From: Dehalococcoidia bacterium
GTDB taxonomy: Bacteria; Chloroflexota; Dehalococcoidia; Lucifugimonadales; UBA3495
Assembly (NCBI GenBank): GCA_965222895.1
Contig: CBDCVB010000002.1
Coordinates: forward strand, 1,159,678 to 1,223,677
DNA: 64,000 bases
Direction: 5' to 3'
Shown: positions 1-64,000 of the stretch, piece after piece
Layout: each line of letters opens with the position of its first letter
Numbering within the stretch: the stretch's first letter is position 1
Notes under the pieces: generated by a model
The model's database searches: none
Told to the model about the DNA's origin: nothing
The model's input: the letters and a program-made list of their open reading frames with translations, nothing else
Made by a program: the position numbers and the translations under genes

Positions 1-965
1 TTCTCATCAACAAGTTTCGCGGCGACGTTTCCCTGCTGACCGACGGGTTGACCTGGCTGGAAGATTACACCGGCAAACCCGTGGTTGGCGTCGTCCACCA
101 CTTCCGAGACATCCACATACCGGAAGAAGATTCGGTTGCCCTGGACATTGCACCGCCCTCATCATCCGCCGCCGTGCTGGATGTGGCGGTGGTGCAGGTG
201 CCGCACATCTCCAACTTTGACGACTTCGACCCACTGGCGCGCGAGCCCGGAGTATCGCTGCGGTACGTGCAGCACGGCGACCGCCTCGGCCGGCCCGACC
301 TGGTGATTTTGCCGGGTAGCAAAACCACCATCCCCGATTTACTGTGGATGCAACAGCAGGGCTTATCCCAGGCCGTGGCCGGCGCCCACGCGGACGGCGC
401 AGCGGTGTTGGGCATCTGCGGTGGCTACCAGATGCTGGGCCAAACGATTCTGGATCCCGACCGAGTAGAGTCTGCCGTGGGCGCCGCCGATGGCCTCGGT
501 TTGCTGCCCCTTATAACCACCTTCGCCGGCACCAAGGAGACGCACCGGGTGCGGGCCACTGTCCTCCCGGAGGCGGCTGACTCGGGCGGCCTGCTCGCCG
601 GCGCCGCCGGGTTCGAGGTGGTTGGTTACGAAATCCACATGGGACGCACCGTCGGCGAGAACATCATCCCCGCCTTCTCGGTGCAAGACCGGGCCGACGC
701 TCCGGTAACCCCTGAATCGGCGTTGGACGGAGCCACCGACGCGTCCGGCCGTACACTGGGCACCTACATCCACGGGTTGTTCCACAACGCCGGCGTCCGT
801 CAGGCGTTGCTGCATGAATTGGCCCGGCGCAAGGGGGTTACCCTGCCGGAGGGCGCCGACGTGGGTCGCGACCGCGAGTACGACCGCCTGGCCGATTGGG
901 TTCGGGACAGTATTCAGATGGACCTGGTGTACCGGATGATGAACCTGTCCCAAACCGTGGCCTAG
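1..965 (+). CDS. cobQ: Cobyric acid synthase CobQ, C-terminal part (5' end lies outside window)
   Basis: Frame 3 is open from the window edge (LINKFRGD... precedes the listed Met at 48). Glutamine-amidotransferase-type motifs LPGSKTT, GICGGYQMLG and HGLFHN. Confidence 0.85.
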   Translation, partial: LINKFRGDVSLLTDGLTWLEDYTGKPVVGVVHHFRDIHIPEEDSVALDIAPPSSSAAVLDVAVVQVPHISNFDDFDPLAREPGVSLRYVQHGDRLGRPDLVILPGSKTTIPDLLWMQQQGLSQAVAGAHADGAAVLGICGGYQMLGQTILDPDRVESAVGAADGLGLLPLITTFAGTKETHRVRATVLPEAADSGGLLAGAAGFEVVGYEIHMGRTVGENIIPAFSVQDRADAPVTPESALDGATDASGRTLGTYIHGLFHNAGVRQALLHELARRKGVTLPEGADVGRDREYDRLADWVRDSIQMDLVYRMMNLSQTVA

Positions 966-982
966 GGTGGCTGTGACACCGG

Positions 983-1564
983 ATGAGCACCGTATTGTTA
1001 ATATTGGGGGGCATCCGATCCGGCAAAAGCGCCTACGCCGAGCAGGTCACTGAGCGAATGGCATACGGGAGAACGGTGCTGTACGTTGCCACCGGGGTAG
1101 CCGTGGATGACGAGATGGCCGAGCGGATTCGCCGGCACCAGGATCGCCGACCACCGCATTGGTTGACCCTGGAAGCCCCACTGAATCCAACCGGAGCCCT
1201 GCAATCGGCAATGACCCAAATGGGATCGGGGCCGGATGACCCGCCGGCGGCGTTGCTGCTGGACTCAGTGGATGCCTGGGTATCCAATCTGCTCTTTGAG
1301 CACGAAAACGCCGCGCCTGCCGAACTGGAAGCACGCTGCGCGGGAGCGGTGCGAAGGTTCGTCGCAGTGGTTCGGGAGCTGGACATCAACGCCGTTTTGG
1401 TCAGCAGTGAGGTGGGTAACTCGCTGGTTGCCACATCTGCGTTGGGGCGGCGTTTCCAGGACTTGCTGGGCGCCGTCAATCAGGCGGTGGCCGCCGCCGC
1501 TGACGCGGTAACGCTGGTGACGGCTGGCATCCCCGTAACTATCAAGACGGCTGCCACGGCCTGA
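983..1564 (+). CDS. cobU: Adenosylcobinamide kinase / adenosylcobinamide-phosphate guanylyltransferase (CobU/CobP)
   Basis: N-terminal P-loop LILGGIRSGKSAYAE, about 190 aa, 18 nt downstream of cobQ. Confidence 0.85.
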   Translation: MSTVLLILGGIRSGKSAYAEQVTERMAYGRTVLYVATGVAVDDEMAERIRRHQDRRPPHWLTLEAPLNPTGALQSAMTQMGSGPDDPPAALLLDSVDAWVSNLLFEHENAAPAELEARCAGAVRRFVAVVRELDINAVLVSSEVGNSLVATSALGRRFQDLLGAVNQAVAAAADAVTLVTAGIPVTIKTAATA

Positions 1565-1593
1565 TCAAGTCCCAGTCGGGGGCAGCGGCTTGG

Positions 1594-2598
1594 TTGGTCG
1601 CTGTGTCGTGTGCTAATCTGGCCGCCATGCGCGACGAACCCGCATCAACACCCGCCGAATTGCCCGGCCTCGCTGCCAGGCCCGTATTGGGAACGGCCAC
1701 CGTATTGGCCCCCGGCACCTGCGGCGAGTTGGTGCAGGGAATGACTGACGGGATCGATTTCCTGGTAACTTGCCCCATCAACCAGTTTTCGCGTGTGACT
1801 GTCACGCTGCGGGTTGACCCGATTGCGACGTCAGTGCGTTTTGTAACGCCGGGAAATTGCTACGCCAAGACAAACCTGGCAATCGCGGCGGCGCTGGCCG
1901 AAATTGAAGCCAAGACTGGAATCGCCCACCTTTCGGCTGAAATCTTGGTGGCCAATCCCATCCCGGTGGGCAAGGGGATGGGTAGCAGCAGCGCGGACAT
2001 TACCGCAGCTCTGGCCGCCGCTGGTGCCGCCGCCGGCGTTGCGATGCCGCCCGATACTATCGCCAGAATCGCCCTGTCCGTTGAACCCACCGACGCGGTG
2101 ATGTTTCCGGGCATCGCGCTCTTTGACCACCGCAACGGGCGCATCGCCGAATCACTCGGCCCGCCCCCTCCGATGGAGGCGATTGTTGTCGACCGGGGCG
2201 GACAGATGGACACCCTGGAATTCAACCGGGTGGACCGAACGGCCCAGTGGCAAGCAGTGGCTGATCAGACGGATGCCGCCCTGGAACTGGTGCGGGAGGG
2301 CATTGAGCGCAGCGACCCGGAGCTGGTGGGACGAGGCGCTACCATCAGCGCCCGCGCCGGGCATCCCGACGGCGCCGGCGAATGGATCGAACGGGCGGCG
2401 GAGTTTGCCGCCAGCGTGGGCGCTGCCGGTATCAACGTGGCCCACAGCGGCACCGTAATCGGCATCCTGCTCGACGCCCGCAAACGCCACAGCAAGCCCG
2501 TGTACCGCCGCGCCCGGGCAGCCTTCCCCGACGCCGAGAGCGTCCGTCACTTCCGAATCATAGGTGGCGGAGTGCGAGGTGGAGGAATGCGAAGATAA
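1594..2598 (+). CDS. pduX: GHMP-family kinase, PduX-like L-threonine kinase. Start codon uncertain.
   Basis: GTCGELVQG near the N-terminus and GHMP motif PIPVGKGMGSSSADITAA. Position in a cobalamin gene string. Confidence 0.6.
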   Translation: MVAVSCANLAAMRDEPASTPAELPGLAARPVLGTATVLAPGTCGELVQGMTDGIDFLVTCPINQFSRVTVTLRVDPIATSVRFVTPGNCYAKTNLAIAAALAEIEAKTGIAHLSAEILVANPIPVGKGMGSSSADITAALAAAGAAAGVAMPPDTIARIALSVEPTDAVMFPGIALFDHRNGRIAESLGPPPPMEAIVVDRGGQMDTLEFNRVDRTAQWQAVADQTDAALELVREGIERSDPELVGRGATISARAGHPDGAGEWIERAAEFAASVGAAGINVAHSGTVIGILLDARKRHSKPVYRRARAAFPDAESVRHFRIIGGGVRGGGMRR

Positions 2599-2646
2599 AC
2601 GCGCCGGCTTCGCCGGCCACTGATTTGGGGATGCTACGCCGCAAAC

Positions 2647-3504
2647 TCACCTCTGCATCCGCCGTCCGTGAAACAAATATTGCTGCGAATACCCGGCGTA
2701 CTGGCCGAAGTATCCCTGGGCCCATTCCACCATTGCCTTGTCGGGCGGTTTCTTCTGCATCGGGAAATACCACTCGGCCAGCGCACGCCGCACCCACACG
2801 TCCACCGGGAACGCTTCCAGTTTTTCCAGTGAAAATACGGCGATGCAGTCAGCGATTTTGGCTCCGATGCCGCGACATCCCATCAACCGTTCCTTGGTTT
2901 CACCGTAGGGCAACCTGGTCAGTTCATCCAGATCCAGGGCCCCGGCCCGCACCATGTTGGCGGCGGCAATCACATAAGGAGCGCGAAATCCCAGACCCAA
3001 CTCCCGGAGCAACCCCTCGCCGGCCTGCGCCAACTCGTCCGGTGAGGGGAACGTGTGGCGCACTTCACCCGCCAGCTTGACCGGTGCGCCCAGGCTGTCG
3101 GCCATCGCCTCCATGTTCTGATGGATGCGGGGGATGTTGGAGGTGGCGGAGCAGATGAAAGCTACCGTGCATTCCCAAGGTTCCTGACGCAAAATGCGCA
3201 GTCCGGGGTAGCGCTCCACCATGCTGGCCACTCTCCGGTCGGTGCAAATGTCGGCGTAAATGGCGTCGATGGGGTCATCCAGGCGGAAATACGACCACAA
3301 CGCTGGGCTCAGGTCGGCGTCGTCTGCTCCCCCTGATGCCTTGGCAACCGTGTACTCGACCCCGCCATCCTGTTGGCGGATGTGTACCAGGTGGCTGCCC
3401 AGGACGCCGGAATACCAACCGTCGCCCAGCTTTTTCCAGCGGTGCGCTTGCCCGCTTTCCAGGCTGCCCGCCAGATCGAAGGGCTGATTAACGGCGAGCT
3501 GCAC
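2647..3504 (-). CDS. HhH-GPD DNA glycosylase (8-oxoguanine glycosylase / AlkA-like)
   Basis: N-terminal GQAHRW-type motif and helix-hairpin-helix GCRGIGAKIADCIAVFSL. Confidence 0.75.
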   Translation of the reverse strand: MQLAVNQPFDLAGSLESGQAHRWKKLGDGWYSGVLGSHLVHIRQQDGGVEYTVAKASGGADDADLSPALWSYFRLDDPIDAIYADICTDRRVASMVERYPGLRILRQEPWECTVAFICSATSNIPRIHQNMEAMADSLGAPVKLAGEVRHTFPSPDELAQAGEGLLRELGLGFRAPYVIAAANMVRAGALDLDELTRLPYGETKERLMGCRGIGAKIADCIAVFSLEKLEAFPVDVWVRRALAEWYFPMQKKPPDKAMVEWAQGYFGQYAGYSQQYLFHGRRMQR

Positions 3505-6343
3505 GGTCCAACTGCAACCAGCGGGCGGCCTGCTGTCCCACCGTGGCCAGGCTTGAGCGCTCGAACGTACAGGTTGGCAGCGCGTTCAGGAAACGGTCAC
3601 CGTAGTTGGCGGTTTGAATGCGCCGGTCCAGAATCACCACTGCGCCACGGTCCATCTTGTTGCGGATGAGCCGTCCGAAACCCTGACGGAACCGCAGGAC
3701 GGCGGTGGGAACCTGAAAGTCGTTGAAGGGGTTGTTGCACAGATTGCTCCGTGCCTTGACGATGGGATCGCTGGGCACCGGGAAGGGCAGCCGGCAGAGC
3801 AGCAGGCCCCGCAGGATGCCGGGTTCCATGTCCACGCCTTCCCAGAAACTGGCGGTGCCCAACAGCACTGACCCGGGTTCGGCCCGCAGCCGGTCGGTCA
3901 GTTGTCGCGGTGTGCCGTCAATTCCCTGAGCCAACAGCGGGATACCCTCAGCCCGCAGCAATCCGCGAATCTGGTACGAAGTTTCCCGCAACGCCGCATG
4001 AGACGTAAACAAAGCCATCACGTGCCCGTCCAGCGCTTTTGCCATGTTCACGACCACCTGCGCCGTGCCGCGGTTATGGTCGGCAGACCGGCGTGGGTCG
4101 GGCAGGTCTTCGGGCACCATGAGCAGGGTGTTGCGTTCGTAGTTGAACGGGCTGTCCACCAGCAGTTCGTCGCTGTCGTTGGGGAATCCGACGCGCTGGC
4201 GCAGGAAATCGAAACTGGAATCCGCCGCCAGAGTGGCGCTGGTCAACACGACGGATTCCTTCTGCGTGAACAACCGGTCGCTCAATATTGGCCCCACCGC
4301 CAGCGGCGTGGAATGCAGCATGACGTTGCGGCGGACGATGTCCAGCCACTGAATCTGCTCCTGGTCGTAGCGGCCGAATACCGAAGCCAGGGAATCGGAA
4401 ATCTGGACAATGGCATCAATGCTGCTGACCAGTTCTGACGTGGCCGATTCGTCGGGCTTTTTGAAGACGTCCTGCGATGCCAGCCGTTCCAGGTCCTGCA
4501 ATGATTTGACGCACTCGTTGACGAACGCCGCCGCCGACTCCCATTCAATCGCCACCGTGCCCCATTCACGGGACTGACGCACCTTATCATCGAGGGTCAA
4601 CGGTTCCCGGTCGTTGTCCGACTGCCCGATAGCACCCCGATACAGCGCGGTAATAGCGTCCCAGAGCCGTTCCCAGGCCTGAGCTGCCGCATTGCTGGCT
4701 GCGGAGGCGTTGGATACCGCATCGCTGGCCCGGGACGCGTTTGGGTCGCCCTGGAGCTGGTGCGCCGCCGCCGTGAGTCGTCCGATAATCCGGTACACGC
4801 CTTCCAGTTCACGCGGCAACGCGTCCTGGGGAATCTCAAAACCCAATTGCCGGCTGGCCTCTTCTTCCAAATGGTGAGCTTCGTCGATAACCAACCGTTG
4901 GTAGTCCTGCAAGACGGTGCCGCCCACGGCGAGGTCAGCCAGCAGCAGGGCGTGGTTAATCACCAGGATGTGGGCGGATTCGGCGTGCTGGCGAGCCTGC
5001 CGCAGGAAACACGGCCCACTGCCCCGGAAGGCAGGGCAAACCTCGCCGGTGTCGGCGCAGATGCGCGACCAGGCCCGAAAATCGCTGGCATTCAGGTTCA
5101 GGTTAGTGCGGTCGCCGCTGACGGTATCGTCCAGCCACACGGCGGTTTTGCCGATAACCCGGGCTTCGTCTTCGCTCAACGTGTCCGACACACCCAGGTT
5201 GTTCCAGCGGTGCAGGCATACGTAGTTGGAGCGGCCCTTCAGTTGCGCGGCCTTGACCACACCGGGATGCAGGATGCCGGCGTCTTCCAGAATGCCGATG
5301 ACGGCCGGAATGTCCTTTTCCATCAGTTGTTCTTGCAGGTTGATGGTGTTGGTCGACACGACGACCCGCTGCCCGTGAGATGCCGCGTACAGCACCGCCG
5401 GCAGCAGGTAGGCGATGCTTTTGCCGATGCCGGTGCCACCCTCCACGATTAGCTTGCGTCCCTGATAAATGGCGCGGGTAACGGCTTTCAGCATCTCGGC
5501 CTGCTGAGGGCGGTCCTCGAAGCCGGGGAACGCCTGGGCGAATATGCCGTGGGGCGCCAGCAGCTCTTCCACCTGTTGCTCGGTGAGTTCACGCCGGATG
5601 GCTACGCCCAGCTGCTCCCCCGCACCATCAGACAGCCGGTTGGACAAGCTCTCCAGGTTCAACCCGTTCAGGCCAACGGCGCCGGCCTGTTCCGAATGCC
5701 CGATGGCCGAGTTTGCGCCCACCGCGTGGGGAATCAACCCTTCCAGCAAGTCCGCCACGGCAGCGTCGGCGGTGCGTGCCGCCCGCGCGATGAACGCGAC
5801 CTTGGCTGCCGGGTATCCGCTGCCGACTTCCAGCAGCCGGTGAAACACGGCCGCGGTAACCTCGGCGTCGGCGCTGGCCCGGTGCGCCTGGTCGTGGGTA
5901 AGGCCCAGATATTGCGCCAGCGCGGACAGGTTGTATTCGGGCGCGTCGGGCAGGAAAATCGACGCCAGATCCCAGGTGTTATAGGTCTTGTTGCTCAGTT
6001 CCAGCCGGTGCGATTTCAGGAAATCAATATCAAATTTGACGTTGTGCCCGATGATTGGCAGGTCACCGACGAACTCGGCGACCTGGCCGGCGATTTGGGC
6101 AAAGGATGGGGCCCGTTCCAGATGAGACGGGTTGATGGAAGTGAGTTGCTGGATGAATTGCGGAATCTTGCGGCCTGGGTTAACGAAGGTTTGGTAACGG
6201 CCCAGCACCTCACTGCCGCGAAACTTGACGGCGCCCACCTCGATGATGGTGTCGGCATGGGGATTCAATCCGGTGGTTTCCAGGTCTATGGAAACGAACA
6301 CCTGCTGGAAGGGGTCTGGTTGTCGAAAACCTGCTTGTGTCAT
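3488..6343 (-). CDS. dinG: DinG-family ATP-dependent helicase fused to an N-terminal DnaQ-like 3'-5' exonuclease
   Basis: Exo motif FVSIDLETTGLNP, helicase Walker A EGGTGIGKS, DEAH box (VIDEAHHL) and a Cys cluster in the Fe-S region. Confidence 0.85.
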   Translation of the reverse strand: MTQAGFRQPDPFQQVFVSIDLETTGLNPHADTIIEVGAVKFRGSEVLGRYQTFVNPGRKIPQFIQQLTSINPSHLERAPSFAQIAGQVAEFVGDLPIIGHNVKFDIDFLKSHRLELSNKTYNTWDLASIFLPDAPEYNLSALAQYLGLTHDQAHRASADAEVTAAVFHRLLEVGSGYPAAKVAFIARAARTADAAVADLLEGLIPHAVGANSAIGHSEQAGAVGLNGLNLESLSNRLSDGAGEQLGVAIRRELTEQQVEELLAPHGIFAQAFPGFEDRPQQAEMLKAVTRAIYQGRKLIVEGGTGIGKSIAYLLPAVLYAASHGQRVVVSTNTINLQEQLMEKDIPAVIGILEDAGILHPGVVKAAQLKGRSNYVCLHRWNNLGVSDTLSEDEARVIGKTAVWLDDTVSGDRTNLNLNASDFRAWSRICADTGEVCPAFRGSGPCFLRQARQHAESAHILVINHALLLADLAVGGTVLQDYQRLVIDEAHHLEEEASRQLGFEIPQDALPRELEGVYRIIGRLTAAAHQLQGDPNASRASDAVSNASAASNAAAQAWERLWDAITALYRGAIGQSDNDREPLTLDDKVRQSREWGTVAIEWESAAAFVNECVKSLQDLERLASQDVFKKPDESATSELVSSIDAIVQISDSLASVFGRYDQEQIQWLDIVRRNVMLHSTPLAVGPILSDRLFTQKESVVLTSATLAADSSFDFLRQRVGFPNDSDELLVDSPFNYERNTLLMVPEDLPDPRRSADHNRGTAQVVVNMAKALDGHVMALFTSHAALRETSYQIRGLLRAEGIPLLAQGIDGTPRQLTDRLRAEPGSVLLGTASFWEGVDMEPGILRGLLLCRLPFPVPSDPIVKARSNLCNNPFNDFQVPTAVLRFRQGFGRLIRNKMDRGAVVILDRRIQTANYGDRFLNALPTCTFERSSLATVGQQAARWLQLDRAARR

Positions 6344-6446
6344 CTGTCCTTACCGATGCCCGCTGGAGTGTTCGCCGGAATCTTCGGTGGTGTGAGCGCT
6401 CACGGCGCGCCGGGCCACCGCCGCATCCGCCTTTGGTGATTTCGCC

Positions 6447-7154
6447 CTAACTCCGGGCGCGCAAATTGTAGGGTCGCGGGTCGCCCTGCCGCAATCCTGC
6501 AACGGGATGGAAGTCGCCCCGGTGCAGGGCAGTCAGGAACTGGGCCTCGTCAAATATCTCATCGGGGAATTCGGTTACGAATCGGCCCAACCCGTGGGTG
6601 CTATGGGCGTCGCTGCCGCCGGTTACCGGCAGGTTCAGCCGATGCGCCACCTCTGCGGCGAACCGGTTTTCGTCGTCGGATGTTCCGCCATTGGCAATCT
6701 CAACGGCATCGGCCAGCTGAAACACCCGGTGCTTCATCGCTTCCTCTGCTTCGGTCGGGATCGGTTCGGCTGGGTCTGGGTACAGGTACGGGCGGGTGCG
6801 GTGGTGCTGGCCCAGCACTCCCCGGAAGGGATGCGCCGACACCACGAACCCGCCGGCGCTGTGGGCGGCTTTGCTCAACTCTTCGGCGTGGTGAAATCCG
6901 CTCTGGTAGCGGTCAACGCCAAACGCCAGGATGTGGCCCATGTCGGTGTCGGCTTCCATCGCCCGGATTAGCACCACGTTGTGCCGGGCGGCGAAAGCGG
7001 CAAATTCGTGGCGATCCCACGGCCCGGTGTGCTCCGTAATACAAAGGCCGCGCAGGCCAAGCCGCTCTGCCTCCAATATGAGGTCGTCCGGCGAAAGGCT
7101 CGAATCGGCGCTTCCCTTGGTCGTGTGTATGTGCAGGTCAAAAAGGCGGGCCAT
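6447..7154 (-). CDS. PHP-domain metal-dependent phosphoesterase
   Basis: N-terminal DLHIHTTKGSADS and C-terminal GGSDAHS His/Asp motifs typical of the PHP fold. Confidence 0.7.
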   Translation of the reverse strand: MARLFDLHIHTTKGSADSSLSPDDLILEAERLGLRGLCITEHTGPWDRHEFAAFAARHNVVLIRAMEADTDMGHILAFGVDRYQSGFHHAEELSKAAHSAGGFVVSAHPFRGVLGQHHRTRPYLYPDPAEPIPTEAEEAMKHRVFQLADAVEIANGGTSDDENRFAAEVAHRLNLPVTGGSDAHSTHGLGRFVTEFPDEIFDEAQFLTALHRGDFHPVAGLRQGDPRPYNLRARS

Positions 7155-7211
7155 AGACTCTACCAGTCTAGTCGCACCACCCCCAAAGCGTCAACGACGT
7201 AACGTCACTAG

Positions 7212-8052
7212 GGGGTGTCGTCAAAATGGCGGCAGGGTGGTAAATTACTGGAAATGGGGAGAGTGTGGGAGGTGGGGGTATGACGGCAGCGCACCGGCGC
7301 CACGATATGACCGATGACGTTTGGGAGCGGTTGAGGCCGCATTTGCCCGGGGGAGCGGGCAAGAGAGGCCGACCGGCCCAGGACAACCGGCGGTTTATCG
7401 ACGCCGTGTGCTGGATACTGCGCACCGGCGCGCCTTGGCGCGATTTGCCCCCGGACTACGGAGACTGGAAGAACACCCACCGCCGCTGCTGCCGCTGGCG
7501 GGACCGGGGCGTGTGGGCCGGACTGTTGGAGGCAGTGATTGATGACCCTGATTTCGAGTGGCTGATGATAGACGCCAGCTATATCAAGGCCCATCCCCAC
7601 AGCGCCGGCGCCCAGGGCGGAAATCAGTCCATTGCCCGCACCAAAGGGGGCTGAACAGCAAGCTGCACCGGGCGGTGGACGCCCACGGAATGCCGGTAAG
7701 GCTGGCGGTGACCGAGGGTACGGTTGCCGACTGCTCCCAGGCGTTGCCCCTGATTGAGGGCATAGCAGCGGAGTGCCTGCTGGCGGACAAAGCCGATGAC
7801 ACCAATGAAATCATAGCCACCGTCCGGGAATTGGGAATGGACCCGGTGATACCGCCCAAAAGCAACCGGAGAGAAAAACGGGACTATGACCGGGCGCTGT
7901 ACCAGCTGCGGCGCCTGGTGGAGAACGGATTCCTGGAATTCAAGCAGTGGCGCGGAGTGGCAACCCGGTATGCCAAAAAGACGGCGTCATACTTGGCGGC
8001 CTGCCAACTCCGCGCAGTGATGATCTGGAGCAAACTCTTTTGACGACACCCC
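7212..8052 (+). mobile_element. IS5-family insertion sequence (two-ORF frameshift type), copy 1
   Basis: Terminal inverted repeats ggggtgtcgtcaaaa / ttttgacgacacccc, flanked by CTAG on both sides (7208-7211, 8053-8056). 841 bp, the same length as copies 2 and 3. Confidence 0.9.
7265..8043 (+). CDS. IS5-family transposase OrfAB, probable -1 frameshift at aaaggggg (7643-7650)
   Basis: OrfA (7265-7654) and OrfB (7558-8043) overlap. Fusing them at A-AAG-GGG gives the contiguous sequence ...IARTKGGLNSKLH... The C-terminus has the RYDK-like motif (ATRYAKK) of DDE IS5 transposases. Confidence 0.85.
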
Positions 8053-8056
8053 CTAG

Positions 8057-9520
8057 TACTACAACGACGGGTTTAGGATGGCGGCTCCATCCTGCCTTCA
8101 CGGCGGGCGGAGCGGCGTCTCTGGTGGGAGCGGCGCGCCCGCTCGTTGCGTAGCTGCGTATCCTCCAGCCACCGCAGCAACTCCTCTGGCCCGAACCGTT
8201 CCCGGGGCAGCATCTCCCGAACCACCCGGCACACTTGGGGACGGGTGATCCGAGGCATCTTTTTCCCCCCAAGCCTGCTGCAGGCCCAGCAGGAAAGCTC
8301 CACCCAGCAGGCACATGGCTATGTGGTGATGCCAGCCAGCCCAACTGCGGGTCTCGTATTCGTCCAGGCCCACGTCGCCCTTCTCCGTCTCGAACTCCGT
8401 TTCAATGGGCCACCTGGAACCGCCCACGTAGGCCAGGGTCTCCAGGGGAGTATCCTCGGCAGCGTTGGACAGGTAGTAGCGGGGTTCGCTGCCGTCCAGG
8501 TTCCGGCGGTAGACGGCCCATGCCTCCTGGCCCGGCTTGCCCTTTCGGGTTACCCGCACCCGCTGGGCGCAGAACATATAGCTCCGCGGCCCCTGGCTTC
8601 CCTGGGCCACCGTTATCTCCCGCCAGGCCTCATCCGGCAACTGGTCACTGCGTTGCTCCATGGTACGACGCTGCCCGTCCCTGAGCCTGGGCTTGCGGGG
8701 GCGCCCGGACCCCTGAGCCCCCGGACTGGTCCAGGCCGACTCCCACGCAGGCTCCAGGGGCCAGACCGGAGTGCTGCCCGGAACGTCCAGCACGTAGCGC
8801 ATCCCCAGGGCCGCCAGGGACTCCCGAAAGGACGGCGACATCCCGAAGGCGTCGTCCCCGGCCACCCATCCGGCCTTGAGGTGGCCCAGCTCCAGGGCCC
8901 GCTCCAGCAGTTCCAGGGCCAACTCCGTCTTCGACCGGTAGCTCCGCCGCTCCTCGGGCACCGCCGCCGCCGCACAGCGGCCCTGATCCGAGGTCCAACT
9001 CTCCGGCAGATACAGCCCTTTGTCCACCAATGCCCGTCCCAGCGGGCTGACGTAGGCCAGGAACATCCCACCCTGGCAGTTGGCCACCTTGCCCAGCCGG
9101 CCGCAGTACTGCCGGGCTACCCCCACGGACTTCCTCCCCTGCTTGGGAAAGTCGCTGCCGTCCAACACCCACACCGCCTCGGGGTGCCCCAGCCTGGGGG
9201 CCAGGTATTCCTGCAGCCGCCCGATCACTGTCGCATCGGACCACCGGGCCTCGGTCAGAAAACGCTGCATCGCCCGGGCCGAGATGCCCACCGATTCCGA
9301 CAGGTTCTCGGCGTTGCGCCGCTCCCCAGCCTGCACCAGCAGCCCCTGAAGATAGTTTCGGCTGTGCTCCCGCCACTGCTTGCGGCCGAAGGAGGCCGCA
9401 AAGAAGGCGTGAAATTCCTGAAAGCACTCGTAGACCCGCTTGAAGCTCGCCGCATCCATCACCCAAACCACCCACTATCATCTTGACAACTATCCTACCA
9501 AACAACCCGTCGTTGTAGTA
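8057..9520 (-). mobile_element. IS701-family insertion sequence, copy 1
   Basis: Perfect 15-bp inverted repeats tactacaacgacggg / cccgtcgttgtagta, flanked by CTAG (8053-8056, 9521-9524). 1464 bp, identical length in three copies. Confidence 0.9.
8098..9471 (-). CDS. IS701-family DDE transposase (457 aa)
   Basis: N-terminal FxxFHxxF...RxxxxxYLxGLL signature of IS701-like transposases. The translated protein is identical in all three copies. Confidence 0.85.
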   Translation of the reverse strand: MVWVMDAASFKRVYECFQEFHAFFAASFGRKQWREHSRNYLQGLLVQAGERRNAENLSESVGISARAMQRFLTEARWSDATVIGRLQEYLAPRLGHPEAVWVLDGSDFPKQGRKSVGVARQYCGRLGKVANCQGGMFLAYVSPLGRALVDKGLYLPESWTSDQGRCAAAAVPEERRSYRSKTELALELLERALELGHLKAGWVAGDDAFGMSPSFRESLAALGMRYVLDVPGSTPVWPLEPAWESAWTSPGAQGSGRPRKPRLRDGQRRTMEQRSDQLPDEAWREITVAQGSQGPRSYMFCAQRVRVTRKGKPGQEAWAVYRRNLDGSEPRYYLSNAAEDTPLETLAYVGGSRWPIETEFETEKGDVGLDEYETRSWAGWHHHIAMCLLGGAFLLGLQQAWGEKDASDHPSPSVPGGSGDAAPGTVRARGVAAVAGGYAATQRAGAPLPPETPLRPP

Positions 9521-9523
9521 CTA

Positions 9524-10975
9524 GTAACTGTTCAGACTTGGTGGGGGAATTGGTTCAAAGAGGTTCGGGGATGGCTGGCGCGAGGGGTTGTGGTTATGTC
9601 ATATAACGGGTATGGATTCGGAAATCGATCTGTCCACTGCTGACCGCGATGTGCTCATCGCCATCGTCATACGGCAGGAGGCCATCATAGCCCGGCAGCA
9701 GGCGATCATCGAGCGCCTGGAGCAACGGATTGCTCGGCCGGAAGGGCGGGCCAAACCCAGTGGCGCCCGGGGGATGCCCGGCCTCAAACCCGAAGCCAGC
9801 CGGAAACCGGCCCAGCCCAAAGCGCCACGCCAGCGGCGGCCCCACGGCTTTGCCCGCCGTCGCATGACGCCCACCCGTCGGGTGGAGCATGTGGTGGACC
9901 ACTGCCCCGACTGCGGAACCCAGTTGTCCGGTGGCTGGACCCAGCGCACCCGGGAGGTCATCGAGTTGCCCCAGGTTCCGGCGGAAGTTACCGAGCACGT
10001 CTACATCGCCAGGGATTGTCCGGCTTGCCGCCGCCGCTGCGTGCCCCCGGCGCAACTGGACGGCGTGGTGATGGGCCAGCAGCGCCTGGGTATCAACCTG
10101 GTCAGTCTGATTGCCACGCTCCGAGAGGAGGCCCGACTGCCCATCGCCGGCATCCAGCGGTATCTGCACACCGTCCATGGGCTGAGCCTCAGCGTGGGAG
10201 CCATCATGGCGGCGGTGCATCGCACTGCGCAAAAGGCCCAGTCCGCCGTGGACCGGATTCTGGCCCAAGTCCGCGCCAGCCCAGTGGTCCATGCCGACGA
10301 GACCGGCTGGCGTGAGGATGGACACAACGGCTACGTGTGGACTTTCAGCACACCATCGGCGCGCTACTTCCTGCGGCGGGGTCGCAACAAGGAAGTGGTG
10401 GATGAAGCTCTGGGCGACACCTTCTCCGGCGTCCTGGTCAGCGATTTCTACGCCGCCTACCACCATTACGAGGGCCCCAAACAGCGCTGCTGGGTCCATC
10501 TGCTGCGGGACATCCACGACCTGCGAACCCTCTACCCCGATGACGCGCCACTGGCGCAGTGGGCCGACGCCGTCCACGAGATTTACGACCGGGCCAAAGC
10601 CAGCGCCCATCCCCAGACCAAGCGGCGACGCGCCGCCCAACTGGCCCTGGAACGGCAGCTGCTGGCCATTTGCCAACCCTTCCTTCACGACCCTTCGGCA
10701 ACCCAGGCCAAGCTATGCCGACGCATCGAGCGCCATATCAAAGAGCTCTTCGTCTTCGTGGCCGAACCGGAGGCGCCATCGGACAACAACGCCGCCGAAC
10801 GCAGCCTGCGCCATCTGGTCGTCAGTCGCAAGATCAGCGGCGGCACCCGGTCGGAACGGGGCAGCAGCAGCAAGATGACCCTGGCTTCCCTCTTCGGCAC
10901 CTGGCGCGCCCAAGGACTGAATCCCCTCGCCGCCTGCCGACAACTGCTCTCTTCCCCGCAACTCTGAACAGTTAC
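9524..10975 (+). mobile_element. IS66-family insertion sequence (single-ORF type), copy 1, no target-site duplication
   Basis: Ends gtaactgttcagac... / ...tctgaacagttac match copy 2. The 8 bp on the left (tagtacta) differ from the 8 bp on the right (accaaaac). Confidence 0.8.
9588..10967 (+). CDS. IS66-family transposase (TnpC-like, zinc-finger plus DDE)
   Basis: CPDCG...CPACRRRC zinc-ribbon region, DETGW motif and C-terminal AERSLRHLVVSRK..GG typical of IS66 transposases. No tnpA or tnpB ORFs. Confidence 0.85.
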   Translation: MWLCHITGMDSEIDLSTADRDVLIAIVIRQEAIIARQQAIIERLEQRIARPEGRAKPSGARGMPGLKPEASRKPAQPKAPRQRRPHGFARRRMTPTRRVEHVVDHCPDCGTQLSGGWTQRTREVIELPQVPAEVTEHVYIARDCPACRRRCVPPAQLDGVVMGQQRLGINLVSLIATLREEARLPIAGIQRYLHTVHGLSLSVGAIMAAVHRTAQKAQSAVDRILAQVRASPVVHADETGWREDGHNGYVWTFSTPSARYFLRRGRNKEVVDEALGDTFSGVLVSDFYAAYHHYEGPKQRCWVHLLRDIHDLRTLYPDDAPLAQWADAVHEIYDRAKASAHPQTKRRRAAQLALERQLLAICQPFLHDPSATQAKLCRRIERHIKELFVFVAEPEAPSDNNAAERSLRHLVVSRKISGGTRSERGSSSKMTLASLFGTWRAQGLNPLAACRQLLSSPQL

Positions 10976-10983
10976 ACCAAAAC

Positions 10984-11097
10984 GTAACTGTTCAGACTTG
11001 AGGGGATCTAAAGGTTATCCGGCCTCTTGCGGAGGGGCAGCCAAGCACGGATTGTCCTCTGCAAATCAATTCCGTCCCCTCAAACGTGAACAGTTAC
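10984..11097. mobile_element. 114-bp MITE with IS66-type termini and an 8-bp TSD
   Basis: Starts gtaactgttcagacttg and ends gtgaacagttac. Flanked by direct repeats accaaaac at 10976-10983 and 11098-11105. No coding capacity. Confidence 0.8.
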
Positions 11098-11210
11098 ACC
11101 AAAACGTAGGGCCGTGCTAAATCCAATCCAGAACCTTCAGGTGTCCGCCAAGGTTACGAAATTCGGAATCGCCATTTCAGTCGTCACATGACGCGAAGAC
11201 AATCGACCTA

Positions 11211-12456
11211 GTACTGGTTCAAATCAGTATTGTAAGTTATATTAGTGAAAGGCCTACAAATGCTACGCTGACTGCAAAATAGAGTAGTGTGGAGGTGTGG
11301 CAAACATGGCCCTGGAGCAATACGCAGTACGGTTGACGCCGGAGGAGCGGGAGCAACTGAGCCGACTGATACGTAGCGGCAAAAGTTCGGCTCGCATCGT
11401 CGCCCGGGCGCGCATTCTACTTAAAGTTGCTGAGGGATGGAACGCACCTCAGGTGGCGGCCGCTTTGGACGTGTCCAAGGGTACGGTGTACCGGGCCAAA
11501 AGGCGGTACGCCGAGGAGGGATTGGCGGGAGTCATCCAGGACCGGGTCCAGGCCAACCGGTATCGCAAGCTGGACGACAAGGGCGAGGCCCACCTGATTG
11601 CCTTGGCGTGCAGCCCAGCGCCCGCTGGCCACGACCACTGGACCTTACAGCTGCTGGCCGACCGAGTGGTGGAGTTGGGGTTGGTGGAGTCGTTATCGTA
11701 CGAGACGGTGCGGTTGAGGCTGAAAAAAACGTCCGCCAGCCGTGGCGGAAGCAGCAGTGGTGCATCCCGAAAGTAGGCGGCGAATTCGTGGCGGCGATGG
11801 AGGACATGCTGGACTGGTATGCTGAGCCCTACGACCCCGACCGGCCGGTGGTCTGCTTTGATGAGACCTCGACCCAGTTGCTGGCCGACACCAAACCGCC
11901 CATCCCAGTGCAACCGGGACAACCGCGGCGTCAGGATTACGAGTATCGTCGCGCCGGTACGCGCAACATCTTCCTGACCTGCGAACCCCTGGCGGGCTGG
12001 CGACACGTGGCGATTACCGAGCGCCGCACTATGGAGGACTGCGCCCACCGGATGCGCTGGCTGGTGGATGAGGCTTACCCCGATGCCCCGGTGGTGCGGG
12101 TGGTTCTGGACAATTTGAACACGCACCGCATGGCTTCCCTCTATGAGACCTTCCCCGCCGCCGAAGCCCGGCGCATCGTGAAGCGGCTGGAGTTTCACCA
12201 CACACCCAAGCACGCCAGTTGGCTCAATCCTGTCCTGAGCTTGCCGAAGGGATGGCGGAGATCGAGTTCAGCGTGTTGACCCGGGCCTGTCTCCAGGGGC
12301 GTAATCCCGACGAGACTGCCCTACAGCTAGCCATCAACGCCTATGAGGCCGAGCGCAATGCGGCGGGGGCCACCATCAACTGGCGGTTCAACACCCAGGA
12401 CGCCCGAGCCAAATTGCATCGCCTATATCCCTTCAATTCCAAGATTGATTGAGTAC
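11211..12456 (+). mobile_element. IS630-family insertion sequence, copy 1 (inactivated)
   Basis: Ends gtactggttcaaatca / tgattgattgagtac, flanked by TA (11209-11210, 12457-12458). Confidence 0.8.
11297..12452 (+). pseudogene. IS630-family transposase, -1 frameshift site at A7 (11723-11729), disrupted by a 23-nt insertion at 12229-12251
   Basis: HTH part 11297-11776 and DDE part 11437 onward (LDNLNTH...HASWLN). Copy 2 reads HGSWLNMAEIE, whereas this copy has 23 extra nt between WLN and MAEIE, which shifts the frame. Confidence 0.8.
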
Positions 12457-12458
12457 TA

Positions 12459-13666
12459 GTACCGTTTCAATTTAATTCTATTGGATATACATGTTTGAGC
12501 TTACTGCGAGCGTCTTGGGTGGAGAACCGCCAGTCTATGATGGCGGCGGCCTCGTTGCGCTCGCGTTCGAGCGCCGCGACCTCCCGTCTCAGCAACGCTG
12601 CATCGCCGATACGGCGGTCCAGACACGGTCTGCTGAATACGCTCAACTCGATCTCAGCCATGTTCAGCCAGCTGCCATGCGTGGGAGTGTAATGAAACTC
12701 CAGCCGTGGGGCGATGCGCCGGGCTTCGGATGGCTCAAACGCTTCGTAGAGCGAGCCCAACTTGTGGGTATTGAGATTGTCCAGGACCAGCCTGATCACC
12801 GCTGCGTCAGGGTATGCGCTGTCCACCAGCCACTTCATCTGATGCGCGAAGTCCACGGCAGTGCGGCGCCCGGTCACTTCGACATGTCTCCAGCCGCCCT
12901 TCGGCTCGCAGAACAGGAACAAGTTCCGGGTCCCGTTTCGCTGGTACTCAGTGTCATAGCGTTCCACCCGTCCGGGCTTGGCCTTGATGGGCGGCCTCAC
13001 CTCCCCGGTCAATTGCCTGGCGGTCTCGTCGAAACACACTACCGGACGCTCCGGGTTGTACTCTTCGTGGTACAAGTCCAGCAGGTCCTCCATCCGCGCC
13101 ACGAACTCCCCGCTCACCTTGGGGATACACCACTCTTTCTTCTTCCAGGGCTTGGGTTCATTTTTTTGAGTATCTGGCGCACCGTCTCCAGGGAGATGCT
13201 CTCAGCAAACTCCAACTCCACCACCTTGCCGGCCAGCAACTGGAGCGTCCAGTGCGTGTGTCCTGCGGGCGCTGCGCTGCACGCGAAGGCGATCAGGTGG
13301 GCTTCCTGCTTGCCGCCCAGCTTGCGCTCCCGGCCCGGCCGCGGTCTGTCGTTAATGGCGGCCTCAAGTCCTTCCTCCACGTACCGCTTCCGCGCTCTGG
13401 CAACAGTAGCGGCGTTGACCAATAGCACATCGGCTATCTCACGGTCTCGAAGTCCTTCGTCCGCTTTGAGCAGCGCGAGCGCCCGCTTGACGGTGCGGAC
13501 CGGCGCCTTGCCCCGGTGGGAAACCTCATTGAGGCAGGTCCGTTCGGACCCGGTCAGTTTGATTTTATACTTGATGGCAGCCATGGCTGGGCACTTCCTC
13601 ACCGAAAGATCATACCCAAGTATGACTGCCTTATCATATTCTTACAAATCTATCTGGAACCGGTAC
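12459..13666 (-). mobile_element. IS630-family insertion sequence, copy 2 (diverged from copy 1)
   Basis: Ends gtaccgtttcaattt / ggaaccggtac, flanked by TA. Separated from copy 1 only by the shared TA dinucleotide. Confidence 0.8.
12467..13602 (-). CDS. IS630-family transposase, HTH (13114-13602) plus DDE (12467-13117) joined by a probable -1 frameshift at A7 (T7 on + strand, 13161-13167)
   Basis: Two overlapping ORFs with the same architecture as copy 1. DDE motifs FDET, LDNLNTH and GSWLNMAEIE are intact. Confidence 0.8.
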
Positions 13667-13966
13667 TAGGCTGGTATCCAAGTTTTTCGCGGCACGGCGG
13701 ATGGGCAAAGGCAGCATTATAGTTCGGGGCTCTAGCACAGACACGCACATCGTGTTGCCCAGTGATTTATCAGAAGAAGCCTGCCGCCAACTGGGGCAGA
13801 TGGGCGTGGACCGTCTCCGGGGGACGTTCTGGGTATGGGACCCGGCAAAGAATAAATGGGTCGGAAATTAATCCCAGCGGTTGAGAAGCGGCAATTGCAC
13901 CCCCACGCCCAGGTGCACAAATCCAGTTCGCCGCAAGGCTCGCATACCGTTAAGGAGACGGGAAAG

Positions 13967-14473
13967 ATGGTAACTAGACATAGAGCATTCTACAGCCTCC
14001 ACTACGATCGTGACGCTTGGCGCGCCAGCATGGTCCGCCAAATGGGCGTCATCGCCGGCAATCCACCGGTGATCTACAACGATTGGGAACAGGTCAAACG
14101 TGGGGGCGACCGTGCAATAAGGCAGTGGATCAACAGCCAAATGGGAAACCGTTCATGTGTGGTTGTTCTGATCGGAACTCACACCTCCGGTCGTAAATGG
14201 ATCAACTACGAAATCAAGCGTGCCTGGAAGGAAGGCAAGGGTTTGCTCGGGGTTTACATCCACAATCTACGAGACGCGAGGCAGCAGAAATCCGCCAAGG
14301 GAGCGAATCCCTATTACAACGTCATCGTGGATGGTCATCGGCTTTCCAGGGCCGTCCCTGCCTACGAACCCGTTGATAATTGGAGGACCAGTGCATACCG
14401 TTGCATTGAAGGAAATCTCGCCTCATGGGTCGCTCAAGCCGTCGCCGACCGGGCCGGCAGGTTCAAGGTTTGA
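13967..14473 (+). CDS. TIR-like domain protein (DUF1863 / ThsB-like), copy 1
   Basis: AFYSLHYDRDAWRASMVRQMG and VVVLIGTHTSGRKWINYEIKRAW match the DUF1863 TIR-like pattern. AGGAG lies 8 nt upstream of the ATG at 13967. The listed ORF start at 13856 is probably too early. Confidence 0.7.
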   Translation: MVTRHRAFYSLHYDRDAWRASMVRQMGVIAGNPPVIYNDWEQVKRGGDRAIRQWINSQMGNRSCVVVLIGTHTSGRKWINYEIKRAWKEGKGLLGVYIHNLRDARQQKSAKGANPYYNVIVDGHRLSRAVPAYEPVDNWRTSAYRCIEGNLASWVAQAVADRAGRFKV

Positions 14474-14478
14474 GTTCC

Positions 14479-14948
14479 ATGCCTGATAGCAAGCTGCTTG
14501 ATCCCGAAGAATCGAGGATACCCACGCACCTGACCATCGTGCAGGGTGTCATCAATCGGATGGCTGATAACAGCCGTTGGTGCAAAGTTTGGTGCGTGAC
14601 TCTGGTTTCGGCAGCGTTAGTCCTCGCCGCTAGGACCGACAATCCGCACCACCCCCTAGTCGCTCTGGCGCCGGTAGTCCTGTTTTTGATACTTGATGCC
14701 TACTACCTGGGTTTGGAACGATCCTATCGATGGTCCTACAACGGGTTTGTGAAACACCTGCATCAAGGAAAACTGCAGGCGGAACAACTTTATCGCGTTA
14801 CCAAGTGCGGTTCAGATGCGTGTTATTTTTTATCAGTTTCGGATCGCCCTCAATCCGGCTTTTCTATGTTTCCATTGTTGCCACAGCGCTTGCCGCCTGG
14901 CTGTCGCTGTGGCTGATGGCCACGCCCACGTGCCCAGGAGCCCGGTGA
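14479..14948 (+). CDS. Small multi-pass membrane protein, reading frame apparently broken at T6 run 14826-14831
   Basis: Two hydrophobic helices (WCVTLVSAALVLAA, LVALAPVVLFLILDAYYL) in frame 14425. A third (LFYVSIVATALAAWLSLWLMA) is in the frame of ORF 14730-14948. That frame ends in a TGATG overlap with the next gene start. Confidence 0.5.
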
Positions 14949-15518
14949 TGACCGCAAAAAATCCCGCAACACAAGGTCTTCATCAGCTTCCATGAACAGG
15001 GTACGAAGTACCGGGACCGATTCGTCAAGATGATGAGCGATTCGATTGTGGACAAGTCGGTGCATGACGATGACATCGACGACCTCAATCTGCGAGTCGC
15101 CACGATTCTCCAGAAAATTCGCGACAACTTCATCGCTGATGCGACGGTGCCGGTGGTCCTGATCGGTCGAAGCACCTGGCAGCGCAAGCATGTGGATTGG
15201 GAAATCGGTTCCAGCATTCGTAAGACGAAGAAGAACTCTATATGTGGGCTGCTGGGCATTTTGCTCCCCAATCACCACAATTTTCAAAGCGACGTATATA
15301 AACCTCGACTAATTCCACCTCGTCTCGCGGACAATGCCGGAGAGTTGAACCCCTATGCTGAAATTGACCGGTGGTCAGGTAGCGTCCACGAGGTGAACCT
15401 TATCCGAAGATTCATACACCGGGCATTCCAGCGCAGGTATGGCACGCCGCCCGACAATAGCCGTCCTCAGTTTGGCCGCAACAGAAGCGGGAGTTGCAGC
15501 TCCGGATGGAAAGACTGA
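14948..15518 (+). CDS. TIR-like domain protein (DUF1863 / ThsB-like), copy 2, frame broken at A6 run 14956-14961
   Basis: KVFISFHEQGTKYRDRF is encoded at 14973 onward with no in-frame start. The ATG at 14948 joins this frame if the A-run is one base shorter. VVLIGRSTWQRKHVDWEI motif is present. Confidence 0.6.
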
Positions 15519-15593
15519 CGGGTTAGCCAGTTGTCGTCCGGATTGAACAATCAAGTTGCGCTCCGGTAGGCGGGAAGTTCGGTCGCTATTCAT

Positions 15594-17047
15594 CTCGACT
15601 TTGTACAAAATCTAGATAAATTATAAGAACAGGGTAAGCTCGACCAAATCACCACAAGAGGTCGAGTATGCCTACCCTGCCCGCAGTCATAGTAACCCTG
15701 CTGCTGCCCTTTGAGCACCTGTTTGACCCCAGGACCTGGCGCAAAGCCCAACTCCTGGCCATGGGAGCGATCCTGTCTCCCGGCAAACGCACCGTGTCCT
15801 CCGCCCTCAACATCCTGGGGATTGGGCAGCACGGCGACTTCGCCGTCTATCACCACGTGCTCAACCGCGCCCGATGGTCGCCACTGCAACTGAGCCGGGC
15901 GCTGTTGCTGCTGGTGGCCGGGCGCCTTGGTTCGTCCACCGAGCCGTTGGTGTTCGGCATTGACGAGACGGTGGAGCGACGCTGGGGCCGGAAGATTGCG
16001 GCCAAGGGGTGGTATCGGGATCCGGTGCGGTCCAAGGACGACCAGGTGGTGATGACCCCCGGATTGCAATGGGTGAGCCTGATGTTGCTGACGCGTATCG
16101 GGTGGGCGGGTCGATACTGGGCGCTGCCGTTTTTGACCGCGCTGGTGGTGTCGGCCCGCTACGACCGGCGCAAAGGCCGCCGGCACAAGACGGTAACCGA
16201 CTACGCCCAGCAGATGCTGGTCTGCCTGCGCCGTTGGCTGCCGGAGAGGGACCTGGTGGTGGTGGCCGATGGCGGCTACGCCAAGCGCGAGTTCCTGCGG
16301 CATTGCCAGAGTATGTCAAAGCCGATTGTCGTCGTCACCAAACTGCGCAAGGACGCGTCCCTGTACCAGCCCGCGCCAGCGCGGCGGCCCGGCCAGATCG
16401 GGCGGCCCCGGGTGGTCGGCGCGCGACTGCCCAGTCCCACGGCGGTGCTGGACGATCCCGCTACACAATGGATTCCCTACCGCGCCACCGGTTCCGACGG
16501 CAGTACCGCCATGGTCGAGCTCGCTTCGGGCGTAGCGCTGTGGTACCACGGCGGGCCGCCGCGCCTTCCCATACGTTGGGTCGTCATCAGATACCTGGCG
16601 GAGCGCCGCGGGCCCTATGCTTTACTATGCACCGACACCGAGGCGGAACCCCTGCGGATACTGCAGTGGTATCTGCTGCGGTGGCAGGTCGAGGTGACCT
16701 TTGAGGAGCTGCGGGCTCACCTGGGCATGGAAACCCAGCGCCAGTGGTCGGAACGAGCCATCGCCCGAACCACCCCCGCGCTCTTTGGCCTGTTCAGCGT
16801 GGTGACGCTGGCCGCGGATATCCTGATCGAACAGCGTGGCGCCATGGCGCCGCGCACCGCGGCGTGGTATGACAAAACCAGCCCTTCCTTCGCCGACGCC
16901 ATCGCCATGGTCAGACGACACCTCTGGGTGCAGCAGGGAACTTTTATGCCGTCCGAGCGCGAGCACGAATCGATAAAAGTCCCGCGCCTCTTGTACCACA
17001 GGATGCTCGACACGCTAGCCTATGCCGCTTGATTGTACAAAGCCGAG
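15594..17047 (+). mobile_element. IS4/IS701-superfamily insertion sequence with a 7-bp TSD
   Basis: Inverted repeats ctcgactttgtacaa / ttgtacaaagccgag. Direct repeat tattcat at 15587-15593 and 17048-17054. Confidence 0.8.
15668..17032 (+). CDS. DDE transposase (IS4/IS701-like, 454 aa)
   Basis: FGIDETV, VVADGGYA and C-terminal YLLRWQVEVTFEELRAHLG motifs typical of IS4/IS701-type DDE transposases. Confidence 0.75.
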   Translation: MPTLPAVIVTLLLPFEHLFDPRTWRKAQLLAMGAILSPGKRTVSSALNILGIGQHGDFAVYHHVLNRARWSPLQLSRALLLLVAGRLGSSTEPLVFGIDETVERRWGRKIAAKGWYRDPVRSKDDQVVMTPGLQWVSLMLLTRIGWAGRYWALPFLTALVVSARYDRRKGRRHKTVTDYAQQMLVCLRRWLPERDLVVVADGGYAKREFLRHCQSMSKPIVVVTKLRKDASLYQPAPARRPGQIGRPRVVGARLPSPTAVLDDPATQWIPYRATGSDGSTAMVELASGVALWYHGGPPRLPIRWVVIRYLAERRGPYALLCTDTEAEPLRILQWYLLRWQVEVTFEELRAHLGMETQRQWSERAIARTTPALFGLFSVVTLAADILIEQRGAMAPRTAAWYDKTSPSFADAIAMVRRHLWVQQGTFMPSEREHESIKVPRLLYHRMLDTLAYAA

Positions 17048-17379
17048 TATTCATTGGAGTGCCGTTAACCGGATACCGCACGGCGCAAGTGGGTACTTCC
17101 GCTGGATAGGCAGGGACATTGATAACTGGAAAAACCGTAACGGGCCAACTCCCCCACCGGCCAGCAGGAAGTTGCGCTCCTGCTGGCGACTCGGATGGTG
17201 TCGTTGGCTCTGGGAATATTGAGACAGAGTCCGCTGGCCCAAAGTACCCGGAACTTCACGTGGTCGCACCTTTCTACGCCATGGCCGTCGCGACCGTAAT
17301 TCCCACCTGTCGGATGATCACCCAGCCGGTACTCCGACTACCCCTGAGCAGTATAATTGCCACGGAATTCCCCAAGTGT

Positions 17380-17813
17380 AAGGTCTCATCAGATTTCACG
17401 AACGGGATATCGCGTACAAGGACAGGCTCGTGACAATGATGCAGGTCTACATGCTGGATGAGTCGGCAGATACCGGAGATATCGTTCGCTGTAACCTTCA
17501 CCTGGATGAGGTCAGGCGCCGGATCCGCGATGTTTACATCGCCGACGCCACCGTTACGGTGGTGCTGATCGGCTTCTGCACCTGGTAGCGGAAACACGTG
17601 GATTGGGAGATCAGTTCCAGTCTGAGCGACACGCGCAACAATCGCAGGCGCGGCCTCCTGGGAATTCGCCTGCCGATTCACACGGATTTCCGCGATCCCA
17701 ACTACACCCCGCAGATGATGCCGCCCCGGCTGCCGACCAATTGCGTTGGAAATGCCCCTTACGCCAGGATTTATCGCTGGTCGGGGAGCCCGAACTGGAT
17801 GCGCTGTGATTAA
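17380..17813 (+). pseudogene. TIR-like (DUF1863 / ThsB-like) copy 3, decayed
   Basis: Paralogous to copy 2 (HERDIAYKDRLVTMM...VVLIGFCTW*RKHVDWEISSSL...RIYRWSGS). There is a 1-nt deletion in the KV(F)ISFH region and an in-frame TAG at the conserved Gln (TWQRK becomes TW*RK). Confidence 0.75.
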
Positions 17814-17888
17814 CGACAATTAGTCCTGCCGGTAGCGACGACTATTTTTGCCGGTCGTGATGGGTAATCATTCGGTACGGAGGTACCG

Positions 17889-19020
17889 TTGATTACAGAC
17901 CGACAAGTCAGGCTATTGAGGCAGAAACGTATGGAAGGAAAAACACAGGAAACGGCGGCCGCCAAGGCTGGGATGAGCGTGCGTTCAGCGCGGAAATGGC
18001 AGAGTGGCCCGTTGCCGTCGGCGACGAAACCGGAGCATCGATGGCGCACCCGGCCCGACCCATTCGACGGGGTGTGGGAGGATGAGATTGAGCCGCTGCT
18101 ACGGAATGATCCGACGGGCAAGCTGAAGGCGACGACAATTATCGACTGGCTGGCCGGTCAGCACCCCGGGCGGTTCAGCGCGTCCCAGTTGCGCACCCTG
18201 CAACGAAGATTACAGGATTGGCGGGCGCTGCATGGTCCGGATCAGGAGGTGTACTTCCCCCAGGTGCATCCGCCGGGACGGGAGGCCCAGTTCGACTTCA
18301 CCCACTGCGGGGAACTCAAGGTGACCATCGCTGGACAGTCCTACCGGCATCTGCTGTTCCAGTTGATCCTCAGCCACTCGGGGTGGCGCTACGCCGAGGT
18401 CGCCGCCAGCGAGACCTTCCTGGCGTTGCAGCAGGGATTGCAGGCCGCCCTCTGGACCCTGGGCGGCGTTCCAGAGGTGGTGCGCAGCGACAATACCTCG
18501 GCTGCCACCCACGAATTGCGCAGCAGCCGCGGCCGGGCGCTGAACGACAATTACGCCGCCCTGCTGGACCACTACGGTCTCCACTCCACCCGCATCAATC
18601 GCGGCCAGAGCCATGAAAACGGCGTCGCCGAGCACGCCCACTACCGCTTGAAGGACGCCATGGACCAGGCCCTCATCCTGCAGGGCAGCCGCGATTTCGA
18701 CACCACCGACGACTACGCCGACTTTGTCCAGGAGATGGTGGGGGAGACGCAATCGCCTGGTAGAAGGGAAGCTGGAGCAGGAGATGCCTTGCCTACGCTC
18801 CCTGCCGCCAGCTCCGGTGCCGGAATACGTCAACTACCAAGCCAGGGTGCGCAGGTGGACCACCATCCCGTAGTAAAAAAGCGGGCAGCCGGTCGGACCT
18901 ACACCGTGGCCCTCCCGTCTCATCGGCAGGGAGGTTCAGATCCGGCTGTACGCCGACTGGGTGGAAGTGTACTTCAAGGGCCACCTGGTGGAATGCAAAG
19001 ATCCCGAATGGAAGACCGCA
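17889..19020 (+). pseudogene. IS21-family IstA transposase, frameshifted and 3'-truncated, no istB
   Basis: N-terminal HTH and DDE region (FDFTH..., VRSDNTSA, HENGVAEH). After about 18740 the similarity continues only across shifted frames and stops (...RWTTIP**). It ends at the convergent K+ channel gene. Confidence 0.75.
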
Positions 19021-19024
19021 ACTG

Positions 19025-19900
19025 TCAGGATCCCAACTCACCCCCGCAGTGAGGGCAAACCCCAAGAGCCACAGCGTCCTTGCCCTCCTCGTTGGCCTCC
19101 ACCATCGCAGCGCTGAGGATGCCGGCGGGCAGGGCAAACAGACCGATGCCCAGCACCGCGATCACCGCGGCGAGCAACCGGCCGATACCGGTAACGGGCA
19201 CCGTGTCCCCGTAACCCACCGTCGTCAGCGTCACCGCGCTCCACCACATCGCGGCCGGAATACTGGAGAAAACCTCGGGCTGAGCCCGAGCCTCAGCGAA
19301 GTACATCAAGGCCGCCGCGAGGACCAGCACCACCAGCAAACCCACCACCGCCGTCAGCAGCTGGCCCGATTTGGAGCGTATCGCCATCCCCAAGCGCCGT
19401 CCTCCCGGCAAGTAACGGGCCAACTTCGCGGACCGGGTCAACAGCCTGATGGCCAGCAGGAAGGACAGACTCAACTCGTCGCCTGCAGTAAACAGGATCA
19501 CCACCGCCACCAGCGAAGGTAACAGCACCCCACCATCAATCAACGCCGCCGGCGAGACCATGAAGCGGCCCCGCCGCCGCCATACACCACCCGCGCCAAA
19601 CCCCTCCGCCGCCGCCCAGAACCGTACCGCGTACTCGAAAACGAACACGCCCAACGCGCAGTACTCGGACAAACGGAACCAAAAGGAGTATCCTTCCCTC
19701 AAACTCTCCACCGTCCAGAGAATCAGGGAAAAGCTATTGATCAGGATGACCCCCACCAGCAGCAACTCCAGTAAATACGTGTGCCGGTCACCCCGCTCTT
19801 CGAAGAGCCGGTAGGCCCGCAACCGCAGGCCCACCCGGGGACTCACCGCCGCAACACCCTCTTGTGAAGCGCTCATACCAAACTTGCCTCCTGTCGACAC
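19025..19900 (-). CDS. Potassium channel (ion transport protein) with C-terminal CxxC motif
   Basis: Selectivity filter TTVGYGD, multiple TM helices and C-terminal CPHCGGEL. Confidence 0.8.
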   Translation of the reverse strand: MSTGGKFGMSASQEGVAAVSPRVGLRLRAYRLFEERGDRHTYLLELLLVGVILINSFSLILWTVESLREGYSFWFRLSEYCALGVFVFEYAVRFWAAAEGFGAGGVWRRRGRFMVSPAALIDGGVLLPSLVAVVILFTAGDELSLSFLLAIRLLTRSAKLARYLPGGRRLGMAIRSKSGQLLTAVVGLLVVLVLAAALMYFAEARAQPEVFSSIPAAMWWSAVTLTTVGYGDTVPVTGIGRLLAAVIAVLGIGLFALPAGILSAAMVEANEEGKDAVALGVCPHCGGELGS

Positions 19901-19952
19901 GGCCCCGTCCCATCCAAAACGTCAGCTTGATGCGCGAGCACCAAGGACCAAG

Positions 19953-21188
19953 ATGATGAGACATTTGCACGACCATTATGGAACAATGAACAGCAAGGAC
20001 TCCACCCGCAGAGCATCCGACTACGACCAAATCCGGGACCTGCCCGACCAAACCCCCGCCTTCGTCATCGACGAAGTCGCCCTCACACAAGCCCTGCAGC
20101 GAGCCGACACCCTAAGGACCGCAACTGGGTGCCAGATACTATTCGCCGTCAAGGCCTTCTCCTTCCAGCCCACCCTGGAACTCATGGCAACACACCTGGA
20201 CGGGTTCGCCGTCAGCTCCACCTTTGAGGCCAAGCTCGCCCGCTCCACCCTGGGAGACGCCGGAACCGTCCACCTCACCACTCCGGCCATCAGGAAACAG
20301 GACCAGCCCCAGATCACCAGGTGGTGCGACTACGCAGCCTTCAACTCGTGGAACCAGTGGCGCACCCACCACGCTGCCATCGGCGCCGACGTCCGGTGCG
20401 GACTGCGGGTCAACACCGAACTGCCCTTCGCCGGCGACCGCCGACACGACCCCTGCCGCCCCCAATCCCGCCTGGGCGAGCCACTGGCCAACGTCGCCCA
20501 GATCCTGGACGGAAACGAGCCAATCGACGGCCTGCTCATCCACACCAATTGCGAATCCACCAACCTGAAAGAGCTGGAACTCAACGTCCGCAAACTCCAA
20601 ACTCACCTCTCCCACCGCCTCCAGAACGGCCGCCTCGGCTGGATCAACCTGGGCGGCGGATACCTGTTCCAAAGAGAAGACGGCTCGGACGTGGACCTCG
20701 AACCCCTGCGCCGCACCATCCAAGAGCTGCGCGACCACGGACTGGAAGTCTTCATCGAGCCGGGTAACGCCCTGATCCGCAACGCCGGCCACATCGTGGC
20801 CACCGTCCTCGAAATCCAGGAAACGGCCCAACACCGTACCGCCATTCTTGACACCTCAGTAAACCACATGCCGGAGGTGTTCGAGTACCAGTTCGAACCA
20901 GACGTCGCGGGACACCAGGACGGAGCCCCCTGGGACTGCAACCTGGCCGGTGCCACCTGCCTGGCCGGCGATGTGTTCGGACAATACCAGTTCCCGGAGC
21001 CCCTGTCCGTTGGAGACCGGGTGGTGTTCCCAAACTCCGGCGCCTACACCCTCGTCAAGGCACACACCTTCAACGGGGTGAACCTGCCCACGATATACCA
21101 CCTGTCCGCCGACGGACGGATGGAGATGAAGCGACGATATACCTACGAAGACTACGCCCGGCGATGGGCGGAGGATCAGGAACCATGA
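19953..21188 (+). CDS. nspC: Carboxynorspermidine decarboxylase (start uncertain: 19884, 19953 or 19986)
   Basis: PAFVIDE...ILFAVKAF...GFAVSS and GGGY / EPGNALI motifs of the NspC-type PLP decarboxylase fold. Confidence 0.75.
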   Translation: MMRHLHDHYGTMNSKDSTRRASDYDQIRDLPDQTPAFVIDEVALTQALQRADTLRTATGCQILFAVKAFSFQPTLELMATHLDGFAVSSTFEAKLARSTLGDAGTVHLTTPAIRKQDQPQITRWCDYAAFNSWNQWRTHHAAIGADVRCGLRVNTELPFAGDRRHDPCRPQSRLGEPLANVAQILDGNEPIDGLLIHTNCESTNLKELELNVRKLQTHLSHRLQNGRLGWINLGGGYLFQREDGSDVDLEPLRRTIQELRDHGLEVFIEPGNALIRNAGHIVATVLEIQETAQHRTAILDTSVNHMPEVFEYQFEPDVAGHQDGAPWDCNLAGATCLAGDVFGQYQFPEPLSVGDRVVFPNSGAYTLVKAHTFNGVNLPTIYHLSADGRMEMKRRYTYEDYARRWAEDQEP

Positions 21189-22513
21189 CCGCACTCCAGC
21201 TCTCGGAAAGGCGCCTGGTCATCCCCCGTCCCCAACCAAACCAAGACGCCATGCACCACCTGGAATCAGTCGTCGCCAGCCAGACCGAGCCTGGAGACGT
21301 CCCGGTGCGCCTGGCGGTGAACCACCAGTCCCAACACGACTACGCCTGCGAGGTCGGCATCCTGCGAGGACTCCAGGACCGGCCAGCGCCGGAATCCATC
21401 TTCCGGTTCGAACTTAGAGGACTGGAAAACACCGACCAGTTCAACGCCGTCCTGCTGATACCCACCGGAATCGGAGCCGAAATAGGCGGGCACGCCGGAG
21501 ACGCCATGCCGGTCGCCAAACTCCTGGCGTCGGTCTGCGATACCCTGATCACCCACCCCAACGTGGTCAACGCCTCCGACCTGATCCAGATACCGCCGAA
21601 TGCCCTATACGTCGAGGGCAGCGTTATATCCCGGCTCATGATGGGCACCGTCGGAATCCAGAGGACGCGCAACAACCGCCTTCTCGTCATCGTCGGACCC
21701 CATCACGACGACACCTTCATCCACGCGGCCATCAATTCCGTGAACGCCGCCCGAACCTCTTACGGCATGCCGGAACCCACCATCGTCCGGATGCAGAACG
21801 GGCCCGTCATGCGCTCCAAATACGCGCCCTCAGGCCGGGCTACCGGCCAAATCACCAAGCTGGAACCCCTACTCGACGTGCTGGACCACCTCGCCGGACA
21901 GTACGACGCCGTAGCCCTCACCTCCCAGATCGACGTGCCCCCAGAGTACCACGCCCAGTACTTCGAACTCCGGGGAGAGATGGTCAACCCATGGGGCGGC
22001 ATCGAGGCCATGCTGACCCATACCATCTCCGCCATCTACAACATCCCTTCCGCCCACTCCCCCATGTTCGAGAGCACCGAGATCGCCAACGCGGACCCCG
22101 GGATCACCGATCCCCGCATGGCGGCCGAAGCCGTCTCCCTGGCGATGGTCCAGTGCATCCTGCACGGCCTCCAGGCCAGCCCCAAAATAGTTACCGAACC
22201 CCAGGCCAGACAACACCACAGCGTCCTCAACGCCACCGACCTCTCGTGCATCGTCATACCCGACGGCTGCATCGGACTCCCCACCCTCGCCGCCCTAAAG
22301 CAGGGCATACCCACCATCGCAGTCCGAGAGAACCGGAACCTGATGGACAACGACCTGCGGATCCTTCCCTGGGCGCCGGGACAACTCCACGTCGCGGATA
22401 ATTACCTCGAAGCAGCCGGCATCATGGCCGCTATCCGCTCGGGAACTGACCCCAGCTCAGTCCGCAGACCCCTCTCTCCCGCTCCAGTTCACCACGAAGC
22501 CAGCGGCGACTGA
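21185..22513 (+). CDS. Conserved hypothetical protein (DUF3326-like)
   Basis: Motif LIPTGIGAEIGGHAGDAMPVAKLLASVCDTLITHPNVVNASD. The ATG at 21185 overlaps the nspC stop (ATGA), implying translational coupling. Confidence 0.5.
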   Translation: MTALQLSERRLVIPRPQPNQDAMHHLESVVASQTEPGDVPVRLAVNHQSQHDYACEVGILRGLQDRPAPESIFRFELRGLENTDQFNAVLLIPTGIGAEIGGHAGDAMPVAKLLASVCDTLITHPNVVNASDLIQIPPNALYVEGSVISRLMMGTVGIQRTRNNRLLVIVGPHHDDTFIHAAINSVNAARTSYGMPEPTIVRMQNGPVMRSKYAPSGRATGQITKLEPLLDVLDHLAGQYDAVALTSQIDVPPEYHAQYFELRGEMVNPWGGIEAMLTHTISAIYNIPSAHSPMFESTEIANADPGITDPRMAAEAVSLAMVQCILHGLQASPKIVTEPQARQHHSVLNATDLSCIVIPDGCIGLPTLAALKQGIPTIAVRENRNLMDNDLRILPWAPGQLHVADNYLEAAGIMAAIRSGTDPSSVRRPLSPAPVHHEASGD

Positions 22514-22549
22514 CCCACCTCGGACCTTCGCTCATGACGGACGAGCCAC

Positions 22550-22578
22550 AAAAAAGCCCGCCCACCAGGCATCGGGCT
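22550..22578 (-). terminator. Putative rho-independent terminator downstream of pspAA
   Basis: On the minus strand: stem AGCCCG, 12-nt loop, stem CGGGCT, followed by a T6 tract. Lies about 40 nt past the pspAA stop. Confidence 0.45.
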
Positions 22579-22615
22579 CTTGCAAGACCCACAGCACACT
22601 GGAACTAACCAGGCA

Positions 22616-22894
22616 CTACCCCGGCACCAAGCCATCGCCGATGAAGATGTGCTCCGCCTCTGCCAGGGTCAGGTCAAGACCCGGCACGATGATGTCCGAC
22701 TCCACCAGCTCATCCACCGGCACGGCCTCACCCTGCTCCAGCACCAAGTCGTGCATCTCGGCAAGCAGCGAACTGAACAGGCCACCATCCTCGGCAGCCA
22801 CCGCGTCCACCATCCGGTTGTCGATGGCGTTCAGGCCGTCGATGGCAGCACCAGGCAGCGTGAACTGACCCTCACCCAATATCCGCACTATCAT
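22616..22894 (-). CDS. PspA-associated protein (PspAA-like)
   Basis: 92 aa acidic protein starting MIVRILGEGQF. Its start lies 2 nt downstream of the PspA stop. Confidence 0.6.
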   Translation of the reverse strand: MIVRILGEGQFTLPGAAIDGLNAIDNRMVDAVAAEDGGLFSSLLAEMHDLVLEQGEAVPVDELVESDIIVPGLDLTLAEAEHIFIGDGLVPG

Positions 22895-22896
22895 GA

Positions 22897-23622
22897 CTAT
22901 CCCTCCGCCTTCGGGCTGGAACCAGATTCGGCGCTCCCTATCTTCAGAGCAGCCAACTCCGATTCCACGCTCTGCGAAACCGAAATCTTCGCCAGTTCCC
23001 GATCAATGTCGTCCCGGGTGCCGGTCGGATCCTCCAAGACTCCGGCTTCCACCAACTCGTCGATGGCGCCAGCCTTCGCCCGCATCTGGTCGGTCTTGTT
23101 CTCGGCGCGCTGGATTGCCAGCGACATATCGCCCATCTCCTCGGAGATACCACCCAAGGCGGCCCCAATACGGACCTGGGCCTCGGCCGCCGAGTACTGG
23201 GCCTTGATGATCTCCTTCCGGTTACGGAAGGCACTGACCTTGGTCTGCAGCCTGGCTTCCGACGCAGTCAGCTTCTCCTGCTCCAACTCCATGTTGGCCA
23301 GCTGCTCGTCCAGGCCCTCAAGCTCAAGCTCAGATTCGTTCTTGCGCTGCAAGGCCAGACGCGCCAGGTCGTCACGCCCGGCTTCCACCGCCTGACGAGC
23401 CTGCCGCTCCAGACGGGTCACGTTGGTGCGCACGCGGTCCGCCTGTTGCTGGATGCGCCGACGAGCGGTCACCATCTCAACCACACCCCGCTTCACCCTC
23501 TGCAACATCTCCAACTGCTGCTCGTAGGAGTAATCCAGCGTCTCCCGCGGATCCTCCGCCGAGTCGAGCAGCCGGTTCATCTTCGACTTCACTATCGTGG
23601 ACATCCTGGATATCATTCCCAT
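22897..23622 (-). CDS. pspA: PspA/IM30-family protein (phage shock protein A homologue)
   Basis: About 240 aa coiled-coil with the N-terminal pattern KSKMNRLLDSAEDPRETLDYSYEQQ. Confidence 0.85.
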   Translation of the reverse strand: MGMISRMSTIVKSKMNRLLDSAEDPRETLDYSYEQQLEMLQRVKRGVVEMVTARRRIQQQADRVRTNVTRLERQARQAVEAGRDDLARLALQRKNESELELEGLDEQLANMELEQEKLTASEARLQTKVSAFRNRKEIIKAQYSAAEAQVRIGAALGGISEEMGDMSLAIQRAENKTDQMRAKAGAIDELVEAGVLEDPTGTRDDIDRELAKISVSQSVESELAALKIGSAESGSSPKAEG

Positions 23623-23680
23623 CTTCAGAATCCTCCTGAATCAAGTGCAAGGACGGAACGGAGCTCAGCTCCAGCTCCCG

Positions 23681-23881
23681 TCAATAATCTCTCTTTCGCG
23701 ACGTGAAGGCCCGGACGAATATCACCAAACCGACCACCACGCACAACACTCCCCCAATCCGGACCAGGAAGTCCAGGATACCAACCAGCATCAGTATCCC
23801 CAAAACCAGGAGCAACAACCCGCCCAATACGCTTCCGCCGGCAGTCAACAGTCGCATCCAATCACCTCCAACAACGGACAC
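23681..23881 (-). CDS. Small two-helix membrane protein upstream of pspA
   Basis: Hydrophobic stretches LGGLLLLVLGILMLVGIL and GGVLCVVVGLVIFV. Co-directional with pspA, 58 nt upstream. Confidence 0.45.
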   Translation of the reverse strand: MSVVGGDWMRLLTAGGSVLGGLLLLVLGILMLVGILDFLVRIGGVLCVVVGLVIFVRAFTSRKRDY

Positions 23882-23916
23882 ACCATAAGGGTAAACGGCA
23901 CCTGGGCCAGATTATA

Positions 23917-24558
23917 ATGAACACTGTACCCCATTATGAGTTAAATCCTACAACGGGAGGAGCCGCCGTGACAAGGAAACCGAGTCTCATCAACCGCATC
24001 CTGGGCCGCCACAAACGGCGCCCCACCAACACTCCCGCCCACCAGCCGGACCAGAACGACCTGGCGTTCGCCGGAGTCGGAGACGTGGTCACCCTCCCAG
24101 GCCAAGCCCCGGACCACGACGACCCCTACCTGATCATAGAGCGCGTCCAACGGTATTCCGGCACCGGCGGCGAGTGGACCGAGATAGTAACGGCCAACTC
24201 GCAACGCAGGGTCTGGATCGAATACACGAAAACACCAGACGGCCTGTTCGTCACCACCGCCCACGACCGCCAACCCCTGAGCCTGGAAGCCATCGGCCTG
24301 ACCGAAGGCGAACTCATCACCCTGGACGAAGAGCACTCCCTCAACAACGGAGTCATCATCGAGGGAAAGCGCTACTCCTACCGGAACAGCTTCGAAGCCT
24401 TCACCCAGCCAGACCACCAGCAGGGCTTCTACCTGTGGGACTTCATCGCCGACGACGGCACCCAGACACTCGCGGTCACCAAGGCCGAGGGCATACCCTT
24501 TGAGGCATACTTCAACGACGTGATCGACCCGGACGACGTGAACCTGTACCGGTCCTAA
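23917..24558 (+). CDS. DUF4178-like protein
   Basis: Size, and the pattern of a central region followed by GKRYSYRNSFEAF...GFYLWDF...LAVTK, resemble DUF4178. Divergent from the psp genes. Confidence 0.45.
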   Translation: MNTVPHYELNPTTGGAAVTRKPSLINRILGRHKRRPTNTPAHQPDQNDLAFAGVGDVVTLPGQAPDHDDPYLIIERVQRYSGTGGEWTEIVTANSQRRVWIEYTKTPDGLFVTTAHDRQPLSLEAIGLTEGELITLDEEHSLNNGVIIEGKRYSYRNSFEAFTQPDHQQGFYLWDFIADDGTQTLAVTKAEGIPFEAYFNDVIDPDDVNLYRS

Positions 24559-24655
24559 AACGTCAACCATCACCCGGCATTACCCTCAACCGCCCTAGAC
24601 TAAAGATCCAACACGCCAGCCGGCGCCACCAGTCAACAACACGGAGCAGACCAAA

Positions 24656-25543
24656 ATGGACACCCTGATTGACATCCTAACATTCCTGCCGCGCGGACTG
24701 ATCTACGTCGCGCTGGGAGTGGCCATACTGGTCCTCGCAACCCTCGCTCGCGAAATCGTCACCCGCCACAAGCTCGAAGAGGAGATCGTCACCAAGAAGA
24801 ACACTGCCGTCGCCCTGCGCCTCACCGGCTACCTCCTGGGCGTGATCATCGTGTTCGTCGGCGCCGTGTACCAACCCCAGCAGTGGGACGCCAACCTCAA
24901 TCCCGGCCTGGGCATTGACCGGGGTTTCGGGATGCAGCTGCTGTGGACCTTCGCCTATGCCATGGCCGGCGTCGTCGCCCTCAATCTGGTACGCCCCATC
25001 ACCGACCGGCTGGTGCTCTACAAGTTCCAGGTGGAGAAGGAGATTGTCGAAGACCAAAACGTGGGCGTCGCCGCCGCTGAATTCGGAATCAACGTCGCCG
25101 CCGGACTCGTCATCGCCGGCGCCATCGCCGGCTACGGCAGCCCCCTCAACGCCCTCGCCTTCTTCGGCATCGGCCTCGCCGCCCTGATCCTGTTTGCCCT
25201 GTTTTACGAGTGGACCACGCCCTTCAACATCCACGAGGAGATCGAATCCGACAACCCCGCCGTCGGCATCGCCCTGGGCGGCAACCTGGTCGCCATCGGA
25301 CTCGTGATCTTCAAGGCCACCTTCGGAGACTTCTTCGGCTGGACGACGAGCCTCATCGAGTTCGGTGTCTTCGCCGTCGTTGGCTTCGTCATGCTCTACC
25401 TGATCAGACTCGCCGTCGACGCCCTCATACTTCCGAGAACCAAAACCTCCGAAGCGTTGGCAGCAGGCCGCAACACCGGAGTCGCCATCGTAGAGAGCAC
25501 GGTAGTCATCAGCTCCGCCCTCATCCTGCTGGTCGCCATCTGA
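24656..25543 (+). CDS. Integral membrane protein with repeated DUF350-like (YjfL-like) modules
   Basis: Repeated two-helix units each carrying an E-I-x-x-x-N-x-A-V-type loop (EEIVTKKNTAVAL, KEIVEDQNVGVAA, EEIESDNPAVGIA, SEALAAGRNTGVAI). Confidence 0.55.
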   Translation: MDTLIDILTFLPRGLIYVALGVAILVLATLAREIVTRHKLEEEIVTKKNTAVALRLTGYLLGVIIVFVGAVYQPQQWDANLNPGLGIDRGFGMQLLWTFAYAMAGVVALNLVRPITDRLVLYKFQVEKEIVEDQNVGVAAAEFGINVAAGLVIAGAIAGYGSPLNALAFFGIGLAALILFALFYEWTTPFNIHEEIESDNPAVGIALGGNLVAIGLVIFKATFGDFFGWTTSLIEFGVFAVVGFVMLYLIRLAVDALILPRTKTSEALAAGRNTGVAIVESTVVISSALILLVAI

Positions 25544-25567
25544 GGGAGCAACCAAACCGGCCCACGC

Positions 25568-26623
25568 TCAGAGGGTCAGCAGCCGAGCCCGTATTCCAGC
25601 ATCAGCGACCCGGGCTTGCTCCGCAACCGCCTGGGCCTCCAGCACAACCTGGCCGCTTTCGATAATGGTAGACAGCAAACCGGGGCTCGGAGCGGGAAAA
25701 GCGCGGTTCACCACCGGCTCCAGCAGATGGTCAAAGGCGCGGACATCACCAACCACCGCTGCCCAGGAATCTGCCCACGGGTCGGCAGTCCCGTCGTAGA
25801 GCCGCAGCAGGAACACCGCCCGCAGCGGATCCAGCCCCTCCGCCATCAGCGCTAGAACCCGCAGGTCGTCCCCCATTCCAGTCCCGAACTCCACCGGCTG
25901 CCCGCCTTCACCCCACAAAACGTCCGAATAGAGGTCGAATCGGTCGATGAGACCCTCAGTCTCGGCCACCAACCAGCCGATGAAAGACCGGCCCAGCTCC
26001 GTCACCCGGGAGAATTCGTCCGAGCCCAGGCCCAGGAGACGCCGCTGGTACAAGCCGGCAACCACCGGCCAGCACGGCTCTCCACGATCCAGCGCCGCCG
26101 GAGACGGCACTCGACAAGCGCACTTGTCCACGAAGTAGAGAACCAGGCAGGCCCGCATCCAGTCCAACCACTCGTCCAAGTCGCCCACGTAACCAGCGGC
26201 CACTCCCCAATCCAGTGGACGGTAACACGGCGCCAGACGCAGCAACAGATCACCTCCCCCGCTGGCCGGGCCGGCGCAAAAGGCCGGGCCGTGGATGCGC
26301 GGGGCAATCGGAACGTCAGCCTGGGCCAGAGAGCCCCAACTACGCCCGGTGTAAAACGACAATTGGCACAAACCCTCACGCCACTGGCCCACCAGCTCAA
26401 ACAGCTCGGCGTAACAGGCGGGCAGGTCAGGATTGCCGACGCAATCCAGTCCAGCCAACACCTCGGACCGCTCGGAAGCGTTCGCGGGGAAAAGCCCATC
26501 CAACAACGAACGCAGCGTCAGAACACGGGCATCATCGGACAGGACCGCGTCCAAATAGGTGTCGTAGGGAAATCGGTCAGTCCAAACCGAAACCGACAAC
26601 CCGTCCCGGATACCCCCGGACAT
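25568..26623 (-). CDS. Hypothetical protein (351 aa), last gene of the SecA-like operon
   Basis: Long ORF in the same orientation, starting 5 nt after the upstream gene. No motif I can recognise. Confidence 0.55.
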   Translation of the reverse strand: MSGGIRDGLSVSVWTDRFPYDTYLDAVLSDDARVLTLRSLLDGLFPANASERSEVLAGLDCVGNPDLPACYAELFELVGQWREGLCQLSFYTGRSWGSLAQADVPIAPRIHGPAFCAGPASGGGDLLLRLAPCYRPLDWGVAAGYVGDLDEWLDWMRACLVLYFVDKCACRVPSPAALDRGEPCWPVVAGLYQRRLLGLGSDEFSRVTELGRSFIGWLVAETEGLIDRFDLYSDVLWGEGGQPVEFGTGMGDDLRVLALMAEGLDPLRAVFLLRLYDGTADPWADSWAAVVGDVRAFDHLLEPVVNRAFPAPSPGLLSTIIESGQVVLEAQAVAEQARVADAGIRARLLTL

Positions 26624-26628
26624 CGGCC

Positions 26629-27507
26629 TTATCCCACCCGCACCAAGCGGGCCAGCGCACGATCAACCTTCACCGCCGCAGCGCCACCTCCACCGCTGAA
26701 TCCACCGCTCCCGAAACCGCCGCCGCCCTTGGAGATCGAAGACCCGGAGCCCGAACCGGCTCCCCCGGAAACGGAACCACTGCGCGCGCCGGAGAACGAA
26801 GCGCTGTTCCGGAAGGTACCGGTGGCTTTCTGCGTACTTTGGTAGGTGGAACGGCTGGTTCCCAGATTGCGACCAGCCTCCTGGTAACGCGAGCCCTGAA
26901 AAGTCTGCTGCCGACTGGTGTACTGCCGGTTCGTCTCCTGCTGGGCGCGGTATTGGGACCCCCCACGGTAGGTGTCACGCTGTCTACGCAGATCCGGCCC
27001 GCGATCCGGAGGTGTCTGATAGTAGTAATTGTTGCCCCTGAACCCACCCGCCAGCAGATAGAAAAAGAGAAAGTCGCCGCCACCAAAGCTGCTGCGATAG
27101 TACGAGTTGGCGTGATGCCCGGCCAGCTCGTGCCGGTCGTCCTGGCGCACGATGGAGAACAACAGGTCGTCCACCGCGTCGTCAATCTCGGAGTTGCCGT
27201 CCAGGTCCTCCCAGCCATCCAGCACCATGCGGTCCGTCTCCTGGGCAACGCGCACCAGAATGACCCCGTCCCCCTCGTAGATTTCGTTCACCCGGGTCTC
27301 AAAGTCGCTGGCGCTGGTCGAGTCCTGGAACGCCGTCTGCACCTCCTCCATGTTGATCCGGCCCGCCGCGCCGTCGGTGGCCGCCCACTGCCGATATCCG
27401 GCCGGCTCGGCGGAGGCAGCGGGAGAACAGGCCGCCAGCAGCGGCGACGAAACCAGCAACCCGCCGGCCGAAACAGCCAGCACTTTCCGGCTAACATTTC
27501 CAGACAT
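26629..27507 (-). CDS. Predicted lipoprotein with Gly/Ser-rich C-terminal tail
   Basis: Signal peptide plus lipobox LLAAC. The C-terminus is SGGAGSGSGSSISKGGGGFGSGGFSGGGG. Confidence 0.65.
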   Translation of the reverse strand: MSGNVSRKVLAVSAGGLLVSSPLLAACSPAASAEPAGYRQWAATDGAAGRINMEEVQTAFQDSTSASDFETRVNEIYEGDGVILVRVAQETDRMVLDGWEDLDGNSEIDDAVDDLLFSIVRQDDRHELAGHHANSYYRSSFGGGDFLFFYLLAGGFRGNNYYYQTPPDRGPDLRRQRDTYRGGSQYRAQQETNRQYTSRQQTFQGSRYQEAGRNLGTSRSTYQSTQKATGTFRNSASFSGARSGSVSGGAGSGSGSSISKGGGGFGSGGFSGGGGAAAVKVDRALARLVRVG

Positions 27508-27550
27508 GGCGTTTATCTCCTTCCTGCGTCCAGCAGAGAGCGTTTCAAGA

Positions 27551-30500
27551 TCATTCTACCAACCCCATCAAGTCGGGCACCACCACCGGAGGGTCAGCAG
27601 ACCCAGCAACGTCCAGACCGTCCAGTGGAAAAAGGCACAGACGCGACAGGAATACCCCGCGCCACACCTCCACAAACTCCCACCACTGCCGGGCGGCCCA
27701 GATCACGTACTCCGCCAACGCAGTCCGTAACTCCAAACCGCCGAGCCGGGAACCCGTGCCCATGCCACGCAACAGTTCCCGATGAACCTCCCACAGCTCG
27801 TCTCCCACCCCAAGGGCCAGCAACCGCACCAACTCTGAGAAACGCGCCTGACCCAAGACCCGGCGCATATCCTCCAGGCGCCCAGTCACCAGGTCGCCCA
27901 ACAGTGAACCCAGGTCGTTGAGAGAACAACCCAAGCCAGCTCCAGCGTCCAACCCGAAGGTTATCTTCACATTATGGGACAGAGCCGCAAAACGCTCGGC
28001 GTAACCGTCCACCGTCAGCCCCGGGAAATGACGAGAAACCAGGCCATCCACAGCTCCCGAGACCCCACCCCGAACCCAAGCATCCAGCAACCCCACCGAA
28101 CCCGACACCAGATCACGCCTGACCCGGTAGTAGTTGTGCGCCCACAGGTCCATCACCGCACCATATTCCACCGCAACGTCCCTGGCCCGGGCAGCGTCCA
28201 GACGGGCCGCCTCACGTTGCCGCTCCAGCCCCATATCCACCGTTCGACCCTGCCAGCAGGCACGCCCCGCGTCGTCAGTGCCCAACTCCCCAAAGTCCAT
28301 GCCGCTCAGCCCCGGGTCTGAGGCCACCAGCAGGCTGCGCCCCGACCCGAACGCCCCCTGTCGGCCCACCCGGCCCTCCAGCTGCAACGCCACCCTCGGC
28401 GACTCGTTGAACTCGGTGCTGATCAAGTGCAACCCCAACCCAAACTCCAGCTCAGAATGAGCAGGCACGCAGGAAGAATCAGCCCAAGTAGAATCAGCCC
28501 AGGACGGACCCACCAACAACCGGCCCTTACCCCCCCAACAACCCAACAGGACCAGGTCAGTTTCCCCAGACAGCCGACTGGCCAAGAGCGCGGCCTCGGT
28601 TCCCGTGCTCGCTCGCACCACAACCGCCTCACCCTCACCCGCCGTGCAGCGGAGCCTCAACACCTCGACGAAGCCCTCCAGCACTCGGTCATCGATGCCC
28701 GGCGACAAGACCACGTCGGTCCCACGACCCGCCATGTTGGTGGCCACCGTAACCGCCCAAAGCGTCCCCGCCGCTCCCACCACCGAGACCTCCCCAACCA
28801 CAGTACGCGCGTTCAGAAGCCCATGGACAATGTCCTCAGCCTCAAGCCGGAGACTGATCAGCAGGGACCTCTCCACAGTGCGACAGGACACCAGCGCCGG
28901 CCGGCCCGAAGACCAGCAGTACTTCACCTCATCAACCACCGCGTCAAGCTGATCATCAACACTTTGGTACACCCGGCTGCCCAGGAAACGCCTGAACCCA
29001 GGATCCGACGCCACCACCACTACTTCCAACCCGTAAAGACGCCGAAACTCGTCCGCAGAGGACTTTGCCGTTCCCGTCACACCACACACATCAGCATAGA
29101 GCCGCAACAGCCCGGGCACCCCCAACTCCGCCAGATTTCGACGGTCGGGATGAACGACCAAACCCTCCTTCGCCTCCACCGCAGATTGCATACCGTCCCG
29201 GTAGTGGGAGTCAGGCCTGGGCCGACCCGTCTCCCGGTCCACCAGCACCACACGACCATCGTCCACCACGTAGTCAACGTCCCTCCGCAGCAACAGGTGA
29301 GCGCGCAGCAACTGATACACCTGACCCAATAGCCCCGACCGACCCTCCAGTGCACCCGACGGATCCTGACCCGCAAGAAACAGGTCCCCCAGACGCTCCT
29401 CAAGGAAAGACAGACCCGCGGGCTGCAGAGAGCAGTACCGACCCTCGGGATCCACCAGACAATACAGACCCTCCACCACGGCCGGAGCCGGCCGGCCCGC
29501 CCCATCCTGATCCAGCAGACGACGGACCCGGCGCCATAGCCCGGCCCGACCGGCAGCCAGTGCCCTCACGTCGGAGTCAAAGGGGTCGGCCACCAACCCC
29601 CGGGCCAACCAGAGAGCCCGATCTCCGTCGCCAACACCGTCGCCCAATCCGGCCAAACTCCGCCGAAAGCTGCCAGCCATGCGGCGCTGCTCGTCCACCA
29701 ACTCACGGACCACCCGCTCCGCCCGGACAATCACCCCACGTCCCAACACCGGGTCACCGCCAATCACCAGAGGCGTAACCGCCTCGTCCAGAAGTACCTG
29801 GTCGGCCTCATCGACGATCAGCACGTCCAGCGGCCCCTGCACACAGTCCTTCGCCACTGTTACCAGCTGATCCCGCAGATAGTCGAACCCAAACTCCCGA
29901 ACCGTCCCGTAAACCACACCACAGCCATAGGCCGCAAGACGCGCCGGAGCGTCCATACTGGCCACCACGTACCCCGCCGTTACGCCCAGCGCACGATACA
30001 CTGCCTCCAGAGAACCCCAGTCCCGGGCGGCCAGATAGTCGTTCGCCGTACCAACGTGAACCGTGCGCCCGGACAGAGCGTGAAACAGAGCCGGGAAGAC
30101 GATGGAAACCGTCTTACCTTCCCCGGACGCCAACTCGACCACCCGGCCCGTCCACAGGTGCAGGCCCGCCAAGAGCTGCCGATCCGTCGGCTCAAACAGC
30201 AGCTCCGGCCACTCCCCAGCCAGGAAGCGAACCTCCCGGTAGAACTCCCCAGGCAACAGAACGTCGCCGCAGCCGCCGGGGCCAGCCTCAGCCCAGGCCC
30301 GCCTGGCCCGGGCAACCGCAACCGGCTCAGCCTCAAGATCTATCCCGAAGACCCGCCAGCAGCCCAGCCGCCGCCGCACCGTCTCGTCAACCAGGGCGAA
30401 CCCCCGCACCAGACCCTCGTCGGAAGCCAAGTCCGCCAGCGAACGTGCCACGTCCCGTAGCCGGATGTCCGGCCATTCACCAACCCCGGCCTCATCCCGA

Positions 30501-30592
30501 TAGGCGCGTATCCGAGCCAGCAGACGACCCTCGCGCCCGGGCCCGAACCCACCCGCGGAAAAACCCCGCCAGAAGCCGGGCCGGACACTCAT
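27551..30592 (-). CDS. Divergent SecA-like ATPase (1013 aa)
   Basis: SecA motor motifs: LASGEGKTV, VDEADQVLLDEAVTPLVIGG, DVDYVVDDGRVVLVDRETGRP...GMQSAVEAKEG, TGTAKSSADEFRRLYGLEVVVV, ATNMAGRGTDV, GLHLISTEFNESPRVALQLEGRVGRQG. Confidence 0.8.
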   Translation of the reverse strand: MSVRPGFWRGFSAGGFGPGREGRLLARIRAYRDEAGVGEWPDIRLRDVARSLADLASDEGLVRGFALVDETVRRRLGCWRVFGIDLEAEPVAVARARRAWAEAGPGGCGDVLLPGEFYREVRFLAGEWPELLFEPTDRQLLAGLHLWTGRVVELASGEGKTVSIVFPALFHALSGRTVHVGTANDYLAARDWGSLEAVYRALGVTAGYVVASMDAPARLAAYGCGVVYGTVREFGFDYLRDQLVTVAKDCVQGPLDVLIVDEADQVLLDEAVTPLVIGGDPVLGRGVIVRAERVVRELVDEQRRMAGSFRRSLAGLGDGVGDGDRALWLARGLVADPFDSDVRALAAGRAGLWRRVRRLLDQDGAGRPAPAVVEGLYCLVDPEGRYCSLQPAGLSFLEERLGDLFLAGQDPSGALEGRSGLLGQVYQLLRAHLLLRRDVDYVVDDGRVVLVDRETGRPRPDSHYRDGMQSAVEAKEGLVVHPDRRNLAELGVPGLLRLYADVCGVTGTAKSSADEFRRLYGLEVVVVASDPGFRRFLGSRVYQSVDDQLDAVVDEVKYCWSSGRPALVSCRTVERSLLISLRLEAEDIVHGLLNARTVVGEVSVVGAAGTLWAVTVATNMAGRGTDVVLSPGIDDRVLEGFVEVLRLRCTAGEGEAVVVRASTGTEAALLASRLSGETDLVLLGCWGGKGRLLVGPSWADSTWADSSCVPAHSELEFGLGLHLISTEFNESPRVALQLEGRVGRQGAFGSGRSLLVASDPGLSGMDFGELGTDDAGRACWQGRTVDMGLERQREAARLDAARARDVAVEYGAVMDLWAHNYYRVRRDLVSGSVGLLDAWVRGGVSGAVDGLVSRHFPGLTVDGYAERFAALSHNVKITFGLDAGAGLGCSLNDLGSLLGDLVTGRLEDMRRVLGQARFSELVRLLALGVGDELWEVHRELLRGMGTGSRLGGLELRTALAEYVIWAARQWWEFVEVWRGVFLSRLCLFPLDGLDVAGSADPPVVVPDLMGLVE

Positions 30593-31959
30593 CGCCCGCC
30601 GGAACCCCGCAGGTCGATGACCACCAGCCCAGCGTTGTGCTCTACCTCCAGCCAGTCGTCGTAGCGCTCAAACAATCGGTCCCGGCAACCCAAGACCGCG
30701 GCGGCAACGGCGGGACAACCGGCGGCGAACCGGCGACCCACCGCGCCGTCCAGAGCCCAATCGGGACTGACATCCCAGCACAGCCCCAGACGGAGGCAAT
30801 ATTCCTCGTACTCGGCCTGCAAGCGGCCATATTCGGCCTGGCTCCGGTACGGCAACGGCATGACGTAATACCGCTCGGAAAGATAGATGCCCAGCTCGTT
30901 CTCAAAGACCTGCACCATGTCCGCCCCGTCCAGCCGGCACTCCAGCGCCAGCAGGAGACCCAGCGGCACGTCCTGATCCACCCGGTGATAGCGGTAGTCC
31001 TCCGGCTCGCCCACCATCCTGACCCGCACCGGCTCGCCCAAATCCAAGAGACGCCGGCCCGAGCTACCAAGACAGAAGACGAAGGGCAGACAGCCGCCAG
31101 TGGCGTCCACCACCAACGGCTCGCCGTCCAGCCAGTACAAAAGCGCGAGATGATGCCAGTAGCGCATGTGCCGCTTGGCGAACCTGAAATCCAGCGTGCA
31201 GAGCAGCTCCCGGAGCCGGTCCACCGGCGGACGGCCGCCAGCGGGGCCAGCCAGGAGGTACTCCGACTCCAGACCGTAATGATCGGTCAGGAATTTCAGA
31301 GCCTGCACCTTCTCCGCACAAACCCCGCCGTACCCAGCCGCCATGTTGAGCACCGCCTGATCCCCAGTGCGGAAACGAAGCCCACCATCGACGAAGCGGG
31401 AATAGTTCTCGAAGTCGCTCCCGAAAATCCGACGGGCCAGCGCTAGCACCAGACCCAGCTCACTATCCGGCGCGTCAAGACCCAACACTCCCTCATCCCG
31501 GCAACCGGCCTCCAGAGCGCCGGCCACGAAATCCTCATACTCGCCCGCCGCGAGTCCCCAGCGGCGGGCGTGGAAAGCGGCCCAGTCCCGGTCATAGCCC
31601 GAGCCGCTCCGATCCAACGTCAGATCCACCAGGTCGAACTCGACGTCGCCGGCAACCGCCCTCCGGGCCACTGCCCCAGACCCCAGGTCCAACGGAATGT
31701 CGTCCTGAAGGAATCCAACCCCAGGCCACATGGCGGCCGGCCCAGAACCCAACCGGTACACCAGGTCCTGCAGACAGCGCAAACCGTGGCTATGCTCGGG
31801 CAACACCGATACCGAGGAGTCGGAGCCGTCCCAGTCTCGGAACCGGACGTCCAATAGACGACCCAGCGGCAGAGCGCGATCCCCAGGGTCATGGAGCCTC
31901 ATCGCCGAAGCCAGACCCGATGACTCGTCTGTGATCCGCAGAACAAAAGCAGTCATCAA
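30589..31959 (-). CDS. Hypothetical protein with transglutaminase-like (papain-fold) Cys-His-Asp core
   Basis: GYGGVCAEKVQALKFL...YWHHLALLYWLDGEPLVVDATGG fits the C...H...D spacing of the transglutaminase core. Its stop overlaps the SecA-like start (ATGA). The likely true start is the ATG at 31956. Confidence 0.55.
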   Translation of the reverse strand: MMTAFVLRITDESSGLASAMRLHDPGDRALPLGRLLDVRFRDWDGSDSSVSVLPEHSHGLRCLQDLVYRLGSGPAAMWPGVGFLQDDIPLDLGSGAVARRAVAGDVEFDLVDLTLDRSGSGYDRDWAAFHARRWGLAAGEYEDFVAGALEAGCRDEGVLGLDAPDSELGLVLALARRIFGSDFENYSRFVDGGLRFRTGDQAVLNMAAGYGGVCAEKVQALKFLTDHYGLESEYLLAGPAGGRPPVDRLRELLCTLDFRFAKRHMRYWHHLALLYWLDGEPLVVDATGGCLPFVFCLGSSGRRLLDLGEPVRVRMVGEPEDYRYHRVDQDVPLGLLLALECRLDGADMVQVFENELGIYLSERYYVMPLPYRSQAEYGRLQAEYEEYCLRLGLCWDVSPDWALDGAVGRRFAAGCPAVAAAVLGCRDRLFERYDDWLEVEHNAGLVVIDLRGSGGR

Positions 31960-32136
31960 ACTCCCTGGGAGCGCCGATTACCGGAGCCCAAATCCCGGCT
32001 GCTCCAAACCCACGATAGCACACCGGCACACTCCAGAGCCTACGAGCGACCATTACAGAAGCAGACCCGGCCGAAAAACCTCACAAATCCATCCCGGCAA
32101 ACGACCCGCGAACACGCCCAAAGGAGGAACCAAGGC

Positions 32137-33000
32137 TAATCGACAATTGGGTGAAATCTGATTGAAGTAGTCGGAGAGGAACTGCACGCAAGGAGGTAGA
32201 GTGTAACTGGAGCAAGTGTAGTGCGGTGGAGGGATTTACGTGGAGCGTTACGAGTTGAGCGCCGCTCAGTGGCACCGGGTGGAGAGTTTCTTACCGGGGC
32301 GTCCCGGCTGGGTGGGCGTTACGGCCCAGGATAACCGGACCTTCGTCAACGGCGTCCGGTGGGTGTTGCGCAGCGGCGCCCAGTGGAAAGACCTGCCCCC
32401 GGGGTACGGCAACTGGAAAAGCGTCCACAAACGTTTCACTCGCTGGGCCAGGTCTGGAATCTGGGAGAGGATATTCCAGGTGTTGCTGGATGACCCGGAC
32501 AACAGATACGTGATGATTGATTCCACCATAGTGCGGGCCCATCAGCAGGCGGTCTGTGGTAAAGGGGGGCCTACGTGAGGCTCTGGGCCGCTCCCGCGGC
32601 GGACTGAGCACCAAGGTTCATCTGGTGGCTGATGCCCAGGGCCGGCCGGTTCGTTTCTCCATCACCGGCGGACAGCGGGCGGATGTCTCCTAGGCCCTAC
32701 CCCTGCTGACCGGTATCGAGACCGGGGCGGTCATCGCTGACAAGGCGTATGAAAGCAACCGCCTACTGGCCTTTGTCAGGGACCAGGGAGCCGAAGCGGT
32801 CATACTGCCCAAGTCGAACCGCAGGGAACCTTGGGAATACGACCGGGAACTGTACCGGCAACGGAACCTGATCGAACGGGCCTTCAACAAACTGAAACAG
32901 TGGCGCCGAATCGCCACCCGGTATGATCGCAGGAGCTGGTATTTTCTGTCGGCCCTGCACTTGGTAGCCTCTGTCATCTGGGGTTAGCAATTGTCGATTA
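32137..33000 (+). mobile_element. Second type of IS5-family element
   Basis: Inverted repeats taatcgacaattg / caattgtcgatta. Two-ORF IS5 layout. Confidence 0.8.
32240..32987 (+). pseudogene. IS5-family transposase with an in-frame TAG at 32691-32693
   Basis: OrfA 32240-32578. The OrfB frame reads ...GGQRADVS*ALPLL where the other IS5 type has DCSQALPLI, so a CAG to TAG change at a conserved Gln. Confidence 0.7.
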
Positions 33001-33546
33001 TCCCTGTGTCGACACTCCCAAAGTAATGAAGGCTTACAGACCAGCCACGGTCCTACGTCACCGCCCGATTGTGGCGCTCCGCTGTGTGCGACGCTGCAGC
33101 GGTAGGAACCGCTCCATAAACGAGTTTCACCGATAGTAACCCAGCACCCGCCCCCGGAGCCTGGCCTTGGTGTCGGTTCCCGATCGCGGCCATACTGCAG
33201 CAGATTCCGTTCCCGTTGACCGCGGCGATTTAGATCAAATCAAGGTCCTGCCTTCCCACGCGCCTCGGACACTCCTTATCCCGAATCCACCGAAGGGAGA
33301 CGTCCGTGTCGTTGACACAAGGGATGATGGGTAAGGGAAGGCGAACTGGCCTAGCCAGATTCCAGTAGATGGGGATGAGGGTGGCGTGAGGGCAGCCACA
33401 CCGGCACGATGCTGGCGGCCGTGCGGCCATGGCGGGCGGAATTCGACAGGCGGTAGGCAGGAAGTGTCCCTCGCGGACCGAGTTGGCGCGAGTTGGCGAC
33501 GATGTTCAGTTGGCCGGATGGCGGGTCAGCGGGCTGGTCGCCGCCG

Positions 33547-34887
33547 TCAGTCAGGAGATGGCAGGGCGCGCAATCGAGCCAAGGCGCGACTGAACTGGTT
33601 TTCCCAGGGCCAGCGCTGGGGAAGATGCAAAGTGAGGCGGCGGGCCGAGCGGGTGAGCCGTCCGGCGAGGGAGCAGAAGCGTCGTCGGAGGGTCTTGGTG
33701 GTCACCACCTGCTCACCCAGACCGATGCGCGCCGTCCAGCGTGCCAGGTTGTGGGCGATCACCTGCACGGCCAGCCAGGCGGCGTTGGCGGGGAAGCGGC
33801 CCGAGGGGAGATGGTTCAACCCCACGCCGTACTTGAGGTCTCGGATGGCATTCTCGATCTCGGCGTGGCGCCGATGGTCGGCCGCCAGTTCCCGGGTTGC
33901 CCCGTCCCGGTCGGTGATGAAGCCGTGATAGCGGTAGGCGGCGAAGAGGGCCAACTGGGTACCGGGCGTGGGCTTCACCCGCCGGACGATGAGCCGCACC
34001 GGCGCGGCGTCGGGCTCAGTCTGGAAGGGGGTGTAGGTGGTCTCCGCCACGTCGGCGGCGCCGTCCATCCAGTAGGGAATCGGCGTCCAGGCATCTTCGG
34101 GTATGGCCTCGATGATATTCCGCAGGCGGGCGTGCTGGCGGACGGTGATGGAGTAGCGCACATCCATCTTGCGGCAGACCGCGACCAGGGCGTGGGCATA
34201 GAAGCCGCTGTCGGCCCGCACCGTGAGTTGTCCGGTGGCCCCGCCGTAGCGCACCCGGCCCACCGTCTCACACAGGAAGTGGGCGGCGCCCCGAGCGGTG
34301 TTGGCGCGGCCCGCGCGCAGCCGAGACACCAGCACGTCGCCGGTTCCGGCGGCAATGGCCAGCAGCGGGTGATAGCCTCGCTGGCCGGTGTAGCTGTGGT
34401 GGCGCGCCCCCTCCTTGGCCAGACCGTAGGTCTCGCAGCCGGTGGAGTCCAGGTCGATGGTCAGTGGCCCGTCGCCGGGTCCGGCCCCGGCGGCCCAGGC
34501 CCGGGCCAGCAGCTCCCGGCTCACCCGATCCAGTTGGCGGACGTGGCCCCACCGGAAGCTGCGCAGGAAGGTCCCCAGGGTGGATGGCGCCTTGACCACG
34601 CAGCCGAGAGCGCTGGCCGTCCCGCCGGTGCGCAACACGTCGGCGTCGTCGATGCAGTCGCCGCCAGCCAGCGCAGACGCCACCAGGGTCACAATCTTGT
34701 CGCCCGTGTTCGCCCGACCCGGGGCATTGCCCAGGTCGAGGCGCTGCTGGACCAGTTGCGGCAGGCCCAGGTGCTGGGCCAAGGTCGTGGGAAGGATCAG
34801 GCCGGCATTGTTGACCAGGCGGTGGTCATCGAAGGCGATGTGGATGCCGTCGGGGGAACTGCGTGGTAGCACCTTGCGTGGTAGCAT
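33547..34887 (-). CDS. IS1380-family transposase (element ends tentatively about 33456 and 34966)
   Basis: N-terminus ...FDDHRLVNNAGLILPTTLAQHLGL...GDKIVTLVASALAGGDCIDDADVLR is characteristic of IS1380. A weak inverted repeat ggcaggaagtgtccc / ggagcactttcttacc marks the possible ends. Confidence 0.8.
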   Translation of the reverse strand: MLPRKVLPRSSPDGIHIAFDDHRLVNNAGLILPTTLAQHLGLPQLVQQRLDLGNAPGRANTGDKIVTLVASALAGGDCIDDADVLRTGGTASALGCVVKAPSTLGTFLRSFRWGHVRQLDRVSRELLARAWAAGAGPGDGPLTIDLDSTGCETYGLAKEGARHHSYTGQRGYHPLLAIAAGTGDVLVSRLRAGRANTARGAAHFLCETVGRVRYGGATGQLTVRADSGFYAHALVAVCRKMDVRYSITVRQHARLRNIIEAIPEDAWTPIPYWMDGAADVAETTYTPFQTEPDAAPVRLIVRRVKPTPGTQLALFAAYRYHGFITDRDGATRELAADHRRHAEIENAIRDLKYGVGLNHLPSGRFPANAAWLAVQVIAHNLARWTARIGLGEQVVTTKTLRRRFCSLAGRLTRSARRLTLHLPQRWPWENQFSRALARLRALPSPD

Positions 34888-35810
34888 CTATTGGGTGCTC
34901 TTGGTCTGGGGTTGTTTTTCTGTCTCGAAAACCATTATCCCAGATGCACCGGAGCACTTTCTTACCTATTCAACCCGCCGCAACACTCATCTTGTCGGTG
35001 GATTGGGGCTTATAGGAGTGTCTTTTCAACTCACGTCGCAGGGTGGTCCGCAGATCGAAATCTGCGAGGACCACATTGTTCGATGAGTTAGGGCAGCAAG
35101 CGGTTCGACCTGATTGAACTGGGACCGCAGCTACGTGGGGTGATGAACAGGTATTCTCCTGCGATTCTAACGCTTCGTTCTAAACTTACCCTTCCTCGCC
35201 GGCGAGCCTCATCCAGAGGCCTTGAACTGAGCGCCCCGCAGTTGATAACCATCGATCCGCCGGTCCCGGCCTTGCTCGTCGAGTCCACCCTCCGTAAGTA
35301 CAGCCCCGCGGGCGTCGTCTCCGACTTCGTACGACGCCACCAAGCATGGTGGTGTCTCTCCGGGAACCCGGCGCCAGTGAGTTGGCAAGGCACCTATCGG
35401 CAAGGCTAAATCCACTTACCAACTGGATAATTCGTTATCCGCCAGAGTTTTTAAGTCCTTCCTGCCGTTGCCCGGAATCCAGGTTGTCCCATGATCCCAA
35501 ATGTGACGCCACCATAGGCGTAGCCAGCACGGCCAAACCGAGGACAACCTGCTCCGTGATTCCCTGAGGATGCCGCGTTGCGGGCAGCGGGTACCACCCT
35601 CACTCCGCAGGGTGTTCATGCGGCCAGCACGTCGGGCCGGCTCCCGATTTTCCCGGCCGTTTGCATGGCCCCTTACTCAATCCGCCCTTGGCAGGACGCA
35701 AGTACAGCAACAACGTCCGGGAAGACCATACTGTGCACCACAATACAACCAAACGGGGCTCCGACCCACAACACTTGAATCTGAACCTCGATGAGCGTTC
35801 GCTGTTCTAG

Positions 35811-37274
35811 TACTACAACGACGGGTTTAGGATGGCGGCTCCATCCTGCCTTCACGGCGGGCGGAGCGGCGTCTCTGGTGGGAGCGGCGCGCCCGCTCGT
35901 TGCGTAGCTGCGTATCCTCCAGCCACCGCAGCAACTCCTCTGGCCCGAACCGTTCCCGGGGCAGCATCTCCCGAACCACCCGGCACACTTGGGGACGGGT
36001 GATCCGAGGCATCTTTTTCCCCCCAAGCCTGCTGCAGGCCCAGCAGGAAAGCTCCACCCAGCAGGCACATGGCTATGTGGTGATGCCAGCCAGCCCAACT
36101 GCGGGTCTCGTATTCGTCCAGGCCCACGTCGCCCTTCTCCGTCTCGAACTCCGTTTCAATGGGCCACCTGGAACCGCCCACGTAGGCCAGGGTCTCCAGG
36201 GGAGTATCCTCGGCAGCGTTGGACAGGTAGTAGCGGGGTTCGCTGCCGTCCAGGTTCCGGCGGTAGACGGCCCATGCCTCCTGGCCCGGCTTGCCCTTTC
36301 GGGTTACCCGCACCCGCTGGGCGCAGAACATATAGCTCCGCGGCCCCTGGCTTCCCTGGGCCACCGTTATCTCCCGCCAGGCCTCATCCGGCAACTGGTC
36401 ACTGCGTTGCTCCATGGTACGACGCTGCCCGTCCCTGAGCCTGGGCTTGCGGGGGCGCCCGGACCCCTGAGCCCCCGGACTGGTCCAGGCCGACTCCCAC
36501 GCAGGCTCCAGGGGCCAGACCGGAGTGCTGCCCGGAACGTCCAGCACGTAGCGCATCCCCAGGGCCGCCAGGGACTCCCGAAAGGACGGCGACATCCCGA
36601 AGGCGTCGTCCCCGGCCACCCATCCGGCCTTGAGGTGGCCCAGCTCCAGGGCCCGCTCCAGCAGTTCCAGGGCCAACTCCGTCTTCGACCGGTAGCTCCG
36701 CCGCTCCTCGGGCACCGCCGCCGCCGCACAGCGGCCCTGATCCGAGGTCCAACTCTCCGGCAGATACAGCCCTTTGTCCACCAATGCCCGTCCCAGCGGG
36801 CTGACGTAGGCCAGGAACATCCCACCCTGGCAGTTGGCCACCTTGCCCAGCCGGCCGCAGTACTGCCGGGCTACCCCCACGGACTTCCTCCCCTGCTTGG
36901 GAAAGTCGCTGCCGTCCAACACCCACACCGCCTCGGGGTGCCCCAGCCTGGGGGCCAGGTATTCCTGCAGCCGCCCGATCACTGTCGCATCGGACCACCG
37001 GGCCTCGGTCAGAAAACGCTGCATCGCCCGGGCCGAGATGCCCACCGATTCCGACAGGTTCTCGGCGTTGCGCCGCTCCCCAGCCTGCACCAGCAGCCCC
37101 TGAAGATAGTTTCGGCTGTGCTCCCGCCACTGCTTGCGGCCGAAGGAGGCCGCAAAGAAGGCGTGAAATTCCTGAAAGCACTCGTAGACCCGCTTGAAGC
37201 TCGCCGCATCCATCACCCAAACCACCCACTATCATCTTGACAACTATCCTACCAAACAACCCGTCGTTGTAGTA
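35811..37274 (-). mobile_element. IS701-family insertion sequence, copy 2
   Basis: Same 15-bp inverted repeats and length as copy 1. CTAG at 35807-35810 and 37275-37278. Confidence 0.9.
35852..37225 (-). CDS. IS701-family DDE transposase
   Basis: Translated protein identical to 8098-9471. Confidence 0.85.
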   Translation of the reverse strand: MVWVMDAASFKRVYECFQEFHAFFAASFGRKQWREHSRNYLQGLLVQAGERRNAENLSESVGISARAMQRFLTEARWSDATVIGRLQEYLAPRLGHPEAVWVLDGSDFPKQGRKSVGVARQYCGRLGKVANCQGGMFLAYVSPLGRALVDKGLYLPESWTSDQGRCAAAAVPEERRSYRSKTELALELLERALELGHLKAGWVAGDDAFGMSPSFRESLAALGMRYVLDVPGSTPVWPLEPAWESAWTSPGAQGSGRPRKPRLRDGQRRTMEQRSDQLPDEAWREITVAQGSQGPRSYMFCAQRVRVTRKGKPGQEAWAVYRRNLDGSEPRYYLSNAAEDTPLETLAYVGGSRWPIETEFETEKGDVGLDEYETRSWAGWHHHIAMCLLGGAFLLGLQQAWGEKDASDHPSPSVPGGSGDAAPGTVRARGVAAVAGGYAATQRAGAPLPPETPLRPP

Positions 37275-37278
37275 CTAG

Positions 37279-38119
37279 GGGGTGTCGTCAAAAGAGTTTG
37301 CTCCAGATCATCACTGCGCGGAGTTGGCAGGCCGCCAAGTATGACGCCGTCTTTTTGGCATACCGGGTTGCCACTCCGCGCCACTGCTTGAACTCCAGGA
37401 ATCCGTTCTCCACCAGGCGCCGCAGCTGGTACAGCGCCCGGTCATAGTCCCGTTTTTCTCTCCGGTTGCTTTTGGGCGGTATCACCGGGTCCATTCCCAA
37501 TTCCCGGACGGTGGCTATGATTTCATTGGTGTCATCGGCTTTGTCCGCCAGCAGGCACTCCGCTGCTATGCCCTCAATCAGGGGCAACGCCTGGGAGCAG
37601 TCGGCAACCGTACCCGCGGTCACCGCCAGCCTTACCGGCATTCCGTGGGCGTCCACCGCCCGGTGCAGCTTGCTGTTCAGCCCCCTTTGGTGCGGGCAAT
37701 GGACTGATTTCCGCCCTGGGCGCCGGCGCTGTGGGGATGGGCCTTGATATAGCTGGCGTCTATCATCAGCCACTCGAAATCAGGGTCATCAATCACTGCC
37801 TCCAACAGTCCGGCCCACACGCCCCGGTCCCGCCAGCGGCAGCAGCGGCGGTGGGTGTTCTTCCAGTCTCCGTAGTCTGGGGGCAAATCGCGCCAAGGCG
37901 CGCCGGTGCGCAGTATCCAGCACACGGCGTCGATAAACCGCCGGTTGTCCTGGGCCGGTCGGCCTCTCTTCCCTGCTCCTCCGGGCAAATGCGGCCTCAA
38001 CCGCTCCCAAACGTCATCGGTCATATCGTGGCGCCGGTGCGCTGCCGTCATACCCCCACCTCCCACACTCTCCCCATTTCCAGTAATTTACCACCCTGCC
38101 GCCATTTTGACGACACCCC
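37279..38119 (-). mobile_element. IS5-family insertion sequence, copy 2
   Basis: Same inverted repeats as copy 1. CTAG at 37275-37278 and 38120-38123. Confidence 0.9.
37288..38066 (-). CDS. IS5-family transposase OrfAB (frameshift type)
   Basis: OrfA 37677-38066 and OrfB 37288-37773, with one or two substitutions relative to copy 1. Confidence 0.85.
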
Positions 38120-38123
38120 CTAG

Positions 38124-38258
38124 TACTACAACGACGGCTTTAGGTCAGGAGACCAGATTCTTGCCCAATCCCTTCGTAGATGTACATCTCCAGCCAGTGT
38201 TGCTGCCTCTGCAGTACGTAGAGTTCCCGAAGCAACGCGTCAACCCGTCGTTGTAGTA
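38124..38258. mobile_element. 135-bp MITE with IS701-type termini
   Basis: Starts tactacaacgacggc and ends cccgtcgttgtagta. Flanked by CTAG (38120-38123, 38259-38262). No coding capacity. Confidence 0.8.
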
Positions 38259-38289
38259 CTAGGAACCGACACCAACCGATCCAATCGCC

Positions 38290-38436
38290 ATGACCGCCCG
38301 CAAAACGAAAACCGACATCCCACCCGAGCTACGGGGATTCATGGCGGTGGTGGGCGAGATCGTCCAGGAACAACTCCGTGCGCAACGGCGGGAAGACGAT
38401 AAAATAGCCCGTGACGTCCGGCAGCGAGGAGATTAA
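38290..38436 (+). CDS. Possible 48-aa ORF immediately upstream of the serine recombinase
   Basis: ATG at 38290 through TAA at 38434-38436, 1 nt before the recombinase ATG. Charged helical sequence. Too short for the supplied ORF track. Confidence 0.25.
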   Translation: MTARKTKTDIPPELRGFMAVVGEIVQEQLRAQRREDDKIARDVRQRGD

Positions 38437-38437
38437 C

Positions 38438-40105
38438 ATGAAAGCAGCGACGTACGTGAGAGCGAGCTCTGAAGACCAGGTCGAAGGGTTCTCACTGGAT
38501 GCCCAGCGCCGGGTGATCACCGAGTTCTGCCAGGCCATGGGTTGGGACATTACTCACCAGTACGCCGATGAGGGCAAGTCAGCATGGGTCGAGTCCGCGG
38601 CGAAGCGCCCCGAGTTCAACCAGATGCTGATTGACGCCGCCAACCGGGAGTTCGACGTGGTGGTCACCCACAGCCTGGACCGGCTTTCCCGGAACCTGAT
38701 GGTCACCCTGAACGCCTTCCATACCTTTTCCTCCAATGGCATGACCTACGTCTCAGCCACCCAGGAGATCGATTACTCAACCCCGGAGGGCAAGCTGTTC
38801 ATGACCATGGTGGCGGCGTTCGCCCAGTACTTCTCAGACAGCCTCTCCGGCCACACCGGGAAGGGAATGCGGGAGCGAGTGCGGCAGGGACTGTTCAACG
38901 GCGAACCGCCCTTCGGCTACCAGCGCTGCGACGTTGTTTGCCTGGGAACCAACGATGAACACCAGGGCTGCCATATCGACCCGGAAGTCGGCCCGGAGGT
39001 ACTCTCCCTGTTCGAAAGGTATGCCTACGGGTCCGATTCAATGTCTACCCTGGCCAGGGAGCTCAACGCCAAGGGATTCCGCACCAACGGTCGTTCCCGC
39101 TCTCCCGACACCGGCGACGGCGACGACTCCAAGGGCGGCCGCTTCACCAACTGGTCCTTGCGGGACATCCTGGAAAACCAGTTCTACGTGGGCAAGGTTC
39201 GGCACAAGGATGAATACTTCGACGGTTTGCACCAACCCCTCATCAGCCAGGAGCTGTTCGACGAGGTGCAAAAGCGTAAAACCCAGAACCGCCACCGGAA
39301 GTCGGCCACCGTAAGCCGCCTCAGCAAAAACCCCCACATGCTCACCGGCCTGCTGCGCTGGGACCAGTGCGGCGCCAAGCTCTGGTCCCAGAACCAGGGC
39401 CGCACGGCGGGAACCTACTACGTCGTCCCGCGGAAGGGCCATGATCACCGCTGCGCCTACGCTGGCAGGTACATCAAGGGGCAGGTGATTGAAGACCAGG
39501 CCGACCTGATCTTCGCTGATTTCACCCTCCGCGACGACTGGATCGACTGGGTTATCGAGACCTACGTCGACAAATCGGACCTGGCTGAAGGCTTCAGGAG
39601 GCGGGAAACCCTGGCCCAGAAGATCGACCGGGCCCGGGACCTATACCTGGAGGGCGACCTGAGCAAGGAACGTTACCACCTGATCAAATCGAACGCCGAA
39701 GCAGAAATGGATAGCGTCTACATCCCGGAACTGGACGATGCGCAGGAGGCGGCCAAGTTGCTACAGGATTTCAATGCTCTGTGGCGAGCCGCCACGGCCG
39801 GCCAGCGCAATCGTCTGTTGTTGACCATTCTGGATGCGATATACGTGGATGTGGAGAGCCGGCAAATCGTGGGGCTCAGGCCACGGCAGGCCTTTCTGAC
39901 CCTATTCGAGGCGGTTGAAGATAATGACGCAGTTATATTATCATCAAACCTGACCGGAAATTTTGGAAGGGCTGGTGGAGACGGGGGAGAGTCGAACTCC
40001 CCGTCCAGAAACTTCCCTGACCAGATGTACTACAAGCTTGTTCGGCGCTTTGATCTCGCCGCTACAGACTCCCGCCGACGGGATTCCGCTGCAGCCAGCC
40101 GATAA
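38438..40105 (+). CDS. Large serine recombinase. The 3' end of the ORF runs antisense into tmRNA.
   Basis: Resolvase catalytic motif YVRASSEDQ, VVVTHSLDRLSRN, a recombinase domain and a Cys-containing zinc-ribbon region. GGAG lies 8 nt upstream of the ATG at 38438. Confidence 0.85.
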   Translation: MKAATYVRASSEDQVEGFSLDAQRRVITEFCQAMGWDITHQYADEGKSAWVESAAKRPEFNQMLIDAANREFDVVVTHSLDRLSRNLMVTLNAFHTFSSNGMTYVSATQEIDYSTPEGKLFMTMVAAFAQYFSDSLSGHTGKGMRERVRQGLFNGEPPFGYQRCDVVCLGTNDEHQGCHIDPEVGPEVLSLFERYAYGSDSMSTLARELNAKGFRTNGRSRSPDTGDGDDSKGGRFTNWSLRDILENQFYVGKVRHKDEYFDGLHQPLISQELFDEVQKRKTQNRHRKSATVSRLSKNPHMLTGLLRWDQCGAKLWSQNQGRTAGTYYVVPRKGHDHRCAYAGRYIKGQVIEDQADLIFADFTLRDDWIDWVIETYVDKSDLAEGFRRRETLAQKIDRARDLYLEGDLSKERYHLIKSNAEAEMDSVYIPELDDAQEAAKLLQDFNALWRAATAGQRNRLLLTILDAIYVDVESRQIVGLRPRQAFLTLFEAVEDNDAVILSSNLTGNFGRAGGDGGESNSPSRNFPDQMYYKLVRRFDLAATDSRRRDSAAASR

Positions 40106-40329
40106 AAACTATGGCACTCGACTATCGGTGTCGTCGGTGTTGCATTCCGGAAAAATAGTACGTCCGCGTCCCGGTTTCCGGACGGCCCAGTGGCAGACGT
40201 AGCCGCCTTAAGCGGCTAGTGCGAATTCACGTTCGCCAGTTACTTGTTTGCCACCGTTTTTAGCGAGGGCAGCAGCGACCTCGGCTTGCAATCCGTCAGA
40301 AACCGCTCCTGTCGAACCCGCGCGTCCCC
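39973..40329 (-). ncRNA. ssrA: tmRNA (ssrA)
   Basis: Minus strand begins GGGGACGCGCGGGTTCGACAGG and ends GGGGAGTTCGACTCTCCCCCGTCTCCACCA (T-arm plus acceptor plus CCA). The internal tag frame GGC AAA CAA GTA ACT GGC GAA CGT GAA TTC GCA CTA GCC GCT TAA encodes ...EREFALAA*. Confidence 0.9.
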
Positions 40330-42519
40330 AACTTCTGATACAACCCCGGGATTCTACGCCCGGTGGCCTTGTTAAAGATAGCACCAAGCTGCCGAACCGG
40401 CAAGCGCGTGTGCTCGTTGGGATGAGTGCACCGGTACCTGAACAAAGTCTGGACTGGGCGGCGTTCTTACCGAGCTTTTATGGTCCAAAATCCGATCCGT
40501 TCCCAGCGCCCACATTTCATTGCCGTGAGTTCGCCAGTGGCGGCACTGCGTTGTATTTTCTCCAACGCCGGAGCCAGAAAGAATGGGTCTGATGAATATC
40601 CAACTTCGGTGAGCGGTGTTGCCCGTGCCTTGATGCCAGAACCTGCCGAGGCGTTTTCGATTTCGACGGCATGCAGATTCGCCTACTTCGGGCCGCACGT
40701 GGGCAATAACGTTGACTGTTTCGAAAATCACCTGCATCGCAGCATCGATATTCTCACTAATAACCCGGCGGACGTGATCCGCCACCACGCACCCGGCACG
40801 TTCCTTCAGAGTGCAGCAACATTACCCCCGCCAGGGGAATGGTGTCGGCGTTGCTATCGCCGGTGATGCCGGCGATGTCTCTGCATAGCGGCGCATCCGG
40901 GAAGGAACGTGGCACACGATCGAGCGATCTCCGTCGTATGGTGATTGCCTGGCACATGTCGCGCGTCCGGTCAGGATGCTGGAAAACCGGTAGCATGCGA
41001 TGGCAGCCGACGCCCGGTATGTGGTTAGCCACATTGCTAGCATCAGGTAAAGACTCAGCCCTTTTCCTCTAAAGATTGAGCCCTATTCCTCGACGAAACA
41101 TGCTACCGAATTGCCCTCCTGGGAATCAGACCAGGCCCGGCGGCATTGCGTCTCTACCGTGCTCCTCCAACGGTATGAATGACTATCGCCGCGAGTTCTT
41201 GGCGGTGCTCGCCGGCACGATTGATGAAACCTGCGTTGTGGCCTTGCGAAGCCGGCCGATATTTGCACGCACTCGGCAGTATGAGTCGCCTCTGATTAGG
41301 CCTTCCTCGTTCGGCTGCGGTCGGCCCGAATGACCAATTAACTCAACCATGTTCGATAACATGTGATGTGATGCAACACTTGCCTTCAGTTCGGACCTGC
41401 CGAGACACCTGTAGCAACGTATCTGTGTGTCGGGTCGGCAAATGCGCGAATATTCCACATCTTTGCCCGGATCCCTCAGGCCGTTCGCCAGTCGGGGTGC
41501 CCGTTGCAGGATGCCCATACACACGAGCTCAGCTGTTTGACCACAGTCCACGACCAGGCGCTGACCTTGTTCGTGGCAAAGGTGGGACGCCTGGGCTGAG
41601 AGATTTCACGTATGGGGCATATCACCCGCCGCGGTGCAGGAACTACATAACCTGGACGAAAGATCACGGCAGATGGTGCGCCTGGGCCCGGCCCGGCGCG
41701 AATGCAATGGCCTACCATACTCGGTGTCCGGCGTCAGCAATGATAGTCCCTGCCTGCTCTGCCAGTTTCCTGAGCCGTGCGGGCTGAATCGCTTGCAAAC
41801 CGCGCTCCGATGTAAGCGGCTCCCCGCAATAGAGATACCGGAACCATCGAGGGCCCTCCGCCCGGCGGTTCATCCGTCGCAGATCTTATCGGGAATAAAC
41901 TTAGAAGTTGCCTAATTGGGCTCTGGCGACTACCTTATGATCCTGGTTGCCATCATGGCCGTGGTCCACGCCGGTTCCGCTGGCGTCATTGTGGTAATCG
42001 CGGATGGTCGCCAGGGATGTTGATCAGACGGGATGGCCGTTCACCATAACCTCGGTGTGAGCATTGGAGTTCAGGGTAACCCGGATGTCGTGCTCACCGT
42101 GCGTCGGGCCGGTGAGGTGATAGGAAGGTTAGGAAACTCGACGGATATTCTCGCCGTCGACGTAGATATGGGGATGGCCTTCGCCTGGGGTTGTGGTCGG
42201 GGCCGTTGGCCGGGTTGTTCCGTCGTAGTCAGGTAGGGTGCCGGCAATTCCGTGAGCAAGAGGCTGGCGGGTGTCGGGTGATGATGCGGCGCCATTTGGT
42301 CGCAATTGTGCGGACATGCGACCGGTGCGCCATTGAGACGTAGGAGGGCGTGGGCATGCAATCTCCTGGCGAAGTCGTGGTCATCTAGGAGCGAGTCCGA
42401 GTATTGGCTAACTAGTCTCACCGGGCAAGCCGCGATCGATCGGCGTCAATGATTCCTGCCGGTTGACGATGCTCACTCTGGGAGGCTCTGGGCATGGGAC
42501 GTCGTTCCCAACCGGTGGG

Positions 42520-42778
42520 GTGGACATTCCAGGCGCTCGGTTAGCCGGGTAGCCCATGCTCATCCGGGGGGCCAGTCGACCAAAGCGGAACAGCTTGAGC
42601 AGGTTGTGGCCGGTGCAGATCAGGGACCACTCTCCCTGGACCTTTTCCAAGCCCCGCAGGAGGAACCGCCGGAAGCCCCGTCCCTGCTTGATCTGGCCGA
42701 AGACTGGCTCCACCGTCTCCACCCGAAGGGCGTAACGCGCGGCCCCGTTTGGTCTGCAGCTTCCTCCGCATCCGGTCC
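42520..42778 (-). pseudogene. C-terminal fragment of an IS1182-type transposase, truncated by IS701 copy 3
   Basis: VETVEPVFGQIKQGRGFRRFLLRGLEKVQGEWSLICTGHNLLKL is the conserved C-terminus of IS1182-like transposases. The upstream part is cut at the CTAG at 42779, and an internal frameshift is present. Confidence 0.65.
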
Positions 42779-42782
42779 CTAG

Positions 42783-44246
42783 TACTACAACGACGGGTTG
42801 TTTGGTAGGATAGTTGTCAAGATGATAGTGGGTGGTTTGGGTGATGGATGCGGCGAGCTTCAAGCGGGTCTACGAGTGCTTTCAGGAATTTCACGCCTTC
42901 TTTGCGGCCTCCTTCGGCCGCAAGCAGTGGCGGGAGCACAGCCGAAACTATCTTCAGGGGCTGCTGGTGCAGGCTGGGGAGCGGCGCAACGCCGAGAACC
43001 TGTCGGAATCGGTGGGCATCTCGGCCCGGGCGATGCAGCGTTTTCTGACCGAGGCCCGGTGGTCCGATGCGACAGTGATCGGGCGGCTGCAGGAATACCT
43101 GGCCCCCAGGCTGGGGCACCCCGAGGCGGTGTGGGTGTTGGACGGCAGCGACTTTCCCAAGCAGGGGAGGAAGTCCGTGGGGGTAGCCCGGCAGTACTGC
43201 GGCCGGCTGGGCAAGGTGGCCAACTGCCAGGGTGGGATGTTCCTGGCCTACGTCAGCCCGCTGGGACGGGCATTGGTGGACAAAGGGCTGTATCTGCCGG
43301 AGAGTTGGACCTCGGATCAGGGCCGCTGTGCGGCGGCGGCGGTGCCCGAGGAGCGGCGGAGCTACCGGTCGAAGACGGAGTTGGCCCTGGAACTGCTGGA
43401 GCGGGCCCTGGAGCTGGGCCACCTCAAGGCCGGATGGGTGGCCGGGGACGACGCCTTCGGGATGTCGCCGTCCTTTCGGGAGTCCCTGGCGGCCCTGGGG
43501 ATGCGCTACGTGCTGGACGTTCCGGGCAGCACTCCGGTCTGGCCCCTGGAGCCTGCGTGGGAGTCGGCCTGGACCAGTCCGGGGGCTCAGGGGTCCGGGC
43601 GCCCCCGCAAGCCCAGGCTCAGGGACGGGCAGCGTCGTACCATGGAGCAACGCAGTGACCAGTTGCCGGATGAGGCCTGGCGGGAGATAACGGTGGCCCA
43701 GGGAAGCCAGGGGCCGCGGAGCTATATGTTCTGCGCCCAGCGGGTGCGGGTAACCCGAAAGGGCAAGCCGGGCCAGGAGGCATGGGCCGTCTACCGCCGG
43801 AACCTGGACGGCAGCGAACCCCGCTACTACCTGTCCAACGCTGCCGAGGATACTCCCCTGGAGACCCTGGCCTACGTGGGCGGTTCCAGGTGGCCCATTG
43901 AAACGGAGTTCGAGACGGAGAAGGGCGACGTGGGCCTGGACGAATACGAGACCCGCAGTTGGGCTGGCTGGCATCACCACATAGCCATGTGCCTGCTGGG
44001 TGGAGCTTTCCTGCTGGGCCTGCAGCAGGCTTGGGGGGAAAAAGATGCCTCGGATCACCCGTCCCCAAGTGTGCCGGGTGGTTCGGGAGATGCTGCCCCG
44101 GGAACGGTTCGGGCCAGAGGAGTTGCTGCGGTGGCTGGAGGATACGCAGCTACGCAACGAGCGGGCGCGCCGCTCCCACCAGAGACGCCGCTCCGCCCGC
44201 CGTGAAGGCAGGATGGAGCCGCCATCCTAAACCCGTCGTTGTAGTA
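42783..44246 (+). mobile_element. IS701-family insertion sequence, copy 3
   Basis: Same inverted repeats and length as the other copies. CTAG at 42779-42782 and 44247-44250. Confidence 0.9.
42832..44205 (+). CDS. IS701-family DDE transposase
   Basis: Translated protein identical to the other two copies. Confidence 0.85.
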   Translation: MVWVMDAASFKRVYECFQEFHAFFAASFGRKQWREHSRNYLQGLLVQAGERRNAENLSESVGISARAMQRFLTEARWSDATVIGRLQEYLAPRLGHPEAVWVLDGSDFPKQGRKSVGVARQYCGRLGKVANCQGGMFLAYVSPLGRALVDKGLYLPESWTSDQGRCAAAAVPEERRSYRSKTELALELLERALELGHLKAGWVAGDDAFGMSPSFRESLAALGMRYVLDVPGSTPVWPLEPAWESAWTSPGAQGSGRPRKPRLRDGQRRTMEQRSDQLPDEAWREITVAQGSQGPRSYMFCAQRVRVTRKGKPGQEAWAVYRRNLDGSEPRYYLSNAAEDTPLETLAYVGGSRWPIETEFETEKGDVGLDEYETRSWAGWHHHIAMCLLGGAFLLGLQQAWGEKDASDHPSPSVPGGSGDAAPGTVRARGVAAVAGGYAATQRAGAPLPPETPLRPP

Positions 44247-44250
44247 CTAG

Positions 44251-45091
44251 GGGGTGTCGTCAAAAGAGTTTGCTCCAGATCATCACTGCGCGGAGTTGGC
44301 AGGCCGCCAAGTATGACGCCGTCTTTTTGGCATACCGGGTTGCCACTCCGCGCCACTGCTTGAATTCCAGGAATCCGTTCTCCACCAGGCGCCGCAGCTG
44401 GTACAGCGCCCGGTCATAGTCCCGTTTTTCTCTCCGGTTGCTTTTGGGCGGTATCACCGGGTCCATTCCCAATTCCCGGACGGTGGCTATGATTTCATTG
44501 GTGTCATCGGCTTTGTCCGCCAGCAGGCACTCCGCTGCTATGCCCTCAATCAGGGGCAACGCCTGGGAGCAGTCGGCAACCGTACCCTCGGTCACCGCCA
44601 GCCTTACCGGCATTCCGTGGGCGTCCACCGCCCGGTGCAGCTTGCTGTTCAGCCCCCTTTTATGCGGGCAATGGACTGATTTCCGCCCTGGGCGCCGGCG
44701 CTGTGGGGATGGGCCTTGATATAGCTGGCGTCTATCATCAGCCACTCGAAATCAGGGTCATCAATCACCGCCTCCAACAGTCCGGCCCACACGCCCCGGT
44801 CCCGCCAGCGGCAGCAGCGGCGGTGGGTGTTCTTCCAGTCTCCGTAGTCCGGGGGCAAATCGCGCCAAGGCGCGCCGGTGCGCAGTATCCAGCACACGGC
44901 GTCGATAAACCGCCGGTTGTCCTGGGCCGGTCGGCCTCTCTTCCCTGCTCCTCCGGGCAAATGCGGCCTCAACCGCTCCCAAACGTCATCGGTCATATCG
45001 TGGCGCCGGTGCGCTGCCGTCATACCCCCACCTCCCACACTCTCCCCATTTCCAGTAATTTACCACCCTGCCGCCATTTTGACGACACCCC
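44251..45091 (-). mobile_element. IS5-family insertion sequence, copy 3
   Basis: Same inverted repeats. CTAG at 44247-44250 and 45092-45095. Confidence 0.9.
44260..45038 (-). CDS. IS5-family transposase OrfAB (frameshift type)
   Basis: OrfA 44649-45038 and OrfB 44260-44745, with a few substitutions relative to copies 1 and 2. Confidence 0.85.
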
Positions 45092-45095
45092 CTAG

Positions 45096-45201
45096 GGAAA
45101 AAGCAACCAACGGTGCGATGGTACGTTGGGCTCAGGATTTCCTCGGACCTCACGCTGGTTATGTAGGGCAGTATCTTTTTCTCGACCGCCGACGAAATTG
45201 A
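45096..45201 (+). pseudogene. C-terminal remnant of a second OGG/AlkA-type glycosylase, cut by the IS5 insertion
   Basis: AMVRWAQDFLGPHAGYVGQYLFLDRRRN* parallels the C-terminus AMVEWAQGYFGQYAGYSQQYLFHGRRMQR* of the intact gene at 2647-3504. Confidence 0.6.
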
Positions 45202-45214
45202 CGACCACCGGTTG

Positions 45215-45690
45215 CGACGCACGTCCTTGACCCCGCTCTCCACCTTGCCCTTGGTCTGGGCTCGGTAGGGACGGCAAAGCCGGATCTAGAACCCGACCCT
45301 GAGGGCGAAGTCCAGCATTCGCCGGTTCCAGATCGGCCGCTTCTCCTCGTCCCGGCCCAGCGTGGTCACCTTGGCATTGTCATACAGACAGCGTCGAGGC
45401 ACGCCGCCGAGATACTCGAAGGCATTCACGTGGCGCTGGATGAAGGCGGCGGTGTCCGCCTTCATCCAGCGCCACGTAGCAGGCCCCTCGACCAGCCCAT
45501 GGTCATCACAAACACCCAGACGCAGCGTTGCTTACCGTCCGCGCCGATCTACGACAGACTACCCCAATCTACCTGCGCCTGCTCCCCGGGCGCTGTCTCA
45601 AACCGCATCATCGCCTCCGGTTGCCGACACCGGCGTCGCGGCGACACGTAGCCCTTCAGGATCGAATAGCCCCCGTCACAGCCCAGCTCC
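45215..45690 (-). pseudogene. Internal fragment of an IS21-family IstA transposase with stops and frameshifts
   Basis: Minus strand encodes ...RFETAPGEQAQVDWG..., ...FIQRHVNAFEYLGGVPRRCLYDNAKV... and ...RPYRAQTKGKVESGVK... in shifted frames with in-frame stops. Confidence 0.65.
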
Positions 45691-45908
45691 CGCAGCTCTC
45701 GGTGCAGCGCCACCCACAACGTGCGTGTGCGGAAAATCAGCTCGGCAGCATCAGGGCCCGCTCCGACGGTGCGGATCGCAAGGTACACGGGGGCAATCAG
45801 CAGCAGGGCAGCAATGACCAACGCCGGCAGCCAAATCACCGCCGGCGGTCGCGCGGCGCCGACGAAGAGGTGTCTGATGACGGAGTGTGGAGTAACGGGG
45901 TTCAGCAT
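45691..45908 (-). pseudogene. N-terminal remnant of an ABC transporter permease (probably the iron permease of the adjacent operon)
   Basis: Hydrophobic N-terminus WLPALVIAALLLIAPVYLAIRTV... abruptly joins IstA-like sequence. Lies downstream of the Fe(3+) binding-protein gene on the same strand. Confidence 0.4.
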
Positions 45909-45953
45909 GGAAGGGTCGGAATTACACGATGACCGGTATGGCAGTGGTTTCGT

Positions 45954-47405
45954 GTAACTGTTCAGAGTTGCGGGGAAGTGAGCAGTTGTCGGCAGGCGGC
46001 GAGGGGATTCAGTCCTTGGGCGCGCCAGGTGCCGAAGAGGGAAGCCAGGGTCAGCTTGCTGCTGCTGCCCCGTTCCGACCGGGTGCCGCCGCTGATCTTG
46101 CGGCTGACGACCAGGTGGCGCCGGCTGCGTTCGGCGGCGTTGTTGTCCGGTGGCGCCTCCGGTTCGGCCACGAAGACGAACAGTTCTTTGATATGGCGCT
46201 CAATGCGTCGGCACAGCTTGGCCTGAGCCGCTGACGAGTCGTCCAAGCAAGGCTGGCAGATGGTCAGCAGCTGCCGTTCCAGAACCAGTTGTGCGGTGCG
46301 TCGCCGCTTGGTCTGGGGATGGGCGCTGGCTTTGGCCCGGTCGTAAATCCCGTGGACGGCGTCGGCCCACTGCGCCAGCTTTTGGTCCTTCGGATAGAGG
46401 ACCTTCAGGTCGTGAATGTCCCGCAACAGGTGGGCCCAGCAGCGTTGCTTGGGGCCGTCATAATGGTGGTAGGCAGCGTAGAAATCGCTGACCAGCACGC
46501 CGGCGAAGGTGTCGCCCAGAGCTTCATCCACCACTTCCTTGTTGCGACCCCGCCGCAGGAAATAGCGCGCCGATGGGGTGCTGAAAGTCCACACGTAGCC
46601 GTTGTGGCCATCCTCACGCCAGCCGGTCTCATCGGCATGGACCACTGGGCTGGCGCGGATCTGGGCCAGGATCCGGTCCACGGCGGCCTGGGCCCTTTGC
46701 GCGGTGCGATGCACCGCAGCCATGATGGCTCCCACGCTGAGGCTCAGCCCATGGACGGTGTGCAGATACCGCTGGGTGACGGCGATGGGCAATCTGGCCT
46801 CCTCCCGCAGCGTGGCGATCAGGCTGATCAAGTTGATACCCAGGCGCTGCTGGCCCATTACCACGCCATCCAGTTGCGCCGGGGAAACGCAGCGGCGTCG
46901 GCACCCCGGACAATCCCTGGCGATGTAGACGTGCTCGGTAACTTCCGCCGGAACCTGGGGCAACTCGATGACCTCCCGAGTGCGCTGGGTCCAGCCACCG
47001 GACAACAGCGTTCCGCAGTCGGGACAGTGGTCCACCACATGCTCCACCCGACGGGTGGGCGTCATGCGACGGCGGGCAAAGCCGTGGGGCCGGGGCTTGC
47101 GTGGCGCTTTGGGCTGGGCCGGTTTCTGGCTGGCTTCGGGTTTGACACCGGGCATCCCCCGGGCGCCACTGGGTTTGGCCCGCCCTTCCAGCTGAGCAAT
47201 CCGCCTCTCCAGGCGCTCGTTGATCGCCTGCTGCCTGGCTATGATGGCCTCCTGCCGTATGACGATGGCGATGAGCACATCGCGGTCAGCGGTGGACAGG
47301 TCAGTTTCCGAATCCATACCCGTTATATGACATAACCACAACCCCTCGCGCAAGCCATCCCCGAACCTCTTTGAACCAATTCCCCCACCAAGTCTGAACA
47401 GTTAC
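45954..47405 (-). mobile_element. IS66-family insertion sequence, copy 2, intact 8-bp TSD
   Basis: Ends gtaactgttcagag / tctgaacagttac. Direct repeat ggtttcgt at 45946-45953 and 47406-47413. Confidence 0.9.
45962..47353 (-). CDS. IS66-family transposase (diverged paralogue of 9588-10967)
   Basis: Collinear with copy 1 protein with scattered substitutions throughout. Confidence 0.85.
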   Translation of the reverse strand: MREGLWLCHITGMDSETDLSTADRDVLIAIVIRQEAIIARQQAINERLERRIAQLEGRAKPSGARGMPGVKPEASQKPAQPKAPRKPRPHGFARRRMTPTRRVEHVVDHCPDCGTLLSGGWTQRTREVIELPQVPAEVTEHVYIARDCPGCRRRCVSPAQLDGVVMGQQRLGINLISLIATLREEARLPIAVTQRYLHTVHGLSLSVGAIMAAVHRTAQRAQAAVDRILAQIRASPVVHADETGWREDGHNGYVWTFSTPSARYFLRRGRNKEVVDEALGDTFAGVLVSDFYAAYHHYDGPKQRCWAHLLRDIHDLKVLYPKDQKLAQWADAVHGIYDRAKASAHPQTKRRRTAQLVLERQLLTICQPCLDDSSAAQAKLCRRIERHIKELFVFVAEPEAPPDNNAAERSRRHLVVSRKISGGTRSERGSSSKLTLASLFGTWRAQGLNPLAACRQLLTSPQL

Positions 47406-47520
47406 GGTTTCGTTGCTATGTCTGGGGGTTGATGGTATCAAAGTTATACTGGCCTCGCCGGGAGGAGGGTTCCGGCGGGGCCAGTTGCCTGAGAGTAGGC
47501 GGGTCGGGGTGTTGCCGCCG

Positions 47521-49059
47521 CTATGGCAACGCTCCAACTTTTTGCAGTAGGGCTAGGGTGCCGGCCAAATCTGACAGGTCGGCCAGGGTAATGTCAGGTT
47601 GAGCGATGTCTGCCAGCGGAGTTAGCAGGGTGGAAGGGCGGACGCCATCCACCAGAGGGTATTCGAAAGTGGAACCGGCGAAATACTGCTGCCCCACCTT
47701 GCTCAACAGGAACCGAATGAATTTCTCAGCGTTCTCCGGATTGTCGGCAGTGTTCAGGATGCCAGCCCCCGATACCAGGACGATAGCGCCAGGGCCCCCG
47801 GTACGCAGGTGGGCATTGCGAGCGGCGAAGTCTTCGCCTTCTTCGGCCAGGAACCGGTGCAGGTAGTAGTGGTTGACCAGCCCAGCATCGATTTCTCCGG
47901 ATGCCGCCGCTGCGACCTGCGGGGTGTTCTTGGGATAAACCCTCACATCGTTGGCCAGCATTGCCCGCAGCCACTCCTCGGTGCGCGCTTCGCCCCAGCC
48001 GACGCGGAGCGCGGTGACCATGGCCTGGAAGGAGCCGTTAGTGGGAGCCCAGCCGACGCGCCCCTTCCACTTGGGTTCGGTGAATCCCCAGAGGTCGTTG
48101 GGGAGGTCGGCCTCGGTGAGACGGTCGGTGCCGTACACGACGACGCGGGCGCGCCCGGTGATGCCCACCCAATGGCCGTTTTCGGAACGTGCCCATTGTG
48201 GGGTCATACTAACGATGACATCGGGCAGCGCAGTCATCATTCCGGAAACGGCGGCGAGGCCACCGGGGTCTTGCGCGTAGAAGACATCCGCCGGAGAATT
48301 GCTGCCTTCCTCCAGCAAGGTGGCGGCCAACTGGCCGGTGTTAGCATATTTGACCTGAACGTCGATACCGGACGTACCCTTGAATTGCTGGATGATGGGG
48401 TCAACCAGCGACTCGCTGCGACCCGAATAGATGACCAGCTTGCCGGGGTCTTGCACTGGCGAGGTTTCACGGTCGCTCGTTTTGGCTGATGCTTCTGTAA
48501 CTGTGAAAGCAGTACTCATACCCTCTTCGTAGTGGCTTTCCAGTTTTCCATCTTCGATTTCAACCAGGTTGCAGATGAGTATGTAATTGCCGGCAGCCAG
48601 GTTAAACACCCCGGACGCCGCCGTGTTGGGCGCAAATCGTTCGACTTCGCCGATAAGTTCAACCTGATCTTCCGGAACCAGTCCGTCAATGGTGGGCAAA
48701 GCATCGGCGGCCAGGTCGCTCTTGATAATCACTAGCTCGTGGTCATCGTCGGGGCCGATGTTGTTGGCGAGGAAGTAGGTTTCTCCGGCGGCAACGGAAC
48801 TTTGCTCCAGCGCAATTTCCCACTCTTTAAGGGTAACCGCTACTTGCCGGGCCGCGTCGGGCTTTGGTCGTACCACGCCGGCTTCCGAAGCGGGCTGTTG
48901 GACGATGCGAGTTACTTCAACCTCTCGGGTAATTTCAACCGGAGCGGCAGTGGGCGGCCCGGCAGCGGGCGCGCCGCAGGCGATTACCGCCAGCAATATG
49001 GCCGCGCTGGCTACGAGCCACCATCTGGCGTTGGCAGAGGCCGTGGCTAGTTTGTGCAT
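47521..49059 (-). CDS. Fe(3+) ABC transporter substrate-binding protein fused to an N-terminal cupredoxin-like domain
   Basis: Signal-anchor N-terminus. The about 150-aa domain has His...Cys...His...Met spacing (DDHELV, ILICNLVEIEDGKLESHYEEGM). Then an FbpA/AfuA-like body (LVIYSGRSESLVDPIIQQFKGTSGIDVQVKY). Confidence 0.75.
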   Translation of the reverse strand: MHKLATASANARWWLVASAAILLAVIACGAPAAGPPTAAPVEITREVEVTRIVQQPASEAGVVRPKPDAARQVAVTLKEWEIALEQSSVAAGETYFLANNIGPDDDHELVIIKSDLAADALPTIDGLVPEDQVELIGEVERFAPNTAASGVFNLAAGNYILICNLVEIEDGKLESHYEEGMSTAFTVTEASAKTSDRETSPVQDPGKLVIYSGRSESLVDPIIQQFKGTSGIDVQVKYANTGQLAATLLEEGSNSPADVFYAQDPGGLAAVSGMMTALPDVIVSMTPQWARSENGHWVGITGRARVVVYGTDRLTEADLPNDLWGFTEPKWKGRVGWAPTNGSFQAMVTALRVGWGEARTEEWLRAMLANDVRVYPKNTPQVAAAASGEIDAGLVNHYYLHRFLAEEGEDFAARNAHLRTGGPGAIVLVSGAGILNTADNPENAEKFIRFLLSKVGQQYFAGSTFEYPLVDGVRPSTLLTPLADIAQPDITLADLSDLAGTLALLQKVGALP

Positions 49060-49421
49060 TTTGTACCTCCTGAGGGACTACTCCCTCAACATCATAGATT
49101 ATAAACCCGGTGGCTTCGAGCTCTTGTATGGCGCCACAGTACCATGCTGTCAGTGAGGCGATACGTTGTACTTTGTGGCTACGCAGGCCTTATATTAGTG
49201 CATACTTATTTTGGTGTCAAGTGCATATTCACTGCGGATTTTGCGGTGCATTGGCCGGCGAGGTACGGACAACGACGAGATTAGTTTTGATTGGAATTGG
49301 GTACGAGGATTGTCGCTGAAGGGGCGTCGCCAGCTACCAAGCGCGGTAAGCACGGACGGCTCAACGTATATTGGAGGTAAATGGGGGGTTCGGGATTCGA
49401 CGCGAAAAGCATCCGGCAGGC

Positions 49422-49450
49422 TTGACAGGGGTATTTGGTGTCGGTAGACT
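49422..49450 (+). promoter_or_regulatory. Putative sigma-70-type promoter for the ABC ATPase gene
   Basis: TTGACA (49422-49427), a 17-nt spacer, then TAGACT (49445-49450). Lies upstream of the first candidate starts of the ATPase gene. Confidence 0.35.
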
Positions 49451-49476
49451 GACGCCAACAATCAACTGCCATTGAC

Positions 49477-50604
49477 TTGACCACCGTATGCGCACTAACA
49501 ATGCTGTTCGCCCGGTCTAAACAAAATCCACAGCCTACCAGCGTCGCCGCCATATCCGAGGGCTGTGCCCTGGAGTTACGTGGCGTAAGCAAATCCTTCG
49601 GGGCCACGCAAGCGGTTGCCGATGTCAACATTGATTTGCAGCGCGGCGAAATTTTGTGCTTGCTGGGCCCCAGCGGATGCGGCAAAACCACCACCCTCCG
49701 CCTGATTGCCGGCTTTGACACCCCCGACAGCGGTGTGGTGAGAATTGGCGACCGCACGGTGTACGGCGGTGGCGCCAACGAGAGCCCGGAACGCCGACGC
49801 ATCGGCATGGTGTTTCAGGAGGGCGCGCTGTTCCCGCATCTGACGGTTGAGCAGAACATTGCATTCGGTCTGCCGAGGGGACGCCAGCGCAAACATCAAG
49901 TCGCTGAGTCGCTGCGCACGGTGGGACTGGAAGGCTACGGCGAACGGTATCCCCACGAACTGTCGGGCGGGCAGCAGCAACGAGTTGCGCTGGCGCGCGC
50001 GTTGGCTCCGGAACCCGACCTGATCCTGATGGACGAGCCGTTTTCCAGCCTGGACCCGGGCCGGCGCGACCAACTGCGTCAGGATGTGGCCGCCATCCTG
50101 CGCGCGCGCAACGCCACCGTGGTTTGCGTGACTCACGACCAGGAAGAAGCGATGATGTTGGGCGACCGCGTGGCCGTGATGCAGGACGGGCGCATCGAGC
50201 AACTGGGCTCGCCGGAAGAGGTGTTTCACCATCCTGACACCCAGTTTGCGGCCGAGTTTTTCGGTACGGCGGACTTCCTGCCAGCGTGGCGGGACGCCGA
50301 ATATCTGACCAGCGAAGTTGGCCGCGTGCCATGGCCAGCCGCCTGTCCCACCGGCCAGCAGTTGCAAGTGATGATTCGCCCCGACTGCGTGGACATTCAC
50401 CCCGACGACGCGGGCGCCGGCGTGGTGTTGCAACGGGAGTTTCGTGGCGCGTTCCACCTGTATACCGTGGGCCTGCCTTCGGGACACCGGGTGCGGGTGC
50501 TGAAGTCCCACCTGGTGCACCTGGATCCGGGCACCCGTGTTGGGCTGTCGATGCGGCAGGGGCACACCATGCAGCCGTTCGTGGACGGCATGGCGCAGGG
50601 ATAG
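49477..50604 (+). CDS. ABC transporter ATP-binding protein (FbpC/PotA-like), start uncertain
   Basis: Walker A GPSGCGKTT, signature LSGGQQQRVALARAL, Walker B LILMDEPFS and a C-terminal regulatory/OB-like domain. Confidence 0.85.
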   Translation: MTTVCALTMLFARSKQNPQPTSVAAISEGCALELRGVSKSFGATQAVADVNIDLQRGEILCLLGPSGCGKTTTLRLIAGFDTPDSGVVRIGDRTVYGGGANESPERRRIGMVFQEGALFPHLTVEQNIAFGLPRGRQRKHQVAESLRTVGLEGYGERYPHELSGGQQQRVALARALAPEPDLILMDEPFSSLDPGRRDQLRQDVAAILRARNATVVCVTHDQEEAMMLGDRVAVMQDGRIEQLGSPEEVFHHPDTQFAAEFFGTADFLPAWRDAEYLTSEVGRVPWPAACPTGQQLQVMIRPDCVDIHPDDAGAGVVLQREFRGAFHLYTVGLPSGHRVRVLKSHLVHLDPGTRVGLSMRQGHTMQPFVDGMAQG

Positions 50605-50649
50605 CGTCCGAGCCGGGTTCGTGGGGACGGCGGGCGTTGCCCTTCCCCT

Positions 50650-50707
50650 TCGTGCGTACCCACTTTGTCATTGCGAGCGCAGCGTGGCAATCTCGTCGCC
50701 GTAGCAA
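50650..50707 (-). repeat. Single inverted copy of the gagattgccacgct-cgctcgcaatgac repeat family
   Basis: The reverse complement reads ttgctacggcgacgagattgccacgctgcgctcgcaatgacaaagtgggtacgcacg. This is collinear with the first unit of the array at 55170 onward. Confidence 0.8.
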
Positions 50708-50933
50708 CGGCGGTTCGCCGACGTGTGTTCAACCTCATCGAGATTGCCACGTCCCTCGACAAGCTCGGGATGAGCGGGGGTTGTTTGGGTGGGCGGTGGA
50801 TGGGGTTTGGCGCCGATGGCGCGGATTCTTCAACCCTTGGGAATGGGGTATAATCTCCCCATTCGCAGCGGGGTGCAGTGCCCCTTCCCAAGAGAGCAAC
50901 TTGCCACGTCCTCGTAAATCTGTTCCTGACACC

Positions 50934-51674
50934 ATGACGCACGGCCATGATGGGTCCGAAAGGTTGTCTCCGGTTACGGAGAACTATCTGCTGTCGCTGT
51001 ACAAGATGTGGGAGGACGCGGACATCCCCACACTGACTCAGCTAACCGAGGCGTTGCGGCAGTTGCCGCCGACCGAGGGATTGGGGACTTCGGTGCCATC
51101 GGTGGCCGGGATGCTGCGGCGGATGCAGAAGCAGGGCCTGGTGGACATTGGGACCGACAAGCGCATCCGCCTGACCAGTCGGGGACAGACCGAGGGCGAG
51201 AACATTGCCCGGCGGCATCGTCTGGCCGAGTGGCTGGTGGTGAGTCTGCTGGGGATGGAGCTGCACGAAGCCCACATTGAGGCGCACCAGCTGGAGCACG
51301 GGATGTCGGCGGCGCTGGAATCCAGGTTGATGGAACGGCTGGGGAACCCGACCCGCTCGCCGTTTGGCTGGCCGATACCGGGCACCGAGGGGTTCGCATC
51401 GGGGCCGGCGCCGGGCGCGGTTACGCTGGACAACGCCACCAGCGGTGAAACCTACATGGTTGACCGGGTGCCTGAAGAAGACGCCGAATTGCTGAAGTTC
51501 CTGGGGGCGGCCGACCTGGTGCCTGAACACCAGATTACCCTGCTGGAAGCCCTGCCGTATCTGGGGGTGATGCAGGTTGCGACCGAGGTTGACCGCATTT
51601 CCATCGGTTACAACGTGGCGCGTCAGATAGTGGTGCGTCCGATGCCCACGCCAGCGGACGGGGACACCGTTTAG
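50934..51674 (+). CDS. DtxR/IdeR-family metal-dependent transcriptional repressor with FeoA/SH3-like C-terminal domain
   Basis: ENYLLSLYKM..., RRHRLAEWLV and HxxAHQLEH metal-site motifs. The listed ORF start at 50286 runs through repeat DNA and is rejected. Confidence 0.8.
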   Translation: MTHGHDGSERLSPVTENYLLSLYKMWEDADIPTLTQLTEALRQLPPTEGLGTSVPSVAGMLRRMQKQGLVDIGTDKRIRLTSRGQTEGENIARRHRLAEWLVVSLLGMELHEAHIEAHQLEHGMSAALESRLMERLGNPTRSPFGWPIPGTEGFASGPAPGAVTLDNATSGETYMVDRVPEEDAELLKFLGAADLVPEHQITLLEALPYLGVMQVATEVDRISIGYNVARQIVVRPMPTPADGDTV

Positions 51675-52255
51675 GACTCGTCCTGGAGGTTGCGTCGCAC
51701 CTGGGCCCAGCCTTCTGCCATGGGACGGTCTGGCAGGTCCGGTTGGTCGGGGTTCGGGAGCACCTTGACGGCAACCAGCGTTGGCCCGGTCTGCCGCATG
51801 ATTTCTTCCAGGCCGATCAACAATTCTTCCAGGTCATCGAACCGGCGGGTGTGGGCGTAGCCGGCGCTGCGGGCCATACCCTCGAAGTCAATCTTGTCCA
51901 GACCGGGGATGGGGACGCCGGCGGTGGAAGTGTGGTCGGCGTCTTCGAGGACGAAGTGGACCAGGTTGGCGGGAGCGGCTTCGCCGATGGTGGCGAGGCT
52001 GGCCAGGTCGGTGCGGAGGGTTGAGTCGCAGTCGAGCACCAGTACGCGGCGGGCCGGTTGCGCCAGCGACAGGCCGAGACCGACGGCGGGGGCCCGATCC
52101 ATGCAGTCGGTGAGGTCGACGTCAAGCTCACGGCGCTGCGAAACGGTGTGCCAGTCGCGCAGGGCGGCGGAGGTTGAGACCACCAGTGCGTCGTTGCGAT
52201 GGAAGTTGATTGCTCGTGCGACTTCTTGGGAGGGAATCATTTTACATCGATGCAC
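51671..52255 (-). CDS. Paralogue of the TPP-decarboxylase beta subunit with a degenerate cofactor motif
   Basis: Collinear with 52756-53376, but LDGDGSLLMNLGS...NNG is replaced by LDCDSTLRTDLAS...EDA. Confidence 0.6.
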   Translation of the reverse strand: MHRCKMIPSQEVARAINFHRNDALVVSTSAALRDWHTVSQRRELDVDLTDCMDRAPAVGLGLSLAQPARRVLVLDCDSTLRTDLASLATIGEAAPANLVHFVLEDADHTSTAGVPIPGLDKIDFEGMARSAGYAHTRRFDDLEELLIGLEEIMRQTGPTLVAVKVLPNPDQPDLPDRPMAEGWAQVRRNLQDES

Positions 52256-52281
52256 AGGATAAACAGGATTTGGTTGATTGG
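52238..52281 (+). repeat. GGACAGGAT-type motif, copy 1 (variant gcacaggataaacaggat)
   Basis: ttttacatcgatgcacaggataaacaggatttgg. Abuts the start codon (52253-52255) of the minus-strand gene 51671-52255. Confidence 0.7.
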
Positions 52282-52297
52282 AGATAGGAGGCGCCGG

Positions 52298-52516
52298 TCA
52301 GTCGTCTGTATTGGCTTCGCGGTTGGATTCGCGGCGGATTTCGGAGCGGCGACCGGATACCATGAGAAAGAGGCCAGCCAGTATGAGGGCGCCACCGGGC
52401 ACCGCCTTGAGCACGTTGCTTTCGACGAAGCCGAGCCACAGGAGGTAGAAGCCGGCGACGACTACTGCGGAGGCGAGGAGACGGGACAGGACGTTGCGAA
52501 GGGGGAGTTTGGGCAT
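52298..52516 (-). CDS. Small two-helix membrane protein
   Basis: 72 aa with LLASAVVVAGFYLLWLGF and GGALILAGLFLMVSG hydrophobic segments. Confidence 0.4.
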   Translation of the reverse strand: MPKLPLRNVLSRLLASAVVVAGFYLLWLGFVESNVLKAVPGGALILAGLFLMVSGRRSEIRRESNREANTDD

Positions 52517-52520
52517 AGGG

Positions 52521-52560
52521 AGTTTTTACATCGATGGACAGGATAGACAGGATTTGATGG
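52521..52560 (+). repeat. GGACAGGAT-type motif, copy 2
   Basis: tttttacatcgatggacaggatagacaggatttga, 5 nt upstream (minus sense) of the start of 52298-52516. Confidence 0.7.
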
Positions 52561-52634
52561 AGGGGTAGACCCGCATTTTCCGGTAGGGGGATGCGGTTAG
52601 GGGCGAATGATTATTCGCCCTTACGGTGCGCTTA

Positions 52635-52725
52635 CGAGATTGCCACGCTGCCCTCGCAATGACATTAAGGGACAAGGTTGGCCGCTACGCCTAACGAGAT
52701 TGCCGCGCTGCGCTCGCAATGACAT
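52635..52725 (+). repeat. Two direct copies of the gagattgcc-cgctcgcaatgac repeat
   Basis: gagattgccacgctgccctcgcaatgacattaaggg and gagattgccgcgctgcgctcgcaatgacattaagga, 58 bp apart start to start. Confidence 0.8.
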
Positions 52726-52755
52726 TAAGGAACAATCGAAAGGCGCTGGGTGGGG

Positions 52756-53376
52756 TTAGTCGTCGGCTAGGGCGGAGGTTACTTCGGCGTAGGCTTGTTG
52801 GGCGGAGCGGGTGCCGCGCACGCGGAACTGGACGGGGGTGTTCTCGATTTCCGGTTCTACCACCAGGTGGATGAAGACGGGGCCTTCGGCAGCGAGGGCT
52901 TCGTCAATGCCGTTGGTAAGGTCTTCGAGGTTGTCGTAGGAGAAGACGGCGGCGTAACCGGCGCCTTTGGCGACTTCGGTCCAGTCGGTGATGCCATCTG
53001 AGCCGGGGATGGGCTGGCCGCCGGTTACAGCGTAGACGCCGTTGTTGAAGAGGAAGTGGTAGAAATTTTTGGGCTGCTTGGTGGAGGTGGTAACCAGAGA
53101 GCCCAAGTTCATGAGGAGGCTGCCGTCGCCGTCGAGGACGAACACCTTGCGGCCAGGCTGGGCCAGGGCGACGCCCAGGCCGACGTTGCTGGCCTTGCCC
53201 ATTGCGCCGGAGATGGGGAGGTCGAGGTTCTCGTTAGTGGTTACGGTGGGCAATCCGAAGCGGACGTTGCCGGCGTTCATGGTGGGGATGATTACGGCGT
53301 CGTCGCGCTTGCTGTCGATGATGCGGACGGCGTCGGTGTTGTTAATCATGGGGGTGTCTCCTGGAGGCGAGGGCAA
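52756..53376 (-). CDS. TPP-dependent decarboxylase beta subunit (sulfopyruvate/phosphonopyruvate decarboxylase ComE-like)
   Basis: Canonical TPP-binding motif LDGDGSLLMNLGSL...LFNNG. Confidence 0.7.
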   Translation of the reverse strand: MPSPPGDTPMINNTDAVRIIDSKRDDAVIIPTMNAGNVRFGLPTVTTNENLDLPISGAMGKASNVGLGVALAQPGRKVFVLDGDGSLLMNLGSLVTTSTKQPKNFYHFLFNNGVYAVTGGQPIPGSDGITDWTEVAKGAGYAAVFSYDNLEDLTNGIDEALAAEGPVFIHLVVEPEIENTPVQFRVRGTRSAQQAYAEVTSALADD

Positions 53377-53425
53377 CCATAAGGGTTATCCCGACGGGTT
53401 GTTGTGGGATGGGGTTGATGCTGCG

Positions 53426-53938
53426 TTATGAGCCGAATTCGGTGCCGATCAGGACGCCAACGGGCCGGTTGAGGCGGGTGGCTTCATCGAAAGCGATGCT
53501 GATGCGGTCGGCGTCATCGTCGGTCTCAACGAGGTAGTAGTTGATGCCCCAGGCGTGGAGGATGTGCTCGATGAAACGGCCGGCGGAGTCGGGAGTGGGG
53601 CCGCGCCGGGTCCAGCCACGATAGCCGATGAGCATAACCAGGGGTTGGTTGAGGTCGAGGGTGAGGCCGCGTATGGAGTCGCCGGCTTCGAATACGCCGG
53701 TGTTCTGGATGAGGACGACGGGTTTGGCGCCACCGACCCACAGGCCAGCGGCGACGGCCATGGTCTCGCCTTCGCGGCACACCGGAACCAGGTCCAGGGT
53801 GGGCTCTTCCATCATCATGTTATAGAGGAAGTTGGTTTCGCTGTCCGGGAGCCAGACCACGTGCGAGACGTCGTTCTTTTTGAGTTCGTTTACAAGGGAA
53901 GCTGGGTGAAGTATGGATTCGTGGACTTCCGTGGTCAT
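53426..53938 (-). CDS. TPP-dependent decarboxylase alpha subunit (ComD-like)
   Basis: About 170 aa TPP N-terminal (pyrimidine-binding) domain, CREGETMAVAAGL...VLIQNTGV. Confidence 0.7.
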   Translation of the reverse strand: MTTEVHESILHPASLVNELKKNDVSHVVWLPDSETNFLYNMMMEEPTLDLVPVCREGETMAVAAGLWVGGAKPVVLIQNTGVFEAGDSIRGLTLDLNQPLVMLIGYRGWTRRGPTPDSAGRFIEHILHAWGINYYLVETDDDADRISIAFDEATRLNRPVGVLIGTEFGS

Positions 53939-54127
53939 TATCGCGACTCCTTGAGCGAAGTGGGAATGATTGTAGTGTCAAATGAATTCGCTGGCATTAT
54001 ATGGTGTGGGTATTTGGGCGTCAACGGGCGGCGGTCGCACCGAGGGTCTTTCAACTCTGGGGAGCCAGCCGGGTTTCTGGTTAAGATTAGGATGACGGGA
54101 AGTTGCGCGGGAATGACCGGGAGGAGC

Positions 54128-54165
54128 GGTTTTTACATGGATGGACAGGATGGACAGGATTTGCG
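54128..54165 (+). repeat. GGACAGGAT-type motif, copy 3
   Basis: tttttacatggatggacaggatggacaggatttgc, about 190 nt upstream (minus sense) of 53426-53938. Confidence 0.7.
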
Positions 54166-55183
54166 TTTCGGGGGGAGGCTGGCGGCGGTGGGGGTGGGGT
54201 TGCGGAGCCAGCGTTGGTGATGGCGGACTGGCCCGGGGTGTCCGGCGATGATGCGGTCGCAGGCGGTGACGAGTCGGGCGACGCGACGGCAGACACGGCG
54301 TGTTGCGACTCGGGCGGCATCGGGCTGGCGGCCGTTATCGGGCTGGTGTCCGGTGAGGAAGCTGGGCAGGGAATGGGTAAGTCGGAAGGTTTTTAGGTGG
54401 GAGCGACTGAGCTGTTCGGCGAAGATGTAGAGGTGCAGGATGATTTCGAGGCGGCGACGGGAATTGTGCGGAAATTCGGTGAGCATGGCGATGGCGGTAA
54501 TGCTATGGGAACCGGCGCGCCGCAAGAGGTCGGCGGCACTGGCGTAGTCATTTTCGCCGATGGCGTCGCGGGCGCGCCGGAGGTGTTGATGGCTGGTGGT
54601 TTGGTGGTGGCTGATGGTTCCGATTGGGATTCTCCTATGGTTTGGATTTTGCGATGGTTTGGATTTTGGGAATGTGGGCGAGGGGTTTCAGGTCTGGGTC
54701 GGCGATACGGCCAGGGGATGCAGATTATGTCCGAGGCTTCCATGTCCCGCGCAACGGGGCGGCGAACCGGGTCCCGTAGTGATTGCGCGGCATGGGGCGG
54801 TGGTGACACCCGCTGTGCTTCGCGAACCGGTCCGGTGAAAAAGGCGGCGACGGACGCGCGAAAGCGTTGCAGAACCGACAGAGTTGGCCGTGAGACCTGA
54901 AACCAAATGCCCAATTTGAGATGCTGAGTCAAGCAAGACGAGACGAGCGCTCGTTTCGCTTTCCGGATTGCCTGACTGGATACAGGATACGGGGTTGGCG
55001 TCGGGCGGCGGAAGGGGCTGGGTGTCGCTATTTTGGGCGGGGGTGGCGGCCCGCAGCCCCGGCCCTTCTCCCACGGGGAGAGGGGGAGCGGCCGCACGCT
55101 GACGCTCCCCTCGGGGAGACCTTTGCGCAACGCGTCTTAAGGTCTAACGCGTATCCATGTTAATCCGCCATTGCTACGGCGAC

Positions 55184-55563
55184 GAGATTGCCACGCTACG
55201 CTCGCAATGACAATGTGGGTACGCGTGCGGTCGAGATTGCCACGCTACGCTCGCAATGACAATGTGGGTGCGCGTGCGGTCGAGATTGCCACGCTACCGC
55301 TCGCAATGACAATGTGGGTGCGTGTGCGGACGAGATTGCCACGCTACGCTCGCAATGACAATGTGGGTACGCGTGCGGACGAGATTGCCACGCTACGCTC
55401 GGAATGACAGTGTGGGTGCGCGTGCGGACGAGATTGCCACGCTACCGCTCGCAATGACAATGTGGGTACGCGTGCGGTCAATGTGGGTACGCGTGCGGTC
55501 AATGTGGGTACGCGTGCGGTCAATGTGGGTGCGCGTGCGGTCAATGTGGGTACGCGTGCGGTC
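55184..55563 (+). repeat. Tandem array: six 49-50-bp units followed by four extra copies of their 21-bp 3' sub-unit
   Basis: Unit is gagattgccacgctacgctcgcaatgac plus aatgtgggtacgcgtgcggtc, starting at 55184, 55233, 55282, 55332, 55381 and 55430. Then aatgtgggtRcgcgtgcggtc repeats from 55480 to 55563. Confidence 0.9.
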
Positions 55564-55715
55564 GTAGGGTGGAACGAAACGGCGTGGCAAATCCGGCTTG
55601 AGCACGACGACCGTTGCCGCGGTGGGGTCATGGGTTTCGGAGCGCGCCGGAACGACGGCTAGGCGAAGGTCTCCAGCAAGGTCTGCATCGAGGGAGGCAG
55701 CGTTCCGTATTAGGT

Positions 55716-55762
55716 GGTTTTTTGCATGGATGGACAGGATAGACAGGATTTTTTTGATTGGG
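55716..55762 (+). repeat. GGACAGGAT-type motif, copy 4
   Basis: ttttttgcatggatggacaggatagacaggattttt, between the tandem array and the asnS stop. Confidence 0.7.
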
Positions 55763-55845
55763 GCTTTCCTGGATTCCGGCTTGCTCCGGAATGACGAGAA
55801 GGGGAACCACCTAAAAAGCAACGCTACCATCGAGGGGAGGGGGTT

Positions 55846-57255
55846 TTAGAATTCGGCGTTGCGGGGGGTGCGGGGGAAGGCTATGACGTCGCGGATGTTC
55901 TGCATACCGGTGGCGAACTGGACGGTGCGCTCGAAGCCGAGGCCGAAGCCGGCGTGGGGAGCGGTGCCATAGCGTCGCAGGTCGAGATACCACCAGTAGG
56001 GCGCCTCGTCGAGGCCGGACTCGGCCATGCGGGACCGGAGGATGTCGAGGCGTTCTTCGCGCTGGCTGCCGCCGATGATTTCGCCGATGCGGGGGACGAG
56101 CACGTCCATGGCGCGAACGGTGCGGCCGTCGTCGCTTAGCCGCATATAGAAGGCCTTGATGGAGCTGGGGTAGTCGGTGACGATGACGGGCCGGCCGACC
56201 TTCTTTTCGGTGAGGTAGCGTTCGTGTTCGGATTGCAGGTCGAGGCCCCATTCCACCGGATACTCGAAGCTCTCACCGGAGGATTTGAGGGCGTTTACGG
56301 CCTCGGTGTAGGTCATGCGCTCAAAGTCGGAGGCGACGATGCCCTCAAGGGTGGCGATGAGTTCCTTGTCGTAGAAGCGGTTGAAGAAGGCCATATCGTC
56401 GGGGCAGGACTCCAGGGCGTGGGCAAAGATGTTGCGGAGGAAATCCTCAGCCAGGTCTGCAAGGCCATCGAGGTCGCAGAAGGCCACCTCGGGTTCGACC
56501 ATCCAGAATTCGGCCAGGTGTCGGGAGGTGTTGGAGTTTTCGGCGCGGAAGGTGGGGCCGAAGGTGTAGACGTCGGTCATGGATTGGGCGAAGATTTCGG
56601 CTTCCAGCTGGCCGCTGACAGTGAGGAAGGCGGGGCGTCCGAAGAAGTCCTGGCTGTCGTCGACGGAGCCGTCGGCGGTGGGGGGGTTGTTGACGTCGAG
56701 GGTGGTGACGCGGAACATGGCGCCGGCGCCCTCGGCGTCGCTGGCGGTGATGATGGGGGTTTGGACGTAGAGGAAGCCGCGCTGCTGGAAGAACTGGTGG
56801 ATGCCAAAGGCCATTGCGTTGCGGACGCGGGCCATGGCGCCGAAGGTGTTGGTGCGGGGGCGCAGATGGGCCAGCTCGCGCAGGAATTCCAGGGTGTGGC
56901 GTTTCTTTTGCAGGGGGTATTCCTCGGGGTCGGCGCCGCCGAGCTGCTCGATGCCGTGGGCCAGGATTTCGTAGCGCTGGCCGCGGCCCTGGGATTCTTG
57001 CAGGACGCCGGACACGCTGACGCTGGAGCCGGTGTTGAGCTGGCCGACGATGGCATGATCGGGACAGGAGGGGTCGACGACGATTTGCAGGTCGGCGAAG
57101 GTGGAGCCGTCGTTAATCTGGACGAAGGAAACGGCACCGGACGAACGGACGGTTTTGACCCAGCCCTTGACGGTTACGGGGTCGCTGTCGGCGTCGGGCG
57201 GTTCGCTGCGGGAGAGTAGGGTTTGGATGCGGGTGCGCGACTGCGGAGCGGGCAT
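55846..57255 (-). CDS. asnS: Asparagine--tRNA ligase
   Basis: Class II aaRS motifs, GGSQREER, and C-terminus [34 protein letters not shown]. Confidence 0.9.
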
Positions 57256-57306
57256 GGCGTACCTCCAGTCTGCGGGCGTGGGGTGTTGTCGGCGCCGATG
57301 GATGGG

Positions 57307-58266
57307 TCAGACGGCCAGGGTGACCAGGAGTTGAGGAACTGGAGTATCTCGTAAAAATGCCTCGATTTCTTGGAACAGCGCCCCGAAATCATCGGGGTTG
57401 TTTTGCTTTGGAGTCAGGTCAGCGGAAGGGAGAATATCCAGATGCGTACTGGCGAATTCATCCCATGCTTCAACGATGTATTCGGCGCGGGCCAAATCAT
57501 CTAAATCGGAGAATGAAAAACCTGTGGCTAAGCCTGGGGCACGGTCTCTTTCCAGCCGGTCAAAGAGTTGATTCACGACCTCGGCAAATTCACGCACGCA
57601 GGCCGTCATCTCGGCGAAGTCCGCAACTGCAATTTCCAGGCTGAAGTCATCACCTTCATGTTCGTAGGCAAAAGGGGCCGACAGCGTGGCTTCGGAGATC
57701 TGTTGGATGAGCCGGTTCAGCCGGATGTTGACAGATGCAATCCGCGGGGAGTAATCACTCGATGCAATTGCAGTTGGGAGGATGTATTCCGTAAAAGCAC
57801 CGATCTGTTGCAGCATAATCCGGAGGGCCCCCAAAAAACCGCGACCCAGATGGATGAATTCGGAAGCGGGAATAGATACGGTGGCCGTATCTGGGTGGTA
57901 TTGGTCGTATTGATATACGGGCGATTGGGCGGCGGGTTCGGCCAGGCGATACGAGGCCAGTCTGGCCGTCTGCTCCGGGGAGGGCCAGAGTTGACGAGGA
58001 ACCGGGATGTTGCCAGAGCGTTTTTCGGCTTGGGCGATGTCGTAAGCGGCCTGCATCCGGTACCAGGAGCCAGGGCTGCTGCCGAATACCTTGCCCACGC
58101 GGATGGCCATTTCCGGGGACAGGCCGGCGCGTCCAGTCACCAAGTCAGACAGTTCGCTGGCGGGGACGCCCAGAGATGCCGCGGCTTCCGGGATGGTGAG
58201 GCCGAGGGGTTCGATGCACTCGTGAAGGATAATGGGCCCCGGATGGGCCGGGTCTTGCATCGGCAT
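57307..58266 (-). CDS. higA: HigA-type HTH antitoxin with an about 220-aa C-terminal extension of unknown function
   Basis: N-terminal HPGPIILHECIEPLGLTIPEAAASLGVP...LSPEMAIRVGKVFGSSPGSWYRMQAAYD is a HigA/XRE HTH. The rest has no recognisable motif. Confidence 0.7.
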   Translation of the reverse strand: MPMQDPAHPGPIILHECIEPLGLTIPEAAASLGVPASELSDLVTGRAGLSPEMAIRVGKVFGSSPGSWYRMQAAYDIAQAEKRSGNIPVPRQLWPSPEQTARLASYRLAEPAAQSPVYQYDQYHPDTATVSIPASEFIHLGRGFLGALRIMLQQIGAFTEYILPTAIASSDYSPRIASVNIRLNRLIQQISEATLSAPFAYEHEGDDFSLEIAVADFAEMTACVREFAEVVNQLFDRLERDRAPGLATGFSFSDLDDLARAEYIVEAWDEFASTHLDILPSADLTPKQNNPDDFGALFQEIEAFLRDTPVPQLLVTLAV

Positions 58267-58293
58267 ATTCCTTGCTCCTGTCCTTTGTTCAGG

Positions 58294-58571
58294 CTAATGA
58301 TAGTCTATCAAATCGACATCGCAAACATTTGGGCCGGTGAATCGAAAGACGACGCGCCAGTTGCGGGACACGGTGACTGCCCAATAGCCGGCAAGGTTGC
58401 CCAGCAGGGATGCAAGTCGAACCCCGGTTTGTCTATATCCATGTGATCCTCGGCCTGCTCCAAACCAGTCAAGATGAAGTGAATCTTATCGGCGTACTGG
58501 GGCGGTACCCGCCGGCGCTCGCCCTTTTCATAGAAACGCCGGAGACCATTGTGCCGGAAATTGACGATCAC
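58294..58571 (-). pseudogene. higB: HigB-type (RelE/ParE superfamily) toxin with a 1-nt frameshift near 58407-58409
   Basis: MIVNFRHNGLRRFYEKGERRRVPPQYADKI...GFDLHP continues in another frame as LLGNLAGYWAVTVSRNWRVVFRF...DVDLIDYH* (stop at 58294-58296). Confidence 0.7.
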
Positions 58572-58590
58572 TAATAGCCGCCGTAGCCTG

Positions 58591-60093
58591 CTAGATTGGC
58601 GGGCGTTGTTGGTGCCAATCCGTGGTTTGCTGGTAGGCGTGGGCGGTGCGGAGGAGGGTTGGTTCGGAGAGGTGGGGGCCGATGAGTTGCAGGCCGACTG
58701 GCAGCGGGCTGTCCGAATCGGTGGGGTTGGCGAAGCCGCAGGGGATGGACATGGCGGGCAGGCCGGCGATGTTTACGGGCAGGGTGTTGATGTCGACGAG
58801 GTACATACGCACGGGGTCGTCGGTGCGGTCGCCGAGGGGGAAGGCTACTATGGGGGACACGGGGGCGACCAGGGCATCGACTTCGGAGAAAACGCGGTCG
58901 AAGTCCTGCCGGATCAGGGTTCTGACCTGCTGGGCCTTGTGGTAGTAGGCGTCGTAGTAGCCGGAGGAGAGGGCGAAGGCTCCCAGCATGATGCGGCGTT
59001 TGACTTCGGGGCCGAAGCCGTGCTGCCGGGTGCGCTCCATTGCTTGCCACATATCGCCGTCGCCGCGATGGGAGTAGCCGTACTTGACGCCATCGTAGCG
59101 GGCCAGGTTGGCGGAGCACTCGGAGGGGGCGATGATGTAGTAGCAGGCCAGGGCGTACTGGGTGCTGGGGAGGGACACTGGATGGATTTCCGCGCCCATT
59201 GCCGCGAGCTGATCGATGGCGGCGGTTACCGCGACTCGCACGCCTTCGTCCATGCCGGCGCCGAAGTATTCTTCCGGCACGCCGAGACGCAGACCGGATA
59301 CGTTTCCGGTGAGGGCGGCGGAGTAGTCGGGCACGGCGTCGGGCAGCGAGGTGGCATCGCGGGGGTCGTGGCCGGCGATGGCCTGCAGGATGAGGGCGCT
59401 GTCGGCGGCGCTGCGGGAGAGCGGGCCGATTTGGTCCAACGATGACGCGTAGGCGACGAGGCCGTAGCGGCTGACGCGCCCGTAGGTGGGTTTGAGTCCG
59501 GTGATGCCGCAGAAGGACGCGGGTTGGCGGATGCTGCCGCCGGTGTCGGTGCCGAGGGCGAAGGCGGCGGCGCCGGCCGCGACCGCCGCCGCCGAACCGC
59601 CGCTGCTGCCGCCGGGGACGCGGGTGGTGTCCCAGGGGTTTTGAGTGGGGAAGAAGGCCGAGTTTTCGGTGGAGGAACCCATGCCGAATTCATCCAGGTT
59701 GCCCTTGCCCAGCATCACGGCGCCCTGCTGGCGCAGGCGGGCGACGGCGGTGGCGTCGTAAACCGGGACGTAGTCGGCCAGCATTTGGGAGGCGCAGGTG
59801 GTGCGTATCCCCTTGGTGCAGAGCAGGTCTTTGATCTGCATGGGAATGCCGGTGAGGGGGTTGGCCAGTCTCTCGGAGTGAGAACGGGCGGCGATGAGTC
59901 GGTCGGCAGCGGCGGCCTGCTGGCGGGCGGTGTCGGCGGTTACGGTGATGTAGGCAGAGAGCCGGTGGTCGACGGCGGCAGTGCGGTCGAGGCAGGCTTC
60001 GGTGAGCTCGACGCTGCTGATTTCGCGCTGGGCGAGCCGTTGGGAGGCATCGACTACGGAGAGCTGCCAGAGCTCAGTGGCGGGATTTTGCAT
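58591..60093 (-). CDS. gatA: Asp-tRNA(Asn)/Glu-tRNA(Gln) amidotransferase subunit A
   Basis: Amidase signature GGSSGGSAAAVAAG and about 500 aa. Directly downstream of gatC. Confidence 0.9.
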   Translation of the reverse strand: MQNPATELWQLSVVDASQRLAQREISSVELTEACLDRTAAVDHRLSAYITVTADTARQQAAAADRLIAARSHSERLANPLTGIPMQIKDLLCTKGIRTTCASQMLADYVPVYDATAVARLRQQGAVMLGKGNLDEFGMGSSTENSAFFPTQNPWDTTRVPGGSSGGSAAAVAAGAAAFALGTDTGGSIRQPASFCGITGLKPTYGRVSRYGLVAYASSLDQIGPLSRSAADSALILQAIAGHDPRDATSLPDAVPDYSAALTGNVSGLRLGVPEEYFGAGMDEGVRVAVTAAIDQLAAMGAEIHPVSLPSTQYALACYYIIAPSECSANLARYDGVKYGYSHRGDGDMWQAMERTRQHGFGPEVKRRIMLGAFALSSGYYDAYYHKAQQVRTLIRQDFDRVFSEVDALVAPVSPIVAFPLGDRTDDPVRMYLVDINTLPVNIAGLPAMSIPCGFANPTDSDSPLPVGLQLIGPHLSEPTLLRTAHAYQQTTDWHQQRPPI

Positions 60094-60101
60094 CGGTGGG
60101 G

Positions 60102-60392
60102 TTACTCGTCCAGCACGGCGCGCACCTGGAAGAAGTCGCCGCGCCGGCGGGGAGCGTTGCGGAGGGTGTCCTCGGCGGGAAGGCAGTGGTCGATGTCGTC
60201 GTCGCGCATCACGTTGTCGAGGTTAGCGACGTGGGCGGTGGCCGGTACATCGGTGGTGTCGAGGGATTGCAGGGCGTCGAACTGTTCCAGTATCTGGGAC
60301 AGCTGAGCGGCGAAGGCGTCGATTTCAGCCTCAGAAAGGGAGATGCGTGCCAGGGCAGCGATGTGTTCTACCTGGGTGCGGTCGATGGGCAT
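60102..60392 (-). CDS. gatC: Asp-tRNA(Asn)/Glu-tRNA(Gln) amidotransferase subunit C
   Basis: 96 aa, VEHIAALARISLSEAEI...QLSQILEQFDALQ pattern. Confidence 0.85.
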   Translation of the reverse strand: MPIDRTQVEHIAALARISLSEAEIDAFAAQLSQILEQFDALQSLDTTDVPATAHVANLDNVMRDDDIDHCLPAEDTLRNAPRRRGDFFQVRAVLDE

Positions 60393-60395
60393 TAT

Positions 60396-61754
60396 TTACA
60401 AAGCCTCGTCAATGCCCTCCGTAAGATCGCCCACTTGTATCGAGGCCGCTTCGCCCATTGCTTCCTCGATAGTATCGGCGTCAATGGAAGTTACGCCCTT
60501 ATCCGCTGCGTGCAGCACAGCAAGAGCGGCGTTTGCCAGTAGATCGCGCGGATGTTGGCTCTTGCCAACCAGCGCGCTCATCCCAGCTTCGGTGAATGGA
60601 GCGATCGTCCCGTTCTCATCTTTATTGATGCGGAAATAGTCCAGATGCGCGATGATGATTTCGCGAGCCTGGTCCTGTGTGGGCAGAGGCAACTCCACAG
60701 ACGTAGGAGCATCGGGGTCTAGACGACTTACACCTGCTAGACCTGATTCCCGCCACGGCTGCGAAAGGGCGAAAGCCGACGATTGGTGAGTAGTTAGCAC
60801 ACAGGAAAAGAAATCGTGTTCCCCGTTGGCATATGCGGGCCTCACGGTGCACTGTGCCAACTCTTTGGCAAATTCGGTACGATGCCGCCTTGGCATTTGG
60901 TCCGTCAAATTTTCAATGTCATCGACGAACAGATAGCCGCCGGCAAATCCGGCGGAGCGCAAATAACGCACGATGTCGTCGAAGAAGAGTGTGCGAGACA
61001 TTTCTAAACCTTTAGTGTCGCGTTGCACGTAGTAAGGACGCAGGAGCCTGTCCCGTCTCAGATCGCGCAGGTAGTCTTCGAAAGTGCCCATAGCCAATGC
61101 CCTTGCTGGCCCTCTCTCAACACCATCGTTGATCAGTTGATGCTCGACGCTGTTGTCCAAATCAGCAGCTGAAATGCCATTGGCCTGCAGTAGTGCGTCG
61201 TTCAGCAAATTGCGCCAGTCGGCGACGCCGTTTGCGTTGACCACAGCGGCTACCTGGTCATCGGAGAGCATATTGCGACGCAATGCAAATCGCGACACCT
61301 TCAGCACATCATTTTGGCACGTGTCGACGAGTGCTGCCCAAGCAAGTTGCTCAATGTAACGCCGGTCAACTTGGTCTGGAAACGCCACGTAGACTACCAA
61401 GGCCGAGAAACGGCCTCCGAACTCCGTAACTCCCCAATCTGCATTAATGCGCTGCTGGAAAAACCGAAGCAGAGCGGTTTTTCCCATACCACGTCCGCTT
61501 TGCGTATCGCCCTTTGCCCAAAGGGTCGCCATCCTTGCGCGGTTGGCGAAGTCATTCGGACGAATCAAGAGTCGCTCGAATTTTTGAATTTCGGCCTGCA
61601 CTGGCGCTTCAGCATAGATTCTACCATTACGACGGTCATCCTTGTTGTAAGGGTCGACGACGGGCGTGGTTGGAAATGGCAAATCTTTAAACCCCAACAA
61701 CTCATAAAGTGAGGTAGTTGGAGCAGCAGGTCGTTGGAGAGGTAGGTTCATCAT
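60396..61754 (-). CDS. ORC/Cdc6-like P-loop (AAA+-type) ATPase, 452 aa
   Basis: Walker A SGRGMGKTALL and Walker B YLFVDDIENL, with a C-terminal helical region. The start ATG at 61752-61754 overlaps the upstream stop (ATGATGA) with GGAGG 9 nt upstream. The listed start at 61937 is rejected. Confidence 0.7.
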   Translation of the reverse strand: MMNLPLQRPAAPTTSLYELLGFKDLPFPTTPVVDPYNKDDRRNGRIYAEAPVQAEIQKFERLLIRPNDFANRARMATLWAKGDTQSGRGMGKTALLRFFQQRINADWGVTEFGGRFSALVVYVAFPDQVDRRYIEQLAWAALVDTCQNDVLKVSRFALRRNMLSDDQVAAVVNANGVADWRNLLNDALLQANGISAADLDNSVEHQLINDGVERGPARALAMGTFEDYLRDLRRDRLLRPYYVQRDTKGLEMSRTLFFDDIVRYLRSAGFAGGYLFVDDIENLTDQMPRRHRTEFAKELAQCTVRPAYANGEHDFFSCVLTTHQSSAFALSQPWRESGLAGVSRLDPDAPTSVELPLPTQDQAREIIIAHLDYFRINKDENGTIAPFTEAGMSALVGKSQHPRDLLANAALAVLHAADKGVTSIDADTIEEAMGEAASIQVGDLTEGIDEAL

Positions 61755-62842
61755 CAGAGCCTCCGGATCAGGTTGTGCAATTGGGTAGCCTGGCGAGTGC
61801 GAACCAGGGGGCGACGTTGGCTGGTTATCCGATCGTAATGCAAGCCTGCTGACAACACGGGCGGCTGCAGGTCGAGCAAGCGATTGAGGCCATCGTCGAA
61901 GGCGGCCTCTGGTATCATAAGATACTCGCATACCCAATCACGCAAATCGGGAATATCGTAGTAACCGCCTTCAGGAGACAGACTGGCGAAGGCTTGGTCA
62001 AGTGCCACTAGCAGACAGTCTTGGTGGTTGGGATTAGCCATAGCGGGTTCGCTCAAGTAGATTTTGTACATCGTTTGGTCTGCTAGAGGTATTTGCAAGG
62101 GCGTGTACCAGGAATTGGGAGGCGAATCCGCAACACAAGGGGAGTAGGTTTTTTCAAATTCGCAGATTTGCGCGATAGTCCTTGATTTGTTAAGTAATCG
62201 CAAACTGACCAGACGATCGCATATGCTCCTGAAGAGGGCTACTCCCATTTTTTGGTTTGGCATTACTTTTTGCTGAATCTTGCTGCGCAATGTGTCTTCT
62301 ATCTTGCTGGGACTTTGTCCGGTAAGGCTTTCTGATAGGCCATAAACCACCGACTCAGCGCACTGGCCGAAGGTGGGCTGCAACAACCTTTCCAGATAAT
62401 CGGGCTCAGCAAGGCCTGCTGATGACACGATAGGCTGCCATACAGTACCTTGCCGGAGGTGGGTTTGTACTACAGCGCGCAGGTTGTCGTAAGTTTGCAA
62501 ATGTACGGAAATCATCAACCGGCGTAAGTCTTGGTGTTTTTTGTCCGCGAGCAGGGTAAGCGCTTGCTTGCCGGTTTCGGTAAGATCGAAGCGGCTCTGT
62601 ACTGACTTTGCGAATTGAAAATGGACCAACTCTTGGCAGATTTTCTCTCCGACGGTTTGGAATGTTCCTTTAGGTTCAGGCAGCATCAGGCGCAAGGCCC
62701 TATCATTCACGAATTTCAGCACGCTGCGTGATATAGCTTCAGTCTGTTGGCCACGGTCTGAATTTGCCGGCATTGCGTTGAGCACTCGAAGACCAATGTA
62801 GTGATAACTTACGTCGGTAACGTTGTAGCTGTTGATGTTCAT
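61754..62842 (-). CDS. Hypothetical protein (362 aa), middle gene of the three-gene module
   Basis: Long ORF with GGAGG 9 nt upstream of its ATG and 2 nt after the upstream stop. No recognisable motif. Confidence 0.6.
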   Translation of the reverse strand: MNINSYNVTDVSYHYIGLRVLNAMPANSDRGQQTEAISRSVLKFVNDRALRLMLPEPKGTFQTVGEKICQELVHFQFAKSVQSRFDLTETGKQALTLLADKKHQDLRRLMISVHLQTYDNLRAVVQTHLRQGTVWQPIVSSAGLAEPDYLERLLQPTFGQCAESVVYGLSESLTGQSPSKIEDTLRSKIQQKVMPNQKMGVALFRSICDRLVSLRLLNKSRTIAQICEFEKTYSPCVADSPPNSWYTPLQIPLADQTMYKIYLSEPAMANPNHQDCLLVALDQAFASLSPEGGYYDIPDLRDWVCEYLMIPEAAFDDGLNRLLDLQPPVLSAGLHYDRITSQRRPLVRTRQATQLHNLIRRL

Positions 62843-62844
62843 TG

Positions 62845-63630
62845 TCAGGCACCTCCAGCGGATTTGGCGAGGCGGAATGCGTTGAGGAGGTCTGTGCAGT
62901 CGCCATTCGCCTGTCGCAGTTGCTGGGCCAACGCATCTGTTTGCAGAGGCCCAACAGCCTTGAACAGGAGGCTATCTTCAGAAAGGTAACCGCAACGATT
63001 GTCCAGCCAAGTTTCGTCCAGCGCAACGTAGAGGTTGTTGATCTGGGCGCACAAATCATCAAAGCGGTTTTGAATATCGGGCGCAATTGCCAAGCCTTCA
63101 TGTAGCTCATATTCCATACGCCTTGCGTTGTCAATCAGTACCGGGAGGGGCCGGACGTCAGACGCTACTGGATGAATGCCCAGCCCCAAGCAAGCAGCCA
63201 AAGCTCTAGGTTCGAACGAATTTCTGGACATAAAGGCGAGGCAAATGTCCTCCGACGCAAGCGTAGTATTCGCCAATAGATAATCTAGAACCTTGGCGAA
63301 GAAAATTACCACATCGTTTTTCCCCGGCATATCACCGAGGTTCTTTGCTTCCAAGATGGCGGTGGCAGTTGATGACCTAGCGACGATGTCAATTTCGTGA
63401 TTAACTCCCGATGCGGTATCAAGGCCGGCTCCAAGCCTCAACTCACGTTGCTCAGAGATGGTCCAACCCTGCAAGTTTTGAGTGCAACTTTCCCGAAAGC
63501 GCTGTTCAAACCCTTGGTCCAGCACTTGCTCTCGTAAGGCGTGAGGCCACTCCAAACTAACGAACCGGAAGCAGCGTTTGAGGAACTCTAACGTTGATGT
63601 TGCCGGTGCGATTTCAGGTCTAATGGGCAC
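62845..63630 (-). CDS. PD-(D/E)xK (restriction-endonuclease-fold) nuclease-like protein, GTG start
   Basis: GVNHEIDIVARSSTATAILEAKNLGD matches the D...E-x-K core of Mrr/restriction-endonuclease-like folds. The C-terminal about 120 aa is helical and of unknown function. Confidence 0.6.
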   Translation of the reverse strand: MPIRPEIAPATSTLEFLKRCFRFVSLEWPHALREQVLDQGFEQRFRESCTQNLQGWTISEQRELRLGAGLDTASGVNHEIDIVARSSTATAILEAKNLGDMPGKNDVVIFFAKVLDYLLANTTLASEDICLAFMSRNSFEPRALAACLGLGIHPVASDVRPLPVLIDNARRMEYELHEGLAIAPDIQNRFDDLCAQINNLYVALDETWLDNRCGYLSEDSLLFKAVGPLQTDALAQQLRQANGDCTDLLNAFRLAKSAGGA

Positions 63631-63688
63631 AGTGAATTACTTGGCCGGCGGGGTGCGTATGCCATGTGACATTGGGGTTCCTGTCAGG

Positions 63689-63697
63689 ATTATAACA
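63689..63697 (-). promoter_or_regulatory. Putative extended -10 promoter (TGT-TATAAT) for the three-gene module
   Basis: Minus strand reads tgttataat about 59 nt upstream of the GTG at 63630, in the 81-nt gap after the SDR remnant. Confidence 0.35.
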
Positions 63698-63711
63698 TTG
63701 CAACGCGCAGG

Positions 63712-64000
63712 TCAGCTCATTTCGGAGCCGCCGGAGACGCTGATGGAGAGGCTGGTTATGTAGTCGGATTCGGCGGAGGAAAGGAAGGCGGCGGCGCGGG
63801 CGATGTCGTCTCCCTGGGCGTCTCGACGCGAGCGGCCCAGGGATGGGCGTAGCGTGAGCGGTTCGAGTTTCCTTTTTTGTAGCCAACGATTGTCGGCGCG
63901 ACAACGACGGGATGTTGCCCCGCACTTATCCTGCGCAGTAGCAGCCAAATGCGATAGTCGTGTATCATTGCCGCGTCAGTGCCACTGGCGCAACAACCCA
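63712..64000 (-). pseudogene. Short-chain dehydrogenase/reductase, 3' part, apparently frameshifted. The 5' end lies outside the window.
   Basis: The C-terminus DIARAAAFLSSAESDYITSLSISVSGG is SDR-like. The upstream SDR-like segment (VVVAPTIVGYKK) lies in a different frame. Confidence 0.4.

Follow-up and report, generated by a model that had tools for sequence, protein, structure and literature searches.

The closest described relatives of the locus analyzed here are the type V Thoeris anti-phage systems, which consist of ThsB TIR sensors and a small effector, ThsF, with three transmembrane (TM) helices (Yirmiya et al., bioRxiv 10.64898/2025.12.03.692087). For this type the same study reported defence, a 3'cADPR signal, the three TM helices, and an AF3 heptamer with basic pockets. 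In the system from Bacillus thuringiensis, 3'cADPR alone was toxic to system-bearing cells and a 3'cADPR sponge abolished defence; the type V system of Bacillus sp. 1NLA3E also conferred phage defence, and added 3'cADPR did not poison the cells (10.64898/2025.12.03.692087).

A block at positions 13967-17813 of the window, a stretch of 64,000 nucleotides from a Dehalococcoidia genome, is very probably a degenerating type V Thoeris cassette in the order thsB-thsF-thsB, accompanied by an older thsB pseudogene. An initial annotation of this block, made from the sequence without database searches, had implied that the arrangement was new. The cassette is instead an additional copy of an already known system, the architecture of which was catalogued as PADLOC PDC-M50 in 2023 and named type V Thoeris in December 2025. 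The features of the block and its borders are as follows.

11297-13602, opposite orientations: two divergent IS630-like elements (PF13358 DDE_3, HTH_32/HTH_29), left bound of the block
13967-14473, + strand: thsB-1, intact ORF for a ThsB-type TIR protein of 168 aa, catalytic Glu in WINYEI
14479-14948, + strand: thsF homologue (PDC-M50A family), putative three-TM effector gene, 156 aa when repaired
14826-14831, + strand: frameshift site in thsF, T6 in the window
14948-15518, + strand: thsB-2, ThsB-type TIR protein, 189 aa once repaired, catalytic Glu in HVDWEI
14956-14961, + strand: frameshift site in thsB-2, A6 in the window
15587-15593: left copy of the 7-bp target-site duplication, TATTCAT
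15594-17047, + strand: IS701/IS4-like insertion sequence, DDE_5 transposase at 15668-17032 (PF13546, 7e-33)
17048-17054: right copy of the 7-bp target-site duplication, TATTCAT
~17367-17813, + strand: thsB-3 pseudogene, TIR2-type, in-frame stops TAA at 17379-17381 and TAG at 17586-17588
17889-19052, + strand: IS21-like istA remnant, right bound of the block (PF00665 rve match below threshold, 29.9 bits against a cut-off of 32.6 bits, E 7e-07)

The product of thsB-1 matched the Pfam family PF08937 (ThsB_TIR, 3e-24) and the PADLOC profiles for ThsB (PDLC00433, 1e-61) and PDC-M50B (2e-56), and was 51-54% identical to TIR proteins labelled 'DUF2270 - Type V' in Table S1 of Yirmiya et al. The gene stops 5 nt ahead of thsF, and the stop codon of thsF overlaps the start of thsB-2 in the sequence TGATG. 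Deletion of one A from the A6 run of thsB-2 restored an N-terminal strand, KVFISFH, and the repaired protein matched PF08937 at 4e-12; the match of thsB-2 to PDC-M50B was 1e-10. Intact 189-aa orthologues of thsB-2 were present in a metagenomic relative (L081) and in three closer relatives (L095-L097), and the protein was 38% identical to a verified type VI ThsB that produces 2'cADPR. The initial annotation had placed two TIR-like genes at these positions, with the TGATG overlap, and both are borne out by these matches. It had also named a missing catalytic Glu as evidence that would speak against its reading; the residue was found in all three TIR sequences of the block (column E83 of alignment A2, within NYEI in the first and DWEI in the second and third), and that of thsB-1 aligned with E85 of BcThsB.

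The third TIR gene matched PF08937 (3e-12) when its stops were read through, and its C-terminus is cut just ahead of the IS21-like element. Because thsB-3 shares 51% amino acid identity with thsB-2 and its stops are common to close relatives (L095), it is an old, ancestral pseudogene and not a recent duplicate. No relic of thsF was detected upstream of it by tblastn. The decayed third paralogue of the initial annotation is therefore real, but all of it lies in one frame, interrupted by two nonsense codons rather than by frameshifts.

The small multi-TM gene between the first two TIR genes was likewise correctly recognized at the outset. Its frame shifts at the T6 run, so that the product as written lacks the third TM helix; the repaired 156-aa product aligned with homologues of 156 aa through the C-terminal helix. 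The protein matched all four PDC-M50A HMMs of PADLOC (best 7e-28), as did Bacillus-type and plasmid-borne homologues. An AlphaFold2 model (pLDDT 84.5) contained long helices at residues 13-53, 58-95 and 124-148, which gives three predicted TM helices in place of the two first envisaged, and reading of the sequence placed hydrophobic stretches at about 36-52, 59-78 and 125-146. Charged residues R27, K36 and E80 were conserved. Direct scans of the frameshifted and repaired proteins yielded no match in Pfam or NCBIfam, and a Foldseek search of the AlphaFold2 monomer against the PDB returned nothing significant, the best hits being generic helical bundles (E 0.35). Against PF10028 (DUF2270) the window protein was unmatched even at E up to 10, and 14 of 112 family members gave sub-threshold matches (best E 9e-4). 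A Terribacillus homologue close to the verified ThsF was without a Pfam match, and the Bacillus relatives, including the protein P0271 discussed below, carried no precomputed Pfam domain. For the TIR clusters, Yirmiya et al. (bioRxiv 10.64898/2025.12.03.692087) relied on hhsearch at the cluster level against pfam_v32; the DUF2270 label on the type V effector presumably arose in the same way, though the paper is silent on the point.

A bona fide ThsF was reached by way of the Terribacillus plasmid and then a further locus, L089. There, the product of the gene upstream of P0271 matches at 251 of 251 residues the ThsB from B. thuringiensis DAR 81934, the strain with the verified type V system. 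Since P0271 directly follows this gene, it is the ThsF of that strain. It aligned with the window family over the full length by hhalign (99.0%, E 7.6e-18) and by BLASTP (30% identity, E 7e-16), and the Terribacillus orthologue aligned more strongly (99.6%, E 5e-24). Other plasmids with a match to the B. thuringiensis ThsB, from B. cereus CTMA_1571 and Priestia, contained the TIR gene with no adjoining small ORF. From the shared PDC-M50A HMM matches, the 251/251 ThsB identity and the hhalign result for P0271, PDC-M50 and type V Thoeris are, on sequence grounds, the same family. PDC-M50 was named in no paper found by our literature search, and this hitherto unnamed PADLOC candidate is now tied to a verified Thoeris type. 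The verified B. thuringiensis ThsB belongs to a TIR clade unrelated to the DUF1863-type ThsBs of the window. Toxicity triggered by 3'cADPR and the homo-oligomeric channel are known only from the B. thuringiensis system, with that other ThsB clade, and the subfamily in the window is linked to it by homology.

The gene neighbourhood was compared across 80 related loci. A ThsB gene adjoined the membrane protein gene on the same strand in 74 of them, and 16 contained a TIR1-ThsF-TIR2 triad in the same arrangement as the window. The co-occurrence of the TM protein with DUF1863 genes, on which the initial annotation had proposed that its reading should be judged, is thus the rule in this family, and the TIR-TM-TIR arrangement it suggested looking for exists in other genomes. 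It had further regarded an intact ThsA-like gene next to the block in related genomes as contrary evidence. No such gene was among the conserved neighbours of the 80 loci, and the flanks of the window copy are IS elements; the recurrent neighbours were instead the type I restriction-modification (R-M) genes hsdM, hsdS and hsdR, together with AbiE and PIN genes, and nearly half of the loci (38) lay between hsdM and hsdS/hsdR. The window contained no type I R-M genes. The L081 locus had as neighbours SMODS and SLATT_4 genes and a TIR_2 gene beside an LD_cluster2 gene. This ThsF subfamily is common in metagenome-assembled genomes (MAGs) of Dehalococcoidia/Chloroflexota, usually with a ThsB gene of a different clade on each side. 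The product of the characterized relative of the TIR2 clade is 2'cADPR, and type XI Thoeris also draws on the TIR1 clade, which together raise the prospect, in our view an unlikely one, that the signal recognized by the subfamily is not 3'cADPR, or that it recognizes two. In that case the subfamily would form a Thoeris type of its own in function, perhaps with a coupling to restriction. The dual-ThsB architecture, in which TIR clades of differing known products are combined, and its frequent location inside type I R-M operons of Chloroflexota MAGs offer leads for the study of TIR signalling.

Full-length homology of the membrane protein to ThsF, linkage to ThsB genes, retention of the catalytic Glu and the lack of a conserved ThsA neighbour support the idea, put forward in the initial annotation, that the cassette is a ThsA-free Thoeris variant in which a signal made by a TIR protein would drive a minimal membrane effector. 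In an intact copy, infection by a phage would activate one of the two ThsB TIR enzymes encoded beside thsF, and the activated enzyme would convert NAD+ to a cyclic ADP-ribose-type signal. The small three-helix membrane protein ThsF would bind this signal and, as a channel-like homo-oligomer, would damage the membrane and so halt the infected cell by abortive infection. The locus itself displays the ThsF homology, the operon linkage to ThsB, the catalytic Glu, the three predicted TM helices and the charged residues R27, K36 and E80; the identity of the signal, the oligomerization of ThsF and killing by membrane damage are proposed by analogy with the published B. thuringiensis system.

Two other roles for the membrane protein were weighed. 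It might be an anchor, regulator or immunity factor, with the TIR proteins themselves killing the cell through NAD+ depletion, as some bacterial TIRs do. The monomer model, with no recognizable ligand-binding domain and nothing similar in the PDB, would fit such a role. In the verified type V system, however, toxicity of 3'cADPR alone and loss of defence with the sponge place ThsF downstream of the signal. TIR1- and TIR2-type ThsBs also partner many effectors in other Thoeris types, which is typical of signal producers, and the conserved R27 and K36 are consistent with predicted oligomers of ThsF, in which the ligand pockets are basic; a non-effector role is accordingly judged very improbable. 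Even less credence is given to the protein being a two-TM effector of the SLATT type, which would make the locus resemble type VII Thoeris, where SLATT effectors are paired with TIR proteins. One of 112 family members gave a weak match to SLATT_6 (E 0.0077), but in the comparison with SLATT families proposed in the initial annotation the window protein had no match, even with E allowed up to 10; three TM helices are predicted rather than two, and the strong full-length homology is to ThsF. A SLATT identity is thus effectively refuted, and ThsF remains the preferred assignment.

The IS701/IS4-like element lies 68 bp downstream of the thsB-2 stop and has terminal inverted repeats CTCG(A/G)CTTTGTACAA. 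The clean 7-bp duplication noticed at the outset was found on both sides of it as TATTCAT. The element was absent from L095-L097, in which the target site is uninterrupted; in L095 the empty site is a single copy, CATTCAT. The position of the block between IS elements was also as first described, with the IS630-like pair on the left (a 378-nt inverted repeat at 71%) and the IS21-like remnant on the right, as was its lower GC content, 0.55-0.56 over 14-16 kb against about 0.62-0.65 elsewhere. The entire block sits within an IS graveyard. Small ORFs upstream of the cassette (window 13701-13871; L081 2391-2930) were not conserved as proteins, and a scan for promoters and terminators gave background levels.

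Whether the cassette has decayed or was misassembled turns on the two homopolymer sites. The frameshifts reported there in the initial annotation were confirmed as indels by nucleotide alignment to L081 (89% identical) and to L095-L097 (96% identical). At the thsF site, L095-L097 have T7, L081 has T6 followed by AA, and the window has T6 followed by A; at the thsB-2 site, A5 in L081 and AACAA in L095 correspond to A6 in the window. As the initial annotation suspected, the cassette as written is probably inactive, and the case for inactivity stands on these two 1-nt indels. Alternatively, the type V Thoeris system may be intact and active, the frameshifts being errors of homopolymer length in the assembly and thsB-3 the one true pseudogene. 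Long-read assemblies typically err by homopolymer indels, and the 2.4-Mb source contig suggests an assembly of that kind. Both indels are single-base changes at runs of at least six bases (T7 to T6; A5 to A6), and thsB-1 and every conserved residue of ThsF are intact. The triad is intact in L081 (168, 156 and 189 aa, 89% DNA identity to the window), and dN/dS values of 0.20-0.37 against this relative indicate purifying selection on the cassette genes up to the recent past, which speaks against lengthy neutral decay. On the other side, 11 further runs of at least six bases in long ORFs of the window carry no frameshift, although this set is biased because the ORFs were chosen as intact, and relative to the closest relatives the A run also demands a C-to-A substitution (AACAA to AAAAAA). 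The lineage moreover degrades the cassette in other ways, as seen in the nonsense substitutions of thsB-3, the IS insertion 3' of thsB-2, and the 5' truncation of thsF in three samples from independent assemblies. An intact cassette obscured by assembly error is therefore a serious possibility, if a less probable one than true decay.

A reader with the sequence alone had thus arrived at the working principle of a Thoeris type for which experimental proof came no earlier than late 2025, and three 'hypothetical' genes of this genome can now be annotated as a defence cassette under IS erosion. The copy in the window is itself of little experimental value.

Compared with known systems, the locus shares with type I and II Thoeris the ThsB TIR genes for sensing or signal production, often in several copies per locus, and an abortive infection that would be activated by a signal. 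The effectors of those types are ThsA with SIR2-SLOG or a Macro-TM protein; the locus differs in that no SIR2, SLOG or Macro domain was seen in the block or among the conserved neighbours of the 80 loci, and its effector lacks a distinct soluble domain for sensing. Type VII Thoeris and the SLATT effectors of CBASS are alike in using small membrane-spanning effectors thought to oligomerize upon binding a nucleotide signal, but these have two TM helices rather than three and no detectable sequence relationship to the window protein. For PDC-M50 (PADLOC-DB v2.0.0), a bioinformatic candidate only, the A and B component HMMs match adjoining genes of the window. Differences from type V Thoeris are that the tested B. 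thuringiensis ThsF is only 30% identical to that of the window, that two different DUF1863-type ThsBs flank the effector where B. thuringiensis has a 251-aa TIR protein, and that the window copy is frameshifted with an IS insertion alongside. The likenesses to type V are an effector of about 140-156 aa with three TM helices, homologous to the verified ThsF and adjoining ThsB TIR genes without ThsA, a defence-island setting, and TIR1-type ThsBs (cluster 2661146773 of Yirmiya et al.) that are already recorded as type V partners.

The cassette was recovered with the layout described in the initial annotation, the genes, the overlap, the insertion sequence (IS) and the decayed third paralogue all being found by ORF mapping, in the sequence and by HMM matches.

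Cassette and adjoining elements (window coordinates)
11297-13602: IS630-like elements, left of the cassette
13967-14473, + strand: TIR1 (thsB-1), intact, 168 aa; PF08937 (ThsB_TIR) 3e-24, PADLOC ThsB 1e-61
14479-14948, + strand: membrane gene (thsF homologue), starting 5 nt after TIR1; frame changes at a T6 run
14948-15518, + strand: TIR2 (thsB-2), start overlapping the membrane-gene stop (TGATG); PF08937 4e-12 once repaired
15594-17047: DDE_5 IS (IS701/IS4-like); inverted repeats CTCG(A/G)CTTTGTACAA, perfect 7-bp target duplication TATTCAT
about 17367-17813, + strand: TIR3 (thsB-3) pseudogene, single frame; nonsense codons TAA 17379-17381 and TAG 17586-17588

TATTCAT was present at both ends of the DDE_5 element, as expected from the clean 7-bp duplication first reported, and the lower GC content noted for the block was reproduced (0.55-0.56 in the cassette region versus roughly 0.62-0.65 over most of the window). 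In the ORF map the membrane gene switches frame at the T6 run (14826-14831), and the other frame runs on to 14948. The opening 12 codons of TIR2 are out of frame with the remainder; shortening the A6 run (14956-14961) by one base regains the canonical 'KVFISFH' N-terminal strand and a 189-aa ThsB_TIR protein. TIR3, only 51% identical to TIR2, lacks its C-terminus, with the break just ahead of an IS21-like remnant. Its decay had been correctly recognized, but the damage consists of the two nonsense codons and not of frameshifts.

No match to the membrane protein was found in Pfam or NCBIfam. All four HMMs for component A (membrane) of PDC-M50, a PADLOC candidate system, matched it (best 7e-28), and TIR1 and TIR2 matched component B (TIR); no paper naming PDC-M50 was found in the searchable literature. 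A homologue search returned 149 relatives, mostly of about 146 aa, and when 1.84 billion cluster representatives were searched with a profile, 4721 matched at E ≤ 1e-3. In the alignment, conservation is strong in an N-terminal amphipathic helix and the first TM segment (H17, Q22, R27, N31, K36, W38) and in an 'LDAYYLxLER' motif (D73, Y76, E80) after TM2, which is followed by a C-terminal TM helix. The AlphaFold2 model was confident and all-helical (pLDDT 84.5; helices 13-53, 58-95 and 124-148), with three predicted helices and not the two of the SLATT-like proteins considered initially, and a PDB structure search with it gave no significant neighbour.

Defence islands were recently screened for TIR-based systems by Yirmiya et al. 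(bioRxiv 10.64898/2025.12.03.692087, December 2025), who verified seven new Thoeris types. Type V comprises ThsB and ThsF. ThsF, which carries the label DUF2270, spans the membrane with three helices and in their model assembles into a channel-like homo-heptamer containing basic pockets. The type V system of Bacillus thuringiensis DAR 81934 is anti-phage; upon infection its ThsB makes 3'cADPR, addition of 3'cADPR poisons cells carrying the system, and the Tad1 sponge lowers defence. At the corresponding locus in public data (L089), the product of the gene directly upstream of P0271 (141 aa) agrees with the published sequence of B. thuringiensis ThsB at 251/251 residues, so that P0271, as the next gene, is the B. 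thuringiensis ThsF. Along its whole length P0271 aligned with the window family (hhalign 99.0%, E 7.6e-18), and it matched the repaired window membrane protein by BLASTP (30% identity, E 7e-16). A Terribacillus plasmid orthologue, a close homologue of B. thuringiensis ThsF, matched the window family at 99.6% (E 5e-24), and the PDC-M50A HMMs matched it and other plasmid homologues at 1e-48 to 1e-54. On this shared homology and these HMM matches, PDC-M50 is identified as the same thing as type V Thoeris, and the window membrane gene as a thsF homologue. The SLATT relationship suggested initially is accordingly rejected, the family being ThsF. PF10028 gave sub-threshold matches at most, in 14 of 112 family members (best E 9e-4); the Terribacillus homologue had no Pfam match, and its Bacillus relatives, P0271 included, had no precomputed Pfam domain. 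Since cluster-level hhsearch was used for the TIR clusters in the preprint, we infer that the effector's 'DUF2270' label came from it too, and not from a match above gathering score.

In a species-level scan with one genome each, a thsF relative was encoded in 313 genomes, the best 80 of which were used for context counts. Nearly all of these 80 are Dehalococcoidia/Chloroflexota MAGs, with sponge-associated lineages indicated for several. The co-occurrence with DUF1863-type genes on which the initial reading depended was found: a ThsB-type TIR gene lies directly beside thsF on the same strand at 74 of the 80 loci.

Gene order at the best 80 thsF loci
TIR1-type, thsF, TIR2-type (window arrangement): 16
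third ThsB clade, thsF, TIR2-type: 13
thsF, TIR2-type: 29
third ThsB clade, thsF: 12
remaining arrangements with one adjacent TIR: 4
orphan thsF, no adjacent TIR: 6 (L001, L004, L015, L064, L065, L075)

The six orphans are either lone effectors or have TIR partners encoded elsewhere. No ThsA-like gene recurred as a neighbour among the 80 loci, in line with the initial reading, in which the block has no ThsA-type effector. Within a span of about -2300 to +5500 around thsF, 38 of the 80 cassettes lie co-directionally inside a type I restriction-modification operon, with hsdM upstream and hsdS/hsdR downstream; this frequent embedding in Chloroflexota MAGs is mildly interesting and is not in the main text of Yirmiya et al. 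AbiE (AbiEi/AbiEii) and PIN genes were also frequent neighbours. The conserved gene order and neighbours fit a defence function.

A closer relative, L081, is a 10-kb metagenomic contig with an intact triad (168, 156 and 189 aa) that keeps the 5-nt gap and the stop/start overlap. This contig is a defence island, its cassette lying among SMODS + SLATT_4 (604-2059), another ThsB pair (6056-7344) and TIR_2 beside LD_cluster2 (7435-9506). The pair is a ThsB_TIR gene followed by one for a 199-aa protein with no Pfam match, possibly the effector half of another TIR-effector pair.

L081 is 89% identical to window 13775-15592 by nucleotide alignment, and the two indels are the sole gaps inside the three coding sequences. 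As written, the window thsF ends without TM helix 3, and thsB-2 is missing both the start and the first β-strand; judged from the sequence, these losses should leave the system inactive. dN/dS against L081 lies at 0.20-0.37 in each of the three genes, so inactivation, if it occurred, is recent. Three independent assemblies from different samples, L095, L096 and L097 (ENA ERZ6111260, ERZ25071132 and ERZ23495149), are 96% identical to window 14703-15594 and pass directly into 17049-17105 and 17203-17824 with a single target heptamer, and thus represent the empty IS target site. They bear T7 against the window T6, and AACAA against AAAAAA. Their TIR3 has both window stops, so TIR3 was already dead in the common ancestor, and an extra stop at the catalytic Glu. 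Their thsF (P0007, 113 aa) has lost its 5' end, next to which lie fragments of an integrase and of IS66, and they have no TIR1. The cassette is being lost by several independent routes in this lineage, sister lineages included.

One-base homopolymer indels are a classic error of long-read assembly, and both frameshifts could also have arisen in this way, each being a single base in a homopolymer run on a source contig of 2.4 Mb. Against this, 11 further runs of ≥6 bases within long ORFs show no frameshift, although this sample is biased in that the ORFs were picked as intact; moreover, the same cassette has decayed independently in close relatives, and IS activity surrounds the window copy. 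Real pseudogenization is judged somewhat likelier than assembly error, and the window cassette is probably dead.

Several further features were observed in the surroundings. In both divergent IS630-like copies an A7 run falls exactly at the junction of the HTH and DDE ORFs (11723-11729 and 13161-13167; T7 on the + strand in the reverse copy), which suggests programmed -1 frameshifting and not decay. A 1.47-kb DDE_5 IS is present in three 100%-identical copies (8053-9524, 35807-37278, 42777-44250), each joined to a 99.3%-identical 0.87-kb repeat (7207-8073, 37258-38124, 44230-45095), and an IS66-like pair is 93% identical (9524-10981 and 45948-47405); so high an IS density indicates bursts of transposition in the recent past. 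Between the IS and thsB-3 lies a segment of 97 bp (17106-17202) that is missing from L095-L097. It holds the motif AAGTTGCGCTCC, which occurs again at 15553, just downstream of thsB-2. The segment could be a small element that is mobile or duplicated. Ion channels are effectors of type X Thoeris, and an Ion_trans/Ion_trans_2 gene (19025-19900, - strand) lies 1.2 kb past thsB-3. Its core-genome composition, its opposite strand and the position of thsB-3 outside the type X TIR clade speak against a partnership; its proximity is probably coincidence. Strand composition skew is unusually strong and reverses sign, whichever way the genes point: GC skew is -0.13 to -0.31 and AT skew up to +0.36 across 19001-32000, against a GC skew of +0.19 to +0.34 across 52001-60000. 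Cumulative GC skew reaches its minimum near 41 kb, within an IS-rich stretch. An origin of replication could lie in this region, although no dnaA gene was identified.

By homology, the window cassette is a divergent member of type V Thoeris (PADLOC PDC-M50) and is no longer new. The original proposal of a TIR-made signal acting on a minimal membrane effector without ThsA gains support from homology to an experimentally verified system, and a Glu aligned to the catalytic E85 of B. cereus ThsB, which that proposal also presumed, is retained in all three window TIRs. TIR1 and TIR2 are both unlike the type V ThsB of B. thuringiensis, and the published 3'cADPR signal is therefore not simply transferable to the window subfamily. 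TIR1 is 51-54% identical to TIRs listed under 'DUF2270 - Type V', cluster 2661146773 (Table S1 of Yirmiya et al.), and 40% identical to a verified type XI TIR. TIR2 is 38% identical to a verified 2'cADPR-producing type VI TIR and shares 46% identity with one listed as type VIII. The dual-ThsB architecture is mildly interesting insofar as it unites TIR clades whose characterized relatives make different signals.

Follow-up and report, generated by a model that had tools for sequence, protein, structure and literature searches.

A horizontally mobile three-gene cassette with a predicted nuclease, a putative winged-helix protein and an ORC/Cdc6-type ATPase upstream of gatCA in a Dehalococcoidia bacterium

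Within the analyzed stretch of Dehalococcoidia DNA (64,000 nucleotides, hereafter the window), three genes of deviating base composition lie directly in front of gatC, which raises the question of whether they form a defence-type module, as the initial annotation proposed, or serve another purpose. The genes g1, g2 and g3 are all intact, run on the minus strand from 63630 down to 60396 and are translationally coupled, and their coordinates bear out the tight arrangement that had been described. The first gene, g1 (62845..63630, minus), encodes 261 aa and starts with a GTG codon; its N-terminus MPIRPE is common to the homologues. After the anticipated spacing of 2 nt (TGAcaATG) follows g2 (61754..62842, minus; 362 aa), and the TGA stop of g2 shares one nucleotide, at 61754, with the ATG start of g3 (60396..61754, minus; 452 aa). 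For this stop/start overlap, the string ATGATGA had been given; the overlap itself stands, but the string is an adjacent one, and the true junction, with its single shared base, reads cTGATGatg. The GGAGG ribosome-binding sites noticed in the ends of the preceding genes were found for g2 within the 3' end of g1 (62852..62856, minus) and for g3 within the 3' end of g2 (61760..61764, minus).

The stop codon of the SDR gene and the start of g1 are separated by an 81-nt gap, in which the extended −10 box of the type TGnTATAAT that had been pointed out is present as TGTTATAAT, starting at 63697 on the minus strand (63689..63697). Three of the four other loci with the same context and this region (L016, L028 and L052) have a TGnTATAAT box at the matching place. 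A simple sigma-70 scan did not return TGTTATAAT among its reported promoters because a good −35 element is missing. On the other side of the cassette, and outside it, the ATG of gatC (60102..60392, minus; considered here as context only) lies 3 nt past the g3 stop, so that the cassette promoter probably transcribes gatCA as well by read-through. No terminator-like site was found on the minus strand at the g3-gatC junction, and an Rfam search of positions 59500-64000 gave no match.

With regard to composition, windowed GC and GC3 clearly set the trio apart and thereby substantiate the impression of an A/T-richer stretch. The GC content of the trio is 0.526 compared to 0.620 for the window, with a standard deviation of 0.023 across windows of equal length; it is the lowest-GC 3.2-kb stretch of the window, and none of 1144 non-overlapping windows was equally low. 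The GC3 value of 0.56 likewise differs from the 0.81-0.86 of gatC, gatA and asnS. Across 49 loci, the cassette was below its flanks in GC in 48, with a mean difference of 8.7 points.

Co-occurrence of the three genes extends well beyond close relatives. Among 185,579 species, the trio was found at 57 loci from at least eight phyla, with hosts in Chloroflexota, Binatia, Latescibacterota, Verrucomicrobiota, Entotheonella, Acidobacteriota, Planctomycetota and Pseudomonadota, and several hundred sequence clusters of the family occur in soil, sediment and sponge-associated bacteria. The three-way linkage is obligate: order, orientation and close spacing of g1-g2-g3 are constant at every locus that is not cut by a contig end, and even remote branches retain the three parts, either in the same order (L072) or rearranged to ATPase-X-nuclease (L075) and X-ATPase-nuclease (L070). 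Neither a methyltransferase, an integrase nor any other gene was found to recur beside the trio as a conserved fourth member, and the flanking genes are unrelated among the loci. The distance matrices of g1, g2 and g3 correlate with r = 0.76-0.89, and each gene has a dN/dS within 0.08-0.24; the three co-evolve under purifying selection. Genomes carry the trio once, with a single exception in which two copies sharing just 51-59% identity are present. As a side observation, the copies at L038 and L049 look broken and g3 is split in L065, which could be explained by sequencing errors. The N-terminal extensions of P0229, P0367 and P0377 appear to stem from start codons that were mis-called, and the idea that these proteins are fusions was rejected.

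All sequence motifs named in the initial annotation were located, namely HEIDIVA...ILEAKN in g1 and, for g3, GRGMGKT together with FVDDIE. In g1, the residues H78, D81, E94 and K96 are invariant across 48 divergent relatives (down to about 16% identity), E42 is nearly invariant among them, and E79 also belongs to the motif set. When aligned by hhalign to E. coli Mrr (residues 202-278, P = 0.0013), D81, E94 and K96 fall on the catalytic D203, Q217 and K219, and the motif aligns to that of McrC as well. The C-terminal part (about 170-261) is variable and looks helical. Weak matches to NERD (PF08378, E = 0.003) appeared in two distant g1 relatives, and a PDB profile search with the g1 alignment gave, at the motif, sub-threshold matches to Can2 and to AF1548, the rest being noise. 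For g1 itself, neither Mrr_cat, NERD nor the other curated nuclease models matched significantly, and Pfam, NCBIfam and PADLOC yielded no family at E ≤ 1 apart from one spurious MTase_II match (E = 0.038). Judged by its motifs and these weak profile matches, g1 is a predicted Mrr/McrC-like PD-(D/E)xK nuclease (Mrr/NERD-like), in agreement with the nuclease assignment made earlier.

The g3 protein carries a Walker A motif GRGMGKT (87-93), a Walker B motif LFVDDIE (275-281) and a sensor 1 motif LTTH (320-323), all invariant or nearly so among 116 sequences, and the g3 proteins of the loci share 55-69% identity with that of the window. The structure model has the AAA+ strand order and lid helices at 360-436, which are followed by a disordered tail (437-452); a C-terminal winged helix is absent from the model, which has no wing strands at this end. 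Since the helices 133-268 separate strand 117-123 from the Walker B strand (270-277), the insert after strand 2 is unusually large. The best Foldseek match was archaeal Orc1 (2v1u, E = 5.6e-4) at about 12% identity, followed by BrxC (9zdx, E = 2e-3; further 9zll, E = 1.2e-2), with 1w5s, 7jgr and 2qby among the further matches, while RuvB, TnsC (8glu, E = 0.012; 8fcu, E = 0.016) and the proteasome scored weaker than ORC/Cdc6 and BrxC. A PDB profile search with the g3 alignment returned noise alone, and the sole family-library signal was AAA_16 in Pfam, below its cut-off. On the basis of the model, g3 is predicted to be an ORC/Cdc6/BrxC-type AAA+ ATPase that lacks the usual C-terminal winged helix; the ORC/Cdc6-like assignment thus gained structural backing over DnaA, DnaC or IstB.

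For g2, in which no motif could be placed at the outset, library and fold searches also gave no recognizable family. Neither Pfam, NCBIfam, PADLOC nor PHROGs held a matching family, the PADLOC models of DptG and SspB did not match, and a PDB profile search with the g2 alignment returned noise alone. The structure model is confident (pLDDT 93.9, pTM 0.92), and comparison with the structure libraries gave no match with E < 0.1; the weak matches that did appear were tandem winged-helix proteins. One weak match in the viral library was named after a FokI-DNA complex (E = 0.72), and no solved FokI chain was among the top 50 PDB structural matches. From its secondary-structure string and the weak tandem winged-helix matches, g2 looks like a chain of three to four winged helices with a small beta region, in a fold arrangement that is new. 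The mean pairwise identity of g2 is 52%, and residues 161-200 are hypervariable.

The borders of the cassette are sharp. Between loci that are 94-96% identical, DNA homology stops 0-195 bp ahead of g1 on one side and 3-37 bp beyond g3 on the other, and short metagenome contigs, many of them about 3.5 kb, break just beyond the trio. The cassette moves as a bare unit of 3.25-3.45 kb, and neither an integrase or a transposase nor vector DNA travels with it. At the SDR-gatC site, very different trio alleles are found among close relatives: the flanks of the window and L016 share 81-91% nucleotide identity (GatA 89%), whereas the trios share just 50-72% at the DNA and 55-62% at the protein level, and the L016 trio is 85% identical to that of L014, which lies in another context. 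The phylogeny of the trio alleles conflicts with that of the flanks. The cassette spreads horizontally as a bare unit, and its alleles are replaced at a conserved chromosomal site. Within one Dehalococcoidia lineage, its position upstream of gatCA is stable. A metagenome search with GatC for empty sites yielded only five loci, all distant (47-52% identity).

In the remote branch L072-L074, the cassette separates hypD from hypE, and its two sides carry a perfect direct repeat of 16 bp that resembles a target duplication. At the other 48 loci, flanking direct repeats were at chance level, giving no general target-site duplication, and terminal inverted repeats of the cassette were not found. The window itself contains a 15-nt imperfect repeat (60143 and 63644) that lies off the borders and is at chance level. 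A small circular element, suggested by the many trio contigs of about 3.5 kb, was rejected, as L063 and L064 are linear chromosomal pieces without terminal overlap. IMG/VR, INPHARED and PLSDB gave no match to the trio, which is absent from these phage, viral and plasmid collections.

The nearest two genes per side in 45 loci are mostly metabolic, giving no clear defence-island signal. About 8 of these 148 nearest neighbours are clear defence genes, as counted within the 45 loci themselves, and single scattered loci adjoin DpdF, AbiEii, type I/IIG restriction-modification genes or Old. The statement that the trio could not be matched to a named defence system was confirmed with PADLOC-DB v2.0.0 (including the PDC/HEC candidates, Ssp, Dnd/Dpt, BREX and McrBC), which gave no relevant match at E ≤ 1 for any of the proteins. 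Pfam, NCBIfam, PADLOC and PHROGs together gave no usable model match for g1, g2 or g3.

Taken as a whole, we lean towards reading the trio as a self-contained, horizontally mobile, ATP-dependent three-component system that acts on DNA and is of the restriction or conflict type. For its defence role, its target and the division of labour, we infer the following scheme. The putative multi-winged-helix protein g2 would recognize DNA, and its hypervariable patch (161-200) may set the specificity. The ATPase g3 would assemble on DNA as an ATP-driven switch or loader and, since it has no winged helix of its own, would use g2 in trans; the Mrr/McrC-like g1 would then cut the DNA. As the cassette contains no methyltransferase, self and non-self may be told apart in the manner of type IV systems, by modified or otherwise marked foreign DNA, or by sensing of the DNA state. 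However, the cross-phylum protein conservation (55-69% for g3) is high for a sensor of fast-evolving phage parts, the mostly metabolic neighbours show no clear defence-island enrichment, and the stable site upstream of gatCA, whose expression the cassette probably drives, could fit a domesticated cellular role as well.

Such a role would lie in DNA maintenance, be it repair, the restart of replication or the handling of chromosomes, for which a module acquired horizontally and now serving its host would combine an ORC-like loader with a partner that binds DNA and a structure-specific nuclease. High conservation and strong purifying selection on all three genes would suit it, as would the ordinary metabolic or core neighbours and the stable position before gatCA in one lineage. 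In addition, the combination of an ORC/Cdc6 protein and a partner with tandem winged helices is reminiscent of initiator and loader pairs. The trio is, however, very rare and patchy (57 loci in 185,579 species) and foreign in composition throughout, its allele phylogeny disagrees with the flanks, divergent alleles occupy one site, and one genome holds two divergent copies. Together with the broken-looking copies (L038, L049) and the split g3 (L065), for which sequencing errors are possible, this makes a maintenance module decidedly unlikely. The bare unit with nothing attached, the allele swaps at the SDR-gatC site, the hypD/hypE insertion with its perfect 16-bp repeat and the placement directly before the essential gatCA would also be expected from a selfish cassette, in which the nuclease, assisted by the ATPase and the DNA binder, serves to spread or retain the cassette itself, either through homing-like copying into allelic sites or, in the way of restriction-modification genes, through post-segregational killing, with defence being secondary or absent. 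We regard this as unlikely, as the cassette is single-copy per genome with one two-copy exception (the divergent copies), it has no terminal inverted repeats, and its direct repeats are at chance in the other 48 loci. Furthermore, neither a recombinase nor an RNase H-like fold is seen in the g2 model, the short contigs are linear, and phage, plasmid and viral collections do not contain the trio.

Two further explanations concern the mode of movement. In a new autonomous mobile element without recombinase or transposase, the nuclease, guided by both the winged-helix protein and the ORC-like ATPase, would cut specific junctions in the chromosome and host repair would copy the cassette in; this would explain the bare borders, the SDR-gatC allele swaps, the 16-bp hypD/hypE duplication and the placement before essential genes, and yet we consider it quite improbable. 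In a Tn7-like transposition core, the nuclease would be TnsA-like, the AAA+ ATPase TnsC-like and the remaining protein a novel transposase. While the nuclease-X-ATPase order resembles tnsA-tnsB-tnsC, TnsC is among the weaker g3 fold matches (8glu, 8fcu) and a faint PHROGs match to a "DNA transposition protein" was seen (E = 0.31), the confident g2 model has no DDE/RNase H-like or any other recombinase fold, and neither transposon ends nor a general target duplication were found. In addition, the trio is single-copy per genome and has neither a TniQ/TnsD-like gene nor cargo, and ORC/Cdc6 and BrxC fit g3 better than TnsC. The g2 fold, along with the missing ends, thus refutes a Tn7-like transposon to a large extent, and this reading can be considered very improbable.

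If the reading as a restriction or conflict system is right, the trio is an unnamed three-component DNA-targeting system in bacteria seldom included in work on defence, and Pfam, NCBIfam and PADLOC contain no model for any of its three protein families. It would demonstrate how an ORC/Cdc6-type ATPase that lost its DNA-binding domain works with a multi-winged-helix partner and an Mrr-like nuclease, which would bear on the use of related ATPases in BREX (BrxC) and Ssp (SspBC). The sharp borders and the allele replacement at the same site also provide a clean case for studying cassette movement without a recombinase.

Among the known systems, the type IV systems Mrr and McrBC of E. coli share several traits with the trio. 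The catalytic core of g1 aligns with Mrr and the McrC motif, and a nuclease is paired with an NTP-driven AAA+ partner in the absence of a cognate methyltransferase. Like the genes of the trio, those in the immigration control region of E. coli are mobile and have a low GC content. In contrast, g3 belongs to the ORC/Cdc6 clade and is not a McrB GTPase, the putative DNA binding of the trio resides on a separate protein, and significant whole-protein matches were not obtained. The AAA+ core, the lid and a helical insert after strand 2 are common to g3 and archaeal Orc1/Cdc6, but this insert comprises about 135 residues, the C-terminal winged helix is missing, and g3 sits in a bacterial mobile cassette beside a nuclease. 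For BREX, BrxC was the second-best structural match of g3, and BrxD is a stand-alone ORC/Cdc6 ATPase within a defence system (PMC12839542). However, BrxC has about 1200 aa compared to 452 aa for g3, and the trio has no PglZ, methyltransferase, BrxA, BrxB or BrxL and no PADLOC match to BREX.

A pairing of SspB and SspC has also been described (PMC10853773), but the third partner in the trio is a nuclease, PADLOC gave no Ssp match, and in contrast to the phosphorothioation system SspABCD, the trio contains neither SspA and SspD for sulfur transfer nor modification genes. In the same work, Rakesh, Aravind and Krishnan (NAR 2024; section 22) predicted in silico mobile, conflict-related gene neighbourhoods, known from prediction, that combine Orc/Cdc6, a REase(-ASCH) and a triple-wHTH protein resembling DndG. 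The trio differs from this class in that g1 has no ASCH domain or other Pfam match and a helical-looking C-terminal part, and in that g2 does not match the PADLOC models of DptG or SspB, as compared with the description in the text of the paper. Furthermore, g2 is conserved (52% mean pairwise identity), while the related wHTH protein of allied operons was called "rapidly evolving". Likewise, the trio unites an ORC/Cdc6 ATPase, a REase and a multi-wHTH protein in one operon, where the multi-wHTH nature of g2 is a reading of non-significant matches. This in silico class is the nearest published description of the trio, and since the architecture had already been sketched there, the proposal of an "undescribed" module holds for the family but not for the theme.

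On the minus strand of the window, the stretch 63630-60396 is filled by three genes, namely g1 (62845-63630, 261 aa), which has a GTG start and an N-terminus, MPIRPE, common to its homologues, g2 (61754-62842, 362 aa) and g3 (60396-61754, 452 aa). The gap between g1 and g2 is 2 nt, g2 and g3 overlap by one base, g1 and g2 each contain a GGAGG site in their 3' end, and the three genes are translationally coupled. The 81 nt separating the trio from the upstream SDR gene hold an extended -10 box (TGTTATAAT, from 63697 on the minus strand), and a TGnTATAAT box occurs at the matching position in three other loci (L016, L028, L052). The composition of the trio is clearly atypical, with a GC content of 0.526 versus 0.620 for the window (0 of 1144 equal-length windows were as low) and a GC3 of 0.56 versus 0.81-0.86 in gatC, gatA, and asnS. 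The initial annotation had described these coupled genes, their GGAGG sites, the promoter box, and the A/T-richness, and all points were confirmed; the stop/start overlap it reported is real as well, only its exact wording being imprecise, and the shared base belongs to the TGA of g2 and the ATG of g3.

Searches of Pfam, NCBIfam, PADLOC, and PHROGs gave no match for g1, g2, or g3 except a sub-threshold AAA_16 hit for g3, and profile searches against PDB sequences were negative for all three proteins. The PADLOC result agrees with the earlier remark that the trio could not be matched to a named system. For g1, only 139 relatives were returned when 1.84 billion representative proteins were searched. 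The protein contains E42, H78-E79-x-D81, and E94-x-K96, and in an alignment reaching down to approximately 16% identity, H78, D81, E94, and K96 are the sole invariant positions. With hhalign, g1 residues 80-161 align with residues 202-278 of E. coli Mrr (P=0.0013), so that D81, E94, and K96 fall on Mrr D203, Q217, and K219; the McrC catalytic motif likewise aligns, and two distant g1 relatives gave weak NERD matches. Based on the motif, these alignments, and the NERD matches, the nuclease core first recognized by eye was upheld, and g1 was accepted as a predicted Mrr/NERD-like PD-(D/E)xK nuclease. In three distant relatives (P0442, P0453, P0476), a domain of about 200 aa carrying ARDxAGHxGKPY is joined N-terminally to a g1-like nuclease domain; the Rx4H pattern of this motif resembles HEPN in our interpretation and has no Pfam match.

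The top structural matches of the g3 model (pLDDT 86) were A. pernix Orc1 (5.6e-4), BrxC, A. pernix ORC2, Drosophila ORC/Cdc6, and S. solfataricus Cdc6/Orc1, in line with the ORC/Cdc6-like ATPase originally proposed, while RuvB and TnsC matched more weakly. Walker A, Walker B, and sensor 1 are invariant or almost so among relatives, and strand 2 is followed by some 135 residues of helical insert, located where the initiator-specific insert lies. Unlike true ORC/Cdc6 proteins, the g3 model has no C-terminal winged helix. The g2 model is very confident (pLDDT 93.9, pTM 0.92) and had no structural match at E<0.1 in the PDB and a viral library. Weak hits went to tandem winged-helix proteins (TFIIIC tauB, SelB, Stn1, MukE, IclR, TrmB) and to a viral protein named after a FokI-DNA complex, and from the secondary-structure string g2 can be read as a small beta region plus three or four units, each a helix-turn-helix with a wing. 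Two strongly conserved motifs, F-x-K-[ST]-Y-S-P-C at residues 229-236 (about 62137-62158) and E-P at residues 265-266 (about 62047-62052), sit in the beta-rich part between winged-helix units, with F229, Y233, E265, and P266 being invariant.

Scanning a single genome for each species yielded 57 trio loci in Chloroflexota (mostly Dehalococcoidia), Binatia, Latescibacterota, Verrucomicrobiota, Entotheonella, Acidobacteriota, Planctomycetota, and Pseudomonadota, and co-occurrence thus extends beyond close relatives. Order, strand, and spacing of g1-g2-g3 are constant in all loci uncut by a contig end, the pairwise distance matrices of the three genes correlate (r=0.76-0.89), and dN/dS is 0.08-0.24 for each gene; no conserved fourth gene was found in the flanks. 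Among the remote relatives, L072-L074 encode a g1-like protein of 247 aa, a g2-like protein of 385 aa (E=8.5e-30), and a g3-like protein of 411 aa (E=3e-97), and the gene order is ATPase-X-nuclease in L075 and X-ATPase-nuclease in L070. As the linkage persists despite these changes in gene order, comparative sequence data argue strongly that the three proteins act together. One Dehalococcoidia genome (OY282456.1) holds two complete trios at different sites (L008, L052) with 51-59% protein identity. Split or truncated genes occur in some copies (L065 at 9877-11236, L038, L049, L053), among them a g3 split as 129 + 319 aa in the close relative L065, and these may reflect real decay or long-read indel errors.

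The trio is foreign and mobile, judging from composition and locus comparison. In 48 of 49 loci its GC content is lower than in the flanking DNA, and the mean difference is 8.7 points. Four locus pairs share 94-96% DNA identity (L001/L002, L017/L018, L033/L036, L021/L050), and in each of them homology ends 0-195 bp before g1 and 3-37 bp past the g3 stop, the flanks being unrelated. Inverted terminal repeats were not found at the trio, and flanking direct repeats were at chance level with the sole exception of L072-L074, where the remote triad is inserted between hypD and hypE. There, a perfect 16-bp direct repeat, ACTACCAGTACGGAGA, flanks the triad (3451-3466 and 6871-6886 in L072, likewise in L073 and L074); its first copy forms the 3' end of hypD and its second immediately precedes the hypE ATG, which gives it the look of a target duplication. 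No copy of the trio turned up among IMG/VR viral contigs, phage genomes, or PLSDB plasmids.

In the window and seven further loci (L005, L016, L027, L028, L052, L063, L065), the trio lies next to gatC, with the SDR gene upstream wherever the contig extends that far. The closest genome, L016 (GatA 89%, GatC 90% identity), shares 81-91% DNA identity with the window in the flanks and an almost identical promoter region, whereas identity falls to 50-72% exactly across the trio, whose proteins are only 55-62% identical. The L016 trio is 85% identical to that of L014, which sits in a different context. Such a swap of divergent alleles at a conserved site is a pattern typical of conflict genes, and because of it assemblies break at the cassette borders. 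Many metagenome contigs with the trio are just 3.4-4 kb long; the two inspected are linear without terminal overlap, with ends 130-190 bp upstream of g1 and roughly 100 bp beyond g3. Variation is concentrated in g2 161-200, g3 161-220 (within the helical insert), and the C-terminal part of g1, all of which may serve as surfaces for specificity or for interfaces. The gatC ATG lies 3 nt past the g3 stop (60392-60398; 3-39 nt in sister loci) and no terminator-like site was found between them in the window, so that the essential gatCA genes are probably co-transcribed with the cassette and dependent on its promoter. Across 45 loci, metabolic genes (luciferase-like monooxygenases, SDRs, amidohydrolases) predominate among the two nearest neighbours per side, with known defence genes at scattered single loci only, and an association with defence islands can therefore not be claimed.

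Between gatA and asnS (57307-58571), a HigB-like toxin of 87 aa is paired with an HTH antitoxin of 319 aa that has a long C-terminal extension, both with a lower GC3 (0.62-0.66); the pair is missing at that site in L016 and present in L065, and thus forms a second small variable islet. Elsewhere in the window, an insertion sequence of 1472 bp that encodes a 457-aa DDE_5 transposase occurs in at least three 100% identical copies (8053-9524, 35807-37278, 42779-44250), about 250 bp of its flanking DNA being likewise duplicated, with a related ORF pair at 33493-34887 and a further DDE_5 transposase at 15668-17032. A large serine recombinase (564 aa, Resolvase and Recombinase domains) between the copies (38411-40105) may mark an integrated element. 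The stretch 19000-32000, containing secA (27551-30592, minus strand), shows strong strand asymmetry (GC skew -0.16 to -0.31; AT skew mostly +0.1 to +0.36, +0.07 in one window).

For the trio, only parts list, linkage, and population behavior are established; roles and target are inferred. The evidence best supports, and we lean towards, a mobile, three-component, ATP-dependent, restriction-like conflict system, and the candidate undescribed defence-type module of the initial annotation is supported. In such a system, g2 would bind DNA, g3, an ORC/Cdc6-type protein without its own winged helix, would use g2 in trans and serve as an ATP switch or loader, and the Mrr-like nuclease g1 would cut. 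Since the cassette has no methyltransferase, self/non-self discrimination would be type IV-like or based on DNA state.

A selfish cassette promoting its own spread or retention is an unlikely alternative, and a domesticated DNA-maintenance module is slightly more unlikely. The g2 model contains no recombinase, DDE, or other enzyme fold, and the g2 fold largely refutes a Tn7-like core, which is hardly credible; a recombinase-free, nuclease-driven mobile cassette is improbable.

The restriction-like conflict system is a solid, widespread candidate with unusually clean evidence for mobility and allele turnover, and it is one among many such candidates with a putative function. The family is unnamed and without a family model, but its architecture class was already foreseen. 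The nearest description (PMC10853773) is computational: Rakesh and colleagues note the pairing of SspB (triple wHTH) with SspC (Orc/Cdc6), and the theme of Orc/Cdc6, REase, and triple wHTH is common to their operons and the trio. Compared with the operons described there, no ASCH domain was found in g1 and the wHTH partner g2 is conserved rather than fast-evolving; models of DptG, SspB, and SspC gave no sequence match to the trio. BrxC and BrxD of BREX are ATPases related to g3 in a different system, while Mrr and McrBC represent both the nearest relatives of the nuclease g1 and the nearest functional analogy.
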